DNA of 64,000 nt from positions 96,001 through 160,000 of the forward strand of contig CAVQUB010000001.1 of the NCBI GenBank assembly GCA_963716725.1, read 5' to 3'. Positions 1 through 64,000 of this stretch are shown here, one piece after another. This stretch comes from an uncultured delta proteobacterium (lineage in GTDB: Bacteria; Myxococcota_A; Polyangia; Polyangiales; Polyangiaceae). Every line of letters starts with the position of its first letter. Positions within the stretch are counted from its first letter, which is position 1. Below the pieces are notes generated by a model. That model was not told the origin of the DNA, searched no databases, and saw only the letters and a program-made list of their open reading frames with translations. The translations under genes and the position numbers were made by a program.

Positions 1-1807
<1,807 letters not shown>

Positions 1808-2268
1808 GCCGTCTCCTTGGCCAACGTGCTTCTACATCAACTGGCGGGGCCTGAGCACGCCCTTCTCGTAAATCGGAACCCGGCAGCGGAGCGCGAGTTC
1901 CTTCGCAGGCCGGACCGTGCGAGCGTGCTCGGAACGCCGGTCATGCCCGTGATCCCGACCGTTTCTGCCGCCGTAGCGCGACGACTGTTCTTGGGCTGCC
2001 AAGGGTTACTGCACGACCCGTCACGCCGGGCAACGAAGCGCGGGCTCTCACGTCCTCCCCATCTTGCACGGCGAGCGAGTAGTCGGCCGCATCGAGCCCA
2101 AGTACGCACGGGAGACCCAAACGCTCTCGGTCAGCAACATCTGGTGGGAGCGCGAGTTGGTGGGTGCCGCGCGGCTTGCTGCGCTGCCCAAGGGGTCCAC
2201 GCCCTGACGTGCGGCGCGCATCGCAGCGCCAGCCTCGGCGGGCGCGTCGGTCTAGTCGCGCACGAAGC

Positions 2269-2748
2269 TCATTCCTTGCTCACGGAGCAGTGCCCGGGCG
2301 GGCTGCTCCAGGTGGCTTGGCACTTCTTCGATCCATCCCAGCAGCCGTAGACGTTGCGCCCGCTCTTGGTGCGGAGGTTGGCCTCGAAGTGCAGGTCGCG
2401 ACAGGGCATCCCCGAGGTGAAGCCGGACACTTCGCACGTAGCCTGGTCGAACGTGTATTTGTTTTCACCCACCAACCAGGTCCCGCCCGAGTCCGCAACG
2501 TTGTCGGGGATCGAGAAGCGCTGCTCGATGGCGCCGATGCTGCGGATGTTGCAGGCGCTGTCTGCCTTCACGCTCGGGCACGTGAAGCGCCACGTGCCCT
2601 TGGCCCCGCACACATCGACCTTGGGCTGTGGCGGCGCTGGCGCTGGCGACTCGGTGGCGGCGCTCGGTTCACTCCGCTTGCAACAGAGCAGGAGCAGCAA
2701 CAGAAACACGGAACCGGCGCCCGCGACGCGCTTTACCTCGGTGAGCAC
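2269..2748 (-). CDS. Putative Cys-rich lipoprotein
   Basis: Hydrophobic leader ending LLLCC, Pro/Ala linker, Cys-containing domain. Confidence 0.55.
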   Translation of the reverse strand: MLTEVKRVAGAGSVFLLLLLLCCKRSEPSAATESPAPAPPQPKVDVCGAKGTWRFTCPSVKADSACNIRSIGAIEQRFSIPDNVADSGGTWLVGENKYTFDQATCEVSGFTSGMPCRDLHFEANLRTKSGRNVYGCWDGSKKCQATWSSPPGHCSVSKE

Positions 2749-3080
2749 GCCGCGACTCTACGCCGGAGATCTTCGCCGAACAACCGGGTCGAACCGGTTC
2801 AGCTGCCGGCGGCTCGAGCGCACACCCGCTCAGCGGGTGCCCCTTCGGCGGTAGAGCGCGAGCGTCATGGCGGCAATCGCCAGCTCCCAAGGTGATGCGC
2901 GCCCGCTCCCTCCGCTCAGGGCGCAGCCGCCGTTGTCGTCCGCGCCCAACGAACAGCCTGACCGTCGCAAGCCGCCGGGCGTACCTGGGCCTGATAGTTG
3001 GCTCGCGGCTCGCGTGGCGTTGCGGTTGGCCGATCCCGCTATTCCTCGACACCCAACGATGGCATGCCCCCTCTGATCCA

Positions 3081-3335
3081 ATGACGCAAGCCAACGGCGT
3101 CATCCCCATCGACAACGGGATCGTCGAACGCCTGCACGTCAGGGCCGCGCTCACGCGCAAGAATTTTCTCTTCGCCGGCTCCGATGCAGACGGCGGCTGA
3201 GCCGCAATCGCCTACACCATCCTCGGCTGCTGCGCGCTCGCCGGCGTCAACCCCGTCGAGTACTTGGCGGACGTGCTGCCGCGACTTGCACGTCGCGTGC
3301 GCCTGCGAGACCTGCCCGCCTTGCTGCCAGCGCGA
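3081..3335 (+). pseudogene. IS66-family transposase C-terminal remnant
   Basis: IPIDNGIVERLHVRAALTRKNFLFAGSD...*AAIAYTILGCCALAGVNPVEYLADVLPRL..LLP with an internal stop. Confidence 0.85.
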
Positions 3336-4041
3336 GCCCGCGCCAGCGCGCGTTGCTGCGAGCCCCTGCGGCGCCGCCATCGAGCTGACGAAATCGCTGA
3401 GATCCGAGGGCCGTCTCGATCGCGCGGCTCGCACGCTCGAGCGCGTGATCCCGAGTTGCAACGGGTCCGAGCAGAGCGTCGCGCGCGCTCTCCAGCGCGA
3501 GGTTCTCGTCGAGCTCGGACCGGGTCCGGTATCGAAGGCCCAGCAGGCCGAGCCGCTCGCACCGCTGCGTGAGCCGGACGCGGCCATGGTGAAGGGTGAC
3601 GCGCAGGCGGCCCTCGCCGCGTACGAGAGCGCCTGGAAGAAGCAACCGTGGCATGCCCAGGCGCTGCGCTCGAGGCGCCGAACGGGGCGCGAGCGAGAGC
3701 GACTCAGCTCCGAAACCCATTCGGGTCGCCTCCGGTGGTGAGCTTCAGCGCGCCGAACGAGTTCACCGGCGCCTCAATTCTCATGCGCCGCCATGGGCAG
3801 CGCTGGCTCCCCATGCAGATGCTCCCGGGCGGAGTTCACGGCTGGAGTCGGGGACTACAGGCAGCTCCGGCGGGTGACCGGCTTCGCTTGGTGGACCGGG
3901 ACGGCGTGGAAGTGATCACTCTCGACGGCTACACGAACTTCGTGGTCGCGTCCGACGACCAGCGCCTCGCAGCATGGTCGGACTCGAGGCAAGCGCTGTA
4001 CGATCTGCGAACCGGCAAGGTGATCGCCGAGCGTGCAGGCA
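3332..4041 (+). repeat. Near-identical partial copy of 47755-48540 (5' part of the 870-aa lipoprotein gene) with a 76-bp internal deletion
   Basis: Direct comparison; source bases 48090-48165 are missing; one substitution seen (CAACCG vs CAACAG). Confidence 0.95.
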
Positions 4042-4089
4042 CCCTTGCCATCGAACCACAGACAACCGCTCGGCTCGGGAATCACGGGC

Positions 4090-4370
4090 TTCGCCAAGGC
4101 ATCCGCGCGCGTTTCACGGCGGTGTGGCGCTGGCATGCATGGTGGACCACAACGTTTCCGGGGCTCCCGACCTGGGCGGTCCTGCGCGCACGTTTCGCAC
4201 CTCCGCCGCCGGAGGAGATGGCGTTGGCGCAGTCGCTGCTCGACCGTTTCGCTGCCTCGTTGCCGGGCGCGACGGCGGGCGATGTGCTGGTGCTCGTGGC
4301 GCGTGCGCTGGCGCCGCTGACGACCGCATCGGTCCCCGACGGATTACGTTTCGTGTTCGCGGCGCTCAGC
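4090..4370 (+). pseudogene. Remnant of a transposon accessory ORF (similar in character to orf1 of DDE/ExeA three-gene elements)
   Basis: RWHAWWTTTFPGLPTWAVLRARFAPP..SLLDRF..LAPLTTAS, directly fused to an ExeA-like fragment. Confidence 0.5.
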
Positions 4371-4376
4371 CGCTGC

Positions 4377-4855
4377 GCGCCCGCTGGACCGAGCACATCG
4401 CCACCACGCTCACGTGCCCTGTCTTGATCATCGACGAGGCCCAGGAGGCGCTCAACACCGTCCTCGGCGAGCTGCGCATGCTCTCCAGCAAGGATCTCGA
4501 TTCCCGGCAGCTCCTCTGCGTCGTGCTCGCCGGCGACGCCAGGCTCACCGACCGCCTGCGTTCGCCCGAACTCGCCCCACTCGGCAGTCGCATCCGCCGC
4601 CGCCTCACCCTCGATTACGTCTCGCGCGACCCGCTTCTTGCGTGCCTCGACCACTTGCTCGAGACCGCCGGAAACCCGACCCTGATGACCACCGAGCTCA
4701 AGGCCACGCTCGCCGATCACGCCGCCGGCAACCACCGCGTCCTGACGAATCTGTGCGACGAGCTCTTGGCCCAGGGCGTCGACCGCGAGCTGCCCCGCCT
4801 CGACGAGAAGCTCTACCTCGAGACCTTTGCCCGGCCCGCGCAGAAGAAGGCACTG
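4377..4855 (+). pseudogene. ExeA-like AAA ATPase C-terminal remnant (transposon helper)
   Basis: Walker B PVLIIDEAQ, ELRMLS..LDS...VVLAG, LGSRI; no Walker A; homologous to 35426-36223. Confidence 0.8.
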
Positions 4856-4944
4856 GACCGCATCGATGTGCGCGTGAGCGGGGCAGCGGCGAAGCGAAGC
4901 CGTCCTCCGCGGCGCGGCAACTGCGCTAGGCTTCTTCGGCGTAC

Positions 4945-6300
4945 GTGGACAGTTCAGGGCGCGTCGGGCGCTACGTCATTTTCGAGGAAATCGCCGCGGG
5001 CGGCATGGCCACGGTGCACCTTGCACGCCAACGCGGGGAGGCAGGGTTTGAGCGCACGGTTGCCATCAAACGTTTGCACCCGGCGCTGGCTCGGGATCCG
5101 GAAGCCGCCGAGGCGTTCGCCAACGAAGCGCGCCATGTGTCGCGCGTCATGCACGCGAACGTGGTACCCGTCCTGGATGTAGTTCGCGAGGATGGGCAAC
5201 TGGCCCTGGTGATGGAACTCGTGGTCGGCGCACCGCTGTCCGCCCTGGCGAGACAAGCACGTCTGAGCGGAGCACGCTTGCCGCCAAGCGTCGTCGTCGC
5301 CATCGTCTCCGGCATGCTACGCGGACTGCACGCGGCGCACTGCGCTCACGACGAGCAGGGCAATGCACTCCTTCTCGTACACCGAGATGTGTCCCCGCAG
5401 AACGTCTTGGTCGGTGTGGATGGGGTGGCGCGCGTAGTGGACTTCGGCATTGCAAAGGCGATGGCGAAGAGCACCACGACGCGGGGGCAACTCAAGGGCA
5501 AACCGGGATATATGTCACCGGAACAATTGCGCGGCGAACGGCTCGATGCCCGCACCGATATCTACGCGGGCGCGGTCGTGCTGTGGGAGGCGCTGACGGG
5601 GCAGCGACTTTTTGCTGGGGGTACCGACCAAGCCGTCGCCCGCAAGATCCTGGAAAAGGCCGTAGATGCACCGTCCCGGCTGGAGCCCGCGTTGCCGAAT
5701 GCGCTCGACATGCTCACGTTGAGGGGCCTGGCTCGAGGCCCGGCGGACCGCTTCGACACGGCGCTCGCTTTTGCCGAGGCGCTGGAACAGGCAGTGCGCC
5801 CTGCGTCGGCGTCGGAGGTGGCCGCGCTCGTGCGCCGGCTTTGTGGCGAGGAACTGCGAGTCCTGGAAGCGGCGAAGCGACGCACCGAGCCGGATCCGTC
5901 CGATGCTGCCGTCGTGGCGCCTCCCGCGTCGAATGAAACGGCCGGTAACACCTGGGCATACGTGGCGCTGGTCGCCACGGTCTTACTGGCGTCAGTGGGG
6001 ATCGGCCTTGGCTTCGGGTCCGACACGTCGCCAGCAGAAGCACCGCCCTCCGTGACACAGGCCGGCGCCGCCGAGACGGAACCGGGACCATCCCTCCCCG
6101 TTGCAAGCGCAGCTCCGCCGGCGGACGCGGCAGCTGCGGCGGTGACTTCTGCGGCGGCGGCCAAGACGCCCGCGGTCCCCCCCGCGCGGCAGGTTTCGAG
6201 CCCAGCGCCCCGCGTGCTTGCCAGCGCGAAACGCGATTGCGATCCGCCGTACATCGTGGACGCTGACGGCTACCATCGCATGAAACCGCAGTGTTTGTAG
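4945..6300 (+). CDS. Membrane Hanks-type Ser/Thr protein kinase
   Basis: GGMATV, VAIKRL, HRDVSPQN, DFGIAK, YMSPEQ; TM helix; Pro/Ala linker; C-terminal CDPPYIVDADGYHRMKPQCL. Confidence 0.95.
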   Translation: MDSSGRVGRYVIFEEIAAGGMATVHLARQRGEAGFERTVAIKRLHPALARDPEAAEAFANEARHVSRVMHANVVPVLDVVREDGQLALVMELVVGAPLSALARQARLSGARLPPSVVVAIVSGMLRGLHAAHCAHDEQGNALLLVHRDVSPQNVLVGVDGVARVVDFGIAKAMAKSTTTRGQLKGKPGYMSPEQLRGERLDARTDIYAGAVVLWEALTGQRLFAGGTDQAVARKILEKAVDAPSRLEPALPNALDMLTLRGLARGPADRFDTALAFAEALEQAVRPASASEVAALVRRLCGEELRVLEAAKRRTEPDPSDAAVVAPPASNETAGNTWAYVALVATVLLASVGIGLGFGSDTSPAEAPPSVTQAGAAETEPGPSLPVASAAPPADAAAAAVTSAAAAKTPAVPPARQVSSPAPRVLASAKRDCDPPYIVDADGYHRMKPQCL

Positions 6301-6369
6301 CCGCGCCGCCTTGAACGGTGCTGCCGCGGCTTCTCGTCCATTCTCGACCGCGCTAGCGTCGCCCCGGTA

Positions 6370-7206
6370 GTGGACCTTCGTTTCGCATTTGGCATCGCTT
6401 GCGCCTGCATGCTCACCGCGGGAGGGCTCCGCGCGGAGGAGGAACAGGCCTGCGTGACGGCCTACGACGAAAGCCAACGCGCGCGACGCTCCGGCCAGTT
6501 GCTTCGGACCAGAGAGCTGCTCCTCAGCTGTGCTCAGGAGAGCTGCCCAGCTCCCATCGTCAAGGCGTGCACGCGCTGGTTGGCAGATGTCACCGCCAGC
6601 ATTCCGACGTTGGTGGTGGGAGCAAAGGACGCAGAGGGACGCGACTCCATCGACGTACGGGTCTTCGACGGCCAGGTGGTGCTTGCCGACAGGTTGGATG
6701 GGCGCGCCGTGATGCTCGACCCGGGGGCGCATGAGCTGCGTTTTGTCTTCCCAAACGGCAGCGTCGTCGTGGAGCGCGTTCTGGTACGGGAGTCCGAGAA
6801 GAACCGCGTCGTGACGGCGCAGCTGCCTGGTCCGAAGAAAGCGCTGGCGCGCAAGCAGCCACGCGCTGTGCAGAACGGCACCCGAGGTGATCACCAAGAA
6901 ACGACGCCTGGGCCACCGGTAGTCACGATCGTGCTCGGCGCGGTCGGGGCGGTCGCTCTTGCGTCTTTTGGGTATTTCGGTATCGGTGCACAACGCGAGG
7001 CCGACCATCTTGACGCCACGTGTGCTCCCAACTGCCCCAGAAGTGATACCGACGCGATCAAGAACAAGGCCCTGATCGCGGACATCTCTCTCGGTGTTGG
7101 GCTCGCCAGCTTTGCCGGCGCGACGTATTTTTGGGTGACCGCGGCGCCAGGGGCGAGCACTGCGGGGACTGGCGTCACTTCCGTGGGCGTGGCCGGGCGG
7201 TTCTGA
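6370..7206 (+). CDS. Secreted Cys-helical (TPR-like) + PEGA-like protein
   Basis: Signal peptide, CVTAYDESQRARRSGQLL..CP..C.RW, LDPGAHELRF, hydrophobic hairpin with CAPNC, terminal GRF; paralog of 23519-24376. Confidence 0.8.
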   Translation: MDLRFAFGIACACMLTAGGLRAEEEQACVTAYDESQRARRSGQLLRTRELLLSCAQESCPAPIVKACTRWLADVTASIPTLVVGAKDAEGRDSIDVRVFDGQVVLADRLDGRAVMLDPGAHELRFVFPNGSVVVERVLVRESEKNRVVTAQLPGPKKALARKQPRAVQNGTRGDHQETTPGPPVVTIVLGAVGAVALASFGYFGIGAQREADHLDATCAPNCPRSDTDAIKNKALIADISLGVGLASFAGATYFWVTAAPGASTAGTGVTSVGVAGRF

Positions 7207-7235
7207 ACGCGTCGTGCTGGGTGTATGGTCGCTGC

Positions 7236-8567
7236 ATGCCGTCGGCCCCGCCGGATGTCACCGCTACGCTGCAGAAAGCGCGCACCGCGCTCGGCGAACT
7301 CCCGCGTTTCGCGTTGCAGGTGCTGGAAGGGCCTGATCGCGGCAAGCGCTGGTTGCTCGATGCGCAGCAGCCAGGGCGCATCTTGATCGGAACGGGCCCC
7401 GCCTGCGCATTTCGCCTGTCGGACCAGCACGTTTCGCGACGCCACCTTGCGCTCGAGACCGACGGCAACGAGTTGCTCCTGACGGACCTGGGTTCAACGA
7501 ACGGGACGCGGGTGGGCGGTGTGCGCGTGATCGAGGCGATGCTTTCCGGTAGTGCACGCGTGCATTTGGGTGACACCACCTTGGGCGTCGAGCCGATTGC
7601 ATCGGAGACGGCGGACAAGCTCTCGCCGGATACGACCTTCGGCAGGTTGGTTGGGCAGAGCGTTGCGATGCGGCGCCTGTATCCACTCTGCGACCGCCTC
7701 TCGTCGAGTGACGTTCCCGTGCTGGTCGAGGGCGAGACGGGAACGGGCAAGGAACTCCTGGCAGAAGCACTGCACGACAAGAGTGACCGTGGTACCGGCC
7801 CCTTCGTGGTATTCGACTGCGCAGCGGTCACGCCGTCGCTGCTCGAGTCGCATCTTTTCGGACATGAGCGCGGGGCATTTACCGGTGCCACTGCAACGCG
7901 CAAGGGGGTCTTTGAGCTTGCTTCAGAGGGCACGCTCTTCATCGACGAAATCGGTGATCTGGATATCGCGCTGCAGTCGCGACTGCTGCGCGCCATCGAG
8001 CGCGGAGAGGTCTGCCGCGTTGGAAGCGAGCGATGGCAGACCGTGGACGTGCGCATCATCGCCGCCACGCGTCGCGATTTGGACAAGGAAGTAGCGGCCG
8101 GGCGTTTTCGTGACGACCTCTTCTACCGCTTGGCTGTGGGGCGTTTGGAGTTGCCACCTCTACGCAGGCGCCACGGCGACGTGGGGCTGCTGGCCCGACA
8201 CTTCTGGGACCAATTGGCGGGGACCGAACGACCGCTGCCCTACGAACTGTTCGAGCGCTTCGAGGAGTACTCCTGGCCTGGCAACGTGCGTGAACTGCAC
8301 AACGCAGTGGCGCGCGCTGCCGCCCTCGGGGACCTGGCCGAGTTCGACATGGATGCCAAGGGTGACACGTCCGATGATTTGGTCGAACGTGTGTTGGCGC
8401 TCGATTTGCCGCTGCCGCGAGCCAAACAAAGGCTGCTTGTCGAATTCGAGCGCCGCTACGTCGAACGCGTGCTGGCGCGATATGGCGGCGATGTGGCAAG
8501 GGCAGTGCAGGCTTCGGGAATCGCGCGACGGTACTTCAACCTGCTACGCGCGCGACATCGTCAGTAG
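7236..8567 (+). CDS. FHA-domain sigma54 enhancer-binding protein
   Basis: FHA (VSRRH, DLGSTNGT), [29 protein letters not shown]-terminal HTH. Confidence 0.95.
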   Translation: MPSAPPDVTATLQKARTALGELPRFALQVLEGPDRGKRWLLDAQQPGRILIGTGPACAFRLSDQHVSRRHLALETDGNELLLTDLGSTNGTRVGGVRVIEAMLSGSARVHLGDTTLGVEPIASETADKLSPDTTFGRLVGQSVAMRRLYPLCDRLSSSDVPVLVEGETGTGKELLAEALHDKSDRGTGPFVVFDCAAVTPSLLESHLFGHERGAFTGATATRKGVFELASEGTLFIDEIGDLDIALQSRLLRAIERGEVCRVGSERWQTVDVRIIAATRRDLDKEVAAGRFRDDLFYRLAVGRLELPPLRRRHGDVGLLARHFWDQLAGTERPLPYELFERFEEYSWPGNVRELHNAVARAAALGDLAEFDMDAKGDTSDDLVERVLALDLPLPRAKQRLLVEFERRYVERVLARYGGDVARAVQASGIARRYFNLLRARHRQ

Positions 8568-9589
8568 CTCAGCAAAGTCGTTGCGCCCGTTGCCGGGTCG
8601 AGCGTCAGGATACGGCCGTCCGATTCCATGAGGAGGGGCGGCTGCCCCGGACGGACGATCAAGTTGGGAGCATTGACTGGAACGCCGGCATCGAGGGCGA
8701 CGGACACGCTACGTCTCGCTTGCTGCTTGGTGTCGAAAACCTCGAGGGTTGACGGCGCCCGGTACAGGTACGCCGCGCCCTCCGCAATCGCCAACGCTCG
8801 CACTCTCCCGCCGGCGCTTCCCTCCGCGACACCCTCGGCCACAAGGCTGCCGTTGGGGATCTTCCCGAGCTCCCCGGTGGTGGAGTCCGCGTACCAAACT
8901 GCATCTGCCGTGGTCGCGAGCACGAAGGGGCCTTCCGAGGGCAAAGCCGTGGCGTCACATTGGCTTTTCGTCAGAGTGGCGATGCCGTCTAGGCTGATAC
9001 CGTCGACTGAGAGCAACACAGTTCCACTGGCGTTCATCACGGAGTCTGCCGGGTCGGGCCAAAACGTCGCCGACGCCAGGTTTGGACAAAGCAGGCCGAC
9101 CCTCGTGTCTGTTCCGACCTTGCCGGTTTTCGGGTCGATGGGATAGGTCGCGCCTTCGAAGGTAAAACCGTCCCACAAATGCGCGCGCCAGGATCCGTCT
9201 GACAGGCGCGCGATGCTACGGACGTCGCGCAATGCCGGGCCGAAGCCCGCGGTGTGTGGCGTGCCGTTCGCGTCTTCGATCCACCCCGCGCGAATCGTCC
9301 GCTGTCCGGTCTGGAGATCGACGCCCAACACCGCGCCCTGATCGAGAGCACCGTGAACGCGCACCGCCAGCAGCAACTCACCTGCGTCGACAAAGCCTCC
9401 CACGATTTCCCGCTTCGGCAGCCGGTCCCAAGGGATGACGACGCCGGCTCCGACGCAGCCGGGCTTTACTTCGGCAGCGCAGCCGGTTTTGCCTCCGGAG
9501 CCTCCTTCCGAGAGGCGATCCAGATCCAGTGTCACCGTGCAACCACTTGCGTTGAGCAAAGCGAACCCGAGGAAGCTGGCAAGGCGCAT
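8561..9589 (-). CDS. Lipoprotein, probable beta-propeller
   Basis: Lipobox ASGC; IVGG..ELLLAVR..GAVLGVDLQTGQRT shared with the neighbour. Confidence 0.75.
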   Translation of the reverse strand: MRLASFLGFALLNASGCTVTLDLDRLSEGGSGGKTGCAAEVKPGCVGAGVVIPWDRLPKREIVGGFVDAGELLLAVRVHGALDQGAVLGVDLQTGQRTIRAGWIEDANGTPHTAGFGPALRDVRSIARLSDGSWRAHLWDGFTFEGATYPIDPKTGKVGTDTRVGLLCPNLASATFWPDPADSVMNASGTVLLSVDGISLDGIATLTKSQCDATALPSEGPFVLATTADAVWYADSTTGELGKIPNGSLVAEGVAEGSAGGRVRALAIAEGAAYLYRAPSTLEVFDTKQQARRSVSVALDAGVPVNAPNLIVRPGQPPLLMESDGRILTLDPATGATTLLSY

Positions 9590-9591
9590 GG

Positions 9592-10770
9592 TCAGAAGCT
9601 GATCACGTTGTTGTTGCCGTTGGCCGGGTCGTACACGACGACTGCGCCATCGATGACCAGGACCAGGGCCGCCAAGGTTGGATGCGAAAAAACGAGCTGC
9701 CGCGTCTTGGGCTCCGTGCGCGCCGGGCCCGTGTCTTTCGCCAAAACCCGTCGCTGCCCGGTCGCGCGGCTAACCTCGACGAGACGGAAAGCGTTGAGTA
9801 GTTCACCACCCGCGCCAAACGCGAACGAGTCGTTCACGGCCAAGTGCGCGCTACCGATGGGATTGCCCTCGAAGGCCGGCAGCTTCGCCGTGGATGCAGA
9901 AACGACCATCGATTTGCCGCTGGTTGTGTTGAAGGTGACCAGGTTGCTGCCGAACTGATCGACCAACCACAACTCCCCAGCCTGCCAGTGGATACTCTCC
10001 ACGCTCGCTTCCATGGGCACCTGGCCAACCAACTCGCATTGCTCACCAAAGATGCGCACGATCCACTCGGCTTGTATGTTCTGGCCGATGACGTAGGCAC
10101 TGCTGTCCGGAAGCACCGCGGGGCGTGCGGTTGACTGCACTTGGAGCGCGTCCGGCAGCACCTGAACGCATTTGTCCCCGATCGACCGTGTGGTCCGGTT
10201 TCCGCTGCCAGCTTCAACGTCTAGCACGAAGCCAGAAAATCCCTTGAATGGAGGAAGCAGCAACGCGAACACGTTCCCAGAGCTGCTCACGCCGACGCCC
10301 GAGAAGCCAAAGAAGCCGTCCCCCTCACCCTGGCCGGCGAAGCTTCCTCCTGGGGTGCGCAGCGAGCCACTGATCAGTCGACGCTGCCCGGTTTCGAGAT
10401 CCACGCCCACGATCCCGCCCTCGCCGCCGGAGCCATCACGCCGAACGCCAATGAGCAGTTCTTGGCCGTGAATCGCGCCACCGACGACGTCGAGTCGCAT
10501 CTCTCCGAACTCGCTGCGCCAGTCAATGACCAGGCCCTCGCCGATCGTGCCCGGCTGCAGCGTATCCACTGTTCGGCACCGGTCGTTGGTGCTGTGTACT
10601 GGGTCCATGCACGGCACGAGCGTCGGGGCAGGAAGCGCACCGGCACCGAGTCCTGCGTCCAAGGGGCCGCCGCTGGACTGGCCGCTGTCCACGAACACCG
10701 AGCATGCTTCCCCAAATAGGGCAGCCGCGGCTGTCATCGTGGCGAGATGCGCGAGCAAACGGCGTGACAT
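9592..10770 (-). CDS. Lipoprotein, paralog of 8561-9589
   Basis: ATG 10770, leader ending GEAC; VVGG..ELLIGVR..GGIVGVDLETGQRR. Confidence 0.75.
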   Translation of the reverse strand: MSRRLLAHLATMTAAAALFGEACSVFVDSGQSSGGPLDAGLGAGALPAPTLVPCMDPVHSTNDRCRTVDTLQPGTIGEGLVIDWRSEFGEMRLDVVGGAIHGQELLIGVRRDGSGGEGGIVGVDLETGQRRLISGSLRTPGGSFAGQGEGDGFFGFSGVGVSSSGNVFALLLPPFKGFSGFVLDVEAGSGNRTTRSIGDKCVQVLPDALQVQSTARPAVLPDSSAYVIGQNIQAEWIVRIFGEQCELVGQVPMEASVESIHWQAGELWLVDQFGSNLVTFNTTSGKSMVVSASTAKLPAFEGNPIGSAHLAVNDSFAFGAGGELLNAFRLVEVSRATGQRRVLAKDTGPARTEPKTRQLVFSHPTLAALVLVIDGAVVVYDPANGNNNVISF

Positions 10771-10930
10771 GTTCAAGCGAGCGTTGCGTGAGGCCACCGC
10801 AGAGTCTGCCGTCGAAGCTCGGGTTGGTCCAGTCGCAGAGCAGACTTCGTGCGGAGGCGGGTCTGCGCCCGGGGACGATTGGATTCGCGCCGAGATCCGC
10901 CAGATCCCGGAACGTGCCGGCCCGCGGGCG

Positions 10931-10979
10931 GCGGGATCCCGCAGATCCCGCCGTGGATGCGCGCGCGCGGGATCCCGCG
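10931..10979. promoter_or_regulatory. Two GCGGGATCCCGC palindromes (10931-10942, 10967-10978) plus extra GATCCCG half-sites; candidate activator binding sites
   Basis: Perfect palindromes in a divergent intergenic region just upstream of a sigma54 motif. Confidence 0.5.
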
Positions 10980-10989
10980 GGGTTCTCCG

Positions 10990-11005
10990 CGGCACAGGCC
11001 TTGCT
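10990..11005 (+). promoter_or_regulatory. sigma54 -24/-12 promoter
   Basis: CGGCACAGGCCTTGCT fits GGCAC-N5-TTGC, upstream of ATG 11063 with GAGGA RBS. Confidence 0.8.
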
Positions 11006-11062
11006 CAGGGGTGGCGCACATCGCGACGCGCACGCAGTGCGTCGCCCAGCGAGGAACCGCTT

Positions 11063-12601
11063 ATGAAGCATCGTAGTCGCCACGTCCGTTCACTTCTGCT
11101 CAGTGCCCTTGGTTTGCCAGTGTTGGTTTTCGCCTGCGCCAGCGATGACACCGGCGCCGGCAGGCCTTCAGTGGCACAGACCCCCGGCCAGCAGCTGTGC
11201 GATTCGTTGAAGAAGAACATCACAGCCTGCGGCGCCAGCACCCCTTGCGACGACGCTTTGGTGCGCGATTGCGCCAGCGTCGTGGACATGATGAGCGAGA
11301 ACTATCTGTTCACGACGAAGGGGTGTTTGGAAAGCGGCGGCAGCCCGGCCTCCTGTTTGGCTTCGTCGTTCAAAGGGCTGACGCCGAGTCAGGCACATCA
11401 GAGCTTCGCAAAGACGTTTTGTGGCGAATGCCTTGGCGGAGTCGTGCCCGCGTGTGACGCTCTGTTCTTCGGGCAGGGCGGAAGCATCCCCGACGAACTG
11501 AAAGTTGCGGGAGCGCTGATCTTGCCGCTGGGTGATGGCTTGGTCAGCCAAATCGAAAGTGAGTGCGCCAGGAAGAACCCGCTGACATGCGCGGCGCAGT
11601 TCTCGAGTTGCGCGCAAGGCGTGCTGGCCACTCAAGCGCTGCCCCAAGATACCCTCGCATGTCTCGTCGACGGACTCGTCAACGGCGATACCAGCGGGAA
11701 GACCTGTTCAGGCACCGGCGGCGCCGGAGGCGCATCCGGCTTTGGGGGCACGTCCGGATCGGGCGGCATGTCCGGCGGAGGCGGCGTTGGCACCGGCGGT
11801 TCGGGCACGGGTGGCGTTGGCACCGGTGGCATCGGCGGTTCGGGCACGGGTGGCGTTGGCACCGGTGGCATCGGCGGTTCGGGCACGGGTGGCGTTGGCA
11901 GCGGTGGCATCGGCGGTTCGGGCACGGGTGGCGTTGGCAGCGGTGGCATCGGCGGTTCGGGCACGGGTGGCGGTGGCGTCGGCGGCACCGGCGGCGGGGC
12001 CGGAAACTGCAGCAACGTGAGCGCGTTCAGCTGCGGCGCGTCCGACAAGTATTGCGACGCCGGGAGTTGTTCCAAGTGCGCCAGCGGCAAGCTGAACTGC
12101 AACGGAGTGGCCGGCTGCGAATGCGCCGGAACCTGCAACGGGACGTCGTGCTCCACGTGTACGGATCCAGGACCCGAACCCAACAACAGCATCGCGCAGG
12201 CTTCGCCCGCTTGCGCCAAGGCACCGTGCAATACGCTCGATTGCAATGCCCTGGGCGGCGGCAGCATAGCCGGGGTGGTCAAGCCAGGGGACACGGACTT
12301 CTTCACCTACAACGGCATCGACGACTTGTGCGAAGCCGCGCCTTCGGTCAGCACTCAATCGAGCGGAGTCAAGGCGTGCGTGTTTGCCAAGTGCAAGAAC
12401 GGCGCGAGCGCATTCAAGAGCTGCGCAAAGGGCCTGACGGAAAGTGAAGGCGCCCTCAAAGGCTGCTGCACATCGAAGCCGGGCGAAGCCAAGATGAATA
12501 TCGATTGTCCAGGATTGAACGATTCCGCGACGGTGTACATGCGTGTCACCGGCACGAATGCCAACGCTTGCACGGCATACGACTTGACGTACGACTTCTA
12601 G
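11063..12601 (+). CDS. Cys-rich lipoprotein with Gly-rich linker
   Basis: Lipobox VFAC, Cys-rich N and C domains, EPNNS motif, Gly repeat linker. Confidence 0.85.
   Translation: MKHRSRHVRSLLLSALGLPVLVFACASDDTGAGRPSVAQTPGQQLCDSLKKNITACGASTPCDDALVRDCASVVDMMSENYLFTTKGCLESGGSPASCLASSFKGLTPSQAHQSFAKTFCGECLGGVVPACDALFFGQGGSIPDELKVAGALILPLGDGLVSQIESECARKNPLTCAAQFSSCAQGVLATQALPQDTLACLVDGLVNGDTSGKTCSGTGGAGGASGFGGTSGSGGMSGGGGVGTGGSGTGGVGTGGIGGSGTGGVGTGGIGGSGTGGVGSGGIGGSGTGGVGSGGIGGSGTGGGGVGGTGGGAGNCSNVSAFSCGASDKYCDAGSCSKCASGKLNCNGVAGCECAGTCNGTSCSTCTDPGPEPNNSIAQASPACAKAPCNTLDCNALGGGSIAGVVKPGDTDFFTYNGIDDLCEAAPSVSTQSSGVKACVFAKCKNGASAFKSCAKGLTESEGALKGCCTSKPGEAKMNIDCPGLNDSATVYMRVTGTNANACTAYDLTYDF
11795..11970 (+). 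repeat. 39-bp coding tandem repeat (GGSGTGGVGTGGI), about 4 copies
   Basis: ggcggttcgggcacgggtggcgttggcaccggtggcatc repeated. Confidence 0.9.
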
Positions 12602-12660
12602 ACGAACTCAAGGCGCGCGGGTCGCGATCTCATGCGGCCCGCGCTGCGAGTCGGCAACGG

Positions 12661-13938
12661 TCACTTCGTCTGCTGGAAGACGCCGCCGTTACCACCCATC
12701 TGAATGAAGTAGACGTGGGTCGCGTCGACTTCGACGGCTTTCGAGTTGGCGAGCCCGGTCACCAGCGCCGCCGCGCCGCCGCCGCCGATCGCCGCGCGCT
12801 TCACCGATACGTAGTCGGTCCAGTAGACGTGAACTCCGTCCGTGACGAGATCGGCAACGCCGCTCGCTGCGCTCACTTCGCTCGGACTGCCGCCGGTCGT
12901 GGGCAGCTTGCGAATCGTACTCTTCGACGTATCGGCGAAGTACACGACGCCGGCCTGGGTGGCGATGGGGCCCGGTGCATTGGTCGAGACGAGGAGCGAG
13001 ACGAGTGCGCCGCCGGTGGTGGGCAGTCTCGAGATCGACGTGGGGTTCGACTTTCCGGCCGCAACTCCAGTCGCTAGGAAGAGGTCGGTGCCCTCGATGG
13101 CCAATGACGATGGAGCCGCGAGGTTGCCCGCGAGCACGGTGAGCGCGCCGCCTCCCTTTGATACACTCACCACCCGGGAGCCCGAAGTATCGCTCACGTA
13201 CGCGTTGGACGTGTCGAGGACCACGCGGCTCGGCAGGGTGAGCCCGGCGGCTACCGTCGCGACCACTCCCCCTCCGATGGAGACGCGGCGCAACTCGTTG
13301 CTCGCCTGGCTGAGCCAGTAAACATGCGTCGCATCCACTGCCACGCTCACGGGTTCCGCCTCGCCGGTCGCCAACGTCGTGGTCACTCCACCCGCCAGCG
13401 GCAGCGACTTCACTTCGCCCGCTGCGTTGATCACGTAGGCATTGCTGGCGTCGATGGCGAGGTCGACGAGCTCCGACTCGAACCCCGAGATCTTCGTGGC
13501 GCCCCCAGCACCACCCCCGATCCCGCCAGATCCACCCGTGCCACCCGCGCCGCCCGCGCCACCCGCGCCACCCGCGCCGCCCGCGCCACCCGCGCCACCC
13601 GCGCCGCCCGCGCCACCCGCGCCACCCGCGCCGCCCGCGCCACCCGCGCCACCCGCGCCGCCGCTGCCACCCGCGCCGCCGCTGCCACCCGCGCCGCCCG
13701 CGCCGCCGCTGCCACCCGCGCCGCCCGCGCCACCGCTGCCGCCCGCGCCACCGCTGCCGCCCGCGCCACCGCTGCCGCCGACGCCACCGCTGCCGCCGCC
13801 CAGGGAGGCATCCGGTGATCCTCCGTCCGGGTTCGCGAACTCGGATTTGTCGAGGGTGGGCGGTTCGGTCTCTATGCTGACGCACGCGCCGACCATCAGT
13901 CCGAGCAGCACCGGAAACCAGCTCTCGCTCGAGCGCAT
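12661..13938 (-). CDS. Gly-linker lipoprotein with beta-propeller-like repeats
   Basis: Lipobox VGAC; repeated VAVDATHVYW / VTDGVHVYW blades; start overlaps the upstream stop (TGATG). Confidence 0.85.
   Translation of the reverse strand: MRSSESWFPVLLGLMVGACVSIETEPPTLDKSEFANPDGGSPDASLGGGSGGVGGSGGAGGSGGAGGSGGAGGAGGSGGAGGAGGSGGAGGSGGAGGAGGAGGAGGAGGAGGAGGAGGAGGAGGAGGAGGAGGTGGSGGIGGGAGGATKISGFESELVDLAIDASNAYVINAAGEVKSLPLAGGVTTTLATGEAEPVSVAVDATHVYWLSQASNELRRVSIGGGVVATVAAGLTLPSRVVLDTSNAYVSDTSGSRVVSVSKGGGALTVLAGNLAAPSSLAIEGTDLFLATGVAAGKSNPTSISRLPTTGGALVSLLVSTNAPGPIATQAGVVYFADTSKSTIRKLPTTGGSPSEVSAASGVADLVTDGVHVYWTDYVSVKRAAIGGGGAAALVTGLANSKAVEVDATHVYFIQMGGNGGVFQQTK
13540..13800 (-). repeat. 9-bp coding tandem repeat (GGA/GGS)n
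   Basis: ccacccgcg/ccgcccgcg/ccgctgccg array. Confidence 0.9.
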
Positions 13939-15167
13939 CACTTCGGTTCCTCCGGGCGATCGAGCGACGCCGTGTAGAACGCCAGATACCCCGCCCAAGA
14001 CCAGTAGGCGTAGAGGCCGAGTCTCGACGGCTCGAGCGCTCCCAGCAAGTAGCTCTCTCCGAAGTTTCGACAGGCGCCCCGAGATCGGCACGGAGTGCAC
14101 GCGGAGGCGAACTGGTCGAAATCATCGGCGCCCGCGAGGCGCGCAGAGCAGCTCAGGGGCACTCGGTATCGTTCGTCGTCGATGTTCGGAGTGAACGCCG
14201 ACATCACCGCCGCCCCCAGCGTGACGCCCAGGTGATCGAATCGAGGCGAAGTCGCCGAGGGCGCGGGCGGAGTGCGGGCCACGAAGGCGCCGGAGCCTTC
14301 GGCGTCCCACGACAGGACTCGACCGTCCAGAGCTTCGAACCAGAAAACCCCGTCGTCGGCGCGGCGCGCTCGGCGAATCGGAACTGCTCCGCCCAGGTTC
14401 ACCGATGCGACGACACCATCCGTGCCGAACCGCGAAAGCGCGTCGTTGCTCTGCACGACGGCGACGAACTGCCCGTCGCTCGCTTCTTCCGCGAAGACCA
14501 CTGGCCCTTGGACGCCAGCGGGAGGCGCGAGGGTCGAGCTGCCGCTCGAGGTCGACGTCGCGACCTGCCACGAGTCCAGCTGCACGTCAGCGGCCTCGAA
14601 GCGCGCCGCGACGTAGTGGCCAGGACGAGAGGAACGGCCCAGCGTTGCACCGCAGTGAGCGAGCGGGACCGAGTGCGCGCGAAGCACGCCATTGGGCAGA
14701 CCGAAGGCCTCGGCGCTCGGACACTGGAGGACCCATCCGGTATCGATGCCATCCACGGCCACGGTCGTGAGCGTCTTGCCCGGCGTCCGCGGGTCGAAGC
14801 TGAACGCGCTCGCCTCCGGGGGCCGCTCGTGACGGGTCACCGCGCCCTCGCCGTCGACGGTGAACCACAGCTCCGCCGACTGCATCGACTCCGTGGGGTC
14901 GGCGGTCGTTGCGAAGAACCCGTGTACCAACAGCTGCCCGCCAACGCTTCGCGCAGCGCTCGTCGCGATCGTATCGATGAACGAGTCGCCCGCGTGCAGG
15001 CGCCCGATGATGCGCTTGAACAGCATCACCTTCGTGGCGCTCGGGTCGAGCGCGGCTTCGACCTGGAGCGAGTAGACAAGCCCGGTGTCGAGCACCACCG
15101 GCGGCGCATCGGCCTTGCCACACGCGGCCAACAGCATCACCGTCGAGAGCGAGAACATTTGCCTCAC
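13938..15167 (-). CDS. Lipoprotein of unknown function
   Basis: Lipobox LAAC; overlapping start/stop with both neighbours. Confidence 0.75.
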   Translation of the reverse strand: MRQMFSLSTVMLLAACGKADAPPVVLDTGLVYSLQVEAALDPSATKVMLFKRIIGRLHAGDSFIDTIATSAARSVGGQLLVHGFFATTADPTESMQSAELWFTVDGEGAVTRHERPPEASAFSFDPRTPGKTLTTVAVDGIDTGWVLQCPSAEAFGLPNGVLRAHSVPLAHCGATLGRSSRPGHYVAARFEAADVQLDSWQVATSTSSGSSTLAPPAGVQGPVVFAEEASDGQFVAVVQSNDALSRFGTDGVVASVNLGGAVPIRRARRADDGVFWFEALDGRVLSWDAEGSGAFVARTPPAPSATSPRFDHLGVTLGAAVMSAFTPNIDDERYRVPLSCSARLAGADDFDQFASACTPCRSRGACRNFGESYLLGALEPSRLGLYAYWSWAGYLAFYTASLDRPEEPK

Positions 15168-16456
15168 GATCGATCGCCTCCCTTCCCGAGCTCCGCAACG
15201 GTCCGGACGAGTGGCACCAGAGGGCGGCTCGTCTCGGGGTAACCCAGGATGGCTTGGATGCCGAACACGTGGGCGTTCGGGATCGGAAAGAAGGTCGCGG
15301 TGTCCGGTGTGTTGTAGCTGTACGAAACACCGAAGCCCAAAGGAGCGGTGAACAGGCCCGCCGCAATCTGATTCACGGCGTTATACAGAACATAGCTGTC
15401 CCACGCGCCTTCGAGCCCACCCGATCGCCGATGAACGGTGCCCTTGGCCCCGACTCGCAGCCCGCTGGTCCCGATCCCGAACTCGTCGACGTAGCCCACC
15501 TCGGCTGCCATCAGGCGAAACTGGGGCGAGACCTCCTGAACGACGCGCCAGCGCAGCCCGCCTTGAAGCACGTCGTCGGCTCCGAGCTCTATCTGCCGGC
15601 TCGCGGGCAGCTCCGGCGATGCCGAGGCATTGGGTGAACGCGGCTCCGAGGCGCGCAGTCCACGGTGGTCTTCGATGGCTCGAAGCAATCGCAAGCCGAG
15701 GGTGGGGATGCCGACGGTCGAGACGATGCTCTCGGGCAGGTTCTGCAACGGCTGGAGGTTCAGGCGAACGGAGCGCAGCGTCTTCCTGCTCTCGCCCACC
15801 TCCGTCACCTCGTTCTCCCAAGCCAGCGACGCGAAGGCCCCGGTGCGCCCCTCGTAGGCGGAGAGCACGGTGAAGTCCGCGCCCGTGTCGGGGTACGCGA
15901 GCACGCCGGGGGCACCGGGCCGCAGGCCGTAGTCAGCCTCGCGATCGGTCTGGAAACTGCCCCAAGGATCGCGGCCCAGGGAGCCGGTGCCGAGGAGATC
16001 GGTTTGGGTCGCGTAAGTCAGCTGGACGTCGGCCACTGCGAGACCCACGAACCCGAAGATCTGCCCCCCGAGCGGAGGGTTGAAATTCTCGGTCGTCGTG
16101 AAGGCTGGGCCGGAGACCATGACGATGTCGTAGTTGGCCCCGGCGAACACGCCCAGCTCGGGGCTGCCCAGACCGAGGCCGATGTTGATTTGCTCGCGCG
16201 TCAGGTTGCCCCCGACGCGTTGCCCATCGTTGAGCTCGAAGCGTGCGAGCGCCCAGCGCGTCGTGCTGTTGACATAGCCGAGCAGCGCTCGCCGGGCGGC
16301 CTGCGCCTGCAAGAACGTCAGGTGATTGCTGACCACGTCGATGGATTCGCGCGCGGCGGCATCGACCTCTTGACCGGTGAGCACCGGCTGCGCCAGCGCC
16401 GGCGGGGCATGCAGTGCGCCGACGGCCACGAGCAGGGCGCAGGTTCGTCGACCCAT
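15164..16456 (-). CDS. Secreted protein, possibly outer-membrane beta-rich
   Basis: Signal peptide ending ALA-Q; amphipathic beta segments; first gene of a 3-gene operon. Confidence 0.7.
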   Translation of the reverse strand: MGRRTCALLVAVGALHAPPALAQPVLTGQEVDAAARESIDVVSNHLTFLQAQAARRALLGYVNSTTRWALARFELNDGQRVGGNLTREQINIGLGLGSPELGVFAGANYDIVMVSGPAFTTTENFNPPLGGQIFGFVGLAVADVQLTYATQTDLLGTGSLGRDPWGSFQTDREADYGLRPGAPGVLAYPDTGADFTVLSAYEGRTGAFASLAWENEVTEVGESRKTLRSVRLNLQPLQNLPESIVSTVGIPTLGLRLLRAIEDHRGLRASEPRSPNASASPELPASRQIELGADDVLQGGLRWRVVQEVSPQFRLMAAEVGYVDEFGIGTSGLRVGAKGTVHRRSGGLEGAWDSYVLYNAVNQIAAGLFTAPLGFGVSYSYNTPDTATFFPIPNAHVFGIQAILGYPETSRPLVPLVRTVAELGKGGDRS

Positions 16457-16629
16457 TAGTGGTACGACCTCAATATCCGCTTCCGCGCCTCAATACCAGC
16501 AGCCGAATGGCAGCCACGTCACAGTCGGCTCAACCCTGTCCCCTAGGTGCGAACGGCACGACAATTCGCGCGAAGTTCGTCCGCCCGACACCGAACAAAA
16601 GCTCGGTCACACTCCTCGGACCCGCGCTG

Positions 16630-16850
16630 ATGCCGGACGTGCGCCGCTTCTTCGCCCTCCTCGTCGCGCGCGCTCTCGGCCTCACGGGCAAACAGGCCCG
16701 CTCCGCCGACGACGCCGCGGACTGGGACCGCGCGCGCGTCGTGGCTGACCTCCGGGCGGGCAAGCCCCTGGTCGTGCACGTCACCGTGGCGCTCTGCTCG
16801 AATCGCCAAATCGATTGCGGCAGCGCCATCGCCGGATGGGAGCGCCTGAG
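16630..16850 (+). pseudogene. N-terminal fragment of a secreted hypothetical protein
   Basis: Signal-like leader, GKPLVVHVTVALCSN, then runs into transposase debris. Confidence 0.35.
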
Positions 16851-16873
16851 CTTGGGCAAAGTCGATGACACCC

Positions 16874-17211
16874 TGCGTCGGGCGCCGAATGGCGGACATC
16901 GCCGTGCACTTGGAGGAGCGCGTGCTGCCACGTGTCCCCATTCGCCATTGGATCTGCTCATTGCCCTGGTTGTCCCCGCTGCTCCGGTCCGATGCGACGC
17001 GTGCGCACGACGCGCTTCGCGATACTCGCAGGAGTGCTGGGCCGAGGTCGTCACGACGCGTGCTGCCATCACCCGCCTGCTCGCCGAGCACGACCATGGG
17101 AAGTCCCCGGCGGGCCGGCGGGGGATGAGACTCGGGCCGCGAGCGCCGCCGCCTCAACGCGTGAACCTTCGGGTGCCCGAGCAGCTCGTGATGGGGTTCG
17201 GGGAAGGGTGA
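16874..17211 (+). pseudogene. IS91-like transposase remnant (internally deleted)
   Basis: CVGRRMADIAVHLEERVLPRVPIRHWICSLPW, then tail AITRLLAEH..LGPRAPPP..QLVMGF. Confidence 0.7.
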
Positions 17212-17242
17212 GGTTCCGTCGCGGGTCCCGCCGGGGCGGTGG

Positions 17243-17375
17243 TCCATGCGCGGTGGCGCTTTCTGCCTCGCAGTGACGGTCAGCAGCGTCAATCAGTGTT
17301 CAGCCAGCCACCCCGACCAGCCTCTCGACCTCCAACCGACACGCGCGTACCCTTGGGCTCCGTGGGTTTTGGCAG
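17243..17375 (-). repeat. Dispersed repeat family B (probable IS left end); copies at 45976-46126 and 47339-47406
   Basis: ttctgcctcgcagtgacggt...ctccaaccgacacgcgcgtacc...gtgggttttggcag shared. Confidence 0.85.
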
Positions 17376-17583
17376 TTCGTTCTTCCACCACGGCGTCGGC
17401 GTCGGCATCGGCAACTCGCTGCACGCCGGCATGGTCATGGTCGCCGATGGCACCGAAGCTCGCGCCGAACGCCTCGATCGCGTCCTCACCGTCGACCCCG
17501 GCATCGGCGTGGCGCGGCATGCCGCTGCGGGTTACCCGGAAGCCATCGAGACTGCGGCTGCGAAGGGCGTACAGCTGCCCTGA
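17376..17583 (+). pseudogene. hutU: Urocanate hydratase C-terminal fragment
   Basis: [46 protein letters not shown] matches the HutU C-terminus; 5' part replaced by repeat B. Confidence 0.88.
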
Positions 17584-18056
17584 CAAGGTCGCGCAACGCG
17601 GTCCACGCGTGGCGTTTGGCGCCCACAGCGACATTGACCACGTCAGAGCGCGCTTTTCGCAGCGAGCGGCGCTCGGTCAGCGCCGTCGGTCCTCAGGGCT
17701 CACTGACGGTGGCTTTCAACGGACAGGTCACCGGGTACATGAATTGCCCCGGAGGCGGCGGCCCAGTCAATGACACGTTCACGGGCACATACCCGGTCAA
17801 GCTCGGCGCGGCACCCGAGTGTCCCTGAGCTAGGGCTGCGGCATGCAAAGTCACCCGCGCACGGCAGAGGCCGGGATGGGTCACCCAATGCGCTGAGACG
17901 GCGCCGATGCCGAACATGCGTTGGCGATGTTCATGCCGACCGCGGCTGCTGTCATCAGGACCCGGAACGCCGCGCGCCGTCCGATCGCTCCGCACGTCAA
18001 CTTAGGCGGGCCGGCCGAGGAAGGCGCGGCTCCGCCCGAACGTAGACGGCAGGGCA

Positions 18057-18919
18057 ATGATGCGTTTCCTCGCCACCATCTCCTTGGCGTCGCTCGGTCT
18101 GCTGGCGGCGGAGGCCTGCAGCTCCTCCGGCAACACGGGCGGGGGCACGGTCGACGGGGGCGGTGGGGCAGCCGGCAGCGCCGCGGGCGGAATGGGCGGT
18201 TCGACGGCTGGGGCCGGCGGAATGGACGGTTCGGCTGCACGGCTGGGAGCGGGGGCGCGAGCGGGAGCGGCTCGGGTGGCATCGGCGGCTCGGGTGGCAT
18301 CGGCGGCTCGGGCGGCATCGGCGGCTCGGGTGGCATCGGCGGCTCGGGTGGCATCGGCGGCTCGGGCGGCATCGGCGGCTCGGGTGGCATCGGCGGCTCG
18401 GGTGGCATCGGCGGCTCGGGTGGCATCGGCGGCTCGGGTGGCATCGGCGGCTCGGGCGGCATCGGCGGCTCGGGTGGCATCGGCGGCTCGGGTGGCATCG
18501 GCGGCTCGGGCGGCATCGGCGGCTCGGGCGGCATCGGCGGCTCGGTGGCGTGTTCCGGCCAATGCCCCAGCCTGGTCCCGCCACAAACTGGCACCAGCGA
18601 CAACTGCACGCCGCCCCTCGACGGCGGCGCGACGGACTTCGACTGCTTGCACTGCGGCGCCCAAAGCTGCGGACCGCACTACGTGTACACGTGCACCGGC
18701 AACATGCCGCCGGCGATCTCCGGCTGTCAGCGCCTGTCGAGCACGCAGAATCGCTACTGCTGCTCGCAGCCCGTCTGCGTGCGCTACGATTCCCTCGATA
18801 GTTACTGCGTGAGCATCAAGAAGCCCCCGAAGTTCCGCTATTGCCACGCCAAAGCCTCTCCGCCGAGCGGCTGCGTGGCGGCGTCGGGGGTGTCGCAGGG
18901 CTTCTGCTGCGCGAGTTGA
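18057..18919 (+). CDS. Gly-linker, Cys-rich lipoprotein with a frameshift near 18237
   Basis: Leader MRFLATISLASLGLLAAEAC in one frame; (GSGGIG)n and Cys-rich domain in another. Confidence 0.75.
18269..18544 (+). repeat. 18-bp tandem repeat x15 (GSGGIG)
   Basis: ggctcggg(t/c)ggcatcggc units from 18269. Confidence 0.95.
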
Positions 18920-18987
18920 GCCGGACGCCCCACCGTCGACGAGCCCGCGGCTGCGCGCTAGCACTCGATCTCGAAAGGGAGTCCGAG

Positions 18988-19467
18988 ATGAAGCCCGTGA
19001 TCAACCTCGACGAACTCGAGCTCGAAGACGAGCCGGCCAAGGGCCACTTCCAGCAGAAGTTCGGCGTCATCAGTCCCAAGATCGGTGCGCAAAAGCTGGG
19101 CTACAACCTGACGATCTGCCCGCCCGGCAAGCGCGCCTGTCCGCTGCACAATCACCACATCAACGAGGAGATGTTCTTCATCCTCGAAGGAGAAGGGCTG
19201 CTCCGTTTTGGCGACCGCGAGGTCCCGTTACGAAAGCACGACGTGATCGCGTGCCCTCCGGGGAAACGCGACGTCGCGCACCAGATCATCAACACGGGCA
19301 GCGTGGACCTGAAGTACCTCGCGGTCAGCACGATGGAGCGCGGCGAGGTCGCGGAGTACCCGGACTCGGACAAGGTGGGGGTCTTCATCGGCGAGTATGG
19401 GAAGATGGATCTGCGCCTTTTGTTCCGGGCCAGCCAGGCCGTCGACTACGACGACGGCGAAGTCTGA
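18988..19467 (+). CDS. Cupin-domain protein
   Basis: PPGKRACPLHNHHINEEMFFILEGEG, AHQIINTG, EYPDSDKV; RBS upstream. Confidence 0.9.
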   Translation: MKPVINLDELELEDEPAKGHFQQKFGVISPKIGAQKLGYNLTICPPGKRACPLHNHHINEEMFFILEGEGLLRFGDREVPLRKHDVIACPPGKRDVAHQIINTGSVDLKYLAVSTMERGEVAEYPDSDKVGVFIGEYGKMDLRLLFRASQAVDYDDGEV

Positions 19468-19514
19468 CAGCGACCTCCTTGCGGCGCTCAATCCACCACC
19501 CGCGAACCGCGCCC

Positions 19515-19690
19515 ACTGCGACCTGGACCACGTCGCAGCCCGATCGCAACACGTTCCGGCGTGGCGTTTGGCGTCCACAGCGACATCGGCCACGTCGCAA
19601 CACGTTCCGCCGCAGCGTCGTTCACGGCGACATCGGCCACGTCGCAGCCACGTCAGCGCGCGCTGCCCCGTGGCGTTTGGCGCTCACAGC
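19515..19690. repeat. Cluster of cgtggcgtttggcg-ccacagcgacatcggccacgtc units, also present at 17608-17653
   Basis: Direct comparison of both ends of the islet. Confidence 0.8.
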
Positions 19691-19723
19691 AACTCCCTCG
19701 GGCGTTCAGCTGCCCTGACCCCC

Positions 19724-20866
19724 TCAGTCCTCGGCAACGCAGACCCGGTTCTTGCCCGCGGCTTTCGCGGCCAGCAGCGCTTGATCTGCGCGGCCGATCA
19801 GCGCCTCGGCGTCGTCGTCGCGCCGCCGCGCCGCCACGCCCACCGAACACGTCGCAGCGAGCCGACGCTCGGAATCGATGGCAAAAGGCGCATCCGACAC
19901 CGCTCGTCGGAGGCGTTCGCCGATGCCCAGGAGGTCGCTCGGGGAAGCGCCAGAAAGCAGCACCGCAAACTCCTCGCCGCCGTACCGGAACGGTCGCTCC
20001 CCAGCCCGAAGCGTCGAACGCAATCGCTCGCCCAGCCCGCAGAGCAAGGCGTCGCCCGCCAAGTGCCCGTGCGTATCGTTCACTCGCTTGAAGTCGTCGA
20101 GATCGATCATCGCAACGCCAAACGCCGCGTCCTCCTCCCGCGCCAATGAGCCTTCGAGGGCCTCCATCATTCGGCCGTGGTGTTCGAGTCCAGTCAGCGC
20201 ATCGATGCGCGCGCGCTCGGCCAGCTCCTCGTAGTGGTGGGCGTGCTCGATGGCGCGACCGGCCTGATCCGCGATCAGCGACAGCACGAGCTCCGCCGTT
20301 TCGTCGAGCGGCCGCTCGGTGAAGCAGTTGTCGGCGTAGAGCACGCCTCGGACGCGGTCCGCCCCGCGGAGCGGCGCCGCCACCGCAGTCGGCAGGTGCA
20401 AGAGCCCGTCCAGGTCGTCGGAGCCCTCGCCCTGCACCAGCGCGACCGCGCGCAGCGCCCGTGCGATGGGAGTGTCCCCCGAGACGGGCACCGACAGCGC
20501 TCTGACCCGCAGATCGAGGGCCCCCTGCTCGGCACGCTGCCGAAGGCCGGCTTCGTACAGCGTCAACAAATCCGGAGCGTCGCTCTCGATGGACTTCCAG
20601 ATCCGGTCGGCTTCGGAGTGATCGGCCGGCCCCACCGCTGCGACACCACGCAGGTTCGAGCGGTCACGATCATCGACGAAGAACAGCATGGCTCGGTTGA
20701 AGCCCAGTCCGACGCCGGCCGTGACGCCGGTCAAGAGTGCGTAGCAAGTCGGCTCGAGCTCGAGGGATTGCCTCGCCAAGTTGCTGACGCGATGGAGCAG
20801 GTCGATGGCCTGTCGAAGCGCCGCGTTCTCGCCGCGCAGCTCGGCTTCGTTCAGTTCTTCTGGCAC
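19724..20866 (-). CDS. GAF + GGDEF diguanylate cyclase
   Basis: GFNRAMLF GAF region; DALTGL, DLDDFKRVNDTHGHLAGD, RYGGEEF; GTG start approximate. Confidence 0.92.
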   Translation of the reverse strand: MPEELNEAELRGENAALRQAIDLLHRVSNLARQSLELEPTCYALLTGVTAGVGLGFNRAMLFFVDDRDRSNLRGVAAVGPADHSEADRIWKSIESDAPDLLTLYEAGLRQRAEQGALDLRVRALSVPVSGDTPIARALRAVALVQGEGSDDLDGLLHLPTAVAAPLRGADRVRGVLYADNCFTERPLDETAELVLSLIADQAGRAIEHAHHYEELAERARIDALTGLEHHGRMMEALEGSLAREEDAAFGVAMIDLDDFKRVNDTHGHLAGDALLCGLGERLRSTLRAGERPFRYGGEEFAVLLSGASPSDLLGIGERLRRAVSDAPFAIDSERRLAATCSVGVAARRRDDDAEALIGRADQALLAAKAAGKNRVCVAED

Positions 20867-21171
20867 GCGGCGCGGCACGAAGCCTCGATCTGCTCGAGTG
20901 ACACTGCTTGCATTTTGCGGCGCTCGACGCACGCCTTCACGCATTCGTCGCCGGCGCCCGCCCTCGCAGTCCCTGCCGCCGGGCTCGGGGCTGATGGCGC
21001 GGGGCTCGGGGCCAAGGGCGCCGGGCTCGAGGCCGAAGGCGCCGGGCTTCCCGCGGGATCCTCGCGTGCCGGCTCGCGCGGCACGGGCTCCGCCGACGGC
21101 GCAGGCCCGGTGCTCGTTGTCGAGTTGCAGCCGAGCGCGAGCCAGAGAAATCCGAGAGCGATTGGACGCAC
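20851..21171 (-). CDS. Small Pro-rich lipoprotein
   Basis: VRPIALGFLWLALGC leader; CVKAC...CRAAC tail overlapping the DGC start. Confidence 0.7.
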   Translation of the reverse strand: MRPIALGFLWLALGCNSTTSTGPAPSAEPVPREPAREDPAGSPAPSASSPAPLAPSPAPSAPSPAAGTARAGAGDECVKACVERRKMQAVSLEQIEASCRAACQKN

Positions 21172-21325
21172 CGGATGAAACTGACGCGACCGCAAGCCGG
21201 GCGCAAGCGGGTCCACCCAGCACCGGCGCCATTGTCGGCATCTCAGAGAGCCGTTCAAGTCTTGTTCGGCCTTCATTTCCGGGCGATCACGGCTCGGATG
21301 CGAGTGGTAGCCTGTGGGTGGCAGA

Positions 21326-21769
21326 ATGTGGCCAAGAAGAACGCACCGGTTGCCAACTAGCCTGCTGGCGTTTGCTCTGGTGGCGTGTGGCATCGGCCAG
21401 CCGGTTGGGCCTTGCCCGAACCGCTTGGAGGTTTTTATTTTCGACGGCACGACGGGGCCCGCGGTCGACTTCGACCGCGTCCGGATCTGCTTCGGCGAGC
21501 AGTGCGTCGCCCTCAGCGGTGCGTGCAAGGTGGTCGAGGGCGCGGTCTCGAGGGTGGATTGCGGCGGCGGCACGCTTTGGCTCAACATCCCGGTCGAGGG
21601 GTACTTCGATGTCGTCACGCTCGCTGCGCTCGATGCCGACGGGAAGGTGATCTACACCGCCAAACAGGCTGGGTTCACAAAGACCAGGTCCGGCTGCGCG
21701 TTCACGGAAGCGAGGTTCATTCTCAACTACATCTCCGAAGGGCCGATGGGTGGCACTGGTGGCAGCTAG
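21326..21769 (+). CDS. Putative lipoprotein
   Basis: Lipobox LVAC, globular composition. Confidence 0.6.
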   Translation: MWPRRTHRLPTSLLAFALVACGIGQPVGPCPNRLEVFIFDGTTGPAVDFDRVRICFGEQCVALSGACKVVEGAVSRVDCGGGTLWLNIPVEGYFDVVTLAALDADGKVIYTAKQAGFTKTRSGCAFTEARFILNYISEGPMGGTGGS

Positions 21770-22310
21770 ACACACGCGCCCGCTCGGCGCTGCGGGGCTG
21801 GCCCTCGGGGTGGCGCTTGCAGCATGCTCCGGCGAGACGCAATCGGATCCCGCTTCCCTCCACGAGCTCTGCGCCCGCTTCTGCGCGGACTTCAAGTCGG
21901 GGGGGTGCGCCACGCTTGGAGATATGCACGCGGCAGTCGAGATCGTCGCACAACCCAACTGCGACGCCGATAGCTGCGAGGAGTTCGTCCTCAGCAACCC
22001 GCCCGAGTATCGCTCGCTCTACCTCTGCATTCTCAGCAAGCAGATCGACTGCGGTTTTGGCGAGCTTCCGAGCGTCAAAGGGTGCGACCAGGCCGCCATC
22101 GAGACCGCCGAGGCGATGAGCGAGTGCGAGCGGTTCCCTTCCCTCGCGCAGGGCGCGTGTCCGGACGAGCAGCCGGACCGCTACTACTGTAGCAGCCACT
22201 TCGATCCCGAGCTGGGATACAAGCCGCCGGAGTCGCCCGGCTGCAGCCACCTCGACGGCGGCGAGTACTGCTGCCGGCCCTGGTGGCAGTCGCTCCCTCC
22301 GCCCAAGTGA
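21750..22310 (+). CDS. Cys-rich lipoprotein
   Basis: Lipobox LAAC, many Cys. Confidence 0.7.
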   Translation: MALVAARHTRPLGAAGLALGVALAACSGETQSDPASLHELCARFCADFKSGGCATLGDMHAAVEIVAQPNCDADSCEEFVLSNPPEYRSLYLCILSKQIDCGFGELPSVKGCDQAAIETAEAMSECERFPSLAQGACPDEQPDRYYCSSHFDPELGYKPPESPGCSHLDGGEYCCRPWWQSLPPPK

Positions 22311-22474
22311 CACCCTGGGTCTTGAGCGCGGACGCTGCTGCCAGCCGCTAGGGCGCTCGTTCTTGGCGAGGTCCATCGCAACCTTGCGGAGCAGCGCGAT
22401 GTCTTCTGGCCCGTGCCTCAGCTCCAGCATTCTAGCCGTCCCAGACCCGCAGCGCCCGCCGCGCGCCGTTGAAC

Positions 22475-22777
22475 GCGGGACATCGCCGAAGTGGTGCGTC
22501 GGGTGCGCGAGGCCCTCAGCCCTTCGCCCCCATCAACCGCGCCGCCTCAATCGCGCCATTCGTAATTGTCCTGCCTCCCCCGGTCGTTGCTCGCGGCGCT
22601 TTGCGCGGCTGTGCCCCTCCGGGCATCACGAAGCGCGTCGCGCCGCCTGCCCCCTCCTTATCCGGCAAGCGCCGCCAGCGGTCGAGAGCGGTCGCCAGAA
22701 CAGGAGTTGCTCCGCGACTGCGTCGCCGACACGACCGCCGCCGGCGCTTGCGCGGGTGGAGGGGGCGAGTTGATCCG
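22475..22777 (+). repeat. Dispersed repeat family C; copies at 41709-41981, 60574-60752, 43683-43806
   Basis: ctcagcccttcgcccccatcaacc...attgtcctgcctcccc shared. Confidence 0.9.
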
Positions 22778-23518
22778 AGACTGGCTGCGCGTGCGCGGAC
22801 CGGAGACAGGGCAGCAGCAGCGTCAGCGCTGCGCTGCGGACAGCGCTGGGTGCGCGCGCACCGTGAAGCTCCTCGGCTCTCAGGATCCGTGCACCGGCGC
22901 CGCGTCCGGGCTGAGATTTCTCATGCTCGCTGTCTCATCCGCGTTGATAAATTCCGTCCTACGCGCCTCCGCATCCGCGACATGATCGCGCCGAAACCGG
23001 CTGCGAACATGACTCGAATATGAGGGCTCAGGGCGGCGCCACCGGCGTGAGCCCCGCCGGCCCGCACTGGCGACTGCCGCATCGCGCAGCCTGACACTGT
23101 TCGCGAGTCATCGTCGGGTGACACGGATCCTTGCCCCCGCCCCAACATGAGCACTGCTGGCCCTCGCCACAGTCGGCGAGCGGCCGCACTGGGCTCATCG
23201 AGCTCGCCAAACGCGAGCAGCGCGGTGGAGGACGGTCCGGCGGCGACGAGCTACAGCGCGTCGACCTGTCGATTCAGGGCATCGTCGCCGAGGACGCCCA
23301 TCACTTCGTCCCAGAGCTCGCCGGGCAGCGGCCGCTGCTGAACATCCTCGAGCGTCGACGCCGCGATGGCCGCGGACGGCCCCTGATCGAGCGTCGTCAC
23401 TCTGTGTTGGGAGGGATCTCCGGCTCCACCAGCACCACGTGAAAGGGCTGCTTGGCGGTCCGCCCCCGCAGGCGTGACGAGTCGGACGAGGCCATTCGTG
23501 GTTGCCTGGCTTTTCGCC

Positions 23519-24376
23519 TCAGAAGTGACCCGTGACTCGAAGCTGAGGCATGCCGGCCCGAGCGCCGGACGAGAGCGCGATCGTGCCCGAGTCGTCCTGC
23601 TGCCAGATAACCATGGCTCCACTCAGGGCGACCGCCCCAACGGCCGCAGAGATCCCACCTGCCCACCACAGCGTCCGAATGCCGTCCACGTCGTCCTCAG
23701 AACACGTCGGCTTGCAGGAATCGTCCAGCTCTGCACGCTTGGCGTGTCCGACGACACCGAGCGCGCCGCCGGTGACTAGACCAGCCAATCCCACGGCCCC
23801 CAGGATGTACGCTGCGCTGGGGATCCCAGCATGAGTCTCGGCCTTGGCTGCCGGCGCTCTCACAGGGTGTTCGGCAGGACGTCGTTTGGGCTGACCAAAC
23901 GCCACAGGCAGTTTGTGAGTCGCACGCCCGGGCGCCAGCTGGACAGTGCGGCGCAACGGATCGCTTCCGCTCAGCTCGAAGGTCAACTCATGCTCGCCCG
24001 GATCAAGCTCGATCAAGTCGCCGACATGTGCTGCCAACAGCCGACCTGCTTCAGTGACACGCACCTCCCGAGTGGGTTTGCCCTCGGCATCGAGTGCGGA
24101 GACCCGCAGTCGTGGGATGAGTGCTTCTACCTCCGCCCGCCAGCGATCGCAGTCCTGGACCAGGGCATCTGGACAGCTACTCTGACAGGTGAGGAGCTGA
24201 GCCCGTGCGACCATTAGCTTTCCCGCTGCCCGTTGGCGCTGGGCTTCTTCGTAGGCGCCGGCGCACAGCCCCTTGTCGCTGGCTAGCGCCGGAGAGGCAG
24301 CGAGCCAGAGCGCTCCCATGATCACAATGCTGAGAGCGCTCCGGACGATTCGTGCGCTCGCAGCTGCGGTCACCAT
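23519..24376 (-). CDS. Secreted Cys-helical (TPR-like) + PEGA-like protein
   Basis: Signal peptide, CAGAYEEAQRQRAAGKL..CP..DCDRW, LDPGEHELTF, CKPTC, terminal GHF. Confidence 0.8.
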   Translation of the reverse strand: MVTAAASARIVRSALSIVIMGALWLAASPALASDKGLCAGAYEEAQRQRAAGKLMVARAQLLTCQSSCPDALVQDCDRWRAEVEALIPRLRVSALDAEGKPTREVRVTEAGRLLAAHVGDLIELDPGEHELTFELSGSDPLRRTVQLAPGRATHKLPVAFGQPKRRPAEHPVRAPAAKAETHAGIPSAAYILGAVGLAGLVTGGALGVVGHAKRAELDDSCKPTCSEDDVDGIRTLWWAGGISAAVGAVALSGAMVIWQQDDSGTIALSSGARAGMPQLRVTGHF

Positions 24377-24425
24377 CCTTCAAATCATGCCAGCCCCAGT
24401 GAGCCGCCACAACACTTCGCGTCGG

Positions 24426-24472
24426 TGACAGCTGTCAACCGTGGGGAGACAGCTGTCGCCCCGGGGGTGATA
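24426..24472. promoter_or_regulatory. Two GACAGCTGTC palindromes 21 bp apart; candidate upstream activating sequence
   Basis: tgacagctgtca and agacagctgtcg about 80-125 bp upstream of the predicted sigma54 start. Confidence 0.6.
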
Positions 24473-24523
24473 CGCGCAGGGACGCACGCATTCGTCCGCG
24501 CTGGTCCAACGACGGGTCCGTTG

Positions 24524-24539
24524 AGGCACGAACCTTGCG
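24524..24539 (+). promoter_or_regulatory. sigma54 -24/-12 promoter
   Basis: AGGCACGAACCTTGCG fits GGCAC-N5-TTGC. Confidence 0.75.
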
Positions 24540-24551
24540 AAGGCGAACGGC

Positions 24552-26042
24552 ATGAGAACGACCACACTGCGATGGGGCGCACTCGGCGTGTTGTTGAGCG
24601 CATGCAGCTTGGGGTCCGTTGGCGAAGAGAATCACGCCGGCGCCGCAGACGCTGGAGCGGCGGGGGCAGGTGGGTCGTCAGGCACGGGTGGCAGCGCCAA
24701 CACAGGCGGTGGGGAGACAGGTGGAGCCGCGGGCGCCGGCGGGAGCGCAGGCGCGTCAGGTGGAGCTGCGGGAACCGGCGGGAGCGCAGGCGCGCCAGGT
24801 GGAGCCGCGGGCGCCGGCGGGAGCGCAGGCGCGTCAGGTGGAGCCGCGGGCGCCGGCGGGAGCGCAGGCGCGTCAGGTGGAGCCGCGGGAACCGGCGGAG
24901 ACGCAGGCGTCGTCGTGACGTCGACAATCTCGGCAACGGCAGTGTCGAGCAGTGCCATTCAGGTGACCGTGAAGCTGAACAAGGCCGCACCTTGCTTGGT
25001 GCAATTCCGTCCCCAAGGCACGAGCACTTGGAGCGACAAACTCCCTTCCGAGAACAGCAGCATTCACGGCGTCAACCCGCCGCACGTGCAGACCGTCTCC
25101 GGACTGTCTCCGGGTGCCTGGGAAGTGCGAGCTCTCGATCATTTGGCGGGCAGCTACACGACGAAAACGTTGGTGGTCAACTTGTCCAACGTGGTTGGCG
25201 GGCTCTCCAAGCAGGGCCTTACGTTCACTACCATTCCGAGCGGTGTAGCCTATGGAGCATGGAGCACCCAACGCTGGACCACGATGTTTGGCAACGTTGC
25301 GCCCAACTACGGCGGCGGAATGGGCCAGGTGAAAACGCAGGTGCTGGACGGCACACTCGCCATAATCCATCGCGTCACACCCACCGCACCACCCGGGACG
25401 AGCCCGGCGCTTCCAAAGAACGGCTCGGACCGCGTCGACGGAGCCTGGAACTTGCCCGCGCAGCCACAAAAACGCTTCGCGCTGATGCAATCGGTTCGGC
25501 TACCCAACGACTTTGCTGCGGGTTGGAAAGAGCAATCGGGCAAGCTGGGCTGGGGGCTCGGTGGAGGTTCCGTGCCCTCGGGTGGCAAGCCGCTCAAGGA
25601 TGGCTTCTCGGCGCGGTTGTCTTTTCGGGGCAACAAAGCCCAGCCGGACACGTCGTCCGTCGTGTATCCAATTCTCTATGTCTACTCAGCGGATTGGCCA
25701 GGACAGTACGGTGAGGACGTCCACTTCGTCGACCCGGCGACGACGAAGGACTTCGAGCTGAAGCGCGGAACCTGGGTCGAATTCGCGTGGGAGGTAGTGA
25801 TGAACAGCGCGCCCGGAAAGAGCGACGGTTCGCTGCGCGGCTGGGTCAATGGCGTGCTGATGATCGAGCGGAAGAACAAGCAGTGGTTCTCCCAGTTGGC
25901 TTCTGGTGATGCCGCTCCGCATGTCGACCGCATCATCTTGTCTACCTTTCATGGCGGCGCGACCAGTGACTGGGCGCCGTCACACGCCAACGAGATTGCC
26001 TTCTCCGGCCTGCACTTCGGTGTCCCCAACCCGCCCTGGTGA
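24552..26042 (+). CDS. Gly-linker lipoprotein with PL14-like polysaccharide lyase domain
   Basis: Lipobox LSAC; SGKLGWGLGGG, GFSARLSFR, YVY, MNSAPGKSDG, STFHGG..WAP. Confidence 0.75.
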   Translation: MRTTTLRWGALGVLLSACSLGSVGEENHAGAADAGAAGAGGSSGTGGSANTGGGETGGAAGAGGSAGASGGAAGTGGSAGAPGGAAGAGGSAGASGGAAGAGGSAGASGGAAGTGGDAGVVVTSTISATAVSSSAIQVTVKLNKAAPCLVQFRPQGTSTWSDKLPSENSSIHGVNPPHVQTVSGLSPGAWEVRALDHLAGSYTTKTLVVNLSNVVGGLSKQGLTFTTIPSGVAYGAWSTQRWTTMFGNVAPNYGGGMGQVKTQVLDGTLAIIHRVTPTAPPGTSPALPKNGSDRVDGAWNLPAQPQKRFALMQSVRLPNDFAAGWKEQSGKLGWGLGGGSVPSGGKPLKDGFSARLSFRGNKAQPDTSSVVYPILYVYSADWPGQYGEDVHFVDPATTKDFELKRGTWVEFAWEVVMNSAPGKSDGSLRGWVNGVLMIERKNKQWFSQLASGDAAPHVDRIILSTFHGGATSDWAPSHANEIAFSGLHFGVPNPPW

Positions 26043-26101
26043 AGTGCAAAGCAACGCCCTAGCTCGCTTGCCACAAACAAACGCATACGACTGGAATCCA
26101 G

Positions 26102-27487
26102 ATGAGCCTTCGCATCACCAACTTCGAGACACTCGCGCTGCTTGCGACGCTAACTTGCATGGGCTGCGGCGCGGAATCAGATAGCACAGGAAGCGCTGCG
26201 GGCGGTCAGGGGTCCGGCGCGGGCGCTTCCGGCCAGAGCGGCGACGGTGGTGTTGGTAGCGGCGGCTCTCCCTCTGGTGGAATGGGAGGAAGCGGTGGCG
26301 CCGGTACGGGCGGGGCTGCGACTGGCGGAGCGAGCGGCGGCGGCGGGACACCTGCGCCGCCCCAGGTAAGCAGCGATCTAAAGAGCAAGTATGACTTTGC
26401 ACTGATCTTCGACGCGGACTTCTCGCAAACTGCGACTCTCGGAGCCGGAGCGCTGTGGCGTCGCGAAAACATGTCCGCGAGCCACAACTCCAACCAGCAC
26501 AAACACGCTGACGGCCGCCGGCACGCAGCTTGGTACGACCAGTATCAGGAACAGACCGCGTTCTTCCGGGATGGCTATCTAGTCCAAGCGGGCCACGTCG
26601 CGGACGCGAGCCTGTCAGGATTTCAAAGTCGCGACTCCGGCAACGCCCCGCGAAACCATTCCTATGCTGATCCCGATCCGCGGGACGATGGGAAAGGCAC
26701 GGTCAACTTCGCCGATTTCGAGCTCCACACCTCGTGGTTCGACACCTTTGCGTTGAAGTGGTCCCAGGGAAAGAGCGTGCCTGTTCTACCCACGGACAAG
26801 TTGCTGCCGAAAGAACAGTACACCGGGGCACCGGGCACGACGGACACACCCTCCCCGAACATTACCTTCTTGCCGGGAAGCTACTTTGAAATCGAGGTGA
26901 GCTTCGAAGGCATGAAAGCCTTGTCGCATCGCCACTCGCTTTGGTTGATGCCGGCGACGCCGGAAAACCAAGCCTACGACTCAGATTCGAGCAACGGAGT
27001 GGAGATCGACATTTACGAGCACGAGCTGGTGGAGGACGGTGAGCTTTCTCTATCAGAAAACGAGATGTTGCTCATGAAGTCGATTGGCGGCTCGACCAGC
27101 CCGCCAGTCACCAAGAACGAGCTGAAGGGCGATGGGGCTACGAACATCCGGGTGAAGGGCATCAACTCGGGGTGGCACAAGATCGGCTTGCTGTGGACGA
27201 AGGGTGAAGTGATTTGGCTGGTGGACGGCGAAGAGCTCGTCCGCGATTCCCAGCTGGTGCCACAAGTTCCAATGTATTTGCTGCTCACTCGCGAGGCGAA
27301 TACCGGCGCCGTCGACCCGAGCACTGCGGGCCCCCAAGAGCTCAAATCCATGGGTGCCGCGATCCCGCTCGACCCTGGCTTGTTCGGGCGCAACGTAGCG
27401 ACTCCGGACAACCGAGCACTGGTCAAAGCAGGCAGCGACGAAGTTCGCGTTCGCTACGTCCGAGCCTGGCGTGCCAGCGCCAAGTGA
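26102..27487 (+). CDS. Gly-linker lipoprotein with GH16-like glycoside hydrolase domain
   Basis: Leader ending CMGC; SLWLMP, catalytic EIDIYE, WHKIGLLWT..WLVDG, VRYVRAW. Confidence 0.8.
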   Translation: MSLRITNFETLALLATLTCMGCGAESDSTGSAAGGQGSGAGASGQSGDGGVGSGGSPSGGMGGSGGAGTGGAATGGASGGGGTPAPPQVSSDLKSKYDFALIFDADFSQTATLGAGALWRRENMSASHNSNQHKHADGRRHAAWYDQYQEQTAFFRDGYLVQAGHVADASLSGFQSRDSGNAPRNHSYADPDPRDDGKGTVNFADFELHTSWFDTFALKWSQGKSVPVLPTDKLLPKEQYTGAPGTTDTPSPNITFLPGSYFEIEVSFEGMKALSHRHSLWLMPATPENQAYDSDSSNGVEIDIYEHELVEDGELSLSENEMLLMKSIGGSTSPPVTKNELKGDGATNIRVKGINSGWHKIGLLWTKGEVIWLVDGEELVRDSQLVPQVPMYLLLTREANTGAVDPSTAGPQELKSMGAAIPLDPGLFGRNVATPDNRALVKAGSDEVRVRYVRAWRASAK

Positions 27488-27553
27488 GCTCATCGCCTGA
27501 TCGGGAACCAAATCGGGTCGGTGAATCCGTGGGCATTGCGGTGGTCCCGGCGC

Positions 27554-29176
27554 TCACAAGCATTCGCGTTTGACCTGTCGGAATCCACCTTTGTCCTCGA
27601 TCCACGGGGGATCACAGTTAGCGGTCTTGGGTCGCCCGGGCCGTTTCGGCGTGGGCGCGAGTCGCGGCTTTGAGCTTGGCGCGGCGGAGGCGGAAGACGC
27701 CGCGCTGTCGGGCGGTGGCGCCGCGCTATTCGGGGCCGTTGGCGATGCGGCGACGGCTTCGGCCGGTGTGGCGACGGTTGCGGCCGCCGTCGACTTCGCG
27801 CCCGGCTGCGGCTCGGCTTCCGTCGAAGGGGTCTCAGGTGCGTCGCGCACGAACTGCATCGCAAGCGCGAGCACCAGGAGTGCCAGCGCAGCCAGGCCGC
27901 CCGCCAACACCCGGCGGCTTCGAGCACGTGTTGGCGCGGGAGCTCCCAGAGCCACCCCATTCGGCGCCGCCGGTCTGACCACGCCGACTTCGAGGGTGGC
28001 GGTGCCAGCTCCCGCCGGTCGGCCCCGGGGCGACGGCGGAGGTCGGGGTGGTGGCGCGTCGGCGGTTGCGTGAACGGACAAGGTCGGTACGTGTCGAGCG
28101 GCAAGCGGAGCGTTCGGGGCGACCCGCGGCGAAGCTCCACTCGGCGGCGGCGTGGCGCCTGGCGCGCCGGGGGCAACGCCACCTCGGACGTAGCGTGCGC
28201 TGCTGCGCTCAATCGCGCGCACTTTCTCAGCGCGTCGGTCCAGTTCATCGCCCACGAGCGCCCGCATCCAGTCCGCGACTTCCCGCGCGGAAGCGGGTGT
28301 CACGGCGCACTCCAGCGCAATGGCCATGTCGCGCGCTGAAGCAAAGCGGTTGGTCGGGTCTTTGGCGAGGCCCTGAAGCACCACGGCATCGAGTTGGGCA
28401 GGAATACTCGACACCAGCTGACTCGGCGCCGGTACCGCTTCATGCAGGATCTTGGAAACAATGCCCGCTTCACTCTTTGCTGCGTGCAAACGCCGAGCGG
28501 TCAGGGTCTCCCACAGCACGACGGACGCCGAGTAGATGTCGGCTTGAGCCGTGACTTCGCGATCCTGCAACTGCTCAGGCGGCATGTAGCGGAGCTTGCC
28601 CTTCAGTTGACCGTCCCGGGTGCTCTGCAAACGCACGGTGGCTTTTGCGATGCCAAAGTCGACCACGCGGGCCACCCCGTCTGCGCCCACCAGGATGTTG
28701 TCGGGAGAAACGTCGCGGTGAATGATGTGCAGCGCCGCGCCGTTTTCATCGGTGGCCTCGTGAGCCGCATGCAAACCGAATAGCGTGTCCGTCGCGGCGC
28801 GTACGGCAATCGTCTTCGGTACGCGAGTTCCCGCGGCCTTCGCCGCCTTGAGCAGTTCCGCTAGTGTTGCCCCCAATACGTACTCCATCACCAAGAACAA
28901 CTCGTCGTCGGAAGCAACCACATCTTCCGGAGCGACGACGTTCGGGTGACGGATTCTCGACGCCAGCCTAGCCTCGTCCACCAACATCGCGACGAACTCA
29001 GGATCCCGGGCGAAGTGAGGGTGCAGGCGCTTGATGGCGACTGCACGTGCAAACCCGGCGGCGCCGGACAGCACGCCCAGATGGATGACTGACATGCCTC
29101 CCGACGCCAACTCGTCAAAGAGGAGGTAGCGACCCAACTCGGTGCCGACGACCTCGGGCGTACTCACAAGACCCAT
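27554..29176 (-). CDS. Membrane Hanks-type Ser/Thr protein kinase
   Basis: GGMS, VAIKRL, HRDVSPDN, DFGIAK, YMPPEQ; TM; C-terminal CDPPWIEDKGGFRQVKRECL. Confidence 0.95.
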   Translation of the reverse strand: MGLVSTPEVVGTELGRYLLFDELASGGMSVIHLGVLSGAAGFARAVAIKRLHPHFARDPEFVAMLVDEARLASRIRHPNVVAPEDVVASDDELFLVMEYVLGATLAELLKAAKAAGTRVPKTIAVRAATDTLFGLHAAHEATDENGAALHIIHRDVSPDNILVGADGVARVVDFGIAKATVRLQSTRDGQLKGKLRYMPPEQLQDREVTAQADIYSASVVLWETLTARRLHAAKSEAGIVSKILHEAVPAPSQLVSSIPAQLDAVVLQGLAKDPTNRFASARDMAIALECAVTPASAREVADWMRALVGDELDRRAEKVRAIERSSARYVRGGVAPGAPGATPPPSGASPRVAPNAPLAARHVPTLSVHATADAPPPRPPPSPRGRPAGAGTATLEVGVVRPAAPNGVALGAPAPTRARSRRVLAGGLAALALLVLALAMQFVRDAPETPSTEAEPQPGAKSTAAATVATPAEAVAASPTAPNSAAPPPDSAASSASAAPSSKPRLAPTPKRPGRPKTANCDPPWIEDKGGFRQVKRECL

Positions 29177-29300
29177 GAAGCTTCTTGACGGTGAGCATGC
29201 CCGGTAGCGGACGCGTCGGCCAGGGGTGCCAGACTAGCCCACGCGATTGCCGCCCGGGTTGACAGCGCCCTGCGCGTAGCGAAGAAGGAGCAGACTCAGA

Positions 29301-30623
29301 ATGAGCAACAGTGCAAACGCTGCCACGCAAACGACCATCTACCGGGACCGCGTGGAGATGCCGGAACTCGAGCTCGAGGTCACGCAGCCGGATGGTGTGT
29401 CCCAGGGGCATCGCCTGGGATTGGAGGCCCTTGTGATCGGGTCTGGGTCCGACGCAGACGTCGTACTGGTGGACGATTCCGTGTCGCGCAAACACTGCGA
29501 ACTGAGGATGAGCTCCCGGGGGGTCGAGGTGTCGGATCTCGACAGCAAGAACGGCACCTTCGTCAATGCAGTGCGCGTGGGGCGCGCTCTGCTCGAACCC
29601 GGCCAGATTTTGCAGGTCGGGAGAAGTCGGCTCACTCTGACTGCGCGTGCGGGCCGGGTCAGCATGCCCCTGACCATGGACTCGCAGTTCGGAGAAGCGT
29701 CCGGCGTGTCGGTTGTCATGCGGGCAATGTTCGCGCGCTTGGTGCGAGCGGCAGCCAGCGAGGAAACCGTGCTCTTGCTCGGGGAGTCGGGTACTGGCAA
29801 GGAACTGCTCGCGCGTGCCATCCACGAACGCAGCAAGCGCAGTGCCGGTCCTTTTGTCGTGCTCGACTGTAGTGCACTCGCGCCGACTTTGGTTGAAACG
29901 GAGCTTTTTGGACACGCGCGCGGCGCATTCACCGGAGCACTTCAAGTTCGCGAAGGCGTATTCGAGCAGGCCGGTGGTGGCACGGTGTTCATCGACGAGA
30001 TCGGTGAACTGCCCATGGACTTGCAGCCCAAAATGCTTCGGGCGCTGGAGTCCCGAGAGATACGACGCTTGGGGGAAAACGCGGTGCGCCCCATCGATGT
30101 TCGCGTTATCGCTGCAACACACCGGGATATCCGCGGGCGCGCCGTCAGCGGAGAGTTCCGGCAGGACCTGTACTATCGGCTCGCGGTGGTCGAGGCTGCG
30201 GTGCCTCCCCTGCGCGAGCGCAAAGACGACATTCCCATGCTCGTCGAGCGGTTCCTAGGCGAGCGCAAGCCACCGATGACGCTGCGCGATCTTCCACCAA
30301 ACACCCTGGCGCTGCTGTCGGCCCATGACTGGCCCGGGAATGTTCGCGAATTGCGTAACACGATCGCGCGGCTCGTCCTGTTTCCGGAAGCACCCGAAGC
30401 CGCCATTGCTTCGCTTCCACGGCAAGGTGATGCGACGGCTGCGCTCTTTTCACTGACCCTGGGCGATGCGCGGAGCGAAGTCGTCGCGCAGTTCGAGCAG
30501 AGCTATTTGGAGCGCAAGCTAGCCGAGCACGCCGGCAACGTGACCCACGCTGCCGAGTCCGCGGGTGTCTCGCGGCAGTTCTTTCATCGGCTGATTTCGC
30601 GGCACGGCATCGACCGCGAGTGA
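29301..30623 (+). CDS. FHA-domain sigma54 enhancer-binding protein
   Basis: [44 protein letters not shown]. Confidence 0.95.
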
Positions 30624-30701
30624 GCAGCACCGCGACCCACAAGTCCGAACCAACACGTTGCGCAGATGGCGCTGTGCAATCCCGCGGCCGCAGGCGCAGG
30701 C

Positions 30702-31532
30702 TTACAGGTTGAAGTTGTCCACTACGGAGCTACCCGACACAGCTAGCGAGGAGTAGGCGTACACTTTCACTCGCGCGTAGTTGAACTTCGCGGGCGTGGC
30801 TTCGCTGCGGATGGTTTTCCATGTGAGCCCGTCGCTCGATCCGAGGATGGTGGTGATCCCTGCGTGACTCGAGATCCGCCACCAGCGAAACTTGCTCTCA
30901 TCGAGTCCTGACGCGACCGTCTTGCCGCCTACATTCGTCTGCAAGTTGTCTTTGATTAGGTTGATCTCGACGCTGTCACTTCCAGTGGAATCTTGCGGGA
31001 TGACCACTAGATTCGTCGATACCGACGCGTTCGAGACGGGAGAAACGACCTGAAGTGAGACATAGCAGTCGGTTAGGTCCTTCAGTTTGGTTTGAAACCC
31101 CGACTCCCCAGCGGTGGCTGGCAACTGCATCGAGAGCACGCCGTTCTTCTCGATCAGCGCCCCGGTGCCGACCTTCGTCAACGCAGGGTCGAGGACTCCG
31201 TTTTCGAAGTCGTCCGAACCCACGTTGCAGGGAGAAATCGATACACCCGCGTCACCGTCGGAGTCCGCTTCGACGTCAACGTCCCCAGCATCGCTCGCGT
31301 CCAATCCGCCCGTGCCTCCGCCATCTACGCCCCCAATGCCGCCGGACGCGCCCACGCCGCCGGACGCGCCCACGCCGCCGGACGCGCTCACGCCGCCGGA
31401 CGCGCCGACTCCGCTGGCCCCGCCAGAGACAGCGCCGCCGAGCGACGGTCCCGCGTCAAGTTCGGGTTTACCCTCGCTCAGGTAGGAGAGGTTGCAACCA
31501 ACCAGGATGAGGCAGCCCACGACGCTTCGCAC
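30702..31532 (-). CDS. Gly-linker lipoprotein with beta-sandwich-like domain (start uncertain)
   Basis: Lipobox LVGC, Gly linker, SDDFENG..., SSDGLTW, VDNFNL end. Confidence 0.7.
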   Translation of the reverse strand: MRSVVGCLILVGCNLSYLSEGKPELDAGPSLGGAVSGGASGVGASGGVSASGGVGASGGVGASGGIGGVDGGGTGGLDASDAGDVDVEADSDGDAGVSISPCNVGSDDFENGVLDPALTKVGTGALIEKNGVLSMQLPATAGESGFQTKLKDLTDCYVSLQVVSPVSNASVSTNLVVIPQDSTGSDSVEINLIKDNLQTNVGGKTVASGLDESKFRWWRISSHAGITTILGSSDGLTWKTIRSEATPAKFNYARVKVYAYSSLAVSGSSVVDNFNL

Positions 31533-31866
31533 TGTTGGCGCAAGGTTAGCACAATCGCCGCCATGGCTTCGCCGCACCGAAGGCAACAGGAAGCACCCCA
31601 ACTCGTTCGCGCCGCCCGCCGTCCCGGTGCCGTGACGTACGCGGGTGGACAGGTGATATCGTAGCGAACAGGGTTTGCCGCAGTGCCTTCGACGCGGCTG
31701 CAAGAGATCCTCCTGCGTTGTCTATGGAGCGCAGCATGATGTTGTTCGGTTCCCGGCGGGGTCGCAGCTGTCGACTGACGTTGACGGCGTGAACCAGGGG
31801 ACGACACTGCGTCAACTCCCGGGTGTCACCCGGGGGGGACAGTCCCTTGCCCGCGGCGATCCGTCC

Positions 31867-31882
31867 TGGCATGCCTCATGCA
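31867..31882 (+). promoter_or_regulatory. Probable sigma54 -24/-12 promoter
   Basis: TGGCATGCCTCATGCA (GG-N10-GC) upstream of the PL1-like gene; TGTC-N10-GACA at 31824-31841. Confidence 0.55.
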
Positions 31883-33293
31883 CATCCGGCCCGCTGTCCA
31901 ATGATGACTAGGGAGCGAGCATCCGGGATGGCACGACACGGCCGACAGGTTTCCGGTGGTTTGCTGGCAGTGGCTTTGTTTTCGGAAAAGCGCGTCGCCA
32001 AGAGCCACATCCGTCGTGTTTCGCTGTTCCTGCTGCTCTTCACCGCGTGTTCCTCAGATCCGGATCCAACCAATGCCGGGCGTGCGGACGGTGGTTTGAG
32101 CCCTGATGCCGCGACGGACTCGCCCGAGTTGGACGGGGCTGGCGATCCAGATGGACCGGACGCGGCTACCTGTGTGGATCGCGTCAGCTCCCTCTTCGCG
32201 GAGCGCTTTGGCTACGGCGCTCAGACAACCGGCGGTGAGGGTGGGATCTTCACCAAGATCACTAGCTTGACTGGCGATTCGCTGCTCACGGCACTGACGG
32301 ATGACAAGGCACGCTGGATCTACTTTGACCCGGCGCTTGATGGTCAAACGTGGTCCGTCCCGGAATCGGTGGCGCTCGGCCCCAACAAGACGATCGACGG
32401 ACGGGGCGTAAAGATCACTTGGCAGTACGGTTATCCGAACAACAACCTGAGCATCAACTCTCCGCCGGTCACTGCACCCGCGAAGAACGGGCAACTCAAC
32501 GCGCAGCGCGGCAACTTGATCATGACCGGCATCCGCCACGTGGGCGACCTGGGTTGGCCCTACACCTACGAGAGTCCGTACTTTTCGAATGGTGCGACGG
32601 ATGGTCTCGAGATTTGGTCGGGGAAGAAATACTGGATCCACAAGAACACTTGGTCCCGCATGTCGGATGAGAGCCTTGGCATCTATCACCTCAACGACGC
32701 CGACCCGGACAACATCACCTTCAGCCACAACTTGTTTATCGAAACGAAGACGGCTTCCCTCATCGGCGCGAATGGGATTCAACCGAACAAGGGTCGCGTA
32801 ACGCTCGCATTCAACGACTTCCGAGAAATGGTGAACGGACGCGCGCCCGGTGAGTTTCGCAACATGTTCGCTCACGTGTTCAACAATGTAGTGAACTACG
32901 TGAACGATGAAGGGGTCCGTGTCGCGGAGGGAGCCACCGTCTACTCCCAGTTCAACTATCTGAACCTGGGCTGCAATCCAGGCGTCTCAGGTCCCCGCTT
33001 TGCATTGGGCGTTCTCGACCCCAATCCTGCCCTCGGCGAAACCGGCGTTCTCTTTTCCGATGGCGACATCGTGCCGAAGGAAGTCGCGAACTGCATGTTC
33101 ACCACCAACTCCGGCTACAGCTCACCACCCGCGGCGCCTCCTGTAGGCCGTCACCCTCCGTCGTGATCCCCCGCGGTCGTGGTGTCGGTCTGGGCGCTCG
33201 TTGTTTCGGGTGAGCCGGGTTCGGACTCCGGAGAGCTTCGCCGTTCTTTTTTCCTGAGAGGCTGATCCGCGGAAAGCTGATCGCCGGAGAAGG

Positions 33294-33971
33294 TTGGTCC
33301 GTCGCGGTAGCACCCGCACGGACCCGGCCAGCGAAGGATTGGTTGTCCGTTACGAGACGACCCTCACCAGCGAGCGGTACGTTACCGAGCAGGCGTGGCG
33401 GGCCGCAAGTTTGGAGCGGTGCCCGCTGCACCCGGAGGGCGGCTGCGGTCTCGCGGGGCACGGGAGCTACGGTCGGGTCCGCCCCGTCGGCGTCCGCGTC
33501 GCCCGGTTCTGGTGCCCGCGGGCTCGGGTGACTATCAGCCTTTTGCCTGATTTTCTGGCTTCCCGACTGTCGGGCACGCTCGAGGAGGTCGAGCGGGCCG
33601 TCGAGGTGGCCGAGGGCGCCAAGAGTCTGGAGGCGGTCGCCGAGAAGGTGCGCCCCGCGATCGCAGCGGACGCGGTGACGCTTCCAAGCGCGCTGCGGTG
33701 GCTCCGGCGGCGGCGTGTTGCTGTCCACGCGGCGCTCGTGGCGGCAGTGACGCTGGTGCCGGCGCTCACGGGCTGCCCGGCGACGCTTGGCGCGGTGCGG
33801 CAACGACTCGGGGTGTCGGATGCGCTCGTGGCGCTGCGGTCGGCCGCGGCCATTCACCTGGCCGCCATGCCAGCGCCGGTCGGACTGCGGGCGCGAGGGC
33901 GAGCGCGGCAAGCATCGCGAGAGCCGACCCCACACGAAACGGGGCCGGACCCTCCTCGGCGGGACCGATAG
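33294..33971 (+). CDS. Transposon orf1, Cys/His (Zn-binding-like) protein
   Basis: CPLHPEGGC..HGSYGR, RFWCP..TISLLPDFLA; start uncertain. Confidence 0.75.
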   Translation: MVRRGSTRTDPASEGLVVRYETTLTSERYVTEQAWRAASLERCPLHPEGGCGLAGHGSYGRVRPVGVRVARFWCPRARVTISLLPDFLASRLSGTLEEVERAVEVAEGAKSLEAVAEKVRPAIAADAVTLPSALRWLRRRRVAVHAALVAAVTLVPALTGCPATLGAVRQRLGVSDALVALRSAAAIHLAAMPAPVGLRARGRARQASREPTPHETGPDPPRRDR

Positions 33972-34022
33972 CGGGTTGGTGTGCCCGGGACGGACCCGGG
34001 CCGACACCGAAAGAGAACTCCG

Positions 34023-35426
34023 ATGAGGACACCGACCCCCGAAAACGAACGCACGCTCGCTGACGCCGAGCGCAGAAAGCAGATCGCGCTGTTCCGTTAT
34101 GGCGTGATCGCAGATCTGCTCCACCTCGAGCGCGGTGCGCGCGGCATGTACGCGAAGCTGCGCGAGAAGGCGGAGAAGGACTGGGAGATCCCCGGAACGC
34201 TCCGGCGGAAGGTCCAGGCCGAAACGATCCGCGGATGGCTTGCGGACTACCGACGCGGCGGCTTCGACGCCCTTGTCCCGAAGATCCGACGGGACGAGGG
34301 CTCGGCTCGCGCCATTCCCCGGGAGATCGCGGATCTGCTCTGCGAGACGAAAGAGCAGCACGCGGACTTCAGCGTCGGACTCGTCATCGCGCACGTGACG
34401 CGCTTCGCGAAGATCCCGGAGGGGGTCACGCTTGCGCCATCGACGGTGCACCGGATCTTGTCTCGGGCCGGACTCATGCAGAAGAAGCAGGGCGAGCCGA
34501 CGGCGAAGGACCGCCGACGCTTCGCCTTCGAGAAGGCGGGCGAACTGTGGATGAGCGACGTGATGCACGGCCCCGCCGTCGCCGTGTCCGGGCGGCAGCG
34601 GAAGACGTACCTGCTCGCCGTCATCGACGACGCGACACGGATGGTGCCGTATGCGGCCTTCGCGCTCAGCGAGAACGCCGCGACCCTTCTCAGCGTGCTC
34701 GAGCAAGGGATCTGCCGCCGCGGGATCCCCAAGCGGCTTTACGTCGACAACGGTGCCGCCTTCAAAGCACAGCACCTGGCGCTCGTGTGCGCGAAGCTCG
34801 GCATCACCTTGATCCACGCGCGTCCCTACACGCCCCAGGGAAAAGGAAAGATGGAGCGGTGGTTTCGGACCGTGCGTCTTCAGCTCCTGCCGACGCTCCA
34901 GCCCGAGGACAGGCGGAGTCTCGAAGCACTCAACCGCCGTCTCTGGGCGTGGGTCGAGGGTGAGTATCATCGGAGTCCCCACCGCGGACTCGACGGTGAG
35001 ACGCCCGCGGATCGCTGGGCGATGCGCTCAGACGAGGTGCGCCAGTCGTCGAGCGACCTCGCCGATCTGTTTCTCTTCGAGCAGAAGCGCCGTGTGCAGG
35101 CCGACCGCACCGTGTCGCTCGACAGCGTGGCCTACGAAGTGGACGCGATGCTCGTCGGCGAGACCGTCGTCCTTCGCTTCGATCCGGCGCGTCCGCGAGA
35201 GACACGTGCCGTCCAGGTCTGGCATCGCGGAAAGCAGATCCAGATCGCTCGCCGTGTCGACGTCTACGCCAACTGTTTCGTCCGACGCGATCACACGACG
35301 AAGGCCCTGCATCCATCTCAGCCCGTGGACGAGCCGCCCCCCGGCATGCGCTTGAGCGACTTCGACTTCGATGTCGGGGACAACCAGCAGGGCGGCGCTG
35401 GCGACGACGAGGGGGACCTCCTCTGA
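34023..35426 (+). CDS. DDE integrase-fold transposase with Mu-like C-terminal domain
   Basis: ALFRYGVI, WMSDVMHG, IDDATR, LYVDNG, GKGKMERWFRT, YHRSPH, RRVQADRTVSL. Confidence 0.92.
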   Translation: MRTPTPENERTLADAERRKQIALFRYGVIADLLHLERGARGMYAKLREKAEKDWEIPGTLRRKVQAETIRGWLADYRRGGFDALVPKIRRDEGSARAIPREIADLLCETKEQHADFSVGLVIAHVTRFAKIPEGVTLAPSTVHRILSRAGLMQKKQGEPTAKDRRRFAFEKAGELWMSDVMHGPAVAVSGRQRKTYLLAVIDDATRMVPYAAFALSENAATLLSVLEQGICRRGIPKRLYVDNGAAFKAQHLALVCAKLGITLIHARPYTPQGKGKMERWFRTVRLQLLPTLQPEDRRSLEALNRRLWAWVEGEYHRSPHRGLDGETPADRWAMRSDEVRQSSSDLADLFLFEQKRRVQADRTVSLDSVAYEVDAMLVGETVVLRFDPARPRETRAVQVWHRGKQIQIARRVDVYANCFVRRDHTTKALHPSQPVDEPPPGMRLSDFDFDVGDNQQGGAGDDEGDLL

Positions 35427-36223
35427 TGTACCGCAAGCACTTCGGCCTCACCCGCCACCCCTTCGCCAAAAACATCGAGCCCGACGAGCTCTTCGCCTCC
35501 GGTGCGCTCCGAGAACTCGACGCCCGGCTCGCCCATCTCCTCGACTTGCGCGGCATCGGTGTGGTCACCGGTGAGAGCGGCAGCGGCAAGACCACCGCGT
35601 GTCGGAAGATCGTCGCCGGTCTCCACACGGGTCTGCACCGCGTCCTCTACGTGTCGCTCACCACCGGCAACGTGATGGATCTCTACAAGACCATCGCCTG
35701 GGAGATCGGCCTACCCACCGAGCGCAACCGCGCCGCACTGTTCCGGCAGATCCGGACCGAGGTGACGCGGCTCTGCAGCGAGGCCCGGCAGAAACCGATC
35801 CTGATCGTGGACGAAGCTCATCACCTCAGGAGCGACGTGCTCGAGGACCTGCGCCTGCTCACCAACTACGCGATGGACTCCGACAACCGCCTCTGCCTGG
35901 TCCTCGTCGGACACCCGGAACTGCGCCGCCGCCTCGGCATGGCGGTGCACGAGGCGCTCTCGCAGCGCGTCGTCGTGCGCGCTCACGTCCCGGGTCTTGC
36001 CCGTGACGAGCTCGGCCCGTACCTCACGCACCTGCTCCGACTCGCCGGAACCGAGCTCGAACTCTTCGAGCCCGCAACCCAGGAGGCGATCTTCCAGGCG
36101 TCGAACGGCCTGCCCCGGAAGGTGAACCTGCTCGCTCACCACGCGCTCATGGCCGCCGCGCTCACCAAGAGCAGGACCGTCACGACCGAGCACATCCAGT
36201 CCGCCATGGCCGAAGTCACCTGA
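35426..36223 (+). CDS. ExeA-like AAA+ ATPase (transposition helper)
   Basis: MYRKHFGL..PF, GESGSGKT, LIVDEAH, GLPRKVN; TGATG coupling to the transposase. Confidence 0.92.
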   Translation: MYRKHFGLTRHPFAKNIEPDELFASGALRELDARLAHLLDLRGIGVVTGESGSGKTTACRKIVAGLHTGLHRVLYVSLTTGNVMDLYKTIAWEIGLPTERNRAALFRQIRTEVTRLCSEARQKPILIVDEAHHLRSDVLEDLRLLTNYAMDSDNRLCLVLVGHPELRRRLGMAVHEALSQRVVVRAHVPGLARDELGPYLTHLLRLAGTELELFEPATQEAIFQASNGLPRKVNLLAHHALMAAALTKSRTVTTEHIQSAMAEVT

Positions 36224-36617
36224 GCCCAGCGCCCGGCGACGGTCCACAAGGCCCGGCGGAGATCCACGTCTCCGTCGGGCCGCTCCCTTTCTGCCACCAC
36301 CTCGCCACGCCCACTCGACCACCGCACTCCGGGAAACCACCCCGAGGGCATCACGAAAATGCCCGGGATTCGGGCGGGGGAAGAGCGTGGGAAACTACAC
36401 CTCCCTTCGCGATCCCCACGGACGCGGCGTACCAAAACTACACACTGCTGACGGGAACCGGTCCTGAGATCGACGCTTTTGTCACGGCGAACTCGGGGGC
36501 AGGCTCCGCAACCAGCCACGCATTCTGCGACCCGCCGTAGGCACGTCGACTCGCTGCCTGCGATCCACGTTCGCGGGCGTGCCCGTCCATCTCGCAGAAC
36601 CGCTTTCCGTGCCTTCG

Positions 36618-37919
36618 CTACGGCCCATGAGACAACACGAAATCCCTATACTTCGTGGTCTGATTCCAAGTCGACGTATAGACAACCTGAGTCCCGCTTG
36701 GCGACGCCGAGAGCTTAGGTTGTGCGTCGTAGTCATAGTTGTTGTAGTCGGCCACGTATTCACGGACAAATCCCCAGTCCTCATACGTCGTCGTCGATTC
36801 GTAATCCAAGCGTATCGAGATGGCTTTCTGGCCTCCACGGGCTGTGGATAGATAGGCCCACCCAGGACGCTTGTAGTTCGTACAACTGACGTGACCGTTT
36901 CCCGTCTTGAAGGTCTGTTTCGTGTGGTGAAGCCCGTCCTTCAATCGAACAAATGTCACGGTATTGCCTGTGTCGAAAAGGACGGCCACCTGGTCGCCGT
37001 TCACGTCCACACACAGGTCCGTATGCCCGGACATTTTGGTGTGTACAACGTTGTCAAAATTCCGATCCGAATAGCGAGTGACGCCTCCCGACAGCCAAAC
37101 CAAGAATTGGCCGTCCTGTGATATGTCGGCCCCGTTGAGCCCCCCGGTCACGGTGTATGGCCCCGAAATGACTTTCTTGTTTTGTATGTCGAGCACGCGA
37201 AGCCGCTGCCCGGAGTCCACAAGAGCGAATCGGTCGTCCGTACTGATGCCACCTTCCCATTGCCCTAGCAGTATGGGTTCGCCCACGTCCACGATCAGCT
37301 CGGTAGCGCCTGTGCTGATCCTCCCCCTCAAGAACTGAGATCCAGAGGTGCCATAAATCAGGTCGGGATCAGAGTGAGAGGGAACCCACTCGGATGACAT
37401 CATTGTCTTGATATCTCGTACGATTGACAGATCGGAAACTCTGAGTGCTTTCTCGCCGATGTATAGAATCGTTTCATCCGAGTTCCAGGCTTGGCGCCGA
37501 GAATACTGGTGACGTTGGCCAGGCGCACTTACGCCGCGAATGCACGTTCCTGGAAGATCACCTTGAATGGTTTGACCCACACCAGGAACTGTTAACGCCT
37601 TTTCCGTGAGCAGAGGAGACTGCGTCACGGGTGGGTATGGCGCCCCTACTCCGTCCGGCCAGCCGCAGGGCGACTGCCAAACCGCACCAGCGGAACCAGC
37701 GTAGCCACCGCCGACGCCGGCACCACCACCGCCGACGCCGGCACCACCACCACCGACGCCGGCACCACCCACGTGGCTTCCGCCCGCGTCGCAGCTGGAA
37801 CAGCCCCCCGAGCCGCCGCTGGGGGAAACATCACTTCCCGCGCTGTCGCCGCAAGCTGCGACGCTGACAGCGGACAAGACGAAGCTCGTGACGTAGCCAA
37901 GCGTCTTGCGGTTGTTCAT
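36618..37919 (-). CDS. Gly-linker lipoprotein, beta-propeller
   Basis: Lipobox VAAC; YSRRQAWNSDET, DISQDG, GHVSC, SASPSGTQVVYTSTW. Confidence 0.8.
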   Translation of the reverse strand: MNNRKTLGYVTSFVLSAVSVAACGDSAGSDVSPSGGSGGCSSCDAGGSHVGGAGVGGGGAGVGGGGAGVGGGYAGSAGAVWQSPCGWPDGVGAPYPPVTQSPLLTEKALTVPGVGQTIQGDLPGTCIRGVSAPGQRHQYSRRQAWNSDETILYIGEKALRVSDLSIVRDIKTMMSSEWVPSHSDPDLIYGTSGSQFLRGRISTGATELIVDVGEPILLGQWEGGISTDDRFALVDSGQRLRVLDIQNKKVISGPYTVTGGLNGADISQDGQFLVWLSGGVTRYSDRNFDNVVHTKMSGHTDLCVDVNGDQVAVLFDTGNTVTFVRLKDGLHHTKQTFKTGNGHVSCTNYKRPGWAYLSTARGGQKAISIRLDYESTTTYEDWGFVREYVADYNNYDYDAQPKLSASPSGTQVVYTSTWNQTTKYRDFVLSHGP

Positions 37920-37933
37920 GGTCCGATGGATTG

Positions 37934-37949
37934 AGCAAACACCGTGCCA
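37934..37949 (-). promoter_or_regulatory. sigma54 -24/-12 promoter
   Basis: Minus strand TGGCACGGTGTTTGCT, full consensus. Confidence 0.85.
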
Positions 37950-37973
37950 GACGCTCGACACTCGGGCGCATAG

Positions 37974-38420
37974 TCGTCAGGGACGACCGCGAGCGAGAAG
38001 TGCCCCATGAACCCTTGGCCTGCCATGCCCACCCTGCCGAGCCCCTGGCGCTTATCGCCCAAGAACCGAAACTCCGTCGTGTCGTGGATCACGATCACCT
38101 CGTCGTGCTCCGCAACCCGACGCACTGTGGCGCTGACGTGCGGCCGGAGCACCTCGTCGAAGCTCACCTTCTCGTTCCGAACGAAGCGGGAGAAGCCTTC
38201 GAGTTCTGCCTCAGAGCCCATCATGTCGGGAAAGGCATCGCGCGGATTCGCGTCCGCTGCTCGCGCGATCCGCTCCAGTCGGGCGTTCAGCCGCCGATCC
38301 CCAAGCTCAGCCCCTTCGAACTCCGTCGCCACAGACACTCGCACCTTCGCCTTCGCTCTTGCCATGCTCTCCGGACGCACCGGAGGACGAAACTGATCAA
38401 AAGATGTGACTGGTCGTGAG
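37974..38420 (-). mobile_element. IS4-family (IS50/Tn5-like) remnant: probable left end and transposase N-terminus (ATG 38365)
   Basis: EFEGAELGDRRLNARL, RFVRNEKVS, IHDTTEF. Confidence 0.85.
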
Positions 38421-38439
38421 CCGACGGGGGATGACGGGG

Positions 38440-38706
38440 GCCCGCTGCCATTGCGGCCACAGTCGGCGAAGCGCAACCCAGAGCAAACGGTCCGAGCGGG
38501 TGATCCGAGGCCGCTTCGCCTGTCGGTGGAGCACGGCCAGCTGGTGGCGCAGTGCGACGCTCTCGAGCGCGACGGACTGGTGAGAACGCAGGAAGGACAG
38601 GGCGGAGTGAAGCAGCGCAAGGAGGACCGCACGCATGGGGAACCGAGTCTCATCTCTTGCCGGGAAAGCGCAAGGACCCCACGACGCACTGGGTCGCCAC
38701 CCACAG
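38440..38706 (-). mobile_element. Repeat family A: left end and N-terminus of an integrase-core element
   Basis: Terminal ...gccacccacag; LESVALRHQLAVLHRQAKRPRITRSDRLLWVAL. Confidence 0.85.
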
Positions 38707-39011
38707 GGGCTGGTGCTGCTCGGCGGTGGCATTTACGCGTGGCAGTGGGTCGGCGGCGGCTTCGCCAGGGGGCGGGGTTGACGGTGCTCGGCCTGCTCTT
38801 CATCAAGCGCGACTGGGCGCAGGGGCTGAGTCTCACGTTGATTTGTTTGTGTGCCGAGGCGCTGGTCATCGACACCTTTTCCGAGCGCCGAGCACGGATC
38901 TTTGCCGCAACCATCGGTGGTGGAGCGTCCGCCACCGCCGAAGCCAAGAACTAGGCTGGCCACCGTGTCGCAACGACAACCGCCGGACGGGCGGTAGGGA
39001 CCCCACCGAGA

Positions 39012-40400
39012 ATGCGAAAAGGCCTAGCTATAGCGTTGCTGCTCGCGTTGACGGCGTGCGACCGGTCGTCGCGCGCGCCGGCGCCGGTCGCCAGCACGTC
39101 GGCATCGTCGAAGGTTACGAGTACCGCCCTCGACGCGGCTGAGATGGCAAAAGCAACGAAGCGCGCCGAACGGGTCGCCAAGTGTGTGGGAAACGTGGCC
39201 CAGTCGGAAACGATCTGGGCTGACACCTGCCTGGTCCGCGACCTGCCGCTCGACGTCGTCGACCACGTGCCTCGCATCGCGCCGCGGGGCACTTTGCACG
39301 CTGCGGCAGCAACGCTTTCGTTCTCGTTGGCGATGGACTTCGAATCCGCCGCCTACCGCCCCACGCTGCTGCTGCATGACGGGGACCGCGTTGCGGTGCT
39401 CGGCATGTTCGAGGCAAGGGGAGGCTCGATCGCCGTTCCGGCGGCGGGCACGTTGGCGCTCGACGACAAGAGCCGCATTAGCGCGGCGCGTCTCTGGTTC
39501 GATCAGCGCGTGGCGCGGGGGCAGGTGACCGGCCGGCCGTCGGCGGATGCTGGCGTTTCGGCCGCCCTGGGCGCCAAACTGCGCATCGTGGTGGCGAAGC
39601 GGGACGCCGCAGAAGCCGCGCGGTTGGCGGTCTTCGGTCGCGCCCTGGCGGCAACTCGCGAAGGCAAGACGTCGGCGCTGGCTGGGCTGTACGCCGAAAC
39701 CGCGACGCTTCACGACCTGGGCCCGGGAACGCGGCTGCGCGGAGCGCACGAGATCGCCGCGCTGCTCGGCCGCGAGCGCGTCGTCGACGTTGACCGTCGC
39801 TGGGCCGCTGGCAACTATGTGGTGGCGGAGTTGCGGCGTCGCGGCGCTGCGGGGCCGGCCACTGCTTCCCTGGAGGTCATGGCCTTCGACGCGGGCCGCA
39901 TCAGCGAGCACTGGCTGTTTCGCAATCGCTTGCGGGCGGACCTGGCGGCCGGCCTGGCGCAGCCCCCGCCGGCCCGCAACAACGCGGCGTCGGTGCGCGC
40001 CGCGGGCAGCCCGACGCTACTGGAAGGCTTGCCGCACCCGGGCGGTGAGGCCGAACTCTTGGCGGCGGAGAAGCAGAAGCGCGTCCTCGAGCTGCACGGT
40101 CATCCTTTCTACACGGAGCGGATCGAGCCCAAGGCCGCCGACGCCGTTTGGCTCACAGAACTACTCGTCGACGCGACGGCGTTGCGGCCCTTTTCCGGTG
40201 AGAAGAAATGTGGCGGGTTCCATCCCGACTTCGCTGTCCGCTGGCAGCACGGCGCGAAACGCTACGACGCGCTGGTGTGCTTCGGCTGCGGGGAACTGAA
40301 GTGGATCGTCGACGGTAAGAGCACGCGCTACGACATGGCGCACTGGGCTCGCCTCAACTTGGAAACCGCACTGCGCGGGTATCGCAATCAGCGGCCCTAA
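39012..40400 (+). CDS. Lipoprotein, possible SnoaL/NTF2-like domains plus C-terminal domain
   Basis: Lipobox LTAC; LYAETATLHD..RGAHEI, GRISEHWLF; KKCGGFHPDF, VCFGCGE. Confidence 0.7.
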   Translation: MRKGLAIALLLALTACDRSSRAPAPVASTSASSKVTSTALDAAEMAKATKRAERVAKCVGNVAQSETIWADTCLVRDLPLDVVDHVPRIAPRGTLHAAAATLSFSLAMDFESAAYRPTLLLHDGDRVAVLGMFEARGGSIAVPAAGTLALDDKSRISAARLWFDQRVARGQVTGRPSADAGVSAALGAKLRIVVAKRDAAEAARLAVFGRALAATREGKTSALAGLYAETATLHDLGPGTRLRGAHEIAALLGRERVVDVDRRWAAGNYVVAELRRRGAAGPATASLEVMAFDAGRISEHWLFRNRLRADLAAGLAQPPPARNNAASVRAAGSPTLLEGLPHPGGEAELLAAEKQKRVLELHGHPFYTERIEPKAADAVWLTELLVDATALRPFSGEKKCGGFHPDFAVRWQHGAKRYDALVCFGCGELKWIVDGKSTRYDMAHWARLNLETALRGYRNQRP

Positions 40401-40840
40401 AATCGGCCCTGGACGAGCACCCGGCTTGGACCGACCCCGACCTCCGAACGCGCTCAACTTGAGCTGCTCCTCTCCCGACGGGCGCGTCATTTTACGCGTC
40501 TACCAGCTGGATGCGTACGTGGTGATGGAGGTCCACGGAAAGGGCGATGTGGCTCCGTCGCTGCCTGCAATCAATCGCTTCAAGTTGCCACAGGATGCGG
40601 GCGTTCGCTTGCGGACGCGTGTCACGACGCGGGTCGAACTGAATCCGTCGGGCGGGCCCTAGTTTGCACGGGAACGGCTCAATCGCGTCGGGCCTGCCGG
40701 CAGCGGTCGCGCCTTTCGCGTGGGCCAGCCGCTGATCGGCATTGGGGATTTGTGGTCAGCGGAAGGCAGGACTCGAGCCGCCATCCCACTTCACCGTGCA
40801 GACGCGGCTGTCCGGCGTAGCGCACAGAGCGGTGGGTGCG

Positions 40841-41428
40841 CTACGATTTGATGTAGCCGAAGACATAACGGCAGTTCGTGAGAACCGTGCCGTTCTCGTT
40901 CTTGACGATATAATTCACCGTCCCAGACAGGACGCCATTGGCCACCGTGAAGAAGAAGAGCTTCGTGAGCGTGTTGCCCTGAGCGTCGGGCGGTGAGGCG
41001 CACGTCTTCTCGGAGCCGCAGGCTTCTGGCGTGGCGCTCGTGGTGCAACTCGCACCCGAGTCCAGGAACGCCGTCCCCTGGCTGGCGGCGACCGTCACGG
41101 TGTGATCGGGAACGGCTGGGCACTTTTCGGGCGGCGAGAGCGAGTTGCTCTCGGTAAAATGACCCGCGTACGTCCCCGGAGCGAGATCACAGACGTCGTT
41201 CGAATTGCCATCGTCACTTGCGTCCTGACCCGTGTCCGGACCGTCCGTGGGCCCGCTACCACCGCTGCTGTTCGCGTCGAGGACGCTGGCATCGCCGGCG
41301 CCGGCGCCGGTGCCGGTGCCGGTGCCAGCACCCGAGCAGCTGGCAACGAGCACGACGGCCAGTGCGAGCAGAAAAACTTTGGGACGCAAGTCGACGAGGC
41401 TCACTGAAGTACGGATTTCCGCGTGCAC
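40841..41428 (-). CDS. Putative lipoprotein (start uncertain)
   Basis: Lipobox VASC, Gly/Asp linker, Cys-containing domain. Confidence 0.7.
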   Translation of the reverse strand: MHAEIRTSVSLVDLRPKVFLLALAVVLVASCSGAGTGTGTGAGAGDASVLDANSSGGSGPTDGPDTGQDASDDGNSNDVCDLAPGTYAGHFTESNSLSPPEKCPAVPDHTVTVAASQGTAFLDSGASCTTSATPEACGSEKTCASPPDAQGNTLTKLFFFTVANGVLSGTVNYIVKNENGTVLTNCRYVFGYIKS

Positions 41429-41708
41429 GCTGGCAGTTCGGGCGAGGTGAGAGGGGTTGAGCGCATGGAGGTAGTCCGTTCCAGCTCTCTTACGCCTTTC
41501 ACGTCACAGATCTTCCGGAGTTGCGTGGTGGACGGGAAAGCCAAACAGGGGCGCTCGTGGGGTTGCCCTGCGATTCGTAACAGAAGGGATGGAGTGGCGA
41601 GCCCACTGCATAGCGCTTCGCTCACGGCGCTCGCGATGGCGGGAGGGGTCATCACGACCATCGCTCGCCACGCTGGCGCGTGCTGCGGCTGCCCGCCGCG
41701 CTCGTGGC

Positions 41709-41981
41709 GCGGGACATCGCCGAAGCGGTGCGTCGGGTGGGCGAGGCCCTCAGCCCTTCGCCCCCATCAACCGCGCCGCCTCGATCGCGCCATACGTATT
41801 GTCCTGCCTCCCCCGGTCGTTGCTCGCGGCGCTGCGCGCCGCTGTGCGCCGCCTGCCCCCTCCTTGTCCGGCAAGCGCCGCCAGCGGTCGAGAGCTACGA
41901 GCAGGTGGAGTTGCTCCGCGGCTGAGTCGCCGACACGACCGCCGCCGACGCTTGCGCGGACGGAGGGGGCGCGTTGATCCG
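41709..41981 (+). repeat. Repeat family C copy
   Basis: Matches 22475-22777. Confidence 0.9.
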
Positions 41982-42145
41982 GGACCGTGTGAGCTGTCGC
42001 GGCTACTTCGCACATCCGCAACATGCAGTCCGTTCAGAACGGGGCTCCCGACCACGGCTCCGCGTCCCGTCGCCGCCGATGACCGCCCGATCGGGATGAG
42101 CTGACCAATCCCCCGGTGAGTTCGCCCGCGATCGAAATCCTGGCG

Positions 42146-42547
42146 CTACTCGATCAACAGTTCGAGCAGGTGTCGCTCGCCGAGTACGACGACCCTGGGA
42201 CGATCCTTGGAAGTACCCGGAGGGGTAAGTCCCAGAAGTGGGATGATGTGATCGAGGCAGTCGCGGCGCACGCTGCCCAGGAACCGCTCGCAGAACGCGT
42301 TGGCCTTCGGAGCTCGCACCGGCGTCTTCAAGACCTTCGTCCCGACACCGCGGGCGATGCGGTCGAACTCTCCGCCGTACTTGTCGTCCCGGTCTCGGAT
42401 CAAGAACCGAGGTCCCACACCGAGATCCGTTGCGTTCCGGAGTTGCTGCGAGACCCAAGTCGAGTCGGGGTTGTGGGGAACCGAGTCTCATCTCTTGCCG
42501 GGAAAGCGCAAGGATCACGCGACGCACTGGGTTTTCGCCACCCACAG
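42146..42547 (-). mobile_element. Repeat family A end fused to an integrase-core fragment
   Basis: PRFLIRDRDDKYG..APKANAFCERFLGSVRRDCLDHII..LGERHL; end gggttttcgccacccacag. Confidence 0.85.
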
Positions 42548-42803
42548 GGTGTCGCCGGTGAACGCAGAGATCCCGGTGAGCCGGACCGGCTACGAGCTCA
42601 GGCTCTGGCTGCCGGCATGGCGAAGAGCGCCGCTGAAGCCCAACGCTTCGAGGTCTGCGCGGGAGCGCCCACCGGCGGCGCGGCAACCTTGACACTCTCG
42701 TCGACGCCGCCCTATCGGCTCGTGAAATACCCGGGAGCTGAGGCCACCAACGACTTGGCCTTACAACTGCCGGGATCGGCCTCGTCGTGGTAGGCTTCGA
42801 GCG

Positions 42804-43037
42804 GTGGACACGGAGGCTCGATCCCGACGGGACGCACGCAAGCATTGGCGGGGGAGGATCTTTCGTTCCTGGGAGGACGCCGAGCGTTTCGACGTGTTGT
42901 TCTGGAACGAAATCCCGATTGACGAAAGAGCGCGAGTCACTTGGGAGCTGAGCCTGGAGCTGCATCGGCTGGCGCGCCCGGGCGAGCAGTATGAACCCCG
43001 ACTTTCTCGACATACTGCGCGCGTTACTCGCCGCTAA
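42804..43037 (+). CDS. Small protein, putative partner of the downstream nucleotidyltransferase
   Basis: 77 aa, FW..ER..WELS, overlaps the next gene. Confidence 0.65.
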   Translation: MDTEARSRRDARKHWRGRIFRSWEDAERFDVLFWNEIPIDERARVTWELSLELHRLARPGEQYEPRLSRHTARVTRR

Positions 43038-43461
43038 TGCACGTTTCATGGTCGTGGGCGCCTATTCCGTGGGCGTGCACGGGCGGCCTCGCGCCACGAA
43101 GGATCTCGACGTATGGGTGGAGGCGAGCGCGGAGAATGCGCCGAGGGTCATTCGCGCTCTCGAAGAGTTTGGCGCCCCGCTCATGGGGCTGACCGTGGCG
43201 GACCTCGAAACGCCCGGAGTCGGTCTGCAAATCGGGCGTGAACCACTCCGAATCGACATCCTCACGAAGTTGTCTGGACCCTCGTTTCTCGACGCGTGGC
43301 CGGATCACATCGAAGCCGACTTTGGCGAAGGAGTGCGCTGTCCCGTAATTGGTCTTGCTGCACTGCTGGCGAACAAGCGAGCGGCAGGGCGTCCGCAGGA
43401 CCTCGCCGACGTCGACGCACTCGAAAAGCTCTCCGCTGCTCTTAGGGACCGGAAATCCTGA
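42991..43461 (+). CDS. Nucleotidyltransferase-fold protein (putative toxin-antitoxin component)
   Basis: VVGAYSV..HGRPRATKDLD, IDIL, NKRAAGRPQDLAD. Confidence 0.85.
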   Translation: MNPDFLDILRALLAANARFMVVGAYSVGVHGRPRATKDLDVWVEASAENAPRVIRALEEFGAPLMGLTVADLETPGVGLQIGREPLRIDILTKLSGPSFLDAWPDHIEADFGEGVRCPVIGLAALLANKRAAGRPQDLADVDALEKLSAALRDRKS

Positions 43462-43682
43462 GCCCCCAATCGCACCCCACGACGAACACCGCTGGGCTCC
43501 GTCGCCGCTCGGGCGGTGGGCGGAGCGACCCGATGGGCGGCGAGGCGCCAGGCGCTGGGCTCGCACGCATCGTGGGCGTGAGCTCGAAGCGTGGGCGCGA
43601 CAAGCGTGCACCGCCGGCGCCTGTCACGCCTCCTGCGCCGTGAGTGGGCAAAGCCCGGCCGCAGCGCCGGACAGGAGTGGTG

Positions 43683-43806
43683 CTGCCTCCCCTCGCGTCG
43701 CTTCGCTCCGCGGTCCCCTCCAAGCCCGGTGCGCGCGATCGGAGGCGCCTTGCCAAGATCACTAGCGCCGTTTCGATGCTCGCGCGCACGCGGGCGGAGG
43801 GGACGC
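43683..43806 (+). repeat. Repeat family C hairpin module, matches ~60629-60752
   Basis: gtcccctcc..gcccggtgcgcgcga ... tcgcgcgcacgcgggcggaggggac inverted arms. Confidence 0.85.
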
Positions 43807-44177
43807 GTCGTCGAGAGAATGTGTGAGCGCGTGCGCGGACTCCGACATCGCCGAGGTCGACTCGCGCGCCCGCGCACACCGACGCGCCGGGAAAGCGCAA
43901 GGAGCGCGCGCCGCACCGGGTTTCCGCCAGGCACACCTTCGTTCGGGAGGACCCGACGCCGCGGCGCAGTGGCTCGCCCGGCACCAACACGACAAGCGCG
44001 TACGGGTCGAACAGAAGGCGACCGGCACGTTCGTCGCCGTGGTGGTCGCCACTCTGATCACGGCAGTGATCGCCGGGGGCATCATCGCGCTCGCGGTCTT
44101 CGTGAGGTGCTGACACTGATACGCGAAGGTGCGAGCAGGGGTTGTACCGTCCGGGAACCGTGTCGTAGGCTCCGCGC

Positions 44178-45380
44178 GTGAAGACATTCGCAGAGCTCGA
44201 GAAGGCCATCGCAGATCTCCCGGAGGCCGACTTCCGCGTCGTCATCGACCCATCGAACGCGCGCAGTGTGGACGCCGTGCCACCCGAACTCGCGAAGCTG
44301 TACGCGAAGTGGGGCTCGCTCGCGATCGAAGTGAACGAGTCGGTCTGGCCACGACCGAAGGAGTTCGAGGTCTTGCCGGCGTGGCGCTCCGCATTCGCCT
44401 TCCGGGTCTTCCCGCCGGAGAAGGCGCATCGCGTGTTCCTTCGACGTGTCGGAGCGCCCTGGAGCTTCGTCCTCACCGATACGGGCGTCGCGACGTGGCA
44501 GGAAGGCCAGGATCTCGAGCCAGAACCGGTCGACGCGATCGCGTGTATCGGGCGTGAGATCGACGCTCTGAAGCAGGGCCTCGATCTCCTTCGTCAGGAG
44601 TCGATGACTGCCGAACTCCTCGTCGATGCGGGGCGGAAGGCGCAGTGGACCGGCCCATCGATCGGACCTCTGCTGGAGAACCTGAAGCAGCGACCGGCGA
44701 ACGAGCTCGCGCCACACCTGCCTGAGCTGGTCGATGCGCTGCTCGCCGGCGATCAGTTCTCGATGGGCGTCCTCGACATCGTGGCCGCAGCCGGCCCGGA
44801 GGCGTTTCGTACGGTCGCGGAGTCGGTCTACGCGTACGAGGGCGCCCGACCCTACGTGATCGAGCTGCTGGGCAAGCTCGCCGACGCGTCGGCGCCGGCG
44901 ATCGCGATCTATCGCTCGGCGTTCGAGGGCGACGACGACGACGAGATCGATCACGCCCTCACGGCGGTGACCGCGATCGCGGCCACACCAGCCGCGAAGG
45001 CGCTCCTTCCGGTGCTGCGAGAGAAGGTCGCGACATGGGAGCCCGATCCGATGGGCATTGGGATCGCGCTGCTCGGCCATCTCGGTGAACCGCTAGCGCC
45101 GCTCGTGGAGCCTGTGCTTGCGGGCTTCAGCGGTAGCGAGCTTGGCGGTCTGCTGCGCGCGATGAAGGGGCTCTCGGTCGCAGACCTCGCTCCCGCGCTG
45201 CTCGCGAAGTTTCAGACGCTCGATCCGAAGGACCGCGGCACGATCGAAGCGATCGAAGGGCTCGTGGGCGTCGGCATCGAGGACCGCGCGCGTATGGAGT
45301 CGATCCTGCGCGACCACTTCATACCGCGCGGCGGTCGGTGGCAGGCGCGATCTGAGGCCGTGCTCGCGCGGTGGAAGTAG
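44178..45380 (+). CDS. Hypothetical protein, alpha-helical (HEAT-like) C-terminal half
   Basis: 400-aa ORF with host-like codon pattern and Leu/Ala helical repeats. Confidence 0.7.
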   Translation: MKTFAELEKAIADLPEADFRVVIDPSNARSVDAVPPELAKLYAKWGSLAIEVNESVWPRPKEFEVLPAWRSAFAFRVFPPEKAHRVFLRRVGAPWSFVLTDTGVATWQEGQDLEPEPVDAIACIGREIDALKQGLDLLRQESMTAELLVDAGRKAQWTGPSIGPLLENLKQRPANELAPHLPELVDALLAGDQFSMGVLDIVAAAGPEAFRTVAESVYAYEGARPYVIELLGKLADASAPAIAIYRSAFEGDDDDEIDHALTAVTAIAATPAAKALLPVLREKVATWEPDPMGIGIALLGHLGEPLAPLVEPVLAGFSGSELGGLLRAMKGLSVADLAPALLAKFQTLDPKDRGTIEAIEGLVGVGIEDRARMESILRDHFIPRGGRWQARSEAVLARWK

Positions 45381-45386
45381 CGCTCT

Positions 45387-45833
45387 TCAGAGGTCGAGGT
45401 CGTGCGCCTCGACGGCCTGCGCTCCATCCATGATGAAGCGGAAGCGCGGCGCGGGGTCTTTGCCCATCGGCTCATTGAGGATGCGATCCGTCTCGAGCTC
45501 ACCCTCGATCGTCACGCGCAACGCGCGGCGGCGCTTCGGGTCGAGCGTTGTGACCTTGAGGTCGGCGGCGTCCATCTCGCCGAGGCCCTTGAAGCGGCTG
45601 ACGTCGGGTTTGACGTTCTTCGGGAGCGCCGCGAGTATCTTGTCCCTCTCCGCGTCGTCGAGCGCGAAGTAGGTCTCTTTGCCCGCGTCGATGCGGTAAA
45701 GCGGCGGCATCGCGATGAAGACGTGGCCGTTGCGGATGAGCGCCGGCAGCACGCGATAGAAGAACGTGAGCAGCAGCGTCGAGATGTGGCAGCCGTCGCT
45801 GTCGGCGTCCATCAGCAGAAAGATGCGGCCGCG
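45387..45833 (-). pseudogene. Type IIA topoisomerase subunit B (ParE/GyrB) C-terminal fragment
   Basis: [36 protein letters not shown]; 5' part replaced by repeat A. Confidence 0.9.
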
Positions 45834-45971
45834 GCGGCCTGGCGGGACCGCAGGAACGACAGGACGAAGTGGAGCAGCGCAAGGAGGACCGCAGGCACGG
45901 GGAACCGAGTCTCATCTCTTGCCGGGAAAGCGCAAGGATCACGCGAGGCGCTGGGTTTTCGCCACCCACAG
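45834..45971 (-). mobile_element. Repeat family A left end
   Basis: ggggaaccgagtctcatctcttgccgggaaagcgcaaggatcacgcg...gggttttcgccacccacag. Confidence 0.9.
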
Positions 45972-45975
45972 GTGC

Positions 45976-46126
45976 TCCATGCCCGGTGGCGTCTTCTGCC
46001 TCGCAGTGACGGTCCGCAGGGGCAATCATTGCTCAGCCAGCCACCCGGACCTGCCTCTCGATCTCCAACCGACACGCGCGTACCCTGAGCTCAGTGGGTT
46101 TTGGCAGATGGAATTTCCTACGCGCA
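45976..46126 (-). repeat. Repeat family B (longest copy, minus strand starts TGCGCGTAGGAAATTCC)
   Basis: Matches 17243-17375 and 47339-47406. Confidence 0.85.
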
Positions 46127-46186
46127 TCTCTCGGATCCACGCGTACGCGCACCTCGGCCCATGATATCGTTGCCGCTGGAGCCGCG

Positions 46187-47008
46187 ATGTCTCGGTCGAA
46201 GCGGAATCTTGCATGGTTACCACGCTCCCGGCGCGGCACCGCCGGGCTCGCTCCGGCAATTGCCCACGGGCTGGCGAGGTTGGGGACACTGACGCTGTTG
46301 GCGTCGAGCTTCGATTGTAGCGGTGCGACGCGGGGCGGGAACTCGAACGCCTCGTCCCTGGCAGCGGTCACTCAGCGACCGCTGCCAAACGTGCCCGTCG
46401 ACGCAAGGGGCCCCGAGACCGGAGCGGAACCCTCGCTCAGCGCCGACGCGGGGCGCTCGGACGCTTCCGGTTCCCCGGCCGGTGGTGACGCCGCGCTCGC
46501 TAACGGCGCCTCAGATTCAGCTGGGATCATCGAGTCCGAAGAGCCGCTCGACGAGACGCCGACACGGCCGAAAGGGCAGCGTTACCAACCGCGGGGCAAG
46601 TGTGTGAACCCGCAACGTCACGCCGCGGCGCGAGTGGCCCAATCGATCCGCGGCGCGAAGACCGACGACTTCCTCGACTTCGTCAACATCATTGGGAAGG
46701 CCGACCTCGACGGTGATGGCACCCCGGATCAGATGCGATCTGGCGGTGGGGCAAACATGACGGAAACCTACTTGATCTATGTGATGCGAGGAGGCTACGG
46801 ACACTTTGTCGGCAGTATCGACGTGAACGCGAGCCTCAGCGCCCTCGAGGGTTACAGCAACGGCCTGCGCAGCCTCGGGGGGTTCGCGGGGTGCCAGCCG
46901 GCATGCTGTGAAAAACTCATGTGGACCGAGCTTCGATATGACGGTCGTCAATACCGCGTCGAGGAACAGCAACTGCGGCGAGTCAACGACTGCTCGAGCC
47001 TCCCGTGA
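46187..47008 (+). CDS. Putative secreted protein or lipoprotein
   Basis: Hydrophobic leader, low-complexity linker, DLDGDGTPD loop. Confidence 0.65.
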   Translation: MSRSKRNLAWLPRSRRGTAGLAPAIAHGLARLGTLTLLASSFDCSGATRGGNSNASSLAAVTQRPLPNVPVDARGPETGAEPSLSADAGRSDASGSPAGGDAALANGASDSAGIIESEEPLDETPTRPKGQRYQPRGKCVNPQRHAAARVAQSIRGAKTDDFLDFVNIIGKADLDGDGTPDQMRSGGGANMTETYLIYVMRGGYGHFVGSIDVNASLSALEGYSNGLRSLGGFAGCQPACCEKLMWTELRYDGRQYRVEEQQLRRVNDCSSLP

Positions 47009-47338
47009 CCAAGCTCATCCCGCGCTGAGCCGGCCGCGCGACCCTCACCAGTCGTTGGCTTCGAGCCAGTTGACGTCGTCGTCGCCCCCGCCTGATCGAC
47101 GAACCCATCGCCGAGGTGCGCGGCATCAGCATCCGCGCCGCTCAGGGCGTGGATCCGCCCGCGGCGATCAGCTCGAGCTGCTTGGCGAGAAGGACGACGC
47201 GCCGGTGCAGCGCAAACGATGGGCAATCTGCGTCGCGCGGCTGCGTGAGCAGCGACGCTCGTGACGCATGGGCGCAGTGCGCCAGACATCGCTCAGTTGA
47301 TGCCCGTCAACCCGGCGGCGGTCTCGTTGGCCGCCGCG

Positions 47339-47406
47339 CTCCAACCGACACGCGCGTACCGTACCCTGAGCTCGGTGGGTTTTGGCAGATGGAATTTCCT
47401 ACGCGC
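47339..47406 (-). repeat. Repeat family B short copy
   Basis: ctccaaccgacacgcgcgtacc..gtgggttttggcagatggaatttcctacgcgc. Confidence 0.85.
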
Positions 47407-47645
47407 CGCGCCCACGCCTCGTCGCAACCCCAAGCTCGCACCGCGAATCCCACCATCGCCGGAGATACTGCCGATGCTCGCCGACACCCCCCAACTGCCC
47501 CAGCTACCGGCTCCGACAATGCGCGACATCATGCGTCACGGCCGAGACCGAGGGCACGATCGCAAGGGCGTGAGCGAGAGCCGCAACGGAGCCGAGCCTT
47601 GCGGACAATTGACTCCTGGGTCAGGCGAGCCGAGCGTGGTCGGTA

Positions 47646-50258
47646 ATGACGCTCGGGTGTGAGCGGTTTACTAGCCTCGTGGAGCACGGTCACTTCATCG
47701 GTCTTCTCTCGGCATTGGGCTTGTCGTGCGCCCCATCATCAGCGCCGCGTGCCAGCGAGCCCGCGCCAGCGCGCGTTGCTGCGAGCCCCTGCGGCGCCGC
47801 CATCGAGCTGACGAAATCGCTGAGATCCGAGGGCCGTCTCGATCGCGCGGCTCGCACGCTCGAGCGCGTGATCCCGAGTTGCAACGGGTCCGAGCAGAGC
47901 GTCGCGCGCGCTCTCCAGCGCGAGGTTCTCGTCGAGCTCGGACCGGGTCCGGTATCGAAGGCCCAGCAGGCCGAGCCGCTCGCACCGCTGCGTGAGCCGG
48001 ACGCGGCCATGGTGAAGGGTGACGCGCAGGCGGCCCTCGCCGCGTACGAGAGCGCCTGGAAGAAGCAACAGTGGCATGCCCAGGCGCTGATCGGCGCGGG
48101 CTTCGCGGCTCGGATGCTGGGCAACGAGCGGCTCGCTCGCGCTCACTTCGACCGCGCGCTCACCGCGCTCGAGGCGCCGAACGGGGCGCGAGCGAGAGCG
48201 ACTCAGCTCCGAAACCCATTCGGGTCGCCTCCGGTGGTGAGCTTCAGCGCGCCGAACGAGTTCACCGGCGCCTCAATTCTCATGCGCCGCCATGGGCAGC
48301 GCTGGCTCCCCATGCAGATGCTCCCGGGCGGAGTTCACGGCTGGAGTCGGGGACTACAGGCAGCTCCGGCGGGTGACCGGCTTCGCTTGGTGGACCGGGA
48401 CGGCGTGGAAGTGATCACTCTCGACGGCTACACGAACTTCGTGGTCGCGTCCGACGACCAGCGCCTCGCAGCATGGTCGGACTCGAGGCAAGCGCTGTAC
48501 GATCTGCGAACCGGCAAGGTGATCGCCGAGCGTGCAGGCAAGGGCAGTCTCGCGTTCGGAGGAGCGGACGACAAGTGGCTGCTCGACACGGACGGTGGCG
48601 ACACGATCGTCCTCGACGGCCGATCGCTCGCCGAGCGGGTTCGAATTCGGGCGACGGAGCTGATTTTCCTCGACTCGCTCGAGCGCGTCGTGGCTCTCGT
48701 GCGCGACGCCGAGGGCCTCAGTTTCGCGCTGGAGCTCTGGGATCTCGGCAAGCGCGAGCGCATCAAGCGGTTTGCCGCGCGTGCGCAGGGAGATGGCATG
48801 TTCACCCACACCCTCGACGAGGAGAACAAGCGCTTCCTCTGGTGGGGAAGAGAGCTGGGCAGCCTCGATCTCGCGTCGGCGAATATCGCCATCCTCGGGC
48901 CTGCTCCGCACAACGGCGGGGACGGTGGCATTGCAGTAGAGGACGGTGGCAGGCGACTTTGCCTGGGATCCACTTTGCAGGGCTTCCGGATCTTGCCGAG
49001 CAAGCCCCGCCCCGGGTTCCGGCAGCGGTGCTATCGGAACTACCACACCAGGGGGCTCACCATCGCGGAGCTTCCGGAGCCCGCGAAAGGTCGCGCGCAC
49101 GTCGATCGCGCTCAGATGCTCACGGGCAGCTTTCTCATGGAAGACTACGAGGTCCTGAGCCCAGGCAGCGACTTGGTCGCGCGCCTGGAGCAGTCCTCTG
49201 CGAAGGAGCGCTACTTCGTCGCGATCTATTCGGTATCCACCGGAAAGCTCGTGCGCTTGCTGGACGTGGCCCCCGCCGGATCGGCAGCAGCGCCGGTGCT
49301 GCGTTTCTCCGCCGACGGCACTCACGTGCGGGCGAGGGGTTCGCAAGGTTCGCTCGTAGCCTGGGACATCCGGACCGGGGCTTCGAAGAGCGTCGAGGAA
49401 GAGGACGACCCGCCCGAGCGCTCGGAGCTGCCCGCTCAGCCCGCGAAACCCGAGGGCAGACTCCAATTCCGCGGAATGAGCTTCATTTGGAGCGGTAAGG
49501 CAGGGTGGTCTTGGTGGGATTTGGCCCGCGGGGTGCGCATCCACGGAGAGCGCCGCGGCTACGATGCGGTGCTGCTGTCTCCGGGTGGGCGCCGCGTCGG
49601 GCTCGTGGAACGAAAACGTCGGCCGCCAGACCACCGGGCGGCCTCGCTGACCGTGGTGGATGACACCGGAAAGTCCTCCCCGCCGCTCGCGGCGAGCGTC
49701 GACGGTCTCGAGTTTCGCCTGAGCGATGTGGGCCGGGTCGCGTGGTGGGGCACGGGTGGCAACTGGGTCGCGGATCTCGCAGCGCACGGCTGGCGCAAGC
49801 GGCAGATCGATTCGAAGGGCTACCCGGTCTTCATTTCTGCGGACGGCAAGTGGCTTGCGCTCGAGGGCCAGCATTACGTCGTCGAGAGCACCGACACCGG
49901 AGAAGTGGTCCCGTCGGGCCCGGCCTACAACGACTACGAGGTGTTCGTACGGGACTCCGACAAGACTCGATCTACCGACGGCAAGTGGTCCTTCGAAATG
50001 GAGCTCGGACGCACCGCAGCGGCCATCCGTCTCACTGCCACGGGCGAGGTCCGCGCCACAGTCCTGCCAACGGGTCCGGAGAGCGTGGTCGTGCTGCTCG
50101 ACGGCGGCGCCGTCGAGCGCCTCGGTCCGGCTGGACCGGCCGAGAACTTGGCCTGCGTCATCGGCAGCGGAATCGCGCCGTTCGAGGTCTGCGAGGAGCG
50201 CTTGCTCGTCCGGGGAGCGCTACCGAAGCTCGAGACCAAAACCTATCTCGATCCCTGA
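47646..50258 (+). CDS. Large lipoprotein, TPR-like region plus WD40-like propeller
   Basis: Leader ending GLSC, helical repeats, LYDLRTGK / LRFSADG / AWDIRTG blades. Confidence 0.8.
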   Translation: MTLGCERFTSLVEHGHFIGLLSALGLSCAPSSAPRASEPAPARVAASPCGAAIELTKSLRSEGRLDRAARTLERVIPSCNGSEQSVARALQREVLVELGPGPVSKAQQAEPLAPLREPDAAMVKGDAQAALAAYESAWKKQQWHAQALIGAGFAARMLGNERLARAHFDRALTALEAPNGARARATQLRNPFGSPPVVSFSAPNEFTGASILMRRHGQRWLPMQMLPGGVHGWSRGLQAAPAGDRLRLVDRDGVEVITLDGYTNFVVASDDQRLAAWSDSRQALYDLRTGKVIAERAGKGSLAFGGADDKWLLDTDGGDTIVLDGRSLAERVRIRATELIFLDSLERVVALVRDAEGLSFALELWDLGKRERIKRFAARAQGDGMFTHTLDEENKRFLWWGRELGSLDLASANIAILGPAPHNGGDGGIAVEDGGRRLCLGSTLQGFRILPSKPRPGFRQRCYRNYHTRGLTIAELPEPAKGRAHVDRAQMLTGSFLMEDYEVLSPGSDLVARLEQSSAKERYFVAIYSVSTGKLVRLLDVAPAGSAAAPVLRFSADGTHVRARGSQGSLVAWDIRTGASKSVEEEDDPPERSELPAQPAKPEGRLQFRGMSFIWSGKAGWSWWDLARGVRIHGERRGYDAVLLSPGGRRVGLVERKRRPPDHRAASLTVVDDTGKSSPPLAASVDGLEFRLSDVGRVAWWGTGGNWVADLAAHGWRKRQIDSKGYPVFISADGKWLALEGQHYVVESTDTGEVVPSGPAYNDYEVFVRDSDKTRSTDGKWSFEMELGRTAAAIRLTATGEVRATVLPTGPESVVVLLDGGAVERLGPAGPAENLACVIGSGIAPFEVCEERLLVRGALPKLETKTYLDP

Positions 50259-50375
50259 CGAACGTGAGTGCTCGGCGGAGCATCCTGAACCTGGCGGCGG
50301 TAGGCAACGAGCGGCAGACGGAGCTCTCAGATGGTCGAGGCTCTCTCTTCCCGGCCGCCGTGATATGGGGCAAGT

Positions 50376-51521
50376 GTGCGCGTCTTGACGGGACTCCTGT
50401 GCGGGGGGCTTTGCTCGGCCGTCGCGTGCGAATCGAAGCAATCCATCGAGCGATCGCCGTCCAGCCCGCCTCCGATCGCGATGCAGCCCGCCGTGGAAGC
50501 CGGCCCGACCGTCCCGCCGGAGCGCCGAGCCGGGATCCGCATCGTGGTGGATGCCGAGCGGCTCTCCGTCGATGGGCGTCCCGTCGGAGCTCGGAGCGAG
50601 CTCGGGGCGGGGGAAAAGAAGCTGGTAAAGAGCCTGGCGCGGGCGTCGGCCGAGCGCCGCGGGCTGTGGGACGACCTCCACCCCGGCGAGCCGTTCGACG
50701 CTTCGAGCGACTCGACCGTGCCGCCGGATCTCACCTGGATGGAGGGAGCCAACTTGGTCGCCACGCTGGCTTTCGCCCACCATCCAGGCCCGCACACGGT
50801 GCACAGCGGCGACAAGAGCTTCACGTTCGACTTCTACGTTCGGCCACCACCCGAAGCGCCGCAGCAGCCGAAGCGCTTCGTCGAGCTTTGTCGGTCGACC
50901 GAGGGGTGGTCCGTGCGCTCCGCCGAGGACCGGTACGTGCCGATTCACGAGCTCGTCTTTTCGCCGTGGCGACCGCTCACGAATGCCACGCTGGGCAAGC
51001 TCCTGGGCGAAGAATGCGCGGCAGGGTGCTCCAGCTTCTCCATCGGCGCAGCGAGCGCGGTTCACCCCTGGCGGGACGTGCTCGAGATGATCGCGGCTGT
51101 TCGGCGCGCGAAGCCCGACCCTGCTCTGCCGCTCACGTTCACGGACTGCGAGCGGCCGCCTGCCGAGCAGACACCGGCGCGCGTCGTCAAGCAGGGAAAG
51201 GTGTTGCCGGGCGAGATTTCCGTGAAGGGCGCCCTCCCCGCGGAGGTCGTGAGCCGCATCGTGCGCCAGAACTTCGGACGCTTTCGTTTCTGCTACGGGG
51301 ACGGTCTCGCGCGCGATCCGAGGCTCAAGGGAAGCGTGACTGCGCGCATGACGATCGACTCGACCGGCGCCGTGTCGAACGTCGCGAACGCGGGCTCGAA
51401 GCTTCCGGACGCGGCCATGGTCAAGTGCGTGCTCGGGGCTTTCCACGGACTGACCTTCCCCCGGCCGGACCACGGCAGCGTGACGGTGATCTACCCCCTC
51501 ACGTTCGGGCCCGCGCCCTGA
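50376..51521 (+). CDS. Lipoprotein with AgmX/PglI-like (TonB-C-like) C-terminal domain
   Basis: AVAC leader; IVRQNFGRFRFCY..LARDPRLKG..CV...LTFPRP..VTVIYPLTF. Confidence 0.8.
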   Translation: MRVLTGLLCGGLCSAVACESKQSIERSPSSPPPIAMQPAVEAGPTVPPERRAGIRIVVDAERLSVDGRPVGARSELGAGEKKLVKSLARASAERRGLWDDLHPGEPFDASSDSTVPPDLTWMEGANLVATLAFAHHPGPHTVHSGDKSFTFDFYVRPPPEAPQQPKRFVELCRSTEGWSVRSAEDRYVPIHELVFSPWRPLTNATLGKLLGEECAAGCSSFSIGAASAVHPWRDVLEMIAAVRRAKPDPALPLTFTDCERPPAEQTPARVVKQGKVLPGEISVKGALPAEVVSRIVRQNFGRFRFCYGDGLARDPRLKGSVTARMTIDSTGAVSNVANAGSKLPDAAMVKCVLGAFHGLTFPRPDHGSVTVIYPLTFGPAP

Positions 51522-51595
51522 GTGGGCTCCTGCTCGCGGCGTACGTCGTGCGTGGTCGAGCAGGGCCTCGAGGGGCCTTGGAGGCGGCGTGATCG

Positions 51596-52310
51596 TGTGG
51601 GTGGCGAAAACCCAGTGCGTCGCGTGATCCTTGCGCTTTCCCGACAAGAGATGAGACTCGGTTCCCCAATGCGTGCGGATCGGAGTCCGCGTCAGCGACT
51701 CGACGGTGCGGAAGTACAAGCCAAAGCGTCGAGGGCCGCCGTCCCAAACATGGCGGACGTTCCTCGAGAACCACCTGGACTGCACCGTCGGCATTGACTT
51801 CTTCGTGGTCGTGACCGCGACCTTTCGCATTCTGTACGTGCTCGTCATCGTTTCGCACGAGCGCAGGCGCGTCGTGTACTTCGACGTCACCTCGAGCCCG
51901 TCGGCGCAGTGGACTGCGCAGCAGGTGGTCCAGGCCTTTCCATTCGACACGGCCCCCAGGTTTCTCATCCGAGACCGACGCGCTGCGCGACGACCCTGGG
52001 AAGTCCCTGGCGAGCTGGCGAGGGATACCCGAAGGGGTGCGACAGCATTTACGGCGCGTTCCTGCGAAAGCGCATCGGCGATCTCGGAATCGAGGAAGTG
52101 CTCACGGCCAACCGCTCGCCGTGGCAAAATCCATACTGCGAGCGCTGGATCGGGACGGCTCGTCGCGACTTGCCCCTCCGGGCACTTCCCAGGGTCGTCG
52201 GTAGGTCGCGTCGTCGAGCTTCCGAGGGTCGGCGGATTGCACCACCGAAACACGAGGCTCGCAGCGTGATCACGATTCTGCCGGCGAAGTTGGGTTTTCA
52301 CCACCCACAG
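51596..52310 (+). mobile_element. Repeat family A internally deleted copy with both terminal inverted repeats
   Basis: tgtgggtggcgaaaaccca ... tgggttttcaccacccacag; SQTWRTFL..DFFVV..RRRVV, SPWQNPYCERWIGT, GGLHH. Confidence 0.9.
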
Positions 52311-52634
52311 GAGGCAATTAGGTACTACAAGAACCGCCGCGACGCGCTCTTCCGATTCGTCGACGACCCCATGGTCCCCATCGACAACTCTCCCACCGAG
52401 CGGGAGTTTCAGAATGTCGCCAAGCTCCGCCTCAACATGCTCTTCGCCGGCAGCACCGAGGGCGCACACCGCGCCTGCGTCCTCCTCGGCATCGTTGCCA
52501 CCTGCCGCGCCCAGGGCGTCCCCGCGCAGGCGTAGCTCGCCTGGGCTCTCGAGCGCCTCGGTACCCACCGCGACAGCTTTGCGCTGCCGCTCGAGGCCAT
52601 GACGCCTGCGGCCTTCAAGAAAGCGCTGGGCTGA
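52311..52634 (+). pseudogene. IS66-family transposase C-terminal remnant
   Basis: VPIDNSPTERE..NMLFAGS.EGA..ATCR..GV with internal stop. Confidence 0.85.
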
Positions 52635-52822
52635 TCCCCACGCACGATTCTTCGCGACCCGCATCCCGGCGTCGCTGATGGGTCACGTTCTTCCAGCTTG
52701 CCGAGTGGCGCATGTCTGCGACGGCCAGTTGACTTGGGGGAGCCCCGGCTCGGCAGTCGCGGCGCGCACCCACGCGATTTCGCTTCACCACCTAGCACCC
52801 GGTCCGGCGTACGCTGGCCTCC

Positions 52823-53584
52823 ATGACTCTTCTTCACGTCGAAGCTCGCGGTGTGGGTGCGCCCGTCGTGCTCTTGCACGGATCCCCGACTACTCCCGCG
52901 CACTTGCGCCCGCTCGCGGCGCGGCTGTCGGTGCGCTACCGGACCTTGCTGGTGCACCTGCCGGGCTACGGCGAAAGCGCCGCGCTCGAGCCGTACAATC
53001 TGGCCGCGAGCCACGGGCTCGTCGAGGACTCGCTCGCTGCAAGCGGCCTATCCGAGGCGCATTTTGTAGGCTTTTCGGGCGGTGCCTACCGGGCGTTCGC
53101 CATCGCCACGCGCGCCAGGCTGCGCGTGCTGTCCATCGTGGGTCTCGCCGCAATCGCTGAGGTCTCGCGCGTGGAGGGGGCGACGCTCGCGGGCTTCGCG
53201 CAGATGCTCCGCGCAGGCGGGGTCGATCCGGGTCCGATCCTCGAGCAGCGTATGCTCTCGCCGGAGGGTCGGATGAACCGGGCCTGGGTCGCGGACGTCA
53301 TATCTTGGGGTGCCGCGATCGCGCCGCCCCACCTCGCAAGCGAACTCGAAGCTTTCGCGTCGGCCCCCGACCTCCGCGTCGCGGTCGCGAAACTGGACGT
53401 TCCTGTTCTCCTTCGCGTCGGCGCGCTCGACGTGGCTTCGCCGCCTGCGCGCTCGACACTCATCGCGGCGGTCGCGAAGCGAGCTACCCTCGAGGAGGTC
53501 GCGGGCGCCGGGCACGCGCTCCTTTGCGAGGACTTCGACGCGACGGCGGCGTCGATCGAGCGCCACCTGCGCGCGGCCGAATAG
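52823..53584 (+). CDS. Alpha/beta hydrolase
   Basis: VVLLHG, LPGYGES, GFSGG nucleophile elbow, GALD, GH. Confidence 0.9.
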   Translation: MTLLHVEARGVGAPVVLLHGSPTTPAHLRPLAARLSVRYRTLLVHLPGYGESAALEPYNLAASHGLVEDSLAASGLSEAHFVGFSGGAYRAFAIATRARLRVLSIVGLAAIAEVSRVEGATLAGFAQMLRAGGVDPGPILEQRMLSPEGRMNRAWVADVISWGAAIAPPHLASELEAFASAPDLRVAVAKLDVPVLLRVGALDVASPPARSTLIAAVAKRATLEEVAGAGHALLCEDFDATAASIERHLRAAE

Positions 53585-53599
53585 CTACCGAGTGGGAGT

Positions 53600-53990
53600 T
53601 CAGCAATTCGACCAGAGGGCGGCGATGAGCTGAGCGCGGTTCTCGCAAACCGCCTTCTGGAGCAACGCGGTCACGTGAAGCTCAACCGTGCCTTCGACGC
53701 ATCCGAGCGATGCGGCAATCGTCTTGTTCGCATACCCGCGCGCGAGCAACGCGAGGACGTCGGTCTGGCGGGGAGTCAGTCGCCACTTTGTTGCCGCACG
53801 GAGGACGCGGGCTCGCGAGCTGACGGCCGCTTCCCGGAAGAAAACGAAGAAATGGTCCGGCATCCCGCGGGCGACGACCCTCCTGACGTCCACGCCGGGG
53901 GTTTGGCTGCGCAAGCAACTCGCCAATGTGCGTTGGAGGTCCTGGCGGTCCGCCTCGAGCAACGTGCGGCCCGTGCGGCGGAGCAGCAAT
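53600..53990 (-). pseudogene. LuxR-type HTH regulator, 5'-truncated
   Basis: LTPRQTDVLALLARGYANKTIA..L...EGTVELHV; upstream replaced by a Gly-rich scrap and repeat A. Confidence 0.75.
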
Positions 53991-54068
53991 CCCCGCCGTT
54001 GGATCCGCACTGGCCGCCGGTGCCACCGGTGCCGCCGGTGCCGCCACCCCCGCCGCCTCCGCTCCCCC

Positions 54069-54536
54069 TCTGGGTGGCGAAAACCCGGTGCGCGGCGTGA
54101 TCTGCGCTTTCCCGGCAAGAGATGAGACTCGGTTCCCGATGCCTGCGGTGGGGTGCGACAGTATTTGCGGCGCGTTCCTGCGAAAGCGCATCGGCGACCT
54201 CGGAGTCGAGGAAGTGGTCACGGCCTACCGCTCGCCGTGGCAAAATCCATACTGCGTGCGCTGGATCGGGACGGCTCGTCGCGACTGTCTCGACCACGTG
54301 ATCGTCTGGAACAAGGCCCAAGTGCGACGGACGCTTCATGAATTTCTCAGCTACTACCACTCGGATCGGACGCGCCAGGGCCTCGCCAACGACTGCCCGG
54401 AGTCGCGTCCCGTCGAGCCTCGCTCGCTGGGTCGAGTCGTCGAGCTTCCGAGGGTCGGTGGACTGCACCACCGAAACACGAGGCTCGCAGCGTGCTCACG
54501 ATTCTGCCGGCGAGGCTGGGTTTTCACCACCCACAG
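54069..54536 (+). mobile_element. Repeat family A internally deleted copy with both ends
   Basis: tctgggtggcgaaaaccc ... gggttttcaccacccacag; SPWQNPYCVRWIGTARRDCLDHVIV..YYH. Confidence 0.9.
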
Positions 54537-54599
54537 CCCGGCACGTGGTGGCGTCGCCGTTCCCGAGTAGACTCGCTGCCCGCCGGACCGGGCGAACGC

Positions 54600-57464
54600 A
54601 TGGACCCGCAGCGACTTCCCCCTCCGCGCCTGTCCCGCGTGCTGCGCCGCACGCGACTCGAGCGCGCCCTCGCGGAAGCGGCGCTCTCGGGCGGCGTCTA
54701 CCTCCAAGGCATCGCGGGCTCGGGGAAGACGACGCTGGTCGCGAGCTGGCTGCGCGCGGAGCGTCGACCCGCGCTGTGGTATCGGGTCAGCCCGACGGAC
54801 GAGGATCCGGCTCGCTGCTTCGAGAGCTTGGGGGCGGCGGTAGCTCCGGCGCTCGAACCTTACACCCCGGGTGCGCCGGCCCCTCGCTTCTTCGCGGAGC
54901 TCTTCTCGCGCCTGCGTCGCCGCACGGCGCTCGTGTTCGAGGACTTCCACCAGGTCGCGCCGGACGGTGCCGTCGCTCGCGCTGCCGCGATCGCGCTCGA
55001 CCAGGCGTCGCGCGATCACCCAGTCGTGCTGGTGAGCCGCGCGGCTCCCCCGCCCGGCGTTGCGCGCGCCCTCGCCCTGCGCGGAGCTCCTTCACTGCCG
55101 TCGCGCGAGCTTCTGCTGACGCACGACGAGCTGGACCGCCTCATGCAATTGCGCCCGGAGTGGCGCCGCTCTGGTCAGTCCGCGAGCGAGCTCATGAGCC
55201 GGACGCGGGGCTGGCTCGCCGCGGTGATCCTGGCGCTGTCGGCGCGGGACCGCGTCGGGCGGGAGACGGCGGGGTATCCGGAGTCGGAGCTGTTCGCGCT
55301 GCTGGCCGAGGACGTGCTCGACGAGCTCGACGCGGAAACACGTAGTGCGCTCGGAGGCGTGGCTTTCTTGCCGGACTTCACTCTCGACGAGGCGGCGCGA
55401 CAGGCCGGAGCCGGTGCTGCCTCGGCGGTCTCCGAGCTCTTCCGCCACGGAGCGCTGATCGAGCAGATCGGCGCCCACCGCATGCGCTTCCACCCGTTGC
55501 TGCAGGCCTTCCTTCGCGAGCGCGTGCCTCCCGCGCGAGCGCGAGAGCTTCGCCAGCGGGCCGCGCTCCACCTGCGGGAGGTCGGCCGTGTGGAGGATGC
55601 CGTCGCGCTCTTGATCGAGAGCGCGAGCGAGCCCGAGCGCGCGAGCGTGGTGCTCGATTGCGCCGACGCGCTCTGGGGCGGCGGGCGCTGGGTCACGCTG
55701 GGGAAGCTGCTCAGCGGGCTCGCGGTCCGCGCTGGCGAGGACCCTTGGCTCGACTTCTGGCGCGCGCGCTTGGCGCTCACCAGCGACTTTGCGAGCGCGG
55801 CGCGGGGTTTCGAACGAGCGAGTCGGGCTTTCGTCGAGCGGCACGATGCTCGTGGGGTGGCGCGTTGCATCATCGGTCGCATTCAGGCCGTCCTGTACGA
55901 AGGCGCGAGCTTCGCCGCGCTCGCGCCCGTCCTCGATGAGCTGGACGAGCTCGACGAGGCGTACGCATCGTTACCGCCCGAGATCCAGGCCGAGCTCGCC
56001 GCTTTCGTGCTGATCGCCATCTGGAATTCTGGGGCCCTGCGGGCACATCTCCCTCGCTGGGCGGCGCGCGCGCACGCGGTGCTCGCTTCGGAAGCGTCAC
56101 CGACGGCTCGCGTGCTCGTCGGCTGCGCGCTGGTCACACACCTCACGTTCGAAGGAGCGGTGGCCGAAGCCGAGGCGGTCCGTCGCTTGACCGCGATCCT
56201 CGCGGACGAGGAGCCGGGGTTGGCCGCCAGCGTCGCCTTTGATCTGGCATCTGCGCGCCTCGACCTGCTCTCGGGTGAGGCGCGCGCGGCGGCCAACTCG
56301 GTCGAACGTGGGCTCTCGCGTCTCCAGCGCTCGGGTCTCAACTTCTGGCGCGACAGCTTGGTATCGACCGGGCTGACCATCGCCCTCACGCTGGGGGATC
56401 TGGCGCGGGCGGAGCAGCACCTAGTGGCCATCAATCAGCTCGCAGCGCGCGGCCGAACCATCGACGTGGGCAATGCGCTCTACGGTGCCACGCTGATCGC
56501 CGTCCACCGCGGCGATTGGCCCGCCGCTGACGCGCTCGCGTTCCGAACCTCCGAGCACGCGGACGCGCTGGGGTTCCCGGCCGCGCAGACGCTCTCGCGG
56601 GCACTGCTCGCGACCTGCCGCCGGCACACCGGCAGAGCCGACGAAGCGCGCGATCTCATGCGGCGGGCGCGCAGCGTCGAGGGCGTACCCCGCGCCTGGC
56701 CCGGCCTTCTGTCCCTGATGGAGGCCGCGTGGGACGACCCACCGCGCCTGGAGCTTCTGCAGAGCGGGTTCGGCACGCTCCGGGAAGCGGGCACTTCAGG
56801 CTTCGTCGCGCTGCTCCGCCCTGTCGATCTGGCGTTGCTGTGCGCGGCGGCGCTCCGCCAGGGCGTCGAGGCAGAACATGTCCGCGCGGTGATCCGCAAG
56901 TACGACCTCGTGCCCCCGGATCCGAGCGTCGAGGGTTGGCCCTGGCGGCTCGAGATCCGAGTGCTCGGAGGTCTCCGCATCGACCCGACGCCGGCCTGGG
57001 GTCGCAAGCGACCCCGTGTGCCGCTTGCGCTTCTCGAGCTCCTGGCGCAGCTCGGCCGGCCGCGGGATCGCCGGGTCTCCCCAGAGAAGCTGATCGATGC
57101 GCTCTGGCCGGACGCGGAAGGCGACGCGGGGCAGCACAGTCTCGAGGTTGCAATCCACCGACTGCGCAAGCTCCTCGGCGACTCGAGCACGGTCCTCGTC
57201 GACCGCGAGGGTGTAGGCCTCGACCCGGCGCGCACCTGGGTGGACGTCTGGCAGCTCGAGCGGCTGGTGGGGGAGGCACCCTGCCCGGAGCGCCAGCGCC
57301 GGATTGCGGCGCTGTACGTCGGTCCGCCCCCGATCCCGCTGGCGCCCGCGCTCGAGCGGGCCATGGCGCGCGCCCTGGCCGGAGCGAGCCCGGAGGTCTG
57401 GGCGGCGATCGCGACCGGAGACCGCGGACTTCGCGGTCGGCTCGAATCGGTGAGCCATCGGTGA
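54600..57464 (+). CDS. MalT-like STAND-type regulator with C-terminal SARP/OmpR-type winged helix
   Basis: GIAGSGKT, EDFH, TRGW, RFHPLL, TPR-like middle, LIDALWPD..IHRLRKLLG. Confidence 0.85.
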   Translation: MDPQRLPPPRLSRVLRRTRLERALAEAALSGGVYLQGIAGSGKTTLVASWLRAERRPALWYRVSPTDEDPARCFESLGAAVAPALEPYTPGAPAPRFFAELFSRLRRRTALVFEDFHQVAPDGAVARAAAIALDQASRDHPVVLVSRAAPPPGVARALALRGAPSLPSRELLLTHDELDRLMQLRPEWRRSGQSASELMSRTRGWLAAVILALSARDRVGRETAGYPESELFALLAEDVLDELDAETRSALGGVAFLPDFTLDEAARQAGAGAASAVSELFRHGALIEQIGAHRMRFHPLLQAFLRERVPPARARELRQRAALHLREVGRVEDAVALLIESASEPERASVVLDCADALWGGGRWVTLGKLLSGLAVRAGEDPWLDFWRARLALTSDFASAARGFERASRAFVERHDARGVARCIIGRIQAVLYEGASFAALAPVLDELDELDEAYASLPPEIQAELAAFVLIAIWNSGALRAHLPRWAARAHAVLASEASPTARVLVGCALVTHLTFEGAVAEAEAVRRLTAILADEEPGLAASVAFDLASARLDLLSGEARAAANSVERGLSRLQRSGLNFWRDSLVSTGLTIALTLGDLARAEQHLVAINQLAARGRTIDVGNALYGATLIAVHRGDWPAADALAFRTSEHADALGFPAAQTLSRALLATCRRHTGRADEARDLMRRARSVEGVPRAWPGLLSLMEAAWDDPPRLELLQSGFGTLREAGTSGFVALLRPVDLALLCAAALRQGVEAEHVRAVIRKYDLVPPDPSVEGWPWRLEIRVLGGLRIDPTPAWGRKRPRVPLALLELLAQLGRPRDRRVSPEKLIDALWPDAEGDAGQHSLEVAIHRLRKLLGDSSTVLVDREGVGLDPARTWVDVWQLERLVGEAPCPERQRRIAALYVGPPPIPLAPALERAMARALAGASPEVWAAIATGDRGLRGRLESVSHR

Positions 57465-57491
57465 GCGCTCGCGTGGGAGGGTGCAGGCACC

Positions 57492-58829
57492 ATGAAGACC
57501 GACACTACCGGGGTGCGACTCGCGGCGGCTTTGCTCTCTGTTCTTTCGACGGTCGCGGCGTGCGGCGGCGACGACGACGGTGGCGGTGGCGGTAGCGGCG
57601 GGAGTGGAGGAGCAAAGGGCGGCTCGGGCGGCGCGACAGGTGGCAGCGGCGGAGCGTCCGGCGGCAGCGGCGGCTCGGGAGGTTCGACGGGCGGAACGGC
57701 CGGCAGCGGTGGCAGCGGCGGCGCGAGCGGTGGCAGCGGCGGCGCGAGCGGTGGCAGCGGCGGCGCGAGCGGTGGCAGCGGCGGCGCGAGCGGTGGCAGC
57801 GGCGGCGCGAGCGGTGGCAGCGGCGGCGCGAGCGGTGGCAGCGGCGGCGCGTCGGGCGGCAGCGGCGGCGCGTCGGGCGGCAGCGGTGGCGCGTCGGGCG
57901 GCAGCGGTGGCACCGGCGGCGGGGGCGTTCAGCTCACCAGCGTCGCAACCGTGACGGGCTCTCACATGGCGCAGGACCAAACCAACCTCTACGTCGCAAC
58001 GGACGGCGGCGTGAAGAAGATCGTGAAGAGCAGCGGCGCGGTCTCGGATCTGTTCACCCTGACCGGGAGCGGGCCCGATTGCAGCATGGTCGCCGTGAAC
58101 GGCAGCACGGTCGTGGCGATTTGTGCCGTGGTCTCGCCACCCCCCGCGCTACCGATACCAAAAATGGTGGTGTTACGCGCGCCGACCTCCGGCGGCACAC
58201 CCACCGAGGCCTACGTCGCCGCCATGGGCAGCATGAGCGTCGGCGGGCTCACCACGGACGGGTTCAACGGCAGTGCGCCGGGTCCTAACGCCTACTTCCA
58301 TGACGGAAACCAGCTGATGAAGATCCCAGCGGCGGCCGGCGCTGCGACAACCCTCGGAACTGCCACCAGCACCGACCTCAGCCAGGGCTCCAAGTATGCC
58401 GCGCTGGACTCCGGGGCGTACTACGTCGTGGGTAACTCCCAGATCTTGAGCGTTCCGTTGTCGGGGGGAACGGTCACGAAGGTCACCGGCCTCAGCAATA
58501 ACTGGGCAGGCCTCCATGCCGATGGCACGAACGTCTATTTCGTGGAGCAGGGCTCCTGGTTGTGGAAGGTCCCGAAGGGAGGCGGGACCAAGGTCAACCT
58601 CACGCCGAGCGGTTCGCTGTTCACGATGTGCAACTTCGGCGTGCATCCGGATGGAACGTTCGCGTACGGGGTTGCCGACAGTACCGTCGTCAAGCACCCG
58701 TTGGGCGGCGGGGCTCCCACCACGGTGGCGACGGGCTACGCGAGCTCGAACGCCAACTCCGTCTTGTTGGTCGACACGAGCTCGGTGTGGGTGCTCACGT
58801 CACTCGGCCTCTTCAAGGCGCCGAAGTAG
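57492..58829 (+). CDS. Gly-linker lipoprotein with beta-propeller-like repeats
   Basis: Lipobox VAAC; QDQTNLYV, ADGTNVYF, VDTSSVWV blades; resembles 12661-13938. Confidence 0.85.
   Translation: MKTDTTGVRLAAALLSVLSTVAACGGDDDGGGGGSGGSGGAKGGSGGATGGSGGASGGSGGSGGSTGGTAGSGGSGGASGGSGGASGGSGGASGGSGGASGGSGGASGGSGGASGGSGGASGGSGGASGGSGGASGGSGGTGGGGVQLTSVATVTGSHMAQDQTNLYVATDGGVKKIVKSSGAVSDLFTLTGSGPDCSMVAVNGSTVVAICAVVSPPPALPIPKMVVLRAPTSGGTPTEAYVAAMGSMSVGGLTTDGFNGSAPGPNAYFHDGNQLMKIPAAAGAATTLGTATSTDLSQGSKYAALDSGAYYVVGNSQILSVPLSGGTVTKVTGLSNNWAGLHADGTNVYFVEQGSWLWKVPKGGGTKVNLTPSGSLFTMCNFGVHPDGTFAYGVADSTVVKHPLGGGAPTTVATGYASSNANSVLLVDTSSVWVLTSLGLFKAPK
57702..57911 (+). repeat. 21-bp coding tandem repeat (GGSGGAS), about 9 copies
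   Basis: ggtggcagcggcggcgcgagc array. Confidence 0.9.
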
Positions 58830-58883
58830 GGCGGCGGGTGAGCGCAGGGGATCCGGCTGCGCCGCCGGCGGGGGTGCCTGGTG

Positions 58884-59135
58884 CTGTGGGTGGCGAAAAC
58901 CCAGTGCGTCGCGTGATCCTTGCGCTTTCCCGGCAAGAGATGAGACTCGGTTCCCCACTGCGTGCGGTCCTCGTTGCGCTGCTTCACTCCGCCCTGTCCT
59001 TCCTGCGTTCTCACCAGTCCGTCGCGCTCGAGATCGTCGCGCTGCGCCACCAGCTCGCCGTGCTCCGCCGACAGGCGAAGCGGCCTCGGATCACCCGCTC
59101 GGACCGGATGCTCTGGGTCGCACTTCGCCGACTGA
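58884..59135 (+). mobile_element. Repeat family A left end and N-terminus
   Basis: ctgtgggtggcgaaaacccagtg...; ALRHQLAVLRRQAKRPRITRSDR. Confidence 0.9.
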
Positions 59136-59282
59136 CCCCCCGGCAGCTCCGAGGCACCCGTGCTCAGCGTCGGCTGACACGCCGTGCCGGCGTCAGCGAT
59201 TGCGGGGCCGCTTGGCGACCTCTCCTCGGCCGTCGGTTGCGCCGACAAGAAGTTGGCCCAGCTGCGGCGAGGACATGCCATC

Positions 59283-59621
59283 ATGAGCACAGTGGAGGAG
59301 ATAGACTTCGACGCGCTTCGACTGGAGCAGCAGCGGCGCGGTGAGTTCGAGACGCGCCGCGATTTCTGGCTCACGGCGGCGGTAATGACCGCGTTGCTGG
59401 TCCCCATCGGGTCGCTGTTCGGGATTGCAGCGCTGGTGGTGGCCAAAGGATCGCGCGCTGCCATCGACAAGACGGACTGGACGACGGTCGGGACGAAGCT
59501 GGGTCTTTGCCGGGTGCTGGTTGTGGTCGGGACAATCCTCGGCGTGGCTCTCCTCCTCTATCAGGGAGCTTCGGGATTTGCGCTCGTCTTTTCGAGGCCG
59601 GAGTTCGGGAGCATGCGATGA
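59283..59621 (+). CDS. Small membrane protein
   Basis: Two hydrophobic segments; ATGA overlap with the next gene. Confidence 0.6.
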   Translation: MSTVEEIDFDALRLEQQRRGEFETRRDFWLTAAVMTALLVPIGSLFGIAALVVAKGSRAAIDKTDWTTVGTKLGLCRVLVVVGTILGVALLLYQGASGFALVFSRPEFGSMR

Positions 59622-60094
59622 TCAGGCCGCGGATCGCTTCCGTCGTCAGCGTGGTGTGGCTCTATCTCGGTTCGGCGTGGGTGCTGATCGGCGCTCTCGG
59701 GCTCTACGGCTACTACTCGATGCAGGGAGCCCTCGATGCGCTCGGAGCCCACAAGGCAGAAGTCCCCACGATCTACCTTTGGTTTCCCCTGCTCACCTTG
59801 GTGCTCGGTGCTGCTGGGATCGTCGGCGCACGAGGTCTGCTCAAATGCAAAGAATCGGGCCGGAAGCTTCTCCGCGGCGTGAGCTTCGGAACGGTAGCGC
59901 TTCTCTTCGCGTTCACCTGGAGCGTTGCTCTGGCCGTCACCAACGCCGGCGACCGCCACTACAGCTCGGACGTCAGCTGGGAGCAGATGAAACTGGCCAT
60001 CGCGGGAATCGTGGTCGGAGGGCTGACGGCAATTCCGTTCATCATCATGGGTCGAAAGCTCGGAAGCGCCCATCTCAGGGTTCAGATGAAGTAA
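59618..60094 (+). CDS. Four-helix membrane protein
   Basis: Four hydrophobic segments. Confidence 0.7.
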   Translation: MIRPRIASVVSVVWLYLGSAWVLIGALGLYGYYSMQGALDALGAHKAEVPTIYLWFPLLTLVLGAAGIVGARGLLKCKESGRKLLRGVSFGTVALLFAFTWSVALAVTNAGDRHYSSDVSWEQMKLAIAGIVVGGLTAIPFIIMGRKLGSAHLRVQMK

Positions 60095-60132
60095 CCGAGA
60101 GCGGGCAGCAGCGACGCCGTTTCAGCTTCTCC

Positions 60133-60325
60133 TCAGCGAAACCGCGCCACCATGCCGGCGCTCGTCGACCAGCTCACGGCCGACACTTGGTGCACGACGA
60201 CCTCGGGCTTTTCGAGCACGAACTCGTGGCGGGTGAGCGGGAAGCCCAAGGCAGCTTCGACGCCGAAGGCGAGGCCCGGGTCCGGAGAGAGCTCGAGGCG
60301 GCCGAGCGAGTGGGCCGCGAACTAC
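60133..60325 (-). pseudogene. C-terminal fragment of a probable outer-membrane beta-strand protein
   Basis: GLAFGVEAALGFPLTRHEFVLEKPEVVVHQVSAVSWSTSAGMVARFR*; no 5' part. Confidence 0.45.
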
Positions 60326-60329
60326 GGCT

Positions 60330-60570
60330 CCCAGCTACGGCGCTGAACATTCTGTAGCCATCACGATGCAATCGCGCGAGGCGAAAACATTCGCTTTTTT
60401 CCGACTCTACGCGCGCCGATGCTGACGCGCCTGTGCGTGCTCTGCTCACGACATGAACAGCCGCTCCGGCCGCGCCTACGACCACCGGATCAAGGAGCAA
60501 CTCGTACGGACCAGAAACCCGGACCTGTTCCCGGAGCTCGGCATCCCGCGATGGACAGCGGAGCGCGGCG
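60330..60570 (+). mobile_element. Repeat family D: element end plus probable transposase N-terminus (ATG 60453)
   Basis: 60330-60429 matches 63901-64000 with 3 mismatches; RAYDHRIKEQLVRTRNPDLFPELGIPR. Confidence 0.7.
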
Positions 60571-60573
60571 GGG

Positions 60574-60752
60574 CTCAGCCCTTCGCCCCCATCAACCTCG
60601 CCGCCTCGATCGCTCCATACGTATTGTCCTGCCTCCCCTCGCGTCGCTTCGCTCCGCGGTCCCCTCCAAGCCCGGTGCGCGCGAGCGGAGGCGCCTTGCC
60701 AAGACCACCGGCGCCGTTCCGATGCTCCCGCGCACGCGGGCGGAGGGGACGC
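60574..60752 (+). repeat. Repeat family C copy
   Basis: Shares core with 22475/41709 and hairpin with 43683. Confidence 0.85.
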
Positions 60753-60950
60753 TTCGCTGCCCCTCATGGCGCAGTCGGCGCGCCGAGCCCGTCCGCCCGC
60801 TGCGACGCTGCTCGTCGCACGAGCCGAGGCCCACTTCCGCGCACCCCCGCGCACGAAACCGCGAGGCAGCTCGCCGACCCGGTTGATGCGCGCGCGGCAG
60901 TCGGCGAAACTCCATGGCAAGACGAAACGGGGCAGCACGGAGGGCGGGAC

Positions 60951-63254
60951 ATGACAGCACGCAGCACGCAGCACGCAGCACGCATCCCAGCAGGCTTGGG
61001 CACGTCGCCGTAGCGCTTGCGCTGCCCATGGTGATCACTTGCAACGACACGCGTGGTAGCGGGAACCACGAGGCACAGCGCAACACCGTTGAGTTCGCCT
61101 CAGCCGGAAGCCTGCTGCCGAGCGAACCCCGATGGGACGACGCGATGGGCGGAGAGGAGCACGTGGTGGACTCCGCCGGTGCTGTCGTCGCGTCCCGGCA
61201 GTTTCCACTTTCCGCAGAGGACGCAGCTGCCGCTGACTCGTTGATGAACGCCGACACAGCGGCCCCGGCGCTCTCAGTCTCGGGGACGCGGTTGGTTCCA
61301 ATCCAGGGTCTTTCCTTCGACGCGGGCGTCCTTCAGGCGTACAGGTATTTGCTGCGCGTGCCGGTGAGTTTTGCAGCGTCTGGCGCAAAGGGGGAGGGCG
61401 CTTCGGGGCCCGCTCCGGAGCAGATCGACGTCGTGAGTCCGGAGCTCGGGGCAGAACTCGCCAAGTCCGACTCGAGCAAACTGATCCGGGTTTCGGTGGC
61501 TCTGCACGAGAAGCCAAAGACGTCACTCGCGAGACGTTTCGTGGCGGTCGAAGCCGCAAGTTTCTTGGCGCCTGCTGCGAGCGACCGGGCCCAACGCATC
61601 GCCGCTCGCGCCTCCGAGGTTGAGTTGCTTCACTCGCCCCTCCGGTCGAGGCTGAACCAAGCAGGAGTTGCCCCGTCGCGTCTCGTGTCCTTCTGGCTTA
61701 CCGGCGGGCTGGCGGGACGGCTGACCGCGAGTGAGGTGGAGGCACTCGCTAGCGATCCGGACGTGCGTTCGATCAGCCTCGACGAGCCTACGTCGGGATC
61801 CCTCGCGAACACATGGGATGGGACGAACGCGTATGTGGGCGGCACCGACGGACTCAATGCGATGCGGTACTGGAATGCCGGCCACTACGGCAATGGCTGG
61901 AACCAAGTGGATGCACGGTACCTTCGACTCGGCCTTGTCGGCGACGGTTTCTACTTCAACCATTCCGCCTTTCGGGACACGCCCGGCGGCCCCTCCCGCT
62001 TCGTGAAGAACTGGGACTGCCGAGACGCGACGTGCATCCAAATCTTCACACCGCTGGGCACCGGCACACACGAAACGCTCGTTTCTTCCGCCGCGGGAGC
62101 AGATGCACTCGAAGGGCAAGTTCCCGGCGTCACCGTCTTGTGGGACCAACTCGACAGGACCGGAGTTGCAAGGGAGGCGCGCATGTTCAGCGCGGAGGGG
62201 ACTTCGCACACGGAGATGATCGCCGCACTACAAAAGATGACCGCTGAAGGTGTTGACGTCGTGAACTTTTCGCGGGGCGACTACGGCGGGGGAGAGAATG
62301 TCTGCGACTACGACTCCATCGTCGAAGACTGGAGTGTGGCAGTGACGCAAGCGCACGACGCTGGGGTTCTGGTTGTCTCGAACGCGGGCAACGTCGGCAA
62401 CCCGCAAGGCACGTGCAGCATCACTCGCTGGGCACAGGCCACGTCGGCTTTCGTCGTCTCCGGCACCGTCGATCCACCGGACAATGGCTACGCCACGAGC
62501 GCCCGCAACGCGGCGTATTCGATAGGCCCGATGAGCGCAAGGGTGTACACGCCGGCGGGAACCTACCAACAGTTCGCCGGAGTCCTCACCGCCATCGATG
62601 CACTCGTGCCGAGTTCTTGGCGATTCGCCGCGACGACTCCAGACAACTTCGTGCTGGGGGGTGGGACGAGCGTTGCCGCACCCCAGGTTGCCGGCGGCGC
62701 GATGCTCGTCAAGAACTCCTTTCTGACGAACGGGTTGACCTACATCGACAGCCCAGGCGTGCTGTTCACGACGATGCTCTCGATGACGGACCGCGCCTTT
62801 GGTACGGGCGCCACGTACGCGGCTTCCAGGTTCGATCCTGCGTGGGGCGGCGGTCGCATGCAACTCCGCTACTTCATGGGCAGCAGCGACCACCCTGCCG
62901 GCGGCGCATGGGGCTTCGACCTGTGGGAGGTGATGGTCTACAACGGCAACGTGATCGACATTCCCGTGCGCGGAACCGGCTGCCATCCAGCAGTTCAAGG
63001 TCTACGCGATGGTGTTCGAGCAGAGCTGGCAGACGGTGGCCGACGTCGACTTGTATGTACGCGACAAGAATTGCGGAGCCGGAAGTGTGGAACTGGGCAA
63101 GGACGAGAGCCGCGACACCAAGAGCATGGTCCGGGTCGGGAGCGTGGCGGCTGGCAAGCAGCTTTGCGTCAGACTCCGTGGCCACGCCGTGCCTCCCGGC
63201 GGGCGTCGGGTCGTGCTCGCGAGCTACTTCAGCGTCGACACACAAACGCGGTGA
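60951..63254 (+). CDS. S8 subtilisin-like peptidase, out of frame at the 5' repeat and frameshifted again near 62980
   Basis: HETLVSSAAG, VDVVNFS, SNAGN, GGTSVAAPQVAG; tail AIQQFKVYAMVFEQ..DVDLYV continues in another frame to 63254. Confidence 0.8.
60955..60984 (+). repeat. (CAGCACG)4 simple sequence repeat just after ATG 60951
   Basis: atga-cagcacg x4-catccc. Confidence 0.9.
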
Positions 63255-63266
63255 GGAGGTTCGACC

Positions 63267-63854
63267 ATGCGACCGCTGCTGTCATGTGCGTTTCTGGCGA
63301 TCCTTCTGCCTGCGCTCCACCTCTCGTCGTGCGCTGAAGAGACGAACGAGACGAACGACTCCGGTGTCCACCCGGTCGTTTGCACGGAGCTCGACGAGGC
63401 GGCCTGCGTTGGTGCTCCGGCCTGTGCGTGGCGACCAGACGGCTGCCACCCCACCGACGCCGGAATTTCTGACGCCGCAGCGGAGTGCGGCGCCGACACC
63501 TGCCCCCCGGACGCGTGCGGATGGGTGCTCGCCGACGGCCAGTTGATCTGCATCTCGAAGCCGGACTGCACCGGGCTCGACGAGGCGACCTGCTCGGCGA
63601 CCGTGGGCTGCGTCGCCGTCAAGGGACGCCTCGCCACCGATCCACCCGGGACGATGAAGTACGTTGGATGCGGTGATGGCACCGGAACGCCGGGAGCCCT
63701 GATTACATGCACTGCACCTGGCCCGGAGGGACCCTGCTGGGTCATCCAGGTCACCTGGGTGCCCGCGGGATGGCCGAAATGGGCCTGCGGTGACCACCCG
63801 ACAACCACCGAGGAGTGCATGCAGCAGGCCCCATTCGACGCAGGCTCGGACTGA
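63267..63854 (+). CDS. Cys-rich lipoprotein
   Basis: Leader ending LSSC; CTELDEAAC / CTGLDEATC internal repeat; GAGG RBS. Confidence 0.75.
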   Translation: MRPLLSCAFLAILLPALHLSSCAEETNETNDSGVHPVVCTELDEAACVGAPACAWRPDGCHPTDAGISDAAAECGADTCPPDACGWVLADGQLICISKPDCTGLDEATCSATVGCVAVKGRLATDPPGTMKYVGCGDGTGTPGALITCTAPGPEGPCWVIQVTWVPAGWPKWACGDHPTTTEECMQQAPFDAGSD

Positions 63855-63900
63855 AGCCCCCCGTTTCTCCCGGCGCGCCCCCTCGACCGGCTCACCCCAG

Positions 63901-64000
63901 CCCAGCTACGGCGCTGAACATTCTGTAGCCATCACGATACAATCGCGCGAGGCGAAAACCTTCGCTTTTTTCCGACTCTACGCGCGCCGATACTGACGCG
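63901..64000 (+). repeat. Repeat family D copy, runs off the right edge
   Basis: Matches 60330-60429. Confidence 0.9.

Follow-up and report, generated by a model that had tools for sequence, protein, structure and literature searches.

The question raised by this locus is whether two sets of similar genes, at 4945–8567 and 23519–30623 of the window (the whole 64,000-nucleotide stretch of DNA that was analysed), form a signalling pathway, and which of their members constitute its core. Each set is a paralogous trio that encodes a Ser/Thr kinase bearing a Cys tail, a membrane protein without annotation (further referred to as the partner) and an FHA-σ54 activator (FHA-EBP). An earlier note on this DNA proposed a chain from an envelope protein through the kinase tail and the FHA-EBP to σ54-dependent lipoprotein genes, as a trans-envelope system and a Ser/Thr-kinase analogue of cell-surface signalling; as a whole, this interpretation is partly supported. 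The conserved core is the kinase–partner pair, not the trio. In the explanation considered the best, to which we assign a probability of roughly 0.55, the window carries two of the genome's seven copies of a two-gene receptor-kinase cassette, in which the partner, docked on the kinase tail, would act as a sensor or co-receptor, and which is extended here by a transcription activator. Such a cassette would offer, for a class of kinases that is still poorly understood, a pathway from input to output that can be tested.

In module 1 all three genes are located on the forward strand in the order kinase, partner, FHA-EBP, with short gaps; activator 1 likely starts at an ATG inside the ORF 7131–8567. 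In module 2 the partner and kinase genes are on the reverse strand, two forward-strand lipoprotein genes occupy the interval between them, and the FHA-EBP gene is on the forward strand (Table 1). The kinases are 54% identical over 299 residues (2e-97), their tails matching separately, the partners 35% identical over the full length (2e-39), and the activators 40% identical (7e-100). Gene content and paralogy confirm that the same three genes occur twice, in differing order and orientation, as had been noticed earlier.

Table 1. Coordinates of the module genes and of candidate regulatory elements in the window.
Feature	Positions	Strand	Description
Kinase 1	4945–6300	+	Hanks-type Ser/Thr kinase, 451 aa; Pkinase 113.8 bits (cutoff 31.7)
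Kinase 1 Cys tail	6238–6297	+	Last 20 codons, CDPPYIVDADGYHRMKPQCL; predicted docking peptide
Partner 1	6370–7206	+	278 aa; AF2 model pLDDT 83.7
Activator 1	7236–8567	+	FHA, AAA+ with GAFTGA, C-terminal helix-turn-helix region; Sigma54_activat 216.8 bits, FHA 46.9 bits
Lipoprotein	8561–9589	-	Signal peptide and Cys; no Pfam match
Lipoprotein-like paralogue	9592–10770	-	Likely start MSRRLL at 10770
Palindrome GGGATCCCG, two copies	10933–10977	+	Candidate activator binding site
σ54-type −24/−12 element CGGCACAGGCCTTGCT	10990–11005	+	58 nt 5' of ATG at 11063
Cys-rich lipoprotein with Gly-rich linker	11063–12601	+	No Pfam match; best candidate target of activator 1
Partner 2	23519–24376	-	285 aa; architecture as partner 1; full-length partner-profile match 2e-76
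σ54-like motif AGGCACGAACCTTGCG	24524–24539	+	13 nt 5' of ATG at 24552; weak
Lipoprotein with Gly-rich linker and polysaccharide lyase 14 domain	24552–26042	+	PF21294, 52.5 bits
Lipoprotein with Gly-rich linker	26102–27487	+	Weak beta-glycanase likeness: NF052454 E 0.0011, far under cutoff
Kinase 2	27554–29176	-	540 aa; Pkinase 112.4 bits
Kinase 2 Cys tail	27557–27616	-	CDPPWIEDKGGFRQVKRECL
Activator 2	29301–30623	+	Divergent from kinase 2; Sigma54_activat 208.3 bits, FHA 62.7 bits

Each kinase has one transmembrane segment (residues 340–358 in kinase 1, where a Pro/Ala-rich outer linker follows, and 423–441 in kinase 2), and therefore the tail is predicted to be outside. Besides the linker and the tail no other extracytoplasmic sensing domain is present. 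The Cys-tail motif described earlier was confirmed on both kinases, and C26, P29 and C44 are invariant in the tail alignment. In NCBIfam both kinases are most similar to NF033483, scoring 247 and 232 bits against the cutoff of 450. Their catalytic loops are HRDVSPQN and HRDVSPDN, respectively; Ser occupies the position of the catalytic-loop Lys (HRD-x-S-P-x-N) in the 53 paired tail kinases, with a single exception, so that catalytic activity is only putative.

The partners retain the architecture seen earlier, with a signal-like N-terminus, a three-helix domain with four conserved Cys, a PEGA-like beta-sandwich and terminal GRF or GHF. They also have a two-helix membrane hairpin, whose tip carries an invariant C-x3-C and which was absent from the earlier description. 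The profile search yielded no Pfam or NCBIfam match for partner 1, and Foldseek with its model returned transthyretin/CarboxypepD_reg-like sandwiches. The partner looks alpha-helically anchored in the predictions, like an inner-membrane protein, and no outer-membrane component was found; the "trans-envelope" reading is not supported.

The tail is present in only seven of the 184 kinase hits in the 7.89-Mb genome. The same genome encodes exactly seven full-length partners with the matching 4-Cys helical N-domain; each of them has a tail kinase no more than 3.2 kb away, and five of the seven pairs are directly adjacent. The other 44 of 51 partner-like genes match the partner profile only from the sandwich onward, and the 4-Cys N-domain was found in this genome solely alongside tail kinases. 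In relatives, a kinase is located within 3.5 kb at 54 of 60 partner loci, and five of the six loci that lack one run into the edge of a contig. The strict tail pattern fits 42 of these 54 kinase-bearing loci, and about eight more have variant tails, as counted by eye. Overall, a tail kinase is found within 3.5 kb at 53 of 67 partner loci. Given that the pairs duplicate as units, co-occurrence alone indicates co-inheritance, not binding. The orthologous trio in a congener (G004) keeps the gene order, with identities of 55% for the kinase, 71% for the tail, 50% for the partner and 68% for the EBP. Single-protein queries with module 2 yielded no match to the partner outside its own genome (E 1e-40, 25 relatives) and no match to the kinase closer than its paralogues (E 1e-100, 12 relatives).

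The tail–partner complex, whose modelling had been suggested earlier, was predicted with an ipSAE (the model's confidence score) of 0.62 for the tail on the partner's helical domain (0.62, 0.65 and 0.62 in individual runs), compared with 0.01 for the best of three controls. The runs share at least 95% of contacts, and the tail pLDDT is at least 66. In the calibration, 116 of 157 solved complexes and 2 of 215 mismatched pairs attained the ipSAE mark, counts that are only rough here because our own alignments were used for the complex model. Among the modelled contacts are, on the partner side, Q36 and P60, both nearly invariant, and, on the tail side, C26, P29, Y30, residues 37–40 and C44. An MI-APC scan of approximately 6,400 column pairs, performed on data independent of the complex model, ranked the pair of partner position 32 and tail position 40 first, and this strongest inter-protein covariation coincides with a predicted contact. 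Where partner position 32 is Tyr, tail position 40 is aliphatic or Pro in 32 of 33 pairs; where it is His, Ser, Asn or Ala, tail position 40 is Phe, Tyr or Trp in 20 of 20. Phylogenetically controlled covariation gave only one independent pair on well-supported branches and had no power, and therefore this association (52/53) may reflect few events. The proposed step from the envelope protein to the kinase tail is supported by co-occurrence (7/7 and 53/67), the complex model and the covarying contact; as modelled, the tail appears to dock into the neighbouring partner.

Both activators have, as stated earlier, an FHA domain and an intact GAFTGA; the HTH_8 match of activator 2 scores 20.6 bits, below the cutoff of 22. 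The canonical phosphate-binding Arg (the "GR" position) is replaced by Thr in activator 1 and by Ser in activator 2, and is kept in 12 of 25 FHA-EBPs examined. An FHA-EBP is found within 7 kb at 17 of 67 partner loci, which is about eightfold over the estimated chance rate of about 3%. No EBP of any kind is found within 7 kb at 41 of these 67 loci, nor within 10 kb of four of the genome's own seven pairs, which rules the activator out as a general output of the kinase–partner pair; as an output it is enriched, yet optional. The earlier step from kinase to FHA-EBP stands as an option, weakened by the EBP-free loci and the lack of the canonical Arg in both activators of the window. EBP-linked pairs cluster on a quick kinase tree (8 changes versus 11.0 in shuffled data; a count this low arises in 5 of 500 shuffles).

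The σ54 link is generally weak. The lipoprotein genes with Gly-rich linkers noted earlier are present, but the accompanying motifs fit only 10 of 12 consensus positions, a level reached every 11 kb in the genome, and the window holds no excess of such motifs (8 versus 4.6 expected; 6 of 100 shuffles reach 8). The lipoprotein genes at 8561–10770, the two of which are paralogues (25% identity, 4e-10), and at 24552–27487 have no homologues among the 60 loci of relatives. The proposed step from EBP to lipoprotein genes holds up only for the gene 11063–12601, whose homologue in the congener (39% identity, 3e-35) accompanies the orthologous trio and immediately precedes the kinase gene in the same orientation. 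In both genomes GGCAC-N5-TTGCT and an upstream element GGGATCCCGCAG(A/C)TCCCG precede the homologous lipoprotein genes, the congener counterpart of the element at 10990 being CGGCACGCCGATTGCT. The distal palindrome copy sits inside an 18-base element kept at the congener locus, and this exact 18-mer is unique in the genome. The GGCAC-N5-TTGC core is found at 8 of 26 EBP-containing loci versus 2 of 41 EBP-free loci.

We infer from these parts a direction of signalling, a ligand, phosphorylation and an FHA read-out as follows. The kinase would be a single-pass Hanks-type protein exposing only the Pro/Ala-rich linker and the 20-residue tail, probably closed into a hairpin by a disulfide between the two invariant Cys. 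This tail would dock on helices 1 and 3 of the helical (TPR-like) domain of the partner, a membrane-anchored periplasmic protein that may serve in trans as the sensor or co-receptor of the kinase. The partner sandwich may contact a cell-wall or polysaccharide ligand, the occupancy of which would in turn govern how the kinase clusters and autophosphorylates. In subfamilies with an FHA-AAA+ activator, including both window copies, the FHA domain would read the activated kinase, and the activator would then switch on a σ54 promoter, for module 1 most likely that of 11063–12601.

The same parts and contact could operate with reverse information flow or without sensing, the partner being a substrate, inhibitor or tether to the cell wall or an envelope site and the signal coming from elsewhere. 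The present data give no signalling direction; the invariant C-x3-C at the hairpin tip, which would be cytoplasmic, could face the kinase domain, and PMC7159879 regards PEGA domains as modules that associate with peptidoglycan. Nevertheless, we consider such a role unlikely, since it leaves the kinases with no other extracytoplasmic domain able to sense, and the partner's outer domains are its most conserved and most confidently folded portions. Plain paralogy without a functional link, that is, expanded families placed side by side by chance in a large genome, would explain some adjacency, given the 184 kinase hits, 51 EBP hits and 51 partner-like genes, but is very improbable in view of the specific pairing of two seven-member subclasses, its recurrence in other genomes and the covarying contact with a complex model that passes the controls.

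It is also conceivable, though doubtful, that the pair is real but has an output other than the FHA activators: regulators cluster in these genomes, the two FHA domains of the window may not read phosphothreonine at all, and the σ54-dependent lipoprotein gene may be kinase-independent. Besides the EBP-free loci and the replaced Arg, this is consistent with some kinase, whatever its tail, lying within 5 kb of 11 of the genome's 16 FHA-EBPs, and with the window EBPs not being each other's closest paralogues. On the other hand, the congener keeps the trio order with the EBP as its best conserved protein and the σ54-promoted gene adjoining the kinase, and both the excess of FHA-EBPs and their clustering on the kinase tree argue for the activator-extended cassette.

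The proposed cassette resembles the threonine phosphorylation pathway of T6SS, in which, according to PMC6082577, a periplasmic accessory protein (TagR or RtkS) binds and activates the single-pass Hanks-type kinase PpkA, and an FHA-domain protein (Fha) reads the kinase output. The output there is a secretion-machine scaffold, instead of a σ54 activator, and the kinase has a folded periplasmic domain in place of the 20-residue Cys tail; the window partner is membrane anchored and sequence-unrelated to the T6SS accessory proteins. Foldseek gave a weak match of the partner model to a chain of the RtkS–PpkA crystal entry 9k1u (E 0.02, 84 columns). The PASTA-type kinases PknB and StkP are likewise single-pass Hanks-type proteins with an extracytoplasmic cell-wall-directed sensor, a role only proposed here; the window kinases lack PASTA repeats, and their sensor-like domains belong to the product of another gene, with peptide docking as the proposed link to the kinase. 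With cell-surface signalling the proposed pathway would share an outside signal leading to a dedicated alternative-sigma-dependent promoter and a sensor and regulator in one gene cluster, but the analogy drawn earlier fails on the defining parts, as the TonB-dependent outer-membrane transducer, anti-sigma factor and ECF sigma factor are absent.

The architecture of the window activators (FHA, AAA+, DNA-binding) is common to Myxococcus xanthus FHA-EBPs, which, as Jelsbak, Givskov and Kaiser reportedly suggested in 2005, are fed by Ser/Thr kinases; this suggestion is long-standing. Here the kinase subclass is specified, together with its cognate membrane partner, a docking contact predicted for the pair and a single candidate target promoter that is conserved. 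Our literature search found no paper describing a kinase-to-FHA-EBP pathway together with its input. The EEVD C-termini of Hsp70 and Hsp90 are clamped by TPR co-chaperones, and the modelled docking is similar in that a compact domain of helical repeats takes up the very C-terminal end of its client protein. Unlike the co-chaperone site, that of the window partners would be periplasmic and Cys-stabilised, and partners 1 and 2 have no TPR match in the Pfam profile search. TPR matches were found just ahead of the PEGA region in 16 of 20 other kinase-adjacent partner paralogues, two of them reaching the Pfam cutoff.

We firmly read both modules as a putative kinase–partner receptor cassette, the docking contact of which is modelled and covarying. 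An output through the activator and a σ54-dependent lipoprotein gene is plausible for module 1 and more weakly indicated for module 2. The G+C content of the window is about 66%, and at this composition GC3 was too weak a guide; the gene models were settled using Pfam matches and alignments. Each module contains a kinase, a neighbouring membrane protein with a four-cysteine helical N-terminal domain (the partner) and an FHA-containing σ54 activator (EBP).

Genes of the two modules (positions in the window)
Feature	Position	Strand	Basis
Module 1 kinase	4945–6300	+	Pfam scan, translation
Module 1 partner	6370–7206	+	translation
Module 1 FHA-σ54 activator	ORF 7131–8567, likely ATG 7236	+	Pfam scan, translation
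Module 2 partner	23519–24376	−	translation
Module 2 kinase	27554–29176	−	Pfam scan, translation
Module 2 activator, divergent	29301–30623	+	Pfam scan, translation

All genes of module 1 are co-directional, with short gaps. In module 2, two plus-strand lipoprotein genes separate the partner from the kinase, and one of them encodes a polysaccharide lyase 14 domain. The kinases are 54% identical over 299 residues, with the tails matching separately; the partners are 35% identical over the full length, and the activators, 40%. Kinases, partners and activators form three paralogous pairs. The observation of the earlier note, a repeated trio with a list of sequence features, is confirmed because every listed feature was found in both modules; its interpretation is partly supported. 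A congener genome (G004) carries a trio orthologous to module 1 in the same order (identity 55% for the kinase, 71% for its tail, 50% for the partner and 68% for the activator). Searches for module 2 with partner 2 (P0004, E 1e-40) and kinase 2 (P0002, E 1e-100), in 25 and 12 relatives, respectively, gave no partner match outside the own genome, and the kinase had no match nearer than its own paralogues in the relatives searched. Partner 1 (P0003) used alone as a query for related loci produced one weak match, the unrelated locus L031.

The whole draft genome (7.89 Mb, 35 contigs) was translated in six frames and then searched, which yielded 184 kinase hits, 51 σ54-activator hits and 16 FHA-activators. 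The Cys tail, that is, the last 20 kinase residues, is present at the end of seven kinases. A profile of 39 partner homologues matched 51 genes, exactly seven of them full-length, including the four-cysteine helical N-terminal domain. These seven are located 0 to 3,175 bases from the seven tail kinases, and five are directly adjacent. The remaining 44 genes match the profile only from the sandwich domain onward; a kinase is found within 3.5 kb of 34 of them, and these kinases have other endings (NPYE, NPF, GF, SGL, DRK and others), a pattern that points to a family of docking peptides at the C-terminus. TPR-like, PEGA and membrane-hairpin regions are seen among the 44 (e.g. C9:120709–123405, C5:522515–525103 and C15:601390–604255). 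Among 20 partner paralogues scanned, TPR matches occur just before the PEGA region in 16 (two above the Pfam cutoff), and PEGA is above its cutoff in three.

Among 41 related genomes, 39 contain matches to the partner profile; in the family to which the window belongs, each genome has 10 to 55 of them. We retained the 60 best full-length partner matches outside the own genome, with 7-kb flanks. A kinase lies within 3.5 kb in 54 of these loci, and five of the six loci lacking one stop at a contig edge. The strict tail pattern is present in 42 loci and variant tails in about eight more, by an eye count. The conserved unit, in this genome and in its relatives alike, is the kinase–partner pair. 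Clustering of the neighbouring genes revealed no family common to many loci beyond the kinase, the partner and the EBP; several large clusters resemble alternative frames of these same genes. The full-length subfamily (E 1e-40) is narrow: it was found in at least 8 of 121 genomes across the phylum, a lower bound given that 20 candidates per genome were scored, and nearly all of these genomes belong to the window's own family. The wider partner family is very large, with 6,025 representative clusters at a threshold of E 1e-30 (19,647 at 1e-10), and no Pfam or NCBIfam model matched it; Atlas look-alikes of the partner are hypothetical proteins from Myxococcota. One apparent kinase–partner fusion, P0077, was set aside as a probable gene-calling read-through, since its tail region is out of frame. 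Two short open frames ending in the Cys tail and giving no kinase match (C8:315007–315576 and C34:153614–154033, both on the plus strand) are perhaps kinases cut short by truncation or a frameshift, or else free tail peptides.

The complex of tail and partner, the modelling of which had been proposed in the earlier note, was computed from partner residues 22–160 and the last 45 kinase residues, with the partner alignment and an alignment of 41 tails. Its ipSAE was 0.62 (0.62, 0.65 and 0.62 in the runs) vs 0.01 for the best of three controls; at least 95% of contacts were common to the runs, and the tail pLDDT was at least 66. Of 157 solved complexes, 116 reached this ipSAE mark, as did 2 of 215 mismatched pairs, counts that hold only roughly here because our own alignments were used. 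The modelled contacts involve C26, P29, Y30, 37–40, C44 and L45 of the tail; on the partner side they involve helix 1 (25, 29, 32, 33, 36, 37) and the C59-P60 turn together with helix 3 (60, 62, 63, 66).

For the analysis of covariation, 53 partners were paired with kinase tails, and corrected mutual information was calculated on 50 non-redundant pairs. Partner position 32 and tail position 40, a predicted contact, give the strongest signal among about 6,400 column pairs, and 29/40 comes 14th. Tyr32 is accompanied by Pro, Val, Ile, Leu or Met at tail position 40 in 32 of 33 pairs, and His, Ser, Asn or Ala at position 32, by Phe, Tyr or Trp (20/20), a pattern that looks like a size swap. Mapped on a quick kinase tree, the two traits require 9 and 8 changes. 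The formal test of independent pairs is without power because well-supported branches of this tree hold just one such pair. Of the step from an envelope protein to the kinase Cys tail, as postulated earlier, there remains a modelled contact that beats its controls; the 32/40 covariation supports it in a way that appears real but not conclusive. If the docking is true, it would explain how a signal enters kinases having no sensor domain, and would provide a rule by which kinases and sensors can be matched by sequence alone.

The AlphaFold model of the partner has a mean pLDDT of 83.7 (above 90 at residues 25–150). It consists of a three-helix domain (residues 25–77) with the four conserved cysteines, a seven-strand sandwich (80–151) and two long helices (184–217 and 224–257) linked by an invariant C218-x3-C222. 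Foldseek placed the sandwich among transthyretin/carboxypeptidase-regulatory-like (CarboxypepD_reg-like) domains, the fold group of PEGA. Neither P0003 nor P0004 matched the PEGA profile (PF08308) even at E up to 10; this profile gave 0.0089 for the relative P0042, and 40–93 bits for paralogues. The "PEGA-like" label given to the partners earlier is thus kept at the level of the fold, and they are PEGA-like only. Hydropathy scans predicted one transmembrane segment per kinase, with basic residues on its N-side in kinase 2, and, for the partners, membrane helices and a start resembling a signal peptide. Therefore the tail and the partner N-terminal domains would share one side of the membrane, the one outside the cytoplasm. 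Neither the trans-envelope relay of the earlier note nor one through the outer membrane fits, since the partner is predicted to be anchored through α-helices. In partner 1 the C218–C222 motif (7021–7035) lies where the membrane hairpin is predicted to turn on the cytoplasmic side; the terminal GRF (7198–7206) belongs to a strand-like C-terminus, mostly a Gly-x-Phe end, with pLDDT below 50.

Both kinases match PF00069 (113.8 and 112.4 bits, cutoff 31.7). Hanks-type kinases are marked by the VAIK Lys, HRD, the catalytic-loop Lys (HRDxKxxN), DFG and (S/A)PE. The window kinases keep VAIK, HRD, the Asn, DFG and SPE, with Ser in place of the loop Lys (HRDVSPQN in kinase 1, HRDVSPDN in kinase 2); the loops are encoded at 5386–5409 and in the 28730–28753 region. 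The same Ser is present in 37 of the 184 kinase hits of the genome, and 52 of the 53 tail kinases that were paired with partners have it as well. This substitution is conserved throughout a large kinase subclass, the usual type of activity being only putative.

The activators match PF00158 (216.8 and 208.3 bits, cutoff 20.2), with an intact GAFTGA loop, and the FHA profile PF00498 (46.9 and 62.7 bits, cutoff 20.7). HTH_8 scored 20.6 bits in activator 2, under the cutoff of 22, and did not match activator 1; the C-terminal regions of the two activators align with each other. FHA domains bind phosphothreonine through the pentad G-R ... S-x-x-H ... N-G, known from work on Rad53 and GarA. This pentad is incomplete in the window: S-R-x-H (SRRH/SRKH) and S-x-N-G are retained, and the Arg after Gly is replaced by Thr in activator 1 and by Ser in activator 2. 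The canonical Arg is retained in 12 of 25 FHA-EBPs examined. FHA domains lacking the Arg, together with the Lys-to-Ser kinases, weaken a simple phosphothreonine story.

An FHA-activator is located within 7 kb in 17 of 67 full-length partner loci, against a chance rate of about 3% estimated from the genome's size (7.89 Mb) and its 16 FHA-activator genes; any activator is near in 26 of 67. Activator-linked pairs cluster on the quick kinase tree (8 changes vs 11.0 in shuffles, with 5 of 500 shuffles as low), and an activator is consistently absent from several well-conserved groups of orthologues. Within the genome, no tail pairs but the two in the window have an FHA-activator within 10 kb; in the activator of a third pair our query found no FHA domain, and four pairs lack an activator. 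Given this linkage, the clustering and the activator-free groups and pairs, the trio is an enriched, heritable option and not a rule. Thus the link from kinase to FHA-EBP drawn in the earlier note stands as an enrichment at partner loci, with most loci lacking the activator and both window FHA domains lacking the canonical Arg.

Sites of σ54 were searched for upstream of genes with the consensus TGGCACG-N4-TTGCW (−24 GG and −12 GC). The window contains 8 matches vs 4.6 expected, and those close to the modules agree with the consensus at 10 of 12 positions. Matches of this level number 0.089 per kb genome-wide, 0.13 around FHA-activators and 0.19 around all activators, and overall these motifs are weak evidence. 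The site at 24524–24539 (10/12) is just 13 nt from the ATG. The site at 10990–11005 (10/12) is kept in G004 and precedes the gene of a Cys-rich Gly-linker lipoprotein (11063–12601). The gene for its G004 homologue (39% identity over the N-domain, 3e-35) immediately precedes that of the orthologous kinase and shares its strand, and CGGCAC-N5-TTGCT is found before both genes. About 57 bases upstream of it, both genomes have GGGATCCCGCAG(A/C)TCCCG; there is a single exact copy of the 18-mer in the genome, and the 18-base element showed no excess elsewhere in it (6 matches vs 4 in the control). Of 26 activator-containing loci, 8 have the core GGCAC-N5-TTGC, compared with 2 of 41 activator-free ones; these loci include kin, which are not independent. 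Two copies of the palindrome GGGATCCCG (10933–10977, plus strand) by the conserved promoter form a candidate binding site for activator 1.

The 11063–12601 gene is a likely target of activator 1, judging from this conserved promoter, and the G004 arrangement would make a self-activating four-gene unit. The lipoprotein genes at 8561–10770 are mutual paralogues; for these and for those at 24552–27487, homologues were absent from the 60 loci searched. The claimed output from the EBP to σ54 lipoprotein genes is therefore narrowed to the one gene having a promoter conserved in G004. The G004 lipoprotein homologue (L044:9149–10730, minus strand) shifts frame in the Gly-rich repeat, so that its N- and C-domains are read in separate frames, perhaps through an assembly error in the repeat.

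The analogy with cell-surface signalling drawn in the earlier note is not borne out: none of its three defining components, a TonB-dependent transducer, an anti-sigma factor and an ECF sigma factor, is among the Pfam matches of 28 ORFs from 1 to 33166. Jelsbak et al. are said to have catalogued the FHA-activators of Myxococcus xanthus in 2005, and reportedly suggested kinase input to them. In the T6SS threonine phosphorylation pathway the kinase and the FHA protein are encoded within the T6SS cluster, with the PppA phosphatase; no T6SS or PP2C family is present among the Pfam matches of the window ORFs scanned. According to PMC6082577, in this pathway periplasmic RtkS/TagR activates the single-pass kinase PpkA, which is read by an FHA protein; it is the closest working analogue of the kinase–partner–FHA cassette. 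Our literature search returned no paper on the partner family, the Cys tail or kinase–partner pairing, and none describing a kinase-to-FHA-activator pathway with a defined input. The module system is kinase–FHA signalling in a new form, not a new kind of system.

A broader reading, which we regard as possible rather than probable, makes the Cys-tail cassette one dialect of a general kinase/co-receptor wiring code in these bacteria. A large share of their Ser/Thr kinases may then be split receptors, each exposing just a short C-terminal peptide (Cys hairpin, NPYE, GF or SGL) outside the membrane. This peptide may be recognised by a cognate membrane co-receptor of the TPR-like/PEGA type, the product of the neighbouring gene, and peptide/helical-domain matching may insulate dozens of parallel kinases, giving each its own sensor. 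Of the 51 partner-like genes in the genome, 41 have a kinase no more than 3.5 kb away. The Ser/Thr kinases of a myxobacteria-like genome number a hundred or more, and to our knowledge both input and output are known for almost none. The kinase–partner cassette described here offers a complete testable chain: a partner family, a 20-residue docking tail, an FHA activator and a conserved σ54 promoter with a candidate site.

Several other features of the window were noted. The site at 37934–37949 (minus strand), one of only 8 perfect (12/12) σ54 sites in the genome, precedes another Gly-linker lipoprotein gene (36618–37919, minus strand) by about 15 nt, counted to the ATG; the leader would be very short, as at 24524. 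The G+C content is lower (0.61) at 36–38 kb. At 33972–36223 (plus strand) and 37916–38947 (minus strand), a Mu-like transposase gene (rve, Mu-transpos_C) is followed by that of an AAA_22/TniB-like ATPase, and an ORF beside them resembles a transposase remnant. The most G+C-rich part of the window (0.71–0.74) includes a gene (54342–57464, plus strand) for a 1040-residue regulator-like protein with AAA_16 and a Trans_reg_C DNA-binding domain.

Follow-up and report, generated by a model that had tools for sequence, protein, structure and literature searches.

A predicted lipoprotein CAZyme locus around a kinase/FHA-EBP pair in an uncultured Polyangiaceae genome, with a shuffled counterpart in a second

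The Sus-like polysaccharide utilization loci (PULs) of Bacteroidota co-localise lyases and hydrolases as lipoproteins, with a dedicated sensor or regulator adjoining. A second point of comparison is Myxococcus xanthus, whose FHA-domain EBPs and sigma54 regulons were reportedly described by Jelsbak et al. in 2005. The locus described here, in a stretch of 64,000 nucleotides (the window), resembles the PULs in its lipoproteins and adjoining regulator, and the M. xanthus systems in its FHA-AAA+-HTH regulator, the many paralogues and the palindromic candidate upstream activating sequences (UASs) in short intergenic regions. It differs from the PULs in that neither the window nor a related locus in a second genome encodes SusC/SusD or a transporter, and in that its regulator is a Ser/Thr kinase plus an FHA-EBP predicted to act via sigma54, not a hybrid two-component system or an ECF factor. 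It would combine a CAZyme regulon with near-leaderless sigma54 promoters, both predicted here from sequence. In the portions of papers retrieved by full-text search there was no CAZyme regulon under a kinase/FHA-EBP pair and no leaderless sigma54 transcript; the portions retrieved of one of them describe three UASs for PexR of M. xanthus and a leaderless sigmaA-type transcript (PMC12754779).

The evidence supports a CAZyme locus at 23.5-38.0 kb of the window, in which predicted lipoprotein-type enzymes surround a kinase/EBP pair (Table 1). Three of its members are enzymes of the PL14/PL36 type, the GH16 fold and family PL1; the other two are a small protein that fits no known class and a seven-bladed propeller. 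In each of the five, a signal peptide is followed by a cysteine and a linker rich in Gly, Ala and Ser. As read from the translations, the lipoboxes are canonical in the PL14 protein (LSAC), the small protein (LVGC), PL1 (FTAC) and the propeller (VAAC), and non-canonical in the GH16 protein (LTCMGC, kept in its orthologue as LTCVGC); each is followed by 45-100 residues of G/A/S/D-rich linker. From these features we infer lipid anchoring of the cluster enzymes. An earlier note on this DNA had described lipoproteins with flexible linkers around the window's second signalling module, and the gene layout, signal peptides and predicted lipoboxes agree. It had also reported no SusC/D or transporter; indeed, a Pfam scan of 57 window ORFs gave no match to a transporter, a TonB receptor or a SusD family. 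Its interpretation is partly supported: it stands for the CAZyme locus, the sigma54-type promoters and the missing transporter, whereas the PL14 naming, the meaning of the low GC and the state of the PL1 gene are corrected below.

Table 1. Coordinates of the features of the locus (positions in the window)
Feature	Position	Strand	Basis or remark
285-aa membrane protein	23519..24376	-	synteny with second locus, paralogues; no Pfam match
Two exact palindrome copies GACAGCTGTC, 21 bp apart	24427..24457	.	candidate EBP sites (UAS)
Sigma54-type promoter AGGCAC-N5-TTGCG	24524..24539	+	2 mismatches; 13 nt from TTGC to ATG 24552
PL14/PL36-type lyase lipoprotein	24552..26042	+	PF21294 Polysacc_lyase_14, E 7e-14
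Divergent GH16-fold hydrolase with linker	26102..27487	+	structure model, invariant ExDxxE
Ser/Thr kinase, one TM helix, short periplasmic tail with conserved Cys motif	27554..29176	-	Pkinase E 3e-32
EBP, FHA + Sigma54_activat (AAA+) + HTH_8	29301..30623	+	Pfam
Lipoprotein, linker + ~170-aa domain, possibly ConA-like sandwich	30702..31532	-	homologue in second locus
Weak candidate sigma54-like motif TGGCGG-N5-GTGCT	31548..31563	-	3 mismatches; 16 nt from GTGC to GTG 31532
Palindrome-like CGCAGCTGTC, 8/10 match	31763..31772	.	between divergent small-protein and PL1 genes
Sigma54-type promoter TGGCAT-N5-ATGCA	31867..31882	+	2 mismatches; 19 nt from ATGC to ATG 31901
PL1 pectate-lyase-like lipoprotein, 5' part	31901..33141	+	PF00544
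Insertion sequence (IS), 3258 bp	33142..36399	+	transposase + ATPase, identical copies elsewhere
Displaced PL1 3' end, 44 codons + stop	36405..36540	+	alignment to PL1 of second locus
Lipoprotein, Gly-rich linker + 7-bladed propeller	36618..37919	-	structure model
Perfect sigma54 consensus TGGCAC-N5-TTGCT	37934..37949	-	15 nt from TTGC to ATG 37919
IS4/Tn5-family transposase N-terminal fragment (repeat)	37974..38434	-	Pfam, repeat copies

The first lyase matches PF21294 with 52.5 bits (cut-off 27). Its ~100-aa Gly/Ala linker leads to an Ig/Fn3-like region (judged by eye) and a beta-jelly-roll lyase domain in which K131, R155, Y176 and Y178 are invariant. The single sequence had no PDB match at E<=1. 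The family profile matched best the bacterial PL36 enzyme Aly36B (6kcw, E 5e-29), a mannuronate-specific alginate lyase (PDB 6KCV/6KCW), and more weakly the PL14 enzymes AkAly30 of a mollusc (5GMT, E 1.5e-19) and vAL-1 of a Chlorella virus (3A0N, E 2e-10). K131 aligns with the Lys replaced by Ala in the 6kzk chain, and the Arg and Tyr-x-Tyr align too. Judged by these profile matches, the 'PL14' enzyme is closer to Aly36B; what sets it apart from all three is its N-terminal lipobox, a linker of 100 aa and one additional domain, and its activity is predicted only. Only eight relatives emerged from a word search of 5.8 billion clusters. The earlier statement that characterised PL14 enzymes come from Chlorella virus and molluscs is outdated, as PL14/PL36 homologues are reported from 10 bacterial classes (PMC11890756).

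The GH16 protein, which contains EIDIYE, had no Pfam match and fell below the PF00722 threshold. For its AlphaFold model (pLDDT 92.7), every Foldseek match listed is a GH16 enzyme, as are 50 of the 50 entries listed by VIA-align (Z 20.4-22.7), and E211, D213 and E216 are unchanged in 22 homologues. The motif had been read as that of a GH16-like hydrolase, and the recovered CAZyme fold bears this out. Although it shares the beta-jelly-roll fold and invariant ExDxxE with GH16 laminarinases, agarases and porphyranases, it is only 10-19% identical to them, has ~130 extra residues and falls in a clade of its own, in common with Pirellulales and Verrucomicrobiales. The nearest homologues outside the two loci belong to these orders (55-64% identity), with Granulosicoccaceae at ~30%; all three groups are associated with marine algae. 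The 60-bp gap between the PL14 and GH16 genes has no visible promoter motif, and from this arrangement the two are probably co-transcribed.

The ORF at 31823-33166(+) is a PL1 lyase, as first read (PF00544 pectate lyase, E 1.9e-7, 31.3 bits; cut-off 24), with sequence matches in the PDB to 7xks, Jun a 1 and VexL and an ambiguous start codon (ATG 31901, ATG 31928 or a later TTG). The gene is not intact, however: an IS splits it 44 codons before its end. The element encodes an rve transposase (IS481-like, Mu-transpos_C; 33981-35426) and an AAA_22 ATPase (35426-36223), has the ends TGTAG...CTACA, and is flanked by a 5-bp target duplication, CCTCC, at 33137-41 and 36400-04. Window positions 36406-36537 align with residues 386-428 of the PL1 protein of the second locus (67% identity, E 3e-19), to which the main part is 78-81% identical (81% over 381 aa). 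At least nine identical copies are present in the genome: besides the window copy there are eight at 100% identity, one of these eight at a contig end, so the insertion is recent. Neither this IS nor the IS4/Tn5 fragment at the propeller promoter appears in the earlier note.

The propeller ORF (36618-37961(-)) gave an all-beta model with pLDDT 92.3, as expected of the beta-propeller first noticed. Its best structural matches are YeOGL (3PE7, Z 26.6) and VPA0088 (3C5M, Z 26.2) over 303-305 residues, and PL22 matches lie ~5 Z above generic WD40 propellers. The model most resembles PL22 oligogalacturonate lyases, a likeness of fold and not of sequence: there was no PF14583 match, and the family profile gave only E 1.2 against 3pe7. 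Ogl is a cytoplasmic enzyme, whereas the window propeller is a predicted exported lipoprotein. The IS4/Tn5 fragment replaces the DNA formerly upstream of its promoter and ends 25 bp from it. Its homologue in the MAG that carries the second locus (G061), 40% identical, lies away from that locus, beside cytochrome cd1-like and NHL genes rather than CAZymes. With a promoter of the same type, the propeller may be part of the enzyme set, but the link is weaker: no palindrome lies upstream of it, IS DNA flanks it, and its homologue is found elsewhere. The small protein (ORF 30702-31703(-), GTG start at 31532), the beta-sandwich protein of the earlier note, had no Pfam match even at E<=10; its sole fold hint comes from a language model, which places it near GH43_C2/DUF1349 ConA-like clusters (0.94-0.96), and its counterpart in the second locus is 37-38% identical over the full length.

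That second locus (L022) is a contig of an uncultured Polyangiaceae MAG that holds the cluster genes within 9 kb, in another order and orientation. Identities are 81% for GH16, 78% for PL1, 70% each for kinase and EBP, 56% for the membrane protein, 53% for PL14 and 38% for the small protein. The other 25 genome loci with a GH16 homologue (Pirellulales, Verrucomicrobiales, Granulosicoccaceae and others) lack the other cluster genes, their sole extra match being a generic kinase at 28% identity (L024). Metagenome scans gave no further linked locus, and the association rests on two loci.

The translations show HRD and DFG in the kinase and GAFTGA and Walker motifs in the EBP. Between the loci, the last 21 residues of the kinase are 81% identical, and the recognition-helix stretch of the EBP, VSRQFFHRL, is identical. 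The 285-aa protein has a signal peptide, a Cys-rich periplasmic part and two C-terminal TM helices. Its counterpart lies directly downstream of the L022 kinase. In the window's first module, the ORF that separates the kinase from the EBP (6370-7206) shares 34% identity with it (E 1e-38). The genome has 13 paralogues of it and, by a comparison of positions with the kinase matches, this type of protein recurs beside kinase/EBP pairs; it is likely a third member of the signalling cassette.

The three sigma54 motifs noted earlier before the enzyme genes were found at 24524, 31867 and 37934. With <=2 mismatches allowed, the whole window has 23 such motifs where chance predicts 26.2+-4.7, hence no excess, and the significance of the three comes from position, not number. 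GG-N10-GC lies 12-19 nt before the start of the window PL14, PL1, propeller and, weakly, small-protein genes. The same spacing is found at L022 PL14, whose promoter geometry equals that in the window, at L022 PL1 (TGGCCT-N5-TTGCA, 14 nt from TTGC to ATG) and at the G061 propeller homologue (GGGCAC-N5-TTGCG, 13 nt from TTGC to ATG); the weak motif is not conserved in L022. With 12-19 nt from the -12 GC to the start codon, the mRNAs would be leaderless or nearly so, given the predicted transcription starts. Across the genome, exact GGCAC-N5-TTGC sites have an ATG exactly 13 or 14 nt later in 21 of 101 cases, against 0-5 for each other offset of 5-44 nt (5-6 at offsets 1-2), and N4 and N6 controls are flat. 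Once duplicate contexts are removed, a long ORF follows 64 of 506 motifs at a distance of 11-16 nt; for five control motifs the share is 3.3-6.1%. Over 41 genomes of the family, spacing 13-14 accounts for 424 matches and spacing 23-24 for 60, and the reversed pattern gives 20. The near-leaderless geometry is a real genomic feature, enriched ~7-fold across these 41 genomes.

Relative to the predicted start, the two window copies of GACAGCTGTC have their centres near -118 and -97. The genome contains only eight exact copies in 7.89 Mb, and the other six all lie more than 260 bp from any sigma54-like motif. In L022 the GH16 promoter is preceded by an exact copy and the PL1 promoter by one with a single mismatch. 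Palindromes of this type, 78-118 bp upstream of sigma54-type promoters, are thus common to both loci, and together with the shuffled second gene set they support co-regulation. Comparison of the loci favours regulation by the adjacent EBP, which may pair with these palindromes.

We lean towards reading the locus as a portable accessory regulon for degrading an acidic (uronic-acid) glycan, together with a beta-glycan, outside the cell. In a cassette of membrane kinase, two-TM partner and EBP, an envelope signal would activate the kinase, and the FHA domain of the EBP would read phospho-threonine. The EBP would then bind the GACAGCTGTC-type palindromes and open the sigma54 promoters with ATP, and the lipid-anchored enzymes, on their long flexible linkers, would act outside the cytoplasm, with no dedicated importer encoded nearby. 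What the data show directly is the gene content, the fold or family of four of the five enzymes, the synteny with one other genome, the positions of the motifs and the IS; the signalling chain, the EBP-palindrome pairing, the transcription starts, the anchoring and the substrate are what these suggest. The enzyme set itself is partly damaged by the split in PL1. Several observations count against this reading: any of 34 EBP paralogues (E<=1e-60) could drive the cluster promoters, two of the three promoters deviate from the consensus at two positions and the fourth at three, and the GH16 gene lacks a promoter here. The at-chance motif count, an rpoN gap, the restriction to two loci, the propeller context and the PL1 truncation also do so.

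A tentative alternative retains the machinery but directs it at bacterial exopolymers instead of algal walls (a prey capsule or biofilm, for instance bacterial alginate or polyuronates like Vi, or else the cell's own matrix), for predation or matrix remodelling and not nutrition. Myxobacteria are predators, no importer is encoded nearby, PL1 matches the Vi-antigen lyase VexL by sequence and, weakly, KduI was not found in the 84%-complete assembly. Against this, the GH16 homologues belong to algae-linked groups, its structural neighbours are laminarinases, agarases and porphyranases, and Aly36B is an alginate lyase; these points do not separate algal from bacterial alginate.

The cluster sits in an IS-rich mosaic of truncated IDH, urocanase and gyrB fragments with IS66 and IS4 pieces; a GGDEF gene there has neighbours in a same-genus genome that map to another contig here. 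It is improbable, however, that real enzymes merely lie in a dumping ground, beside a kinase/EBP pair that does not control them, with promoters answering to other EBPs. The mosaic, the GGDEF gene, the EBP paralogues and the frequency of sigma54-13/14-ATG promoters in the genome would fit, but the enzymes and the kinase/EBP/membrane-protein trio stay linked in the second genome despite reshuffling, with a rare palindrome in common and an identical recognition helix. We also doubt that the cluster is a decaying remnant, no longer working as a unit and perhaps not expressed at all, as the broken PL1, the lost propeller upstream region, the abundant gene fragments and the failure to find rpoN (PF04552, PF04963) would suggest, since four of the five enzyme ORFs are undamaged, as are those of the kinase and the EBP, and catalytic motifs are conserved, the insertion is recent, and the rpoN gap most simply reflects the missing ~16% of the genome, six of six same-genus genomes having the gene.

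Composition says little about origin. The earlier note had judged the catalytic domains by eye to be less GC-rich than the regulators. The catalytic genes are indeed low in GC: at 58-62%, where the genome has 67.8%, they rank in the lowest 0.3-0.8 percentile among 4046 long ORFs. At the 27th-40th percentile (4th for the propeller), however, GC3 is not unusual, so the low GC comes mostly from amino-acid composition, and we rejected it as a codon-usage sign of foreign origin. The evidence suggesting transfer is phyletic: the cluster is absent from all six same-genus genomes. Beyond the earlier note, the analysis adds the PL36 and PL22 affinities, the IS in PL1, the second locus, the shared palindrome and the near-leaderless promoter geometry to what is a strain-specific gene set.

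The cluster at 23.5-38.0 kb of the window is a real, regulated-looking and horizontally mobile group of lipoprotein CAZyme genes, partly damaged in this strain. Its ORFs were called with GC3 guidance in a source assembly (7.89 Mb, 35 contigs, GC 67.8%) which is 84% complete, and are listed below with those of L022, a contig from a second Polyangiaceae MAG. As the earlier note had claimed, the enzymes are lipoproteins by sequence pattern: all five cluster proteins have a signal peptide with a lipobox Cys, canonical in four and relaxed in one (pattern only), and orthologues keep this Cys. The genome has one copy only of each of the five enzymes, bar one weak PL14-like match. The cluster differs from a Sus-like PUL in the SusC/SusD pair; the Pfam families of this pair were found in none of the 57 window ORFs or nine L022 ORFs scanned, again in line with the note. 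The Pfam scan of the window ORFs also revealed no importer genes. A search of the 84%-complete assembly for KduI (PF04962) came up empty, which we do not count as absence.

Features of the cluster, its surroundings and the loci compared with it
Locus	Feature	Position	Strand	Basis or remark
Window	Membrane protein	23519-24376	-	ORF call
Window	PL14-type lyase	24552-26042	+	ORF call, PF21294
Window	GH16-like hydrolase	26102-27487	+	ORF call, fold model
Window	Ser/Thr kinase	27554-29176	-	ORF call
Window	FHA-EBP	29301-30623	+	ORF call, AAA+ domain, GAFTGA read from translation
Window	Small lipoprotein	30702-31532	-	ORF call
Window	PL1 lyase	31901-33141	+	ORF call, PF00544
Window	Insertion sequence (IS)	33142-36399		splits PL1
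Window	Displaced PL1 tail	36405-36540		alignment to intact L022 PL1
Window	Propeller lipoprotein	36618-37919	-	ORF call, fold model
Window	IS4/Tn5 transposase fragment			last in order of the 23.5-38.0 kb features
Window	First signalling module: kinase	4945-6300		
Window	First signalling module: membrane-protein homologue	6370-7206		
Window	First signalling module: FHA-EBP	7131-8567		
Window	Sigma54-like motif	10754-10769	-	near unannotated ORFs
Window	Sigma54-like motif	10990-11005	+	near unannotated ORFs
Window	GAF-GGDEF gene	19724-21241		
Window	Two small Cys-rich lipoprotein genes	21312-22317		duplicated (96% identity) at contig C5:716878-717883 of the source genome
Window	Housekeeping-gene and IS66 fragments	386-1807, 17239-17583, 45387-45812, 51909-52535		
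L022	Beta-helix protein	3212-4693	-	right-handed; Beta_helix, weak GH28; collagen-like linker; sigma54-like motif about 43 nt upstream
L022	GH16	5010-6377	+	81% identity to window gene
L022	Small protein	6542-7369	+	38% identity to window gene
L022	Membrane protein	7376-8221	-	56% identity to window gene
L022	Kinase	8252-9844	-	70% identity to window gene
L022	EBP	10082-11413	+	70% identity to window gene
L022	PL1	11511-12797	+	78% identity to window gene, intact
L022	PL14	12919-14106	+	53% identity to window gene
L022	Second possible GH16-like gene	14445-16232	-	595 aa, sub-threshold GH16 match
L050 (G061:C84)	Neighbours of propeller homologue	6605-8608 and 9008-10150	- (both)	cytochrome cd1-like protein and NHL/SGL propeller
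Source genome	Further IS copies	C5:137384, C13:139468, C9:361819, C12:37235, C10:53607, C13:59001, C11:1, C1:163746		

The PL14-type lyase scores 52.5 bits with PF21294 (cut-off 27, E 7e-14), so that the family assignment made in the note stands at the level of the Pfam profile, but by profile it lies closer to the PL36 structure than to those of PL14. A single-sequence search of the PDB matched no solved structure. A profile built from the window sequence and nine relatives matched the Aly36B chains 6kcw/6kzk/6kcv (5e-29 to 7e-26, with 6kcw at 5e-29), and did so more strongly than mollusc AkAly30 (5gmt, 1.5e-19) or Chlorella-virus vAL-1 (3a0n, 2e-10), which are PL14 structures. Residues K131, R155, Y176 and Y178 are invariant across the 10 PL14-type sequences and align with the K, R and Y-x-Y of Aly36B. 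A review describes the enzyme of 6KCV, Aly36B, as a PL36 mannuronate lyase in which Lys replaces the usual catalytic Tyr (PMC8618178). In a metagenome survey, PL14/PL36 homologues are reported from 10 bacterial classes and the two families are said to be hard to tell apart (PMC11890756). Relatives of the window lyase are scarce: when 5.8 billion clusters were searched by words, eight turned up.

The PL1 assignment is borne out by PF00544 (31.3 bits, cut-off 24) and by matches among solved structures to pectate lyase 7xks (2.5e-7), Jun a 1 (6.8e-7) and VexL (3.7e-6); motifs resembling WIDH and RxPxxR can be picked out by eye. The gene is not intact, however, since the IS lies at codon 414, counted from the ATG at 31901, and cuts off the last 44 codons, leaving less than a full-length gene. 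The native C-terminus has thus been removed by the insertion. The IS is 3258 bp long, has ends TGTAG...CTACA and a 5-bp target duplication (CCTCC), and carries two genes, one for an IS481-like rve transposase whose C-terminal domain is of Mu type, the other for an AAA_22 ATPase. At least nine copies at 100% identity are present in the source genome, that is, the window copy and eight more, and we therefore regard it as an active element. The 44 codons beyond the IS align to the intact PL1 of L022 at residues 386-428 (67% identity, E 3e-19), and the body of the gene is 81% identical to the same protein. Together with the identical IS copies and the CCTCC duplication, these alignments indicate that the insertion is real and recent.

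For the GH16-like hydrolase the fold and active-site motif proposed earlier were recovered, but the family profile was not: the protein had no Pfam match at E<=0.01, and its L022 orthologue reached 16.3 bits with PF00722, below the cut-off of 22. A single-sequence PDB search gave nothing useful. The structural model (pLDDT 92.7) matched only GH16 enzymes in Foldseek (E about 1e-10), and with VIA all 50 of the 50 listed entries were GH16 (Z 20.4-22.7, rmsd 2.4-3.4); laminarinases ranked at the top, with agarases and porphyranases within about 2 Z. The protein is thus predicted to adopt the beta-jelly-roll of clan GH-B. The EIDIYE motif (ExDxxE) is present, and its E211, D213 and E216 are invariant in 22 sequences. 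Its nearest relatives (55-64% identity) come from Rhodopirellula, Rubripirellula, Adhaeretor and Verrucomicrobiales, with others at about 30% in Granulosicoccaceae; in some sources the homologues go by 'GH16 domain-containing' or 'lichenase'.

The expected beta-propeller was recovered in a model of pLDDT 92.3, which is predicted to be seven-bladed and most Ogl-like. In fold it comes closest to two oligogalacturonate lyases of PL22, 3pe7 and 3c5m, which align over 303-305 residues at Z 26.6 and 26.2 (TM 0.65 and 0.63), other propellers reaching Z 21.9 at most. Although the modelled fold is like PL22, the PF14583 profile is not matched: the query has no Pfam family, and PF14583 is absent from the nine families matched by any of 59 members scanned. 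Nor was a sequence link to PL22 found, with 3pe7 at E 1.2 using the family profile and nothing useful from a single-sequence PDB search. Its family has no name and is large, with 673 representatives at E<=0.001; in it H59, H221, D223, H265, R269 and R273 are near-invariant, and PD40 repeats and T9SS tails occur in 4 and 2, respectively, of the 59 members scanned. The neighbours of the propeller homologue in another MAG (G061) hint at a different functional context for the family, and membership of the window propeller in the regulon is doubtful. The small lipoprotein is 37% identical to its L022 homologue over the full length; it has no PDB sequence match at E<=1 and no Pfam match at E<=10, and the sole pointer to its fold comes from the Atlas, which leads to GH43_C2/DUF1349 clusters of ConA-like type.

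The order of the cluster genes in the window differs from that in L022, and their linkage has therefore outlived rearrangement. The synteny raised in the note was thus found in L022, but did not show in the genus: a PL14 domain was found in none of six same-genus genomes, 1 of 36 in the family and 1 of 24 other-family genomes of the order. Over 23.5-33.1 kb, DNA comparison gave only generic kinase and AAA+ similarity. Genomes of the genus have 34-58 paralogues of the EBP each, of which the best is only 48-49% identical. The remaining cluster genes are missing from the 25 further genome loci that hold a GH16 homologue. In Adhaeretor, Rhodopirellula, two Verrucomicrobiales and Granulosicoccus the cluster is not common to the neighbourhoods of the GH16 homologue, which hold DUF1559, LacI, GH29, GH5 and unrelated genes. 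A metagenome scan with the GH16 alignment found six loci, also without the remaining cluster genes; over these and the 25 genome loci, the sole further matches were generic ones to kinase and GGDEF. A metagenome scan with the PL1 query found no relatives.

Around the cluster the DNA is a mosaic made up of broken genes and IS pieces. Of 12-52 kb, only the GAF-GGDEF gene is common to same-genus genomes (73-78% nucleotide identity), and this cyclase is displaced relative to its ancestral neighbours: its flanks in the same-genus genome G002 map to contig C15:256-302 kb of the source genome, so that either it or a copy has moved. The housekeeping fragments are the N-terminal half of monomeric IDH and the C-termini of urocanase and gyrB, with an IS66 transposase fragment besides. 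Short repeats of 60-200 bp at about 41.7-42.0 kb and 43.6-43.8 kb, which recur dozens of times, 80-97% identical, in the source and same-genus genomes, may be miniature mobile elements. A search for island borders found no tRNA genes within the window, the 13 terminator-like sites are about what chance would give (10.5), and no sigma70-like promoters were found in the window. The lower GC of the catalytic genes seen by eye is not a sign of foreign origin, an explanation which we reject because GC3 is ordinary.

The EBP, with its GAFTGA motif and AAA+ domain, adjoins the cluster enzymes, and its recognition-helix stretch is identical in L022. In L022 the membrane protein lies directly after the kinase. 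It also matches, at 34% identity (E 1e-38), the ORF that separates kinase from EBP in the first signalling module, which has the same three-gene layout, and of its 13 paralogues in the genome at least three are no more than about 2 kb away from kinase paralogues, as judged by comparing coordinates. The recurrence of the membrane protein beside kinase/EBP pairs indicates that kinase, partner and FHA-EBP form a recurrent three-gene unit. Searches with PF04552 and PF04963 did not find rpoN in the 84%-complete source assembly, which holds 34 EBP paralogues; one copy is present in each of six same-genus genomes.

Sequences with the -24 GG and -12 GC of sigma54 promoters, at 10-nt spacing, lie upstream of cluster genes and are conserved in L022 and G061. 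The note's claim that such motifs precede the enzyme genes was confirmed for PL14, PL1 and the propeller. By number alone the motif is not commoner in the window than by chance (23 matches at <=2 mismatches, 26.2 in shuffles), but the copies ahead of the enzyme genes have a precise geometry in common. The GH16-like gene of the window is probably dependent on the PL14 promoter.

Candidate sigma54 promoters, the gap being the number of bases that separate the C of the -12 GC from the start codon
Gene	Motif	Gap	Start codon
Window PL14	AGGCAC-N5-TTGCG	13	ATG
Window propeller	TGGCAC-N5-TTGCT	15	ATG
Window PL1	TGGCAT-N5-ATGCA	19	ATG
Window small protein (weak candidate)	TGGCGG-N5-GTGCT	16	GTG
L022 PL1	TGGCCT-N5-TTGCA	14	ATG
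L022 PL14	GGCAC-N5-GTGCA	13	ATG
G061 propeller homologue	GGGCAC-N5-TTGCG	13	ATG
L022 GH16	TGGCCC-N5-TTGCT	62	ATG

With the C at -12, the short gaps would place the start codon at +3 to +9. The same geometry recurs throughout the genome. Among 101 exact GGCAC-N5-TTGC sites, an ATG follows 13 nt on in 13 cases and 14 nt on in 8, compared with 0-5 at other offsets from 5 to 44 nt and 5-6 at offsets 1-2, and controls with N4 and N6 spacers are flat. When one mismatch was allowed and duplicate contexts were removed, 64 of 506 motifs lay 11-16 nt before a long high-GC3 ORF, against 26/505, 11/330, 19/497, 28/651 and 54/879 for five control motifs. In the family, 39 of 41 genomes show the 13-14 nt pattern, with 424 occurrences in all, whereas there are 60 at a spacing of 23-24 and 20 of the pattern in reverse, which implies widespread leaderless or near-leaderless sigma54 transcripts. 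Several genes of the source genome with the 13-14 nt geometry also encode lipoproteins with Gly-rich linkers. As far as the accessible text of the papers goes, a full-text literature search found leaderless sigma54/RpoN transcripts described in no myxobacterial paper.

A candidate binding site for the EBP is the palindrome GACAGCTGTC, two exact copies of which lie 21 bp apart upstream of the PL14 promoter. Only eight exact copies are present in the 7.89-Mb genome, and none of the other six is near a sigma54-like motif. In L022 the space between the beta-helix and GH16 genes, which diverge, holds an exact copy, a one-mismatch copy lies before PL1, and the intergenic region between PL1 and the small-protein gene of the window holds an 8-of-10 copy. 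From the palindrome centres to the predicted starts downstream of them the distance is about 78-118 bp.

This cluster is a variant of two known kinds, the CAZyme cluster and the sigma54/EBP regulon. Candidate substrates are alginate or glucuronan together with beta-glucan or galactan, of algal or bacterial origin. Three of the enzyme clades have no characterised member: the Aly36B-like lyase, which is rare in databases, the GH16-fold clade common to Pirellulales and Verrucomicrobiales, and the exported PL22-like propeller family with its 673 representatives. Many kinase/FHA-EBP modules of myxobacteria are orphans, and here one such module is paired concretely with a candidate binding site and target genes. 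We offer, as a tentative proposal that could well prove wrong, the reading that sigma54 promoters of Polyangiaceae routinely start transcription at the start codon or a few bases from it, which would give leaderless sigma54 transcripts, that portable cassettes of kinase, membrane partner and FHA-EBP use this design to turn on sets of lipid-tethered extracellular enzymes, and that the present cluster is the first to link such a cassette with lyases and hydrolases of polysaccharides, as a myxobacterial counterpart of a PUL that has no transporter. The most interesting by-product would be the near-leaderless promoter design itself, which the motif geometry suggests to be family-wide. If this geometry reflects real start sites, sigma54-dependent leaderless mRNAs would be common across a bacterial family, with a bearing on the translation of leaderless mRNAs and on the annotation of gene starts in Polyangiaceae genomes.
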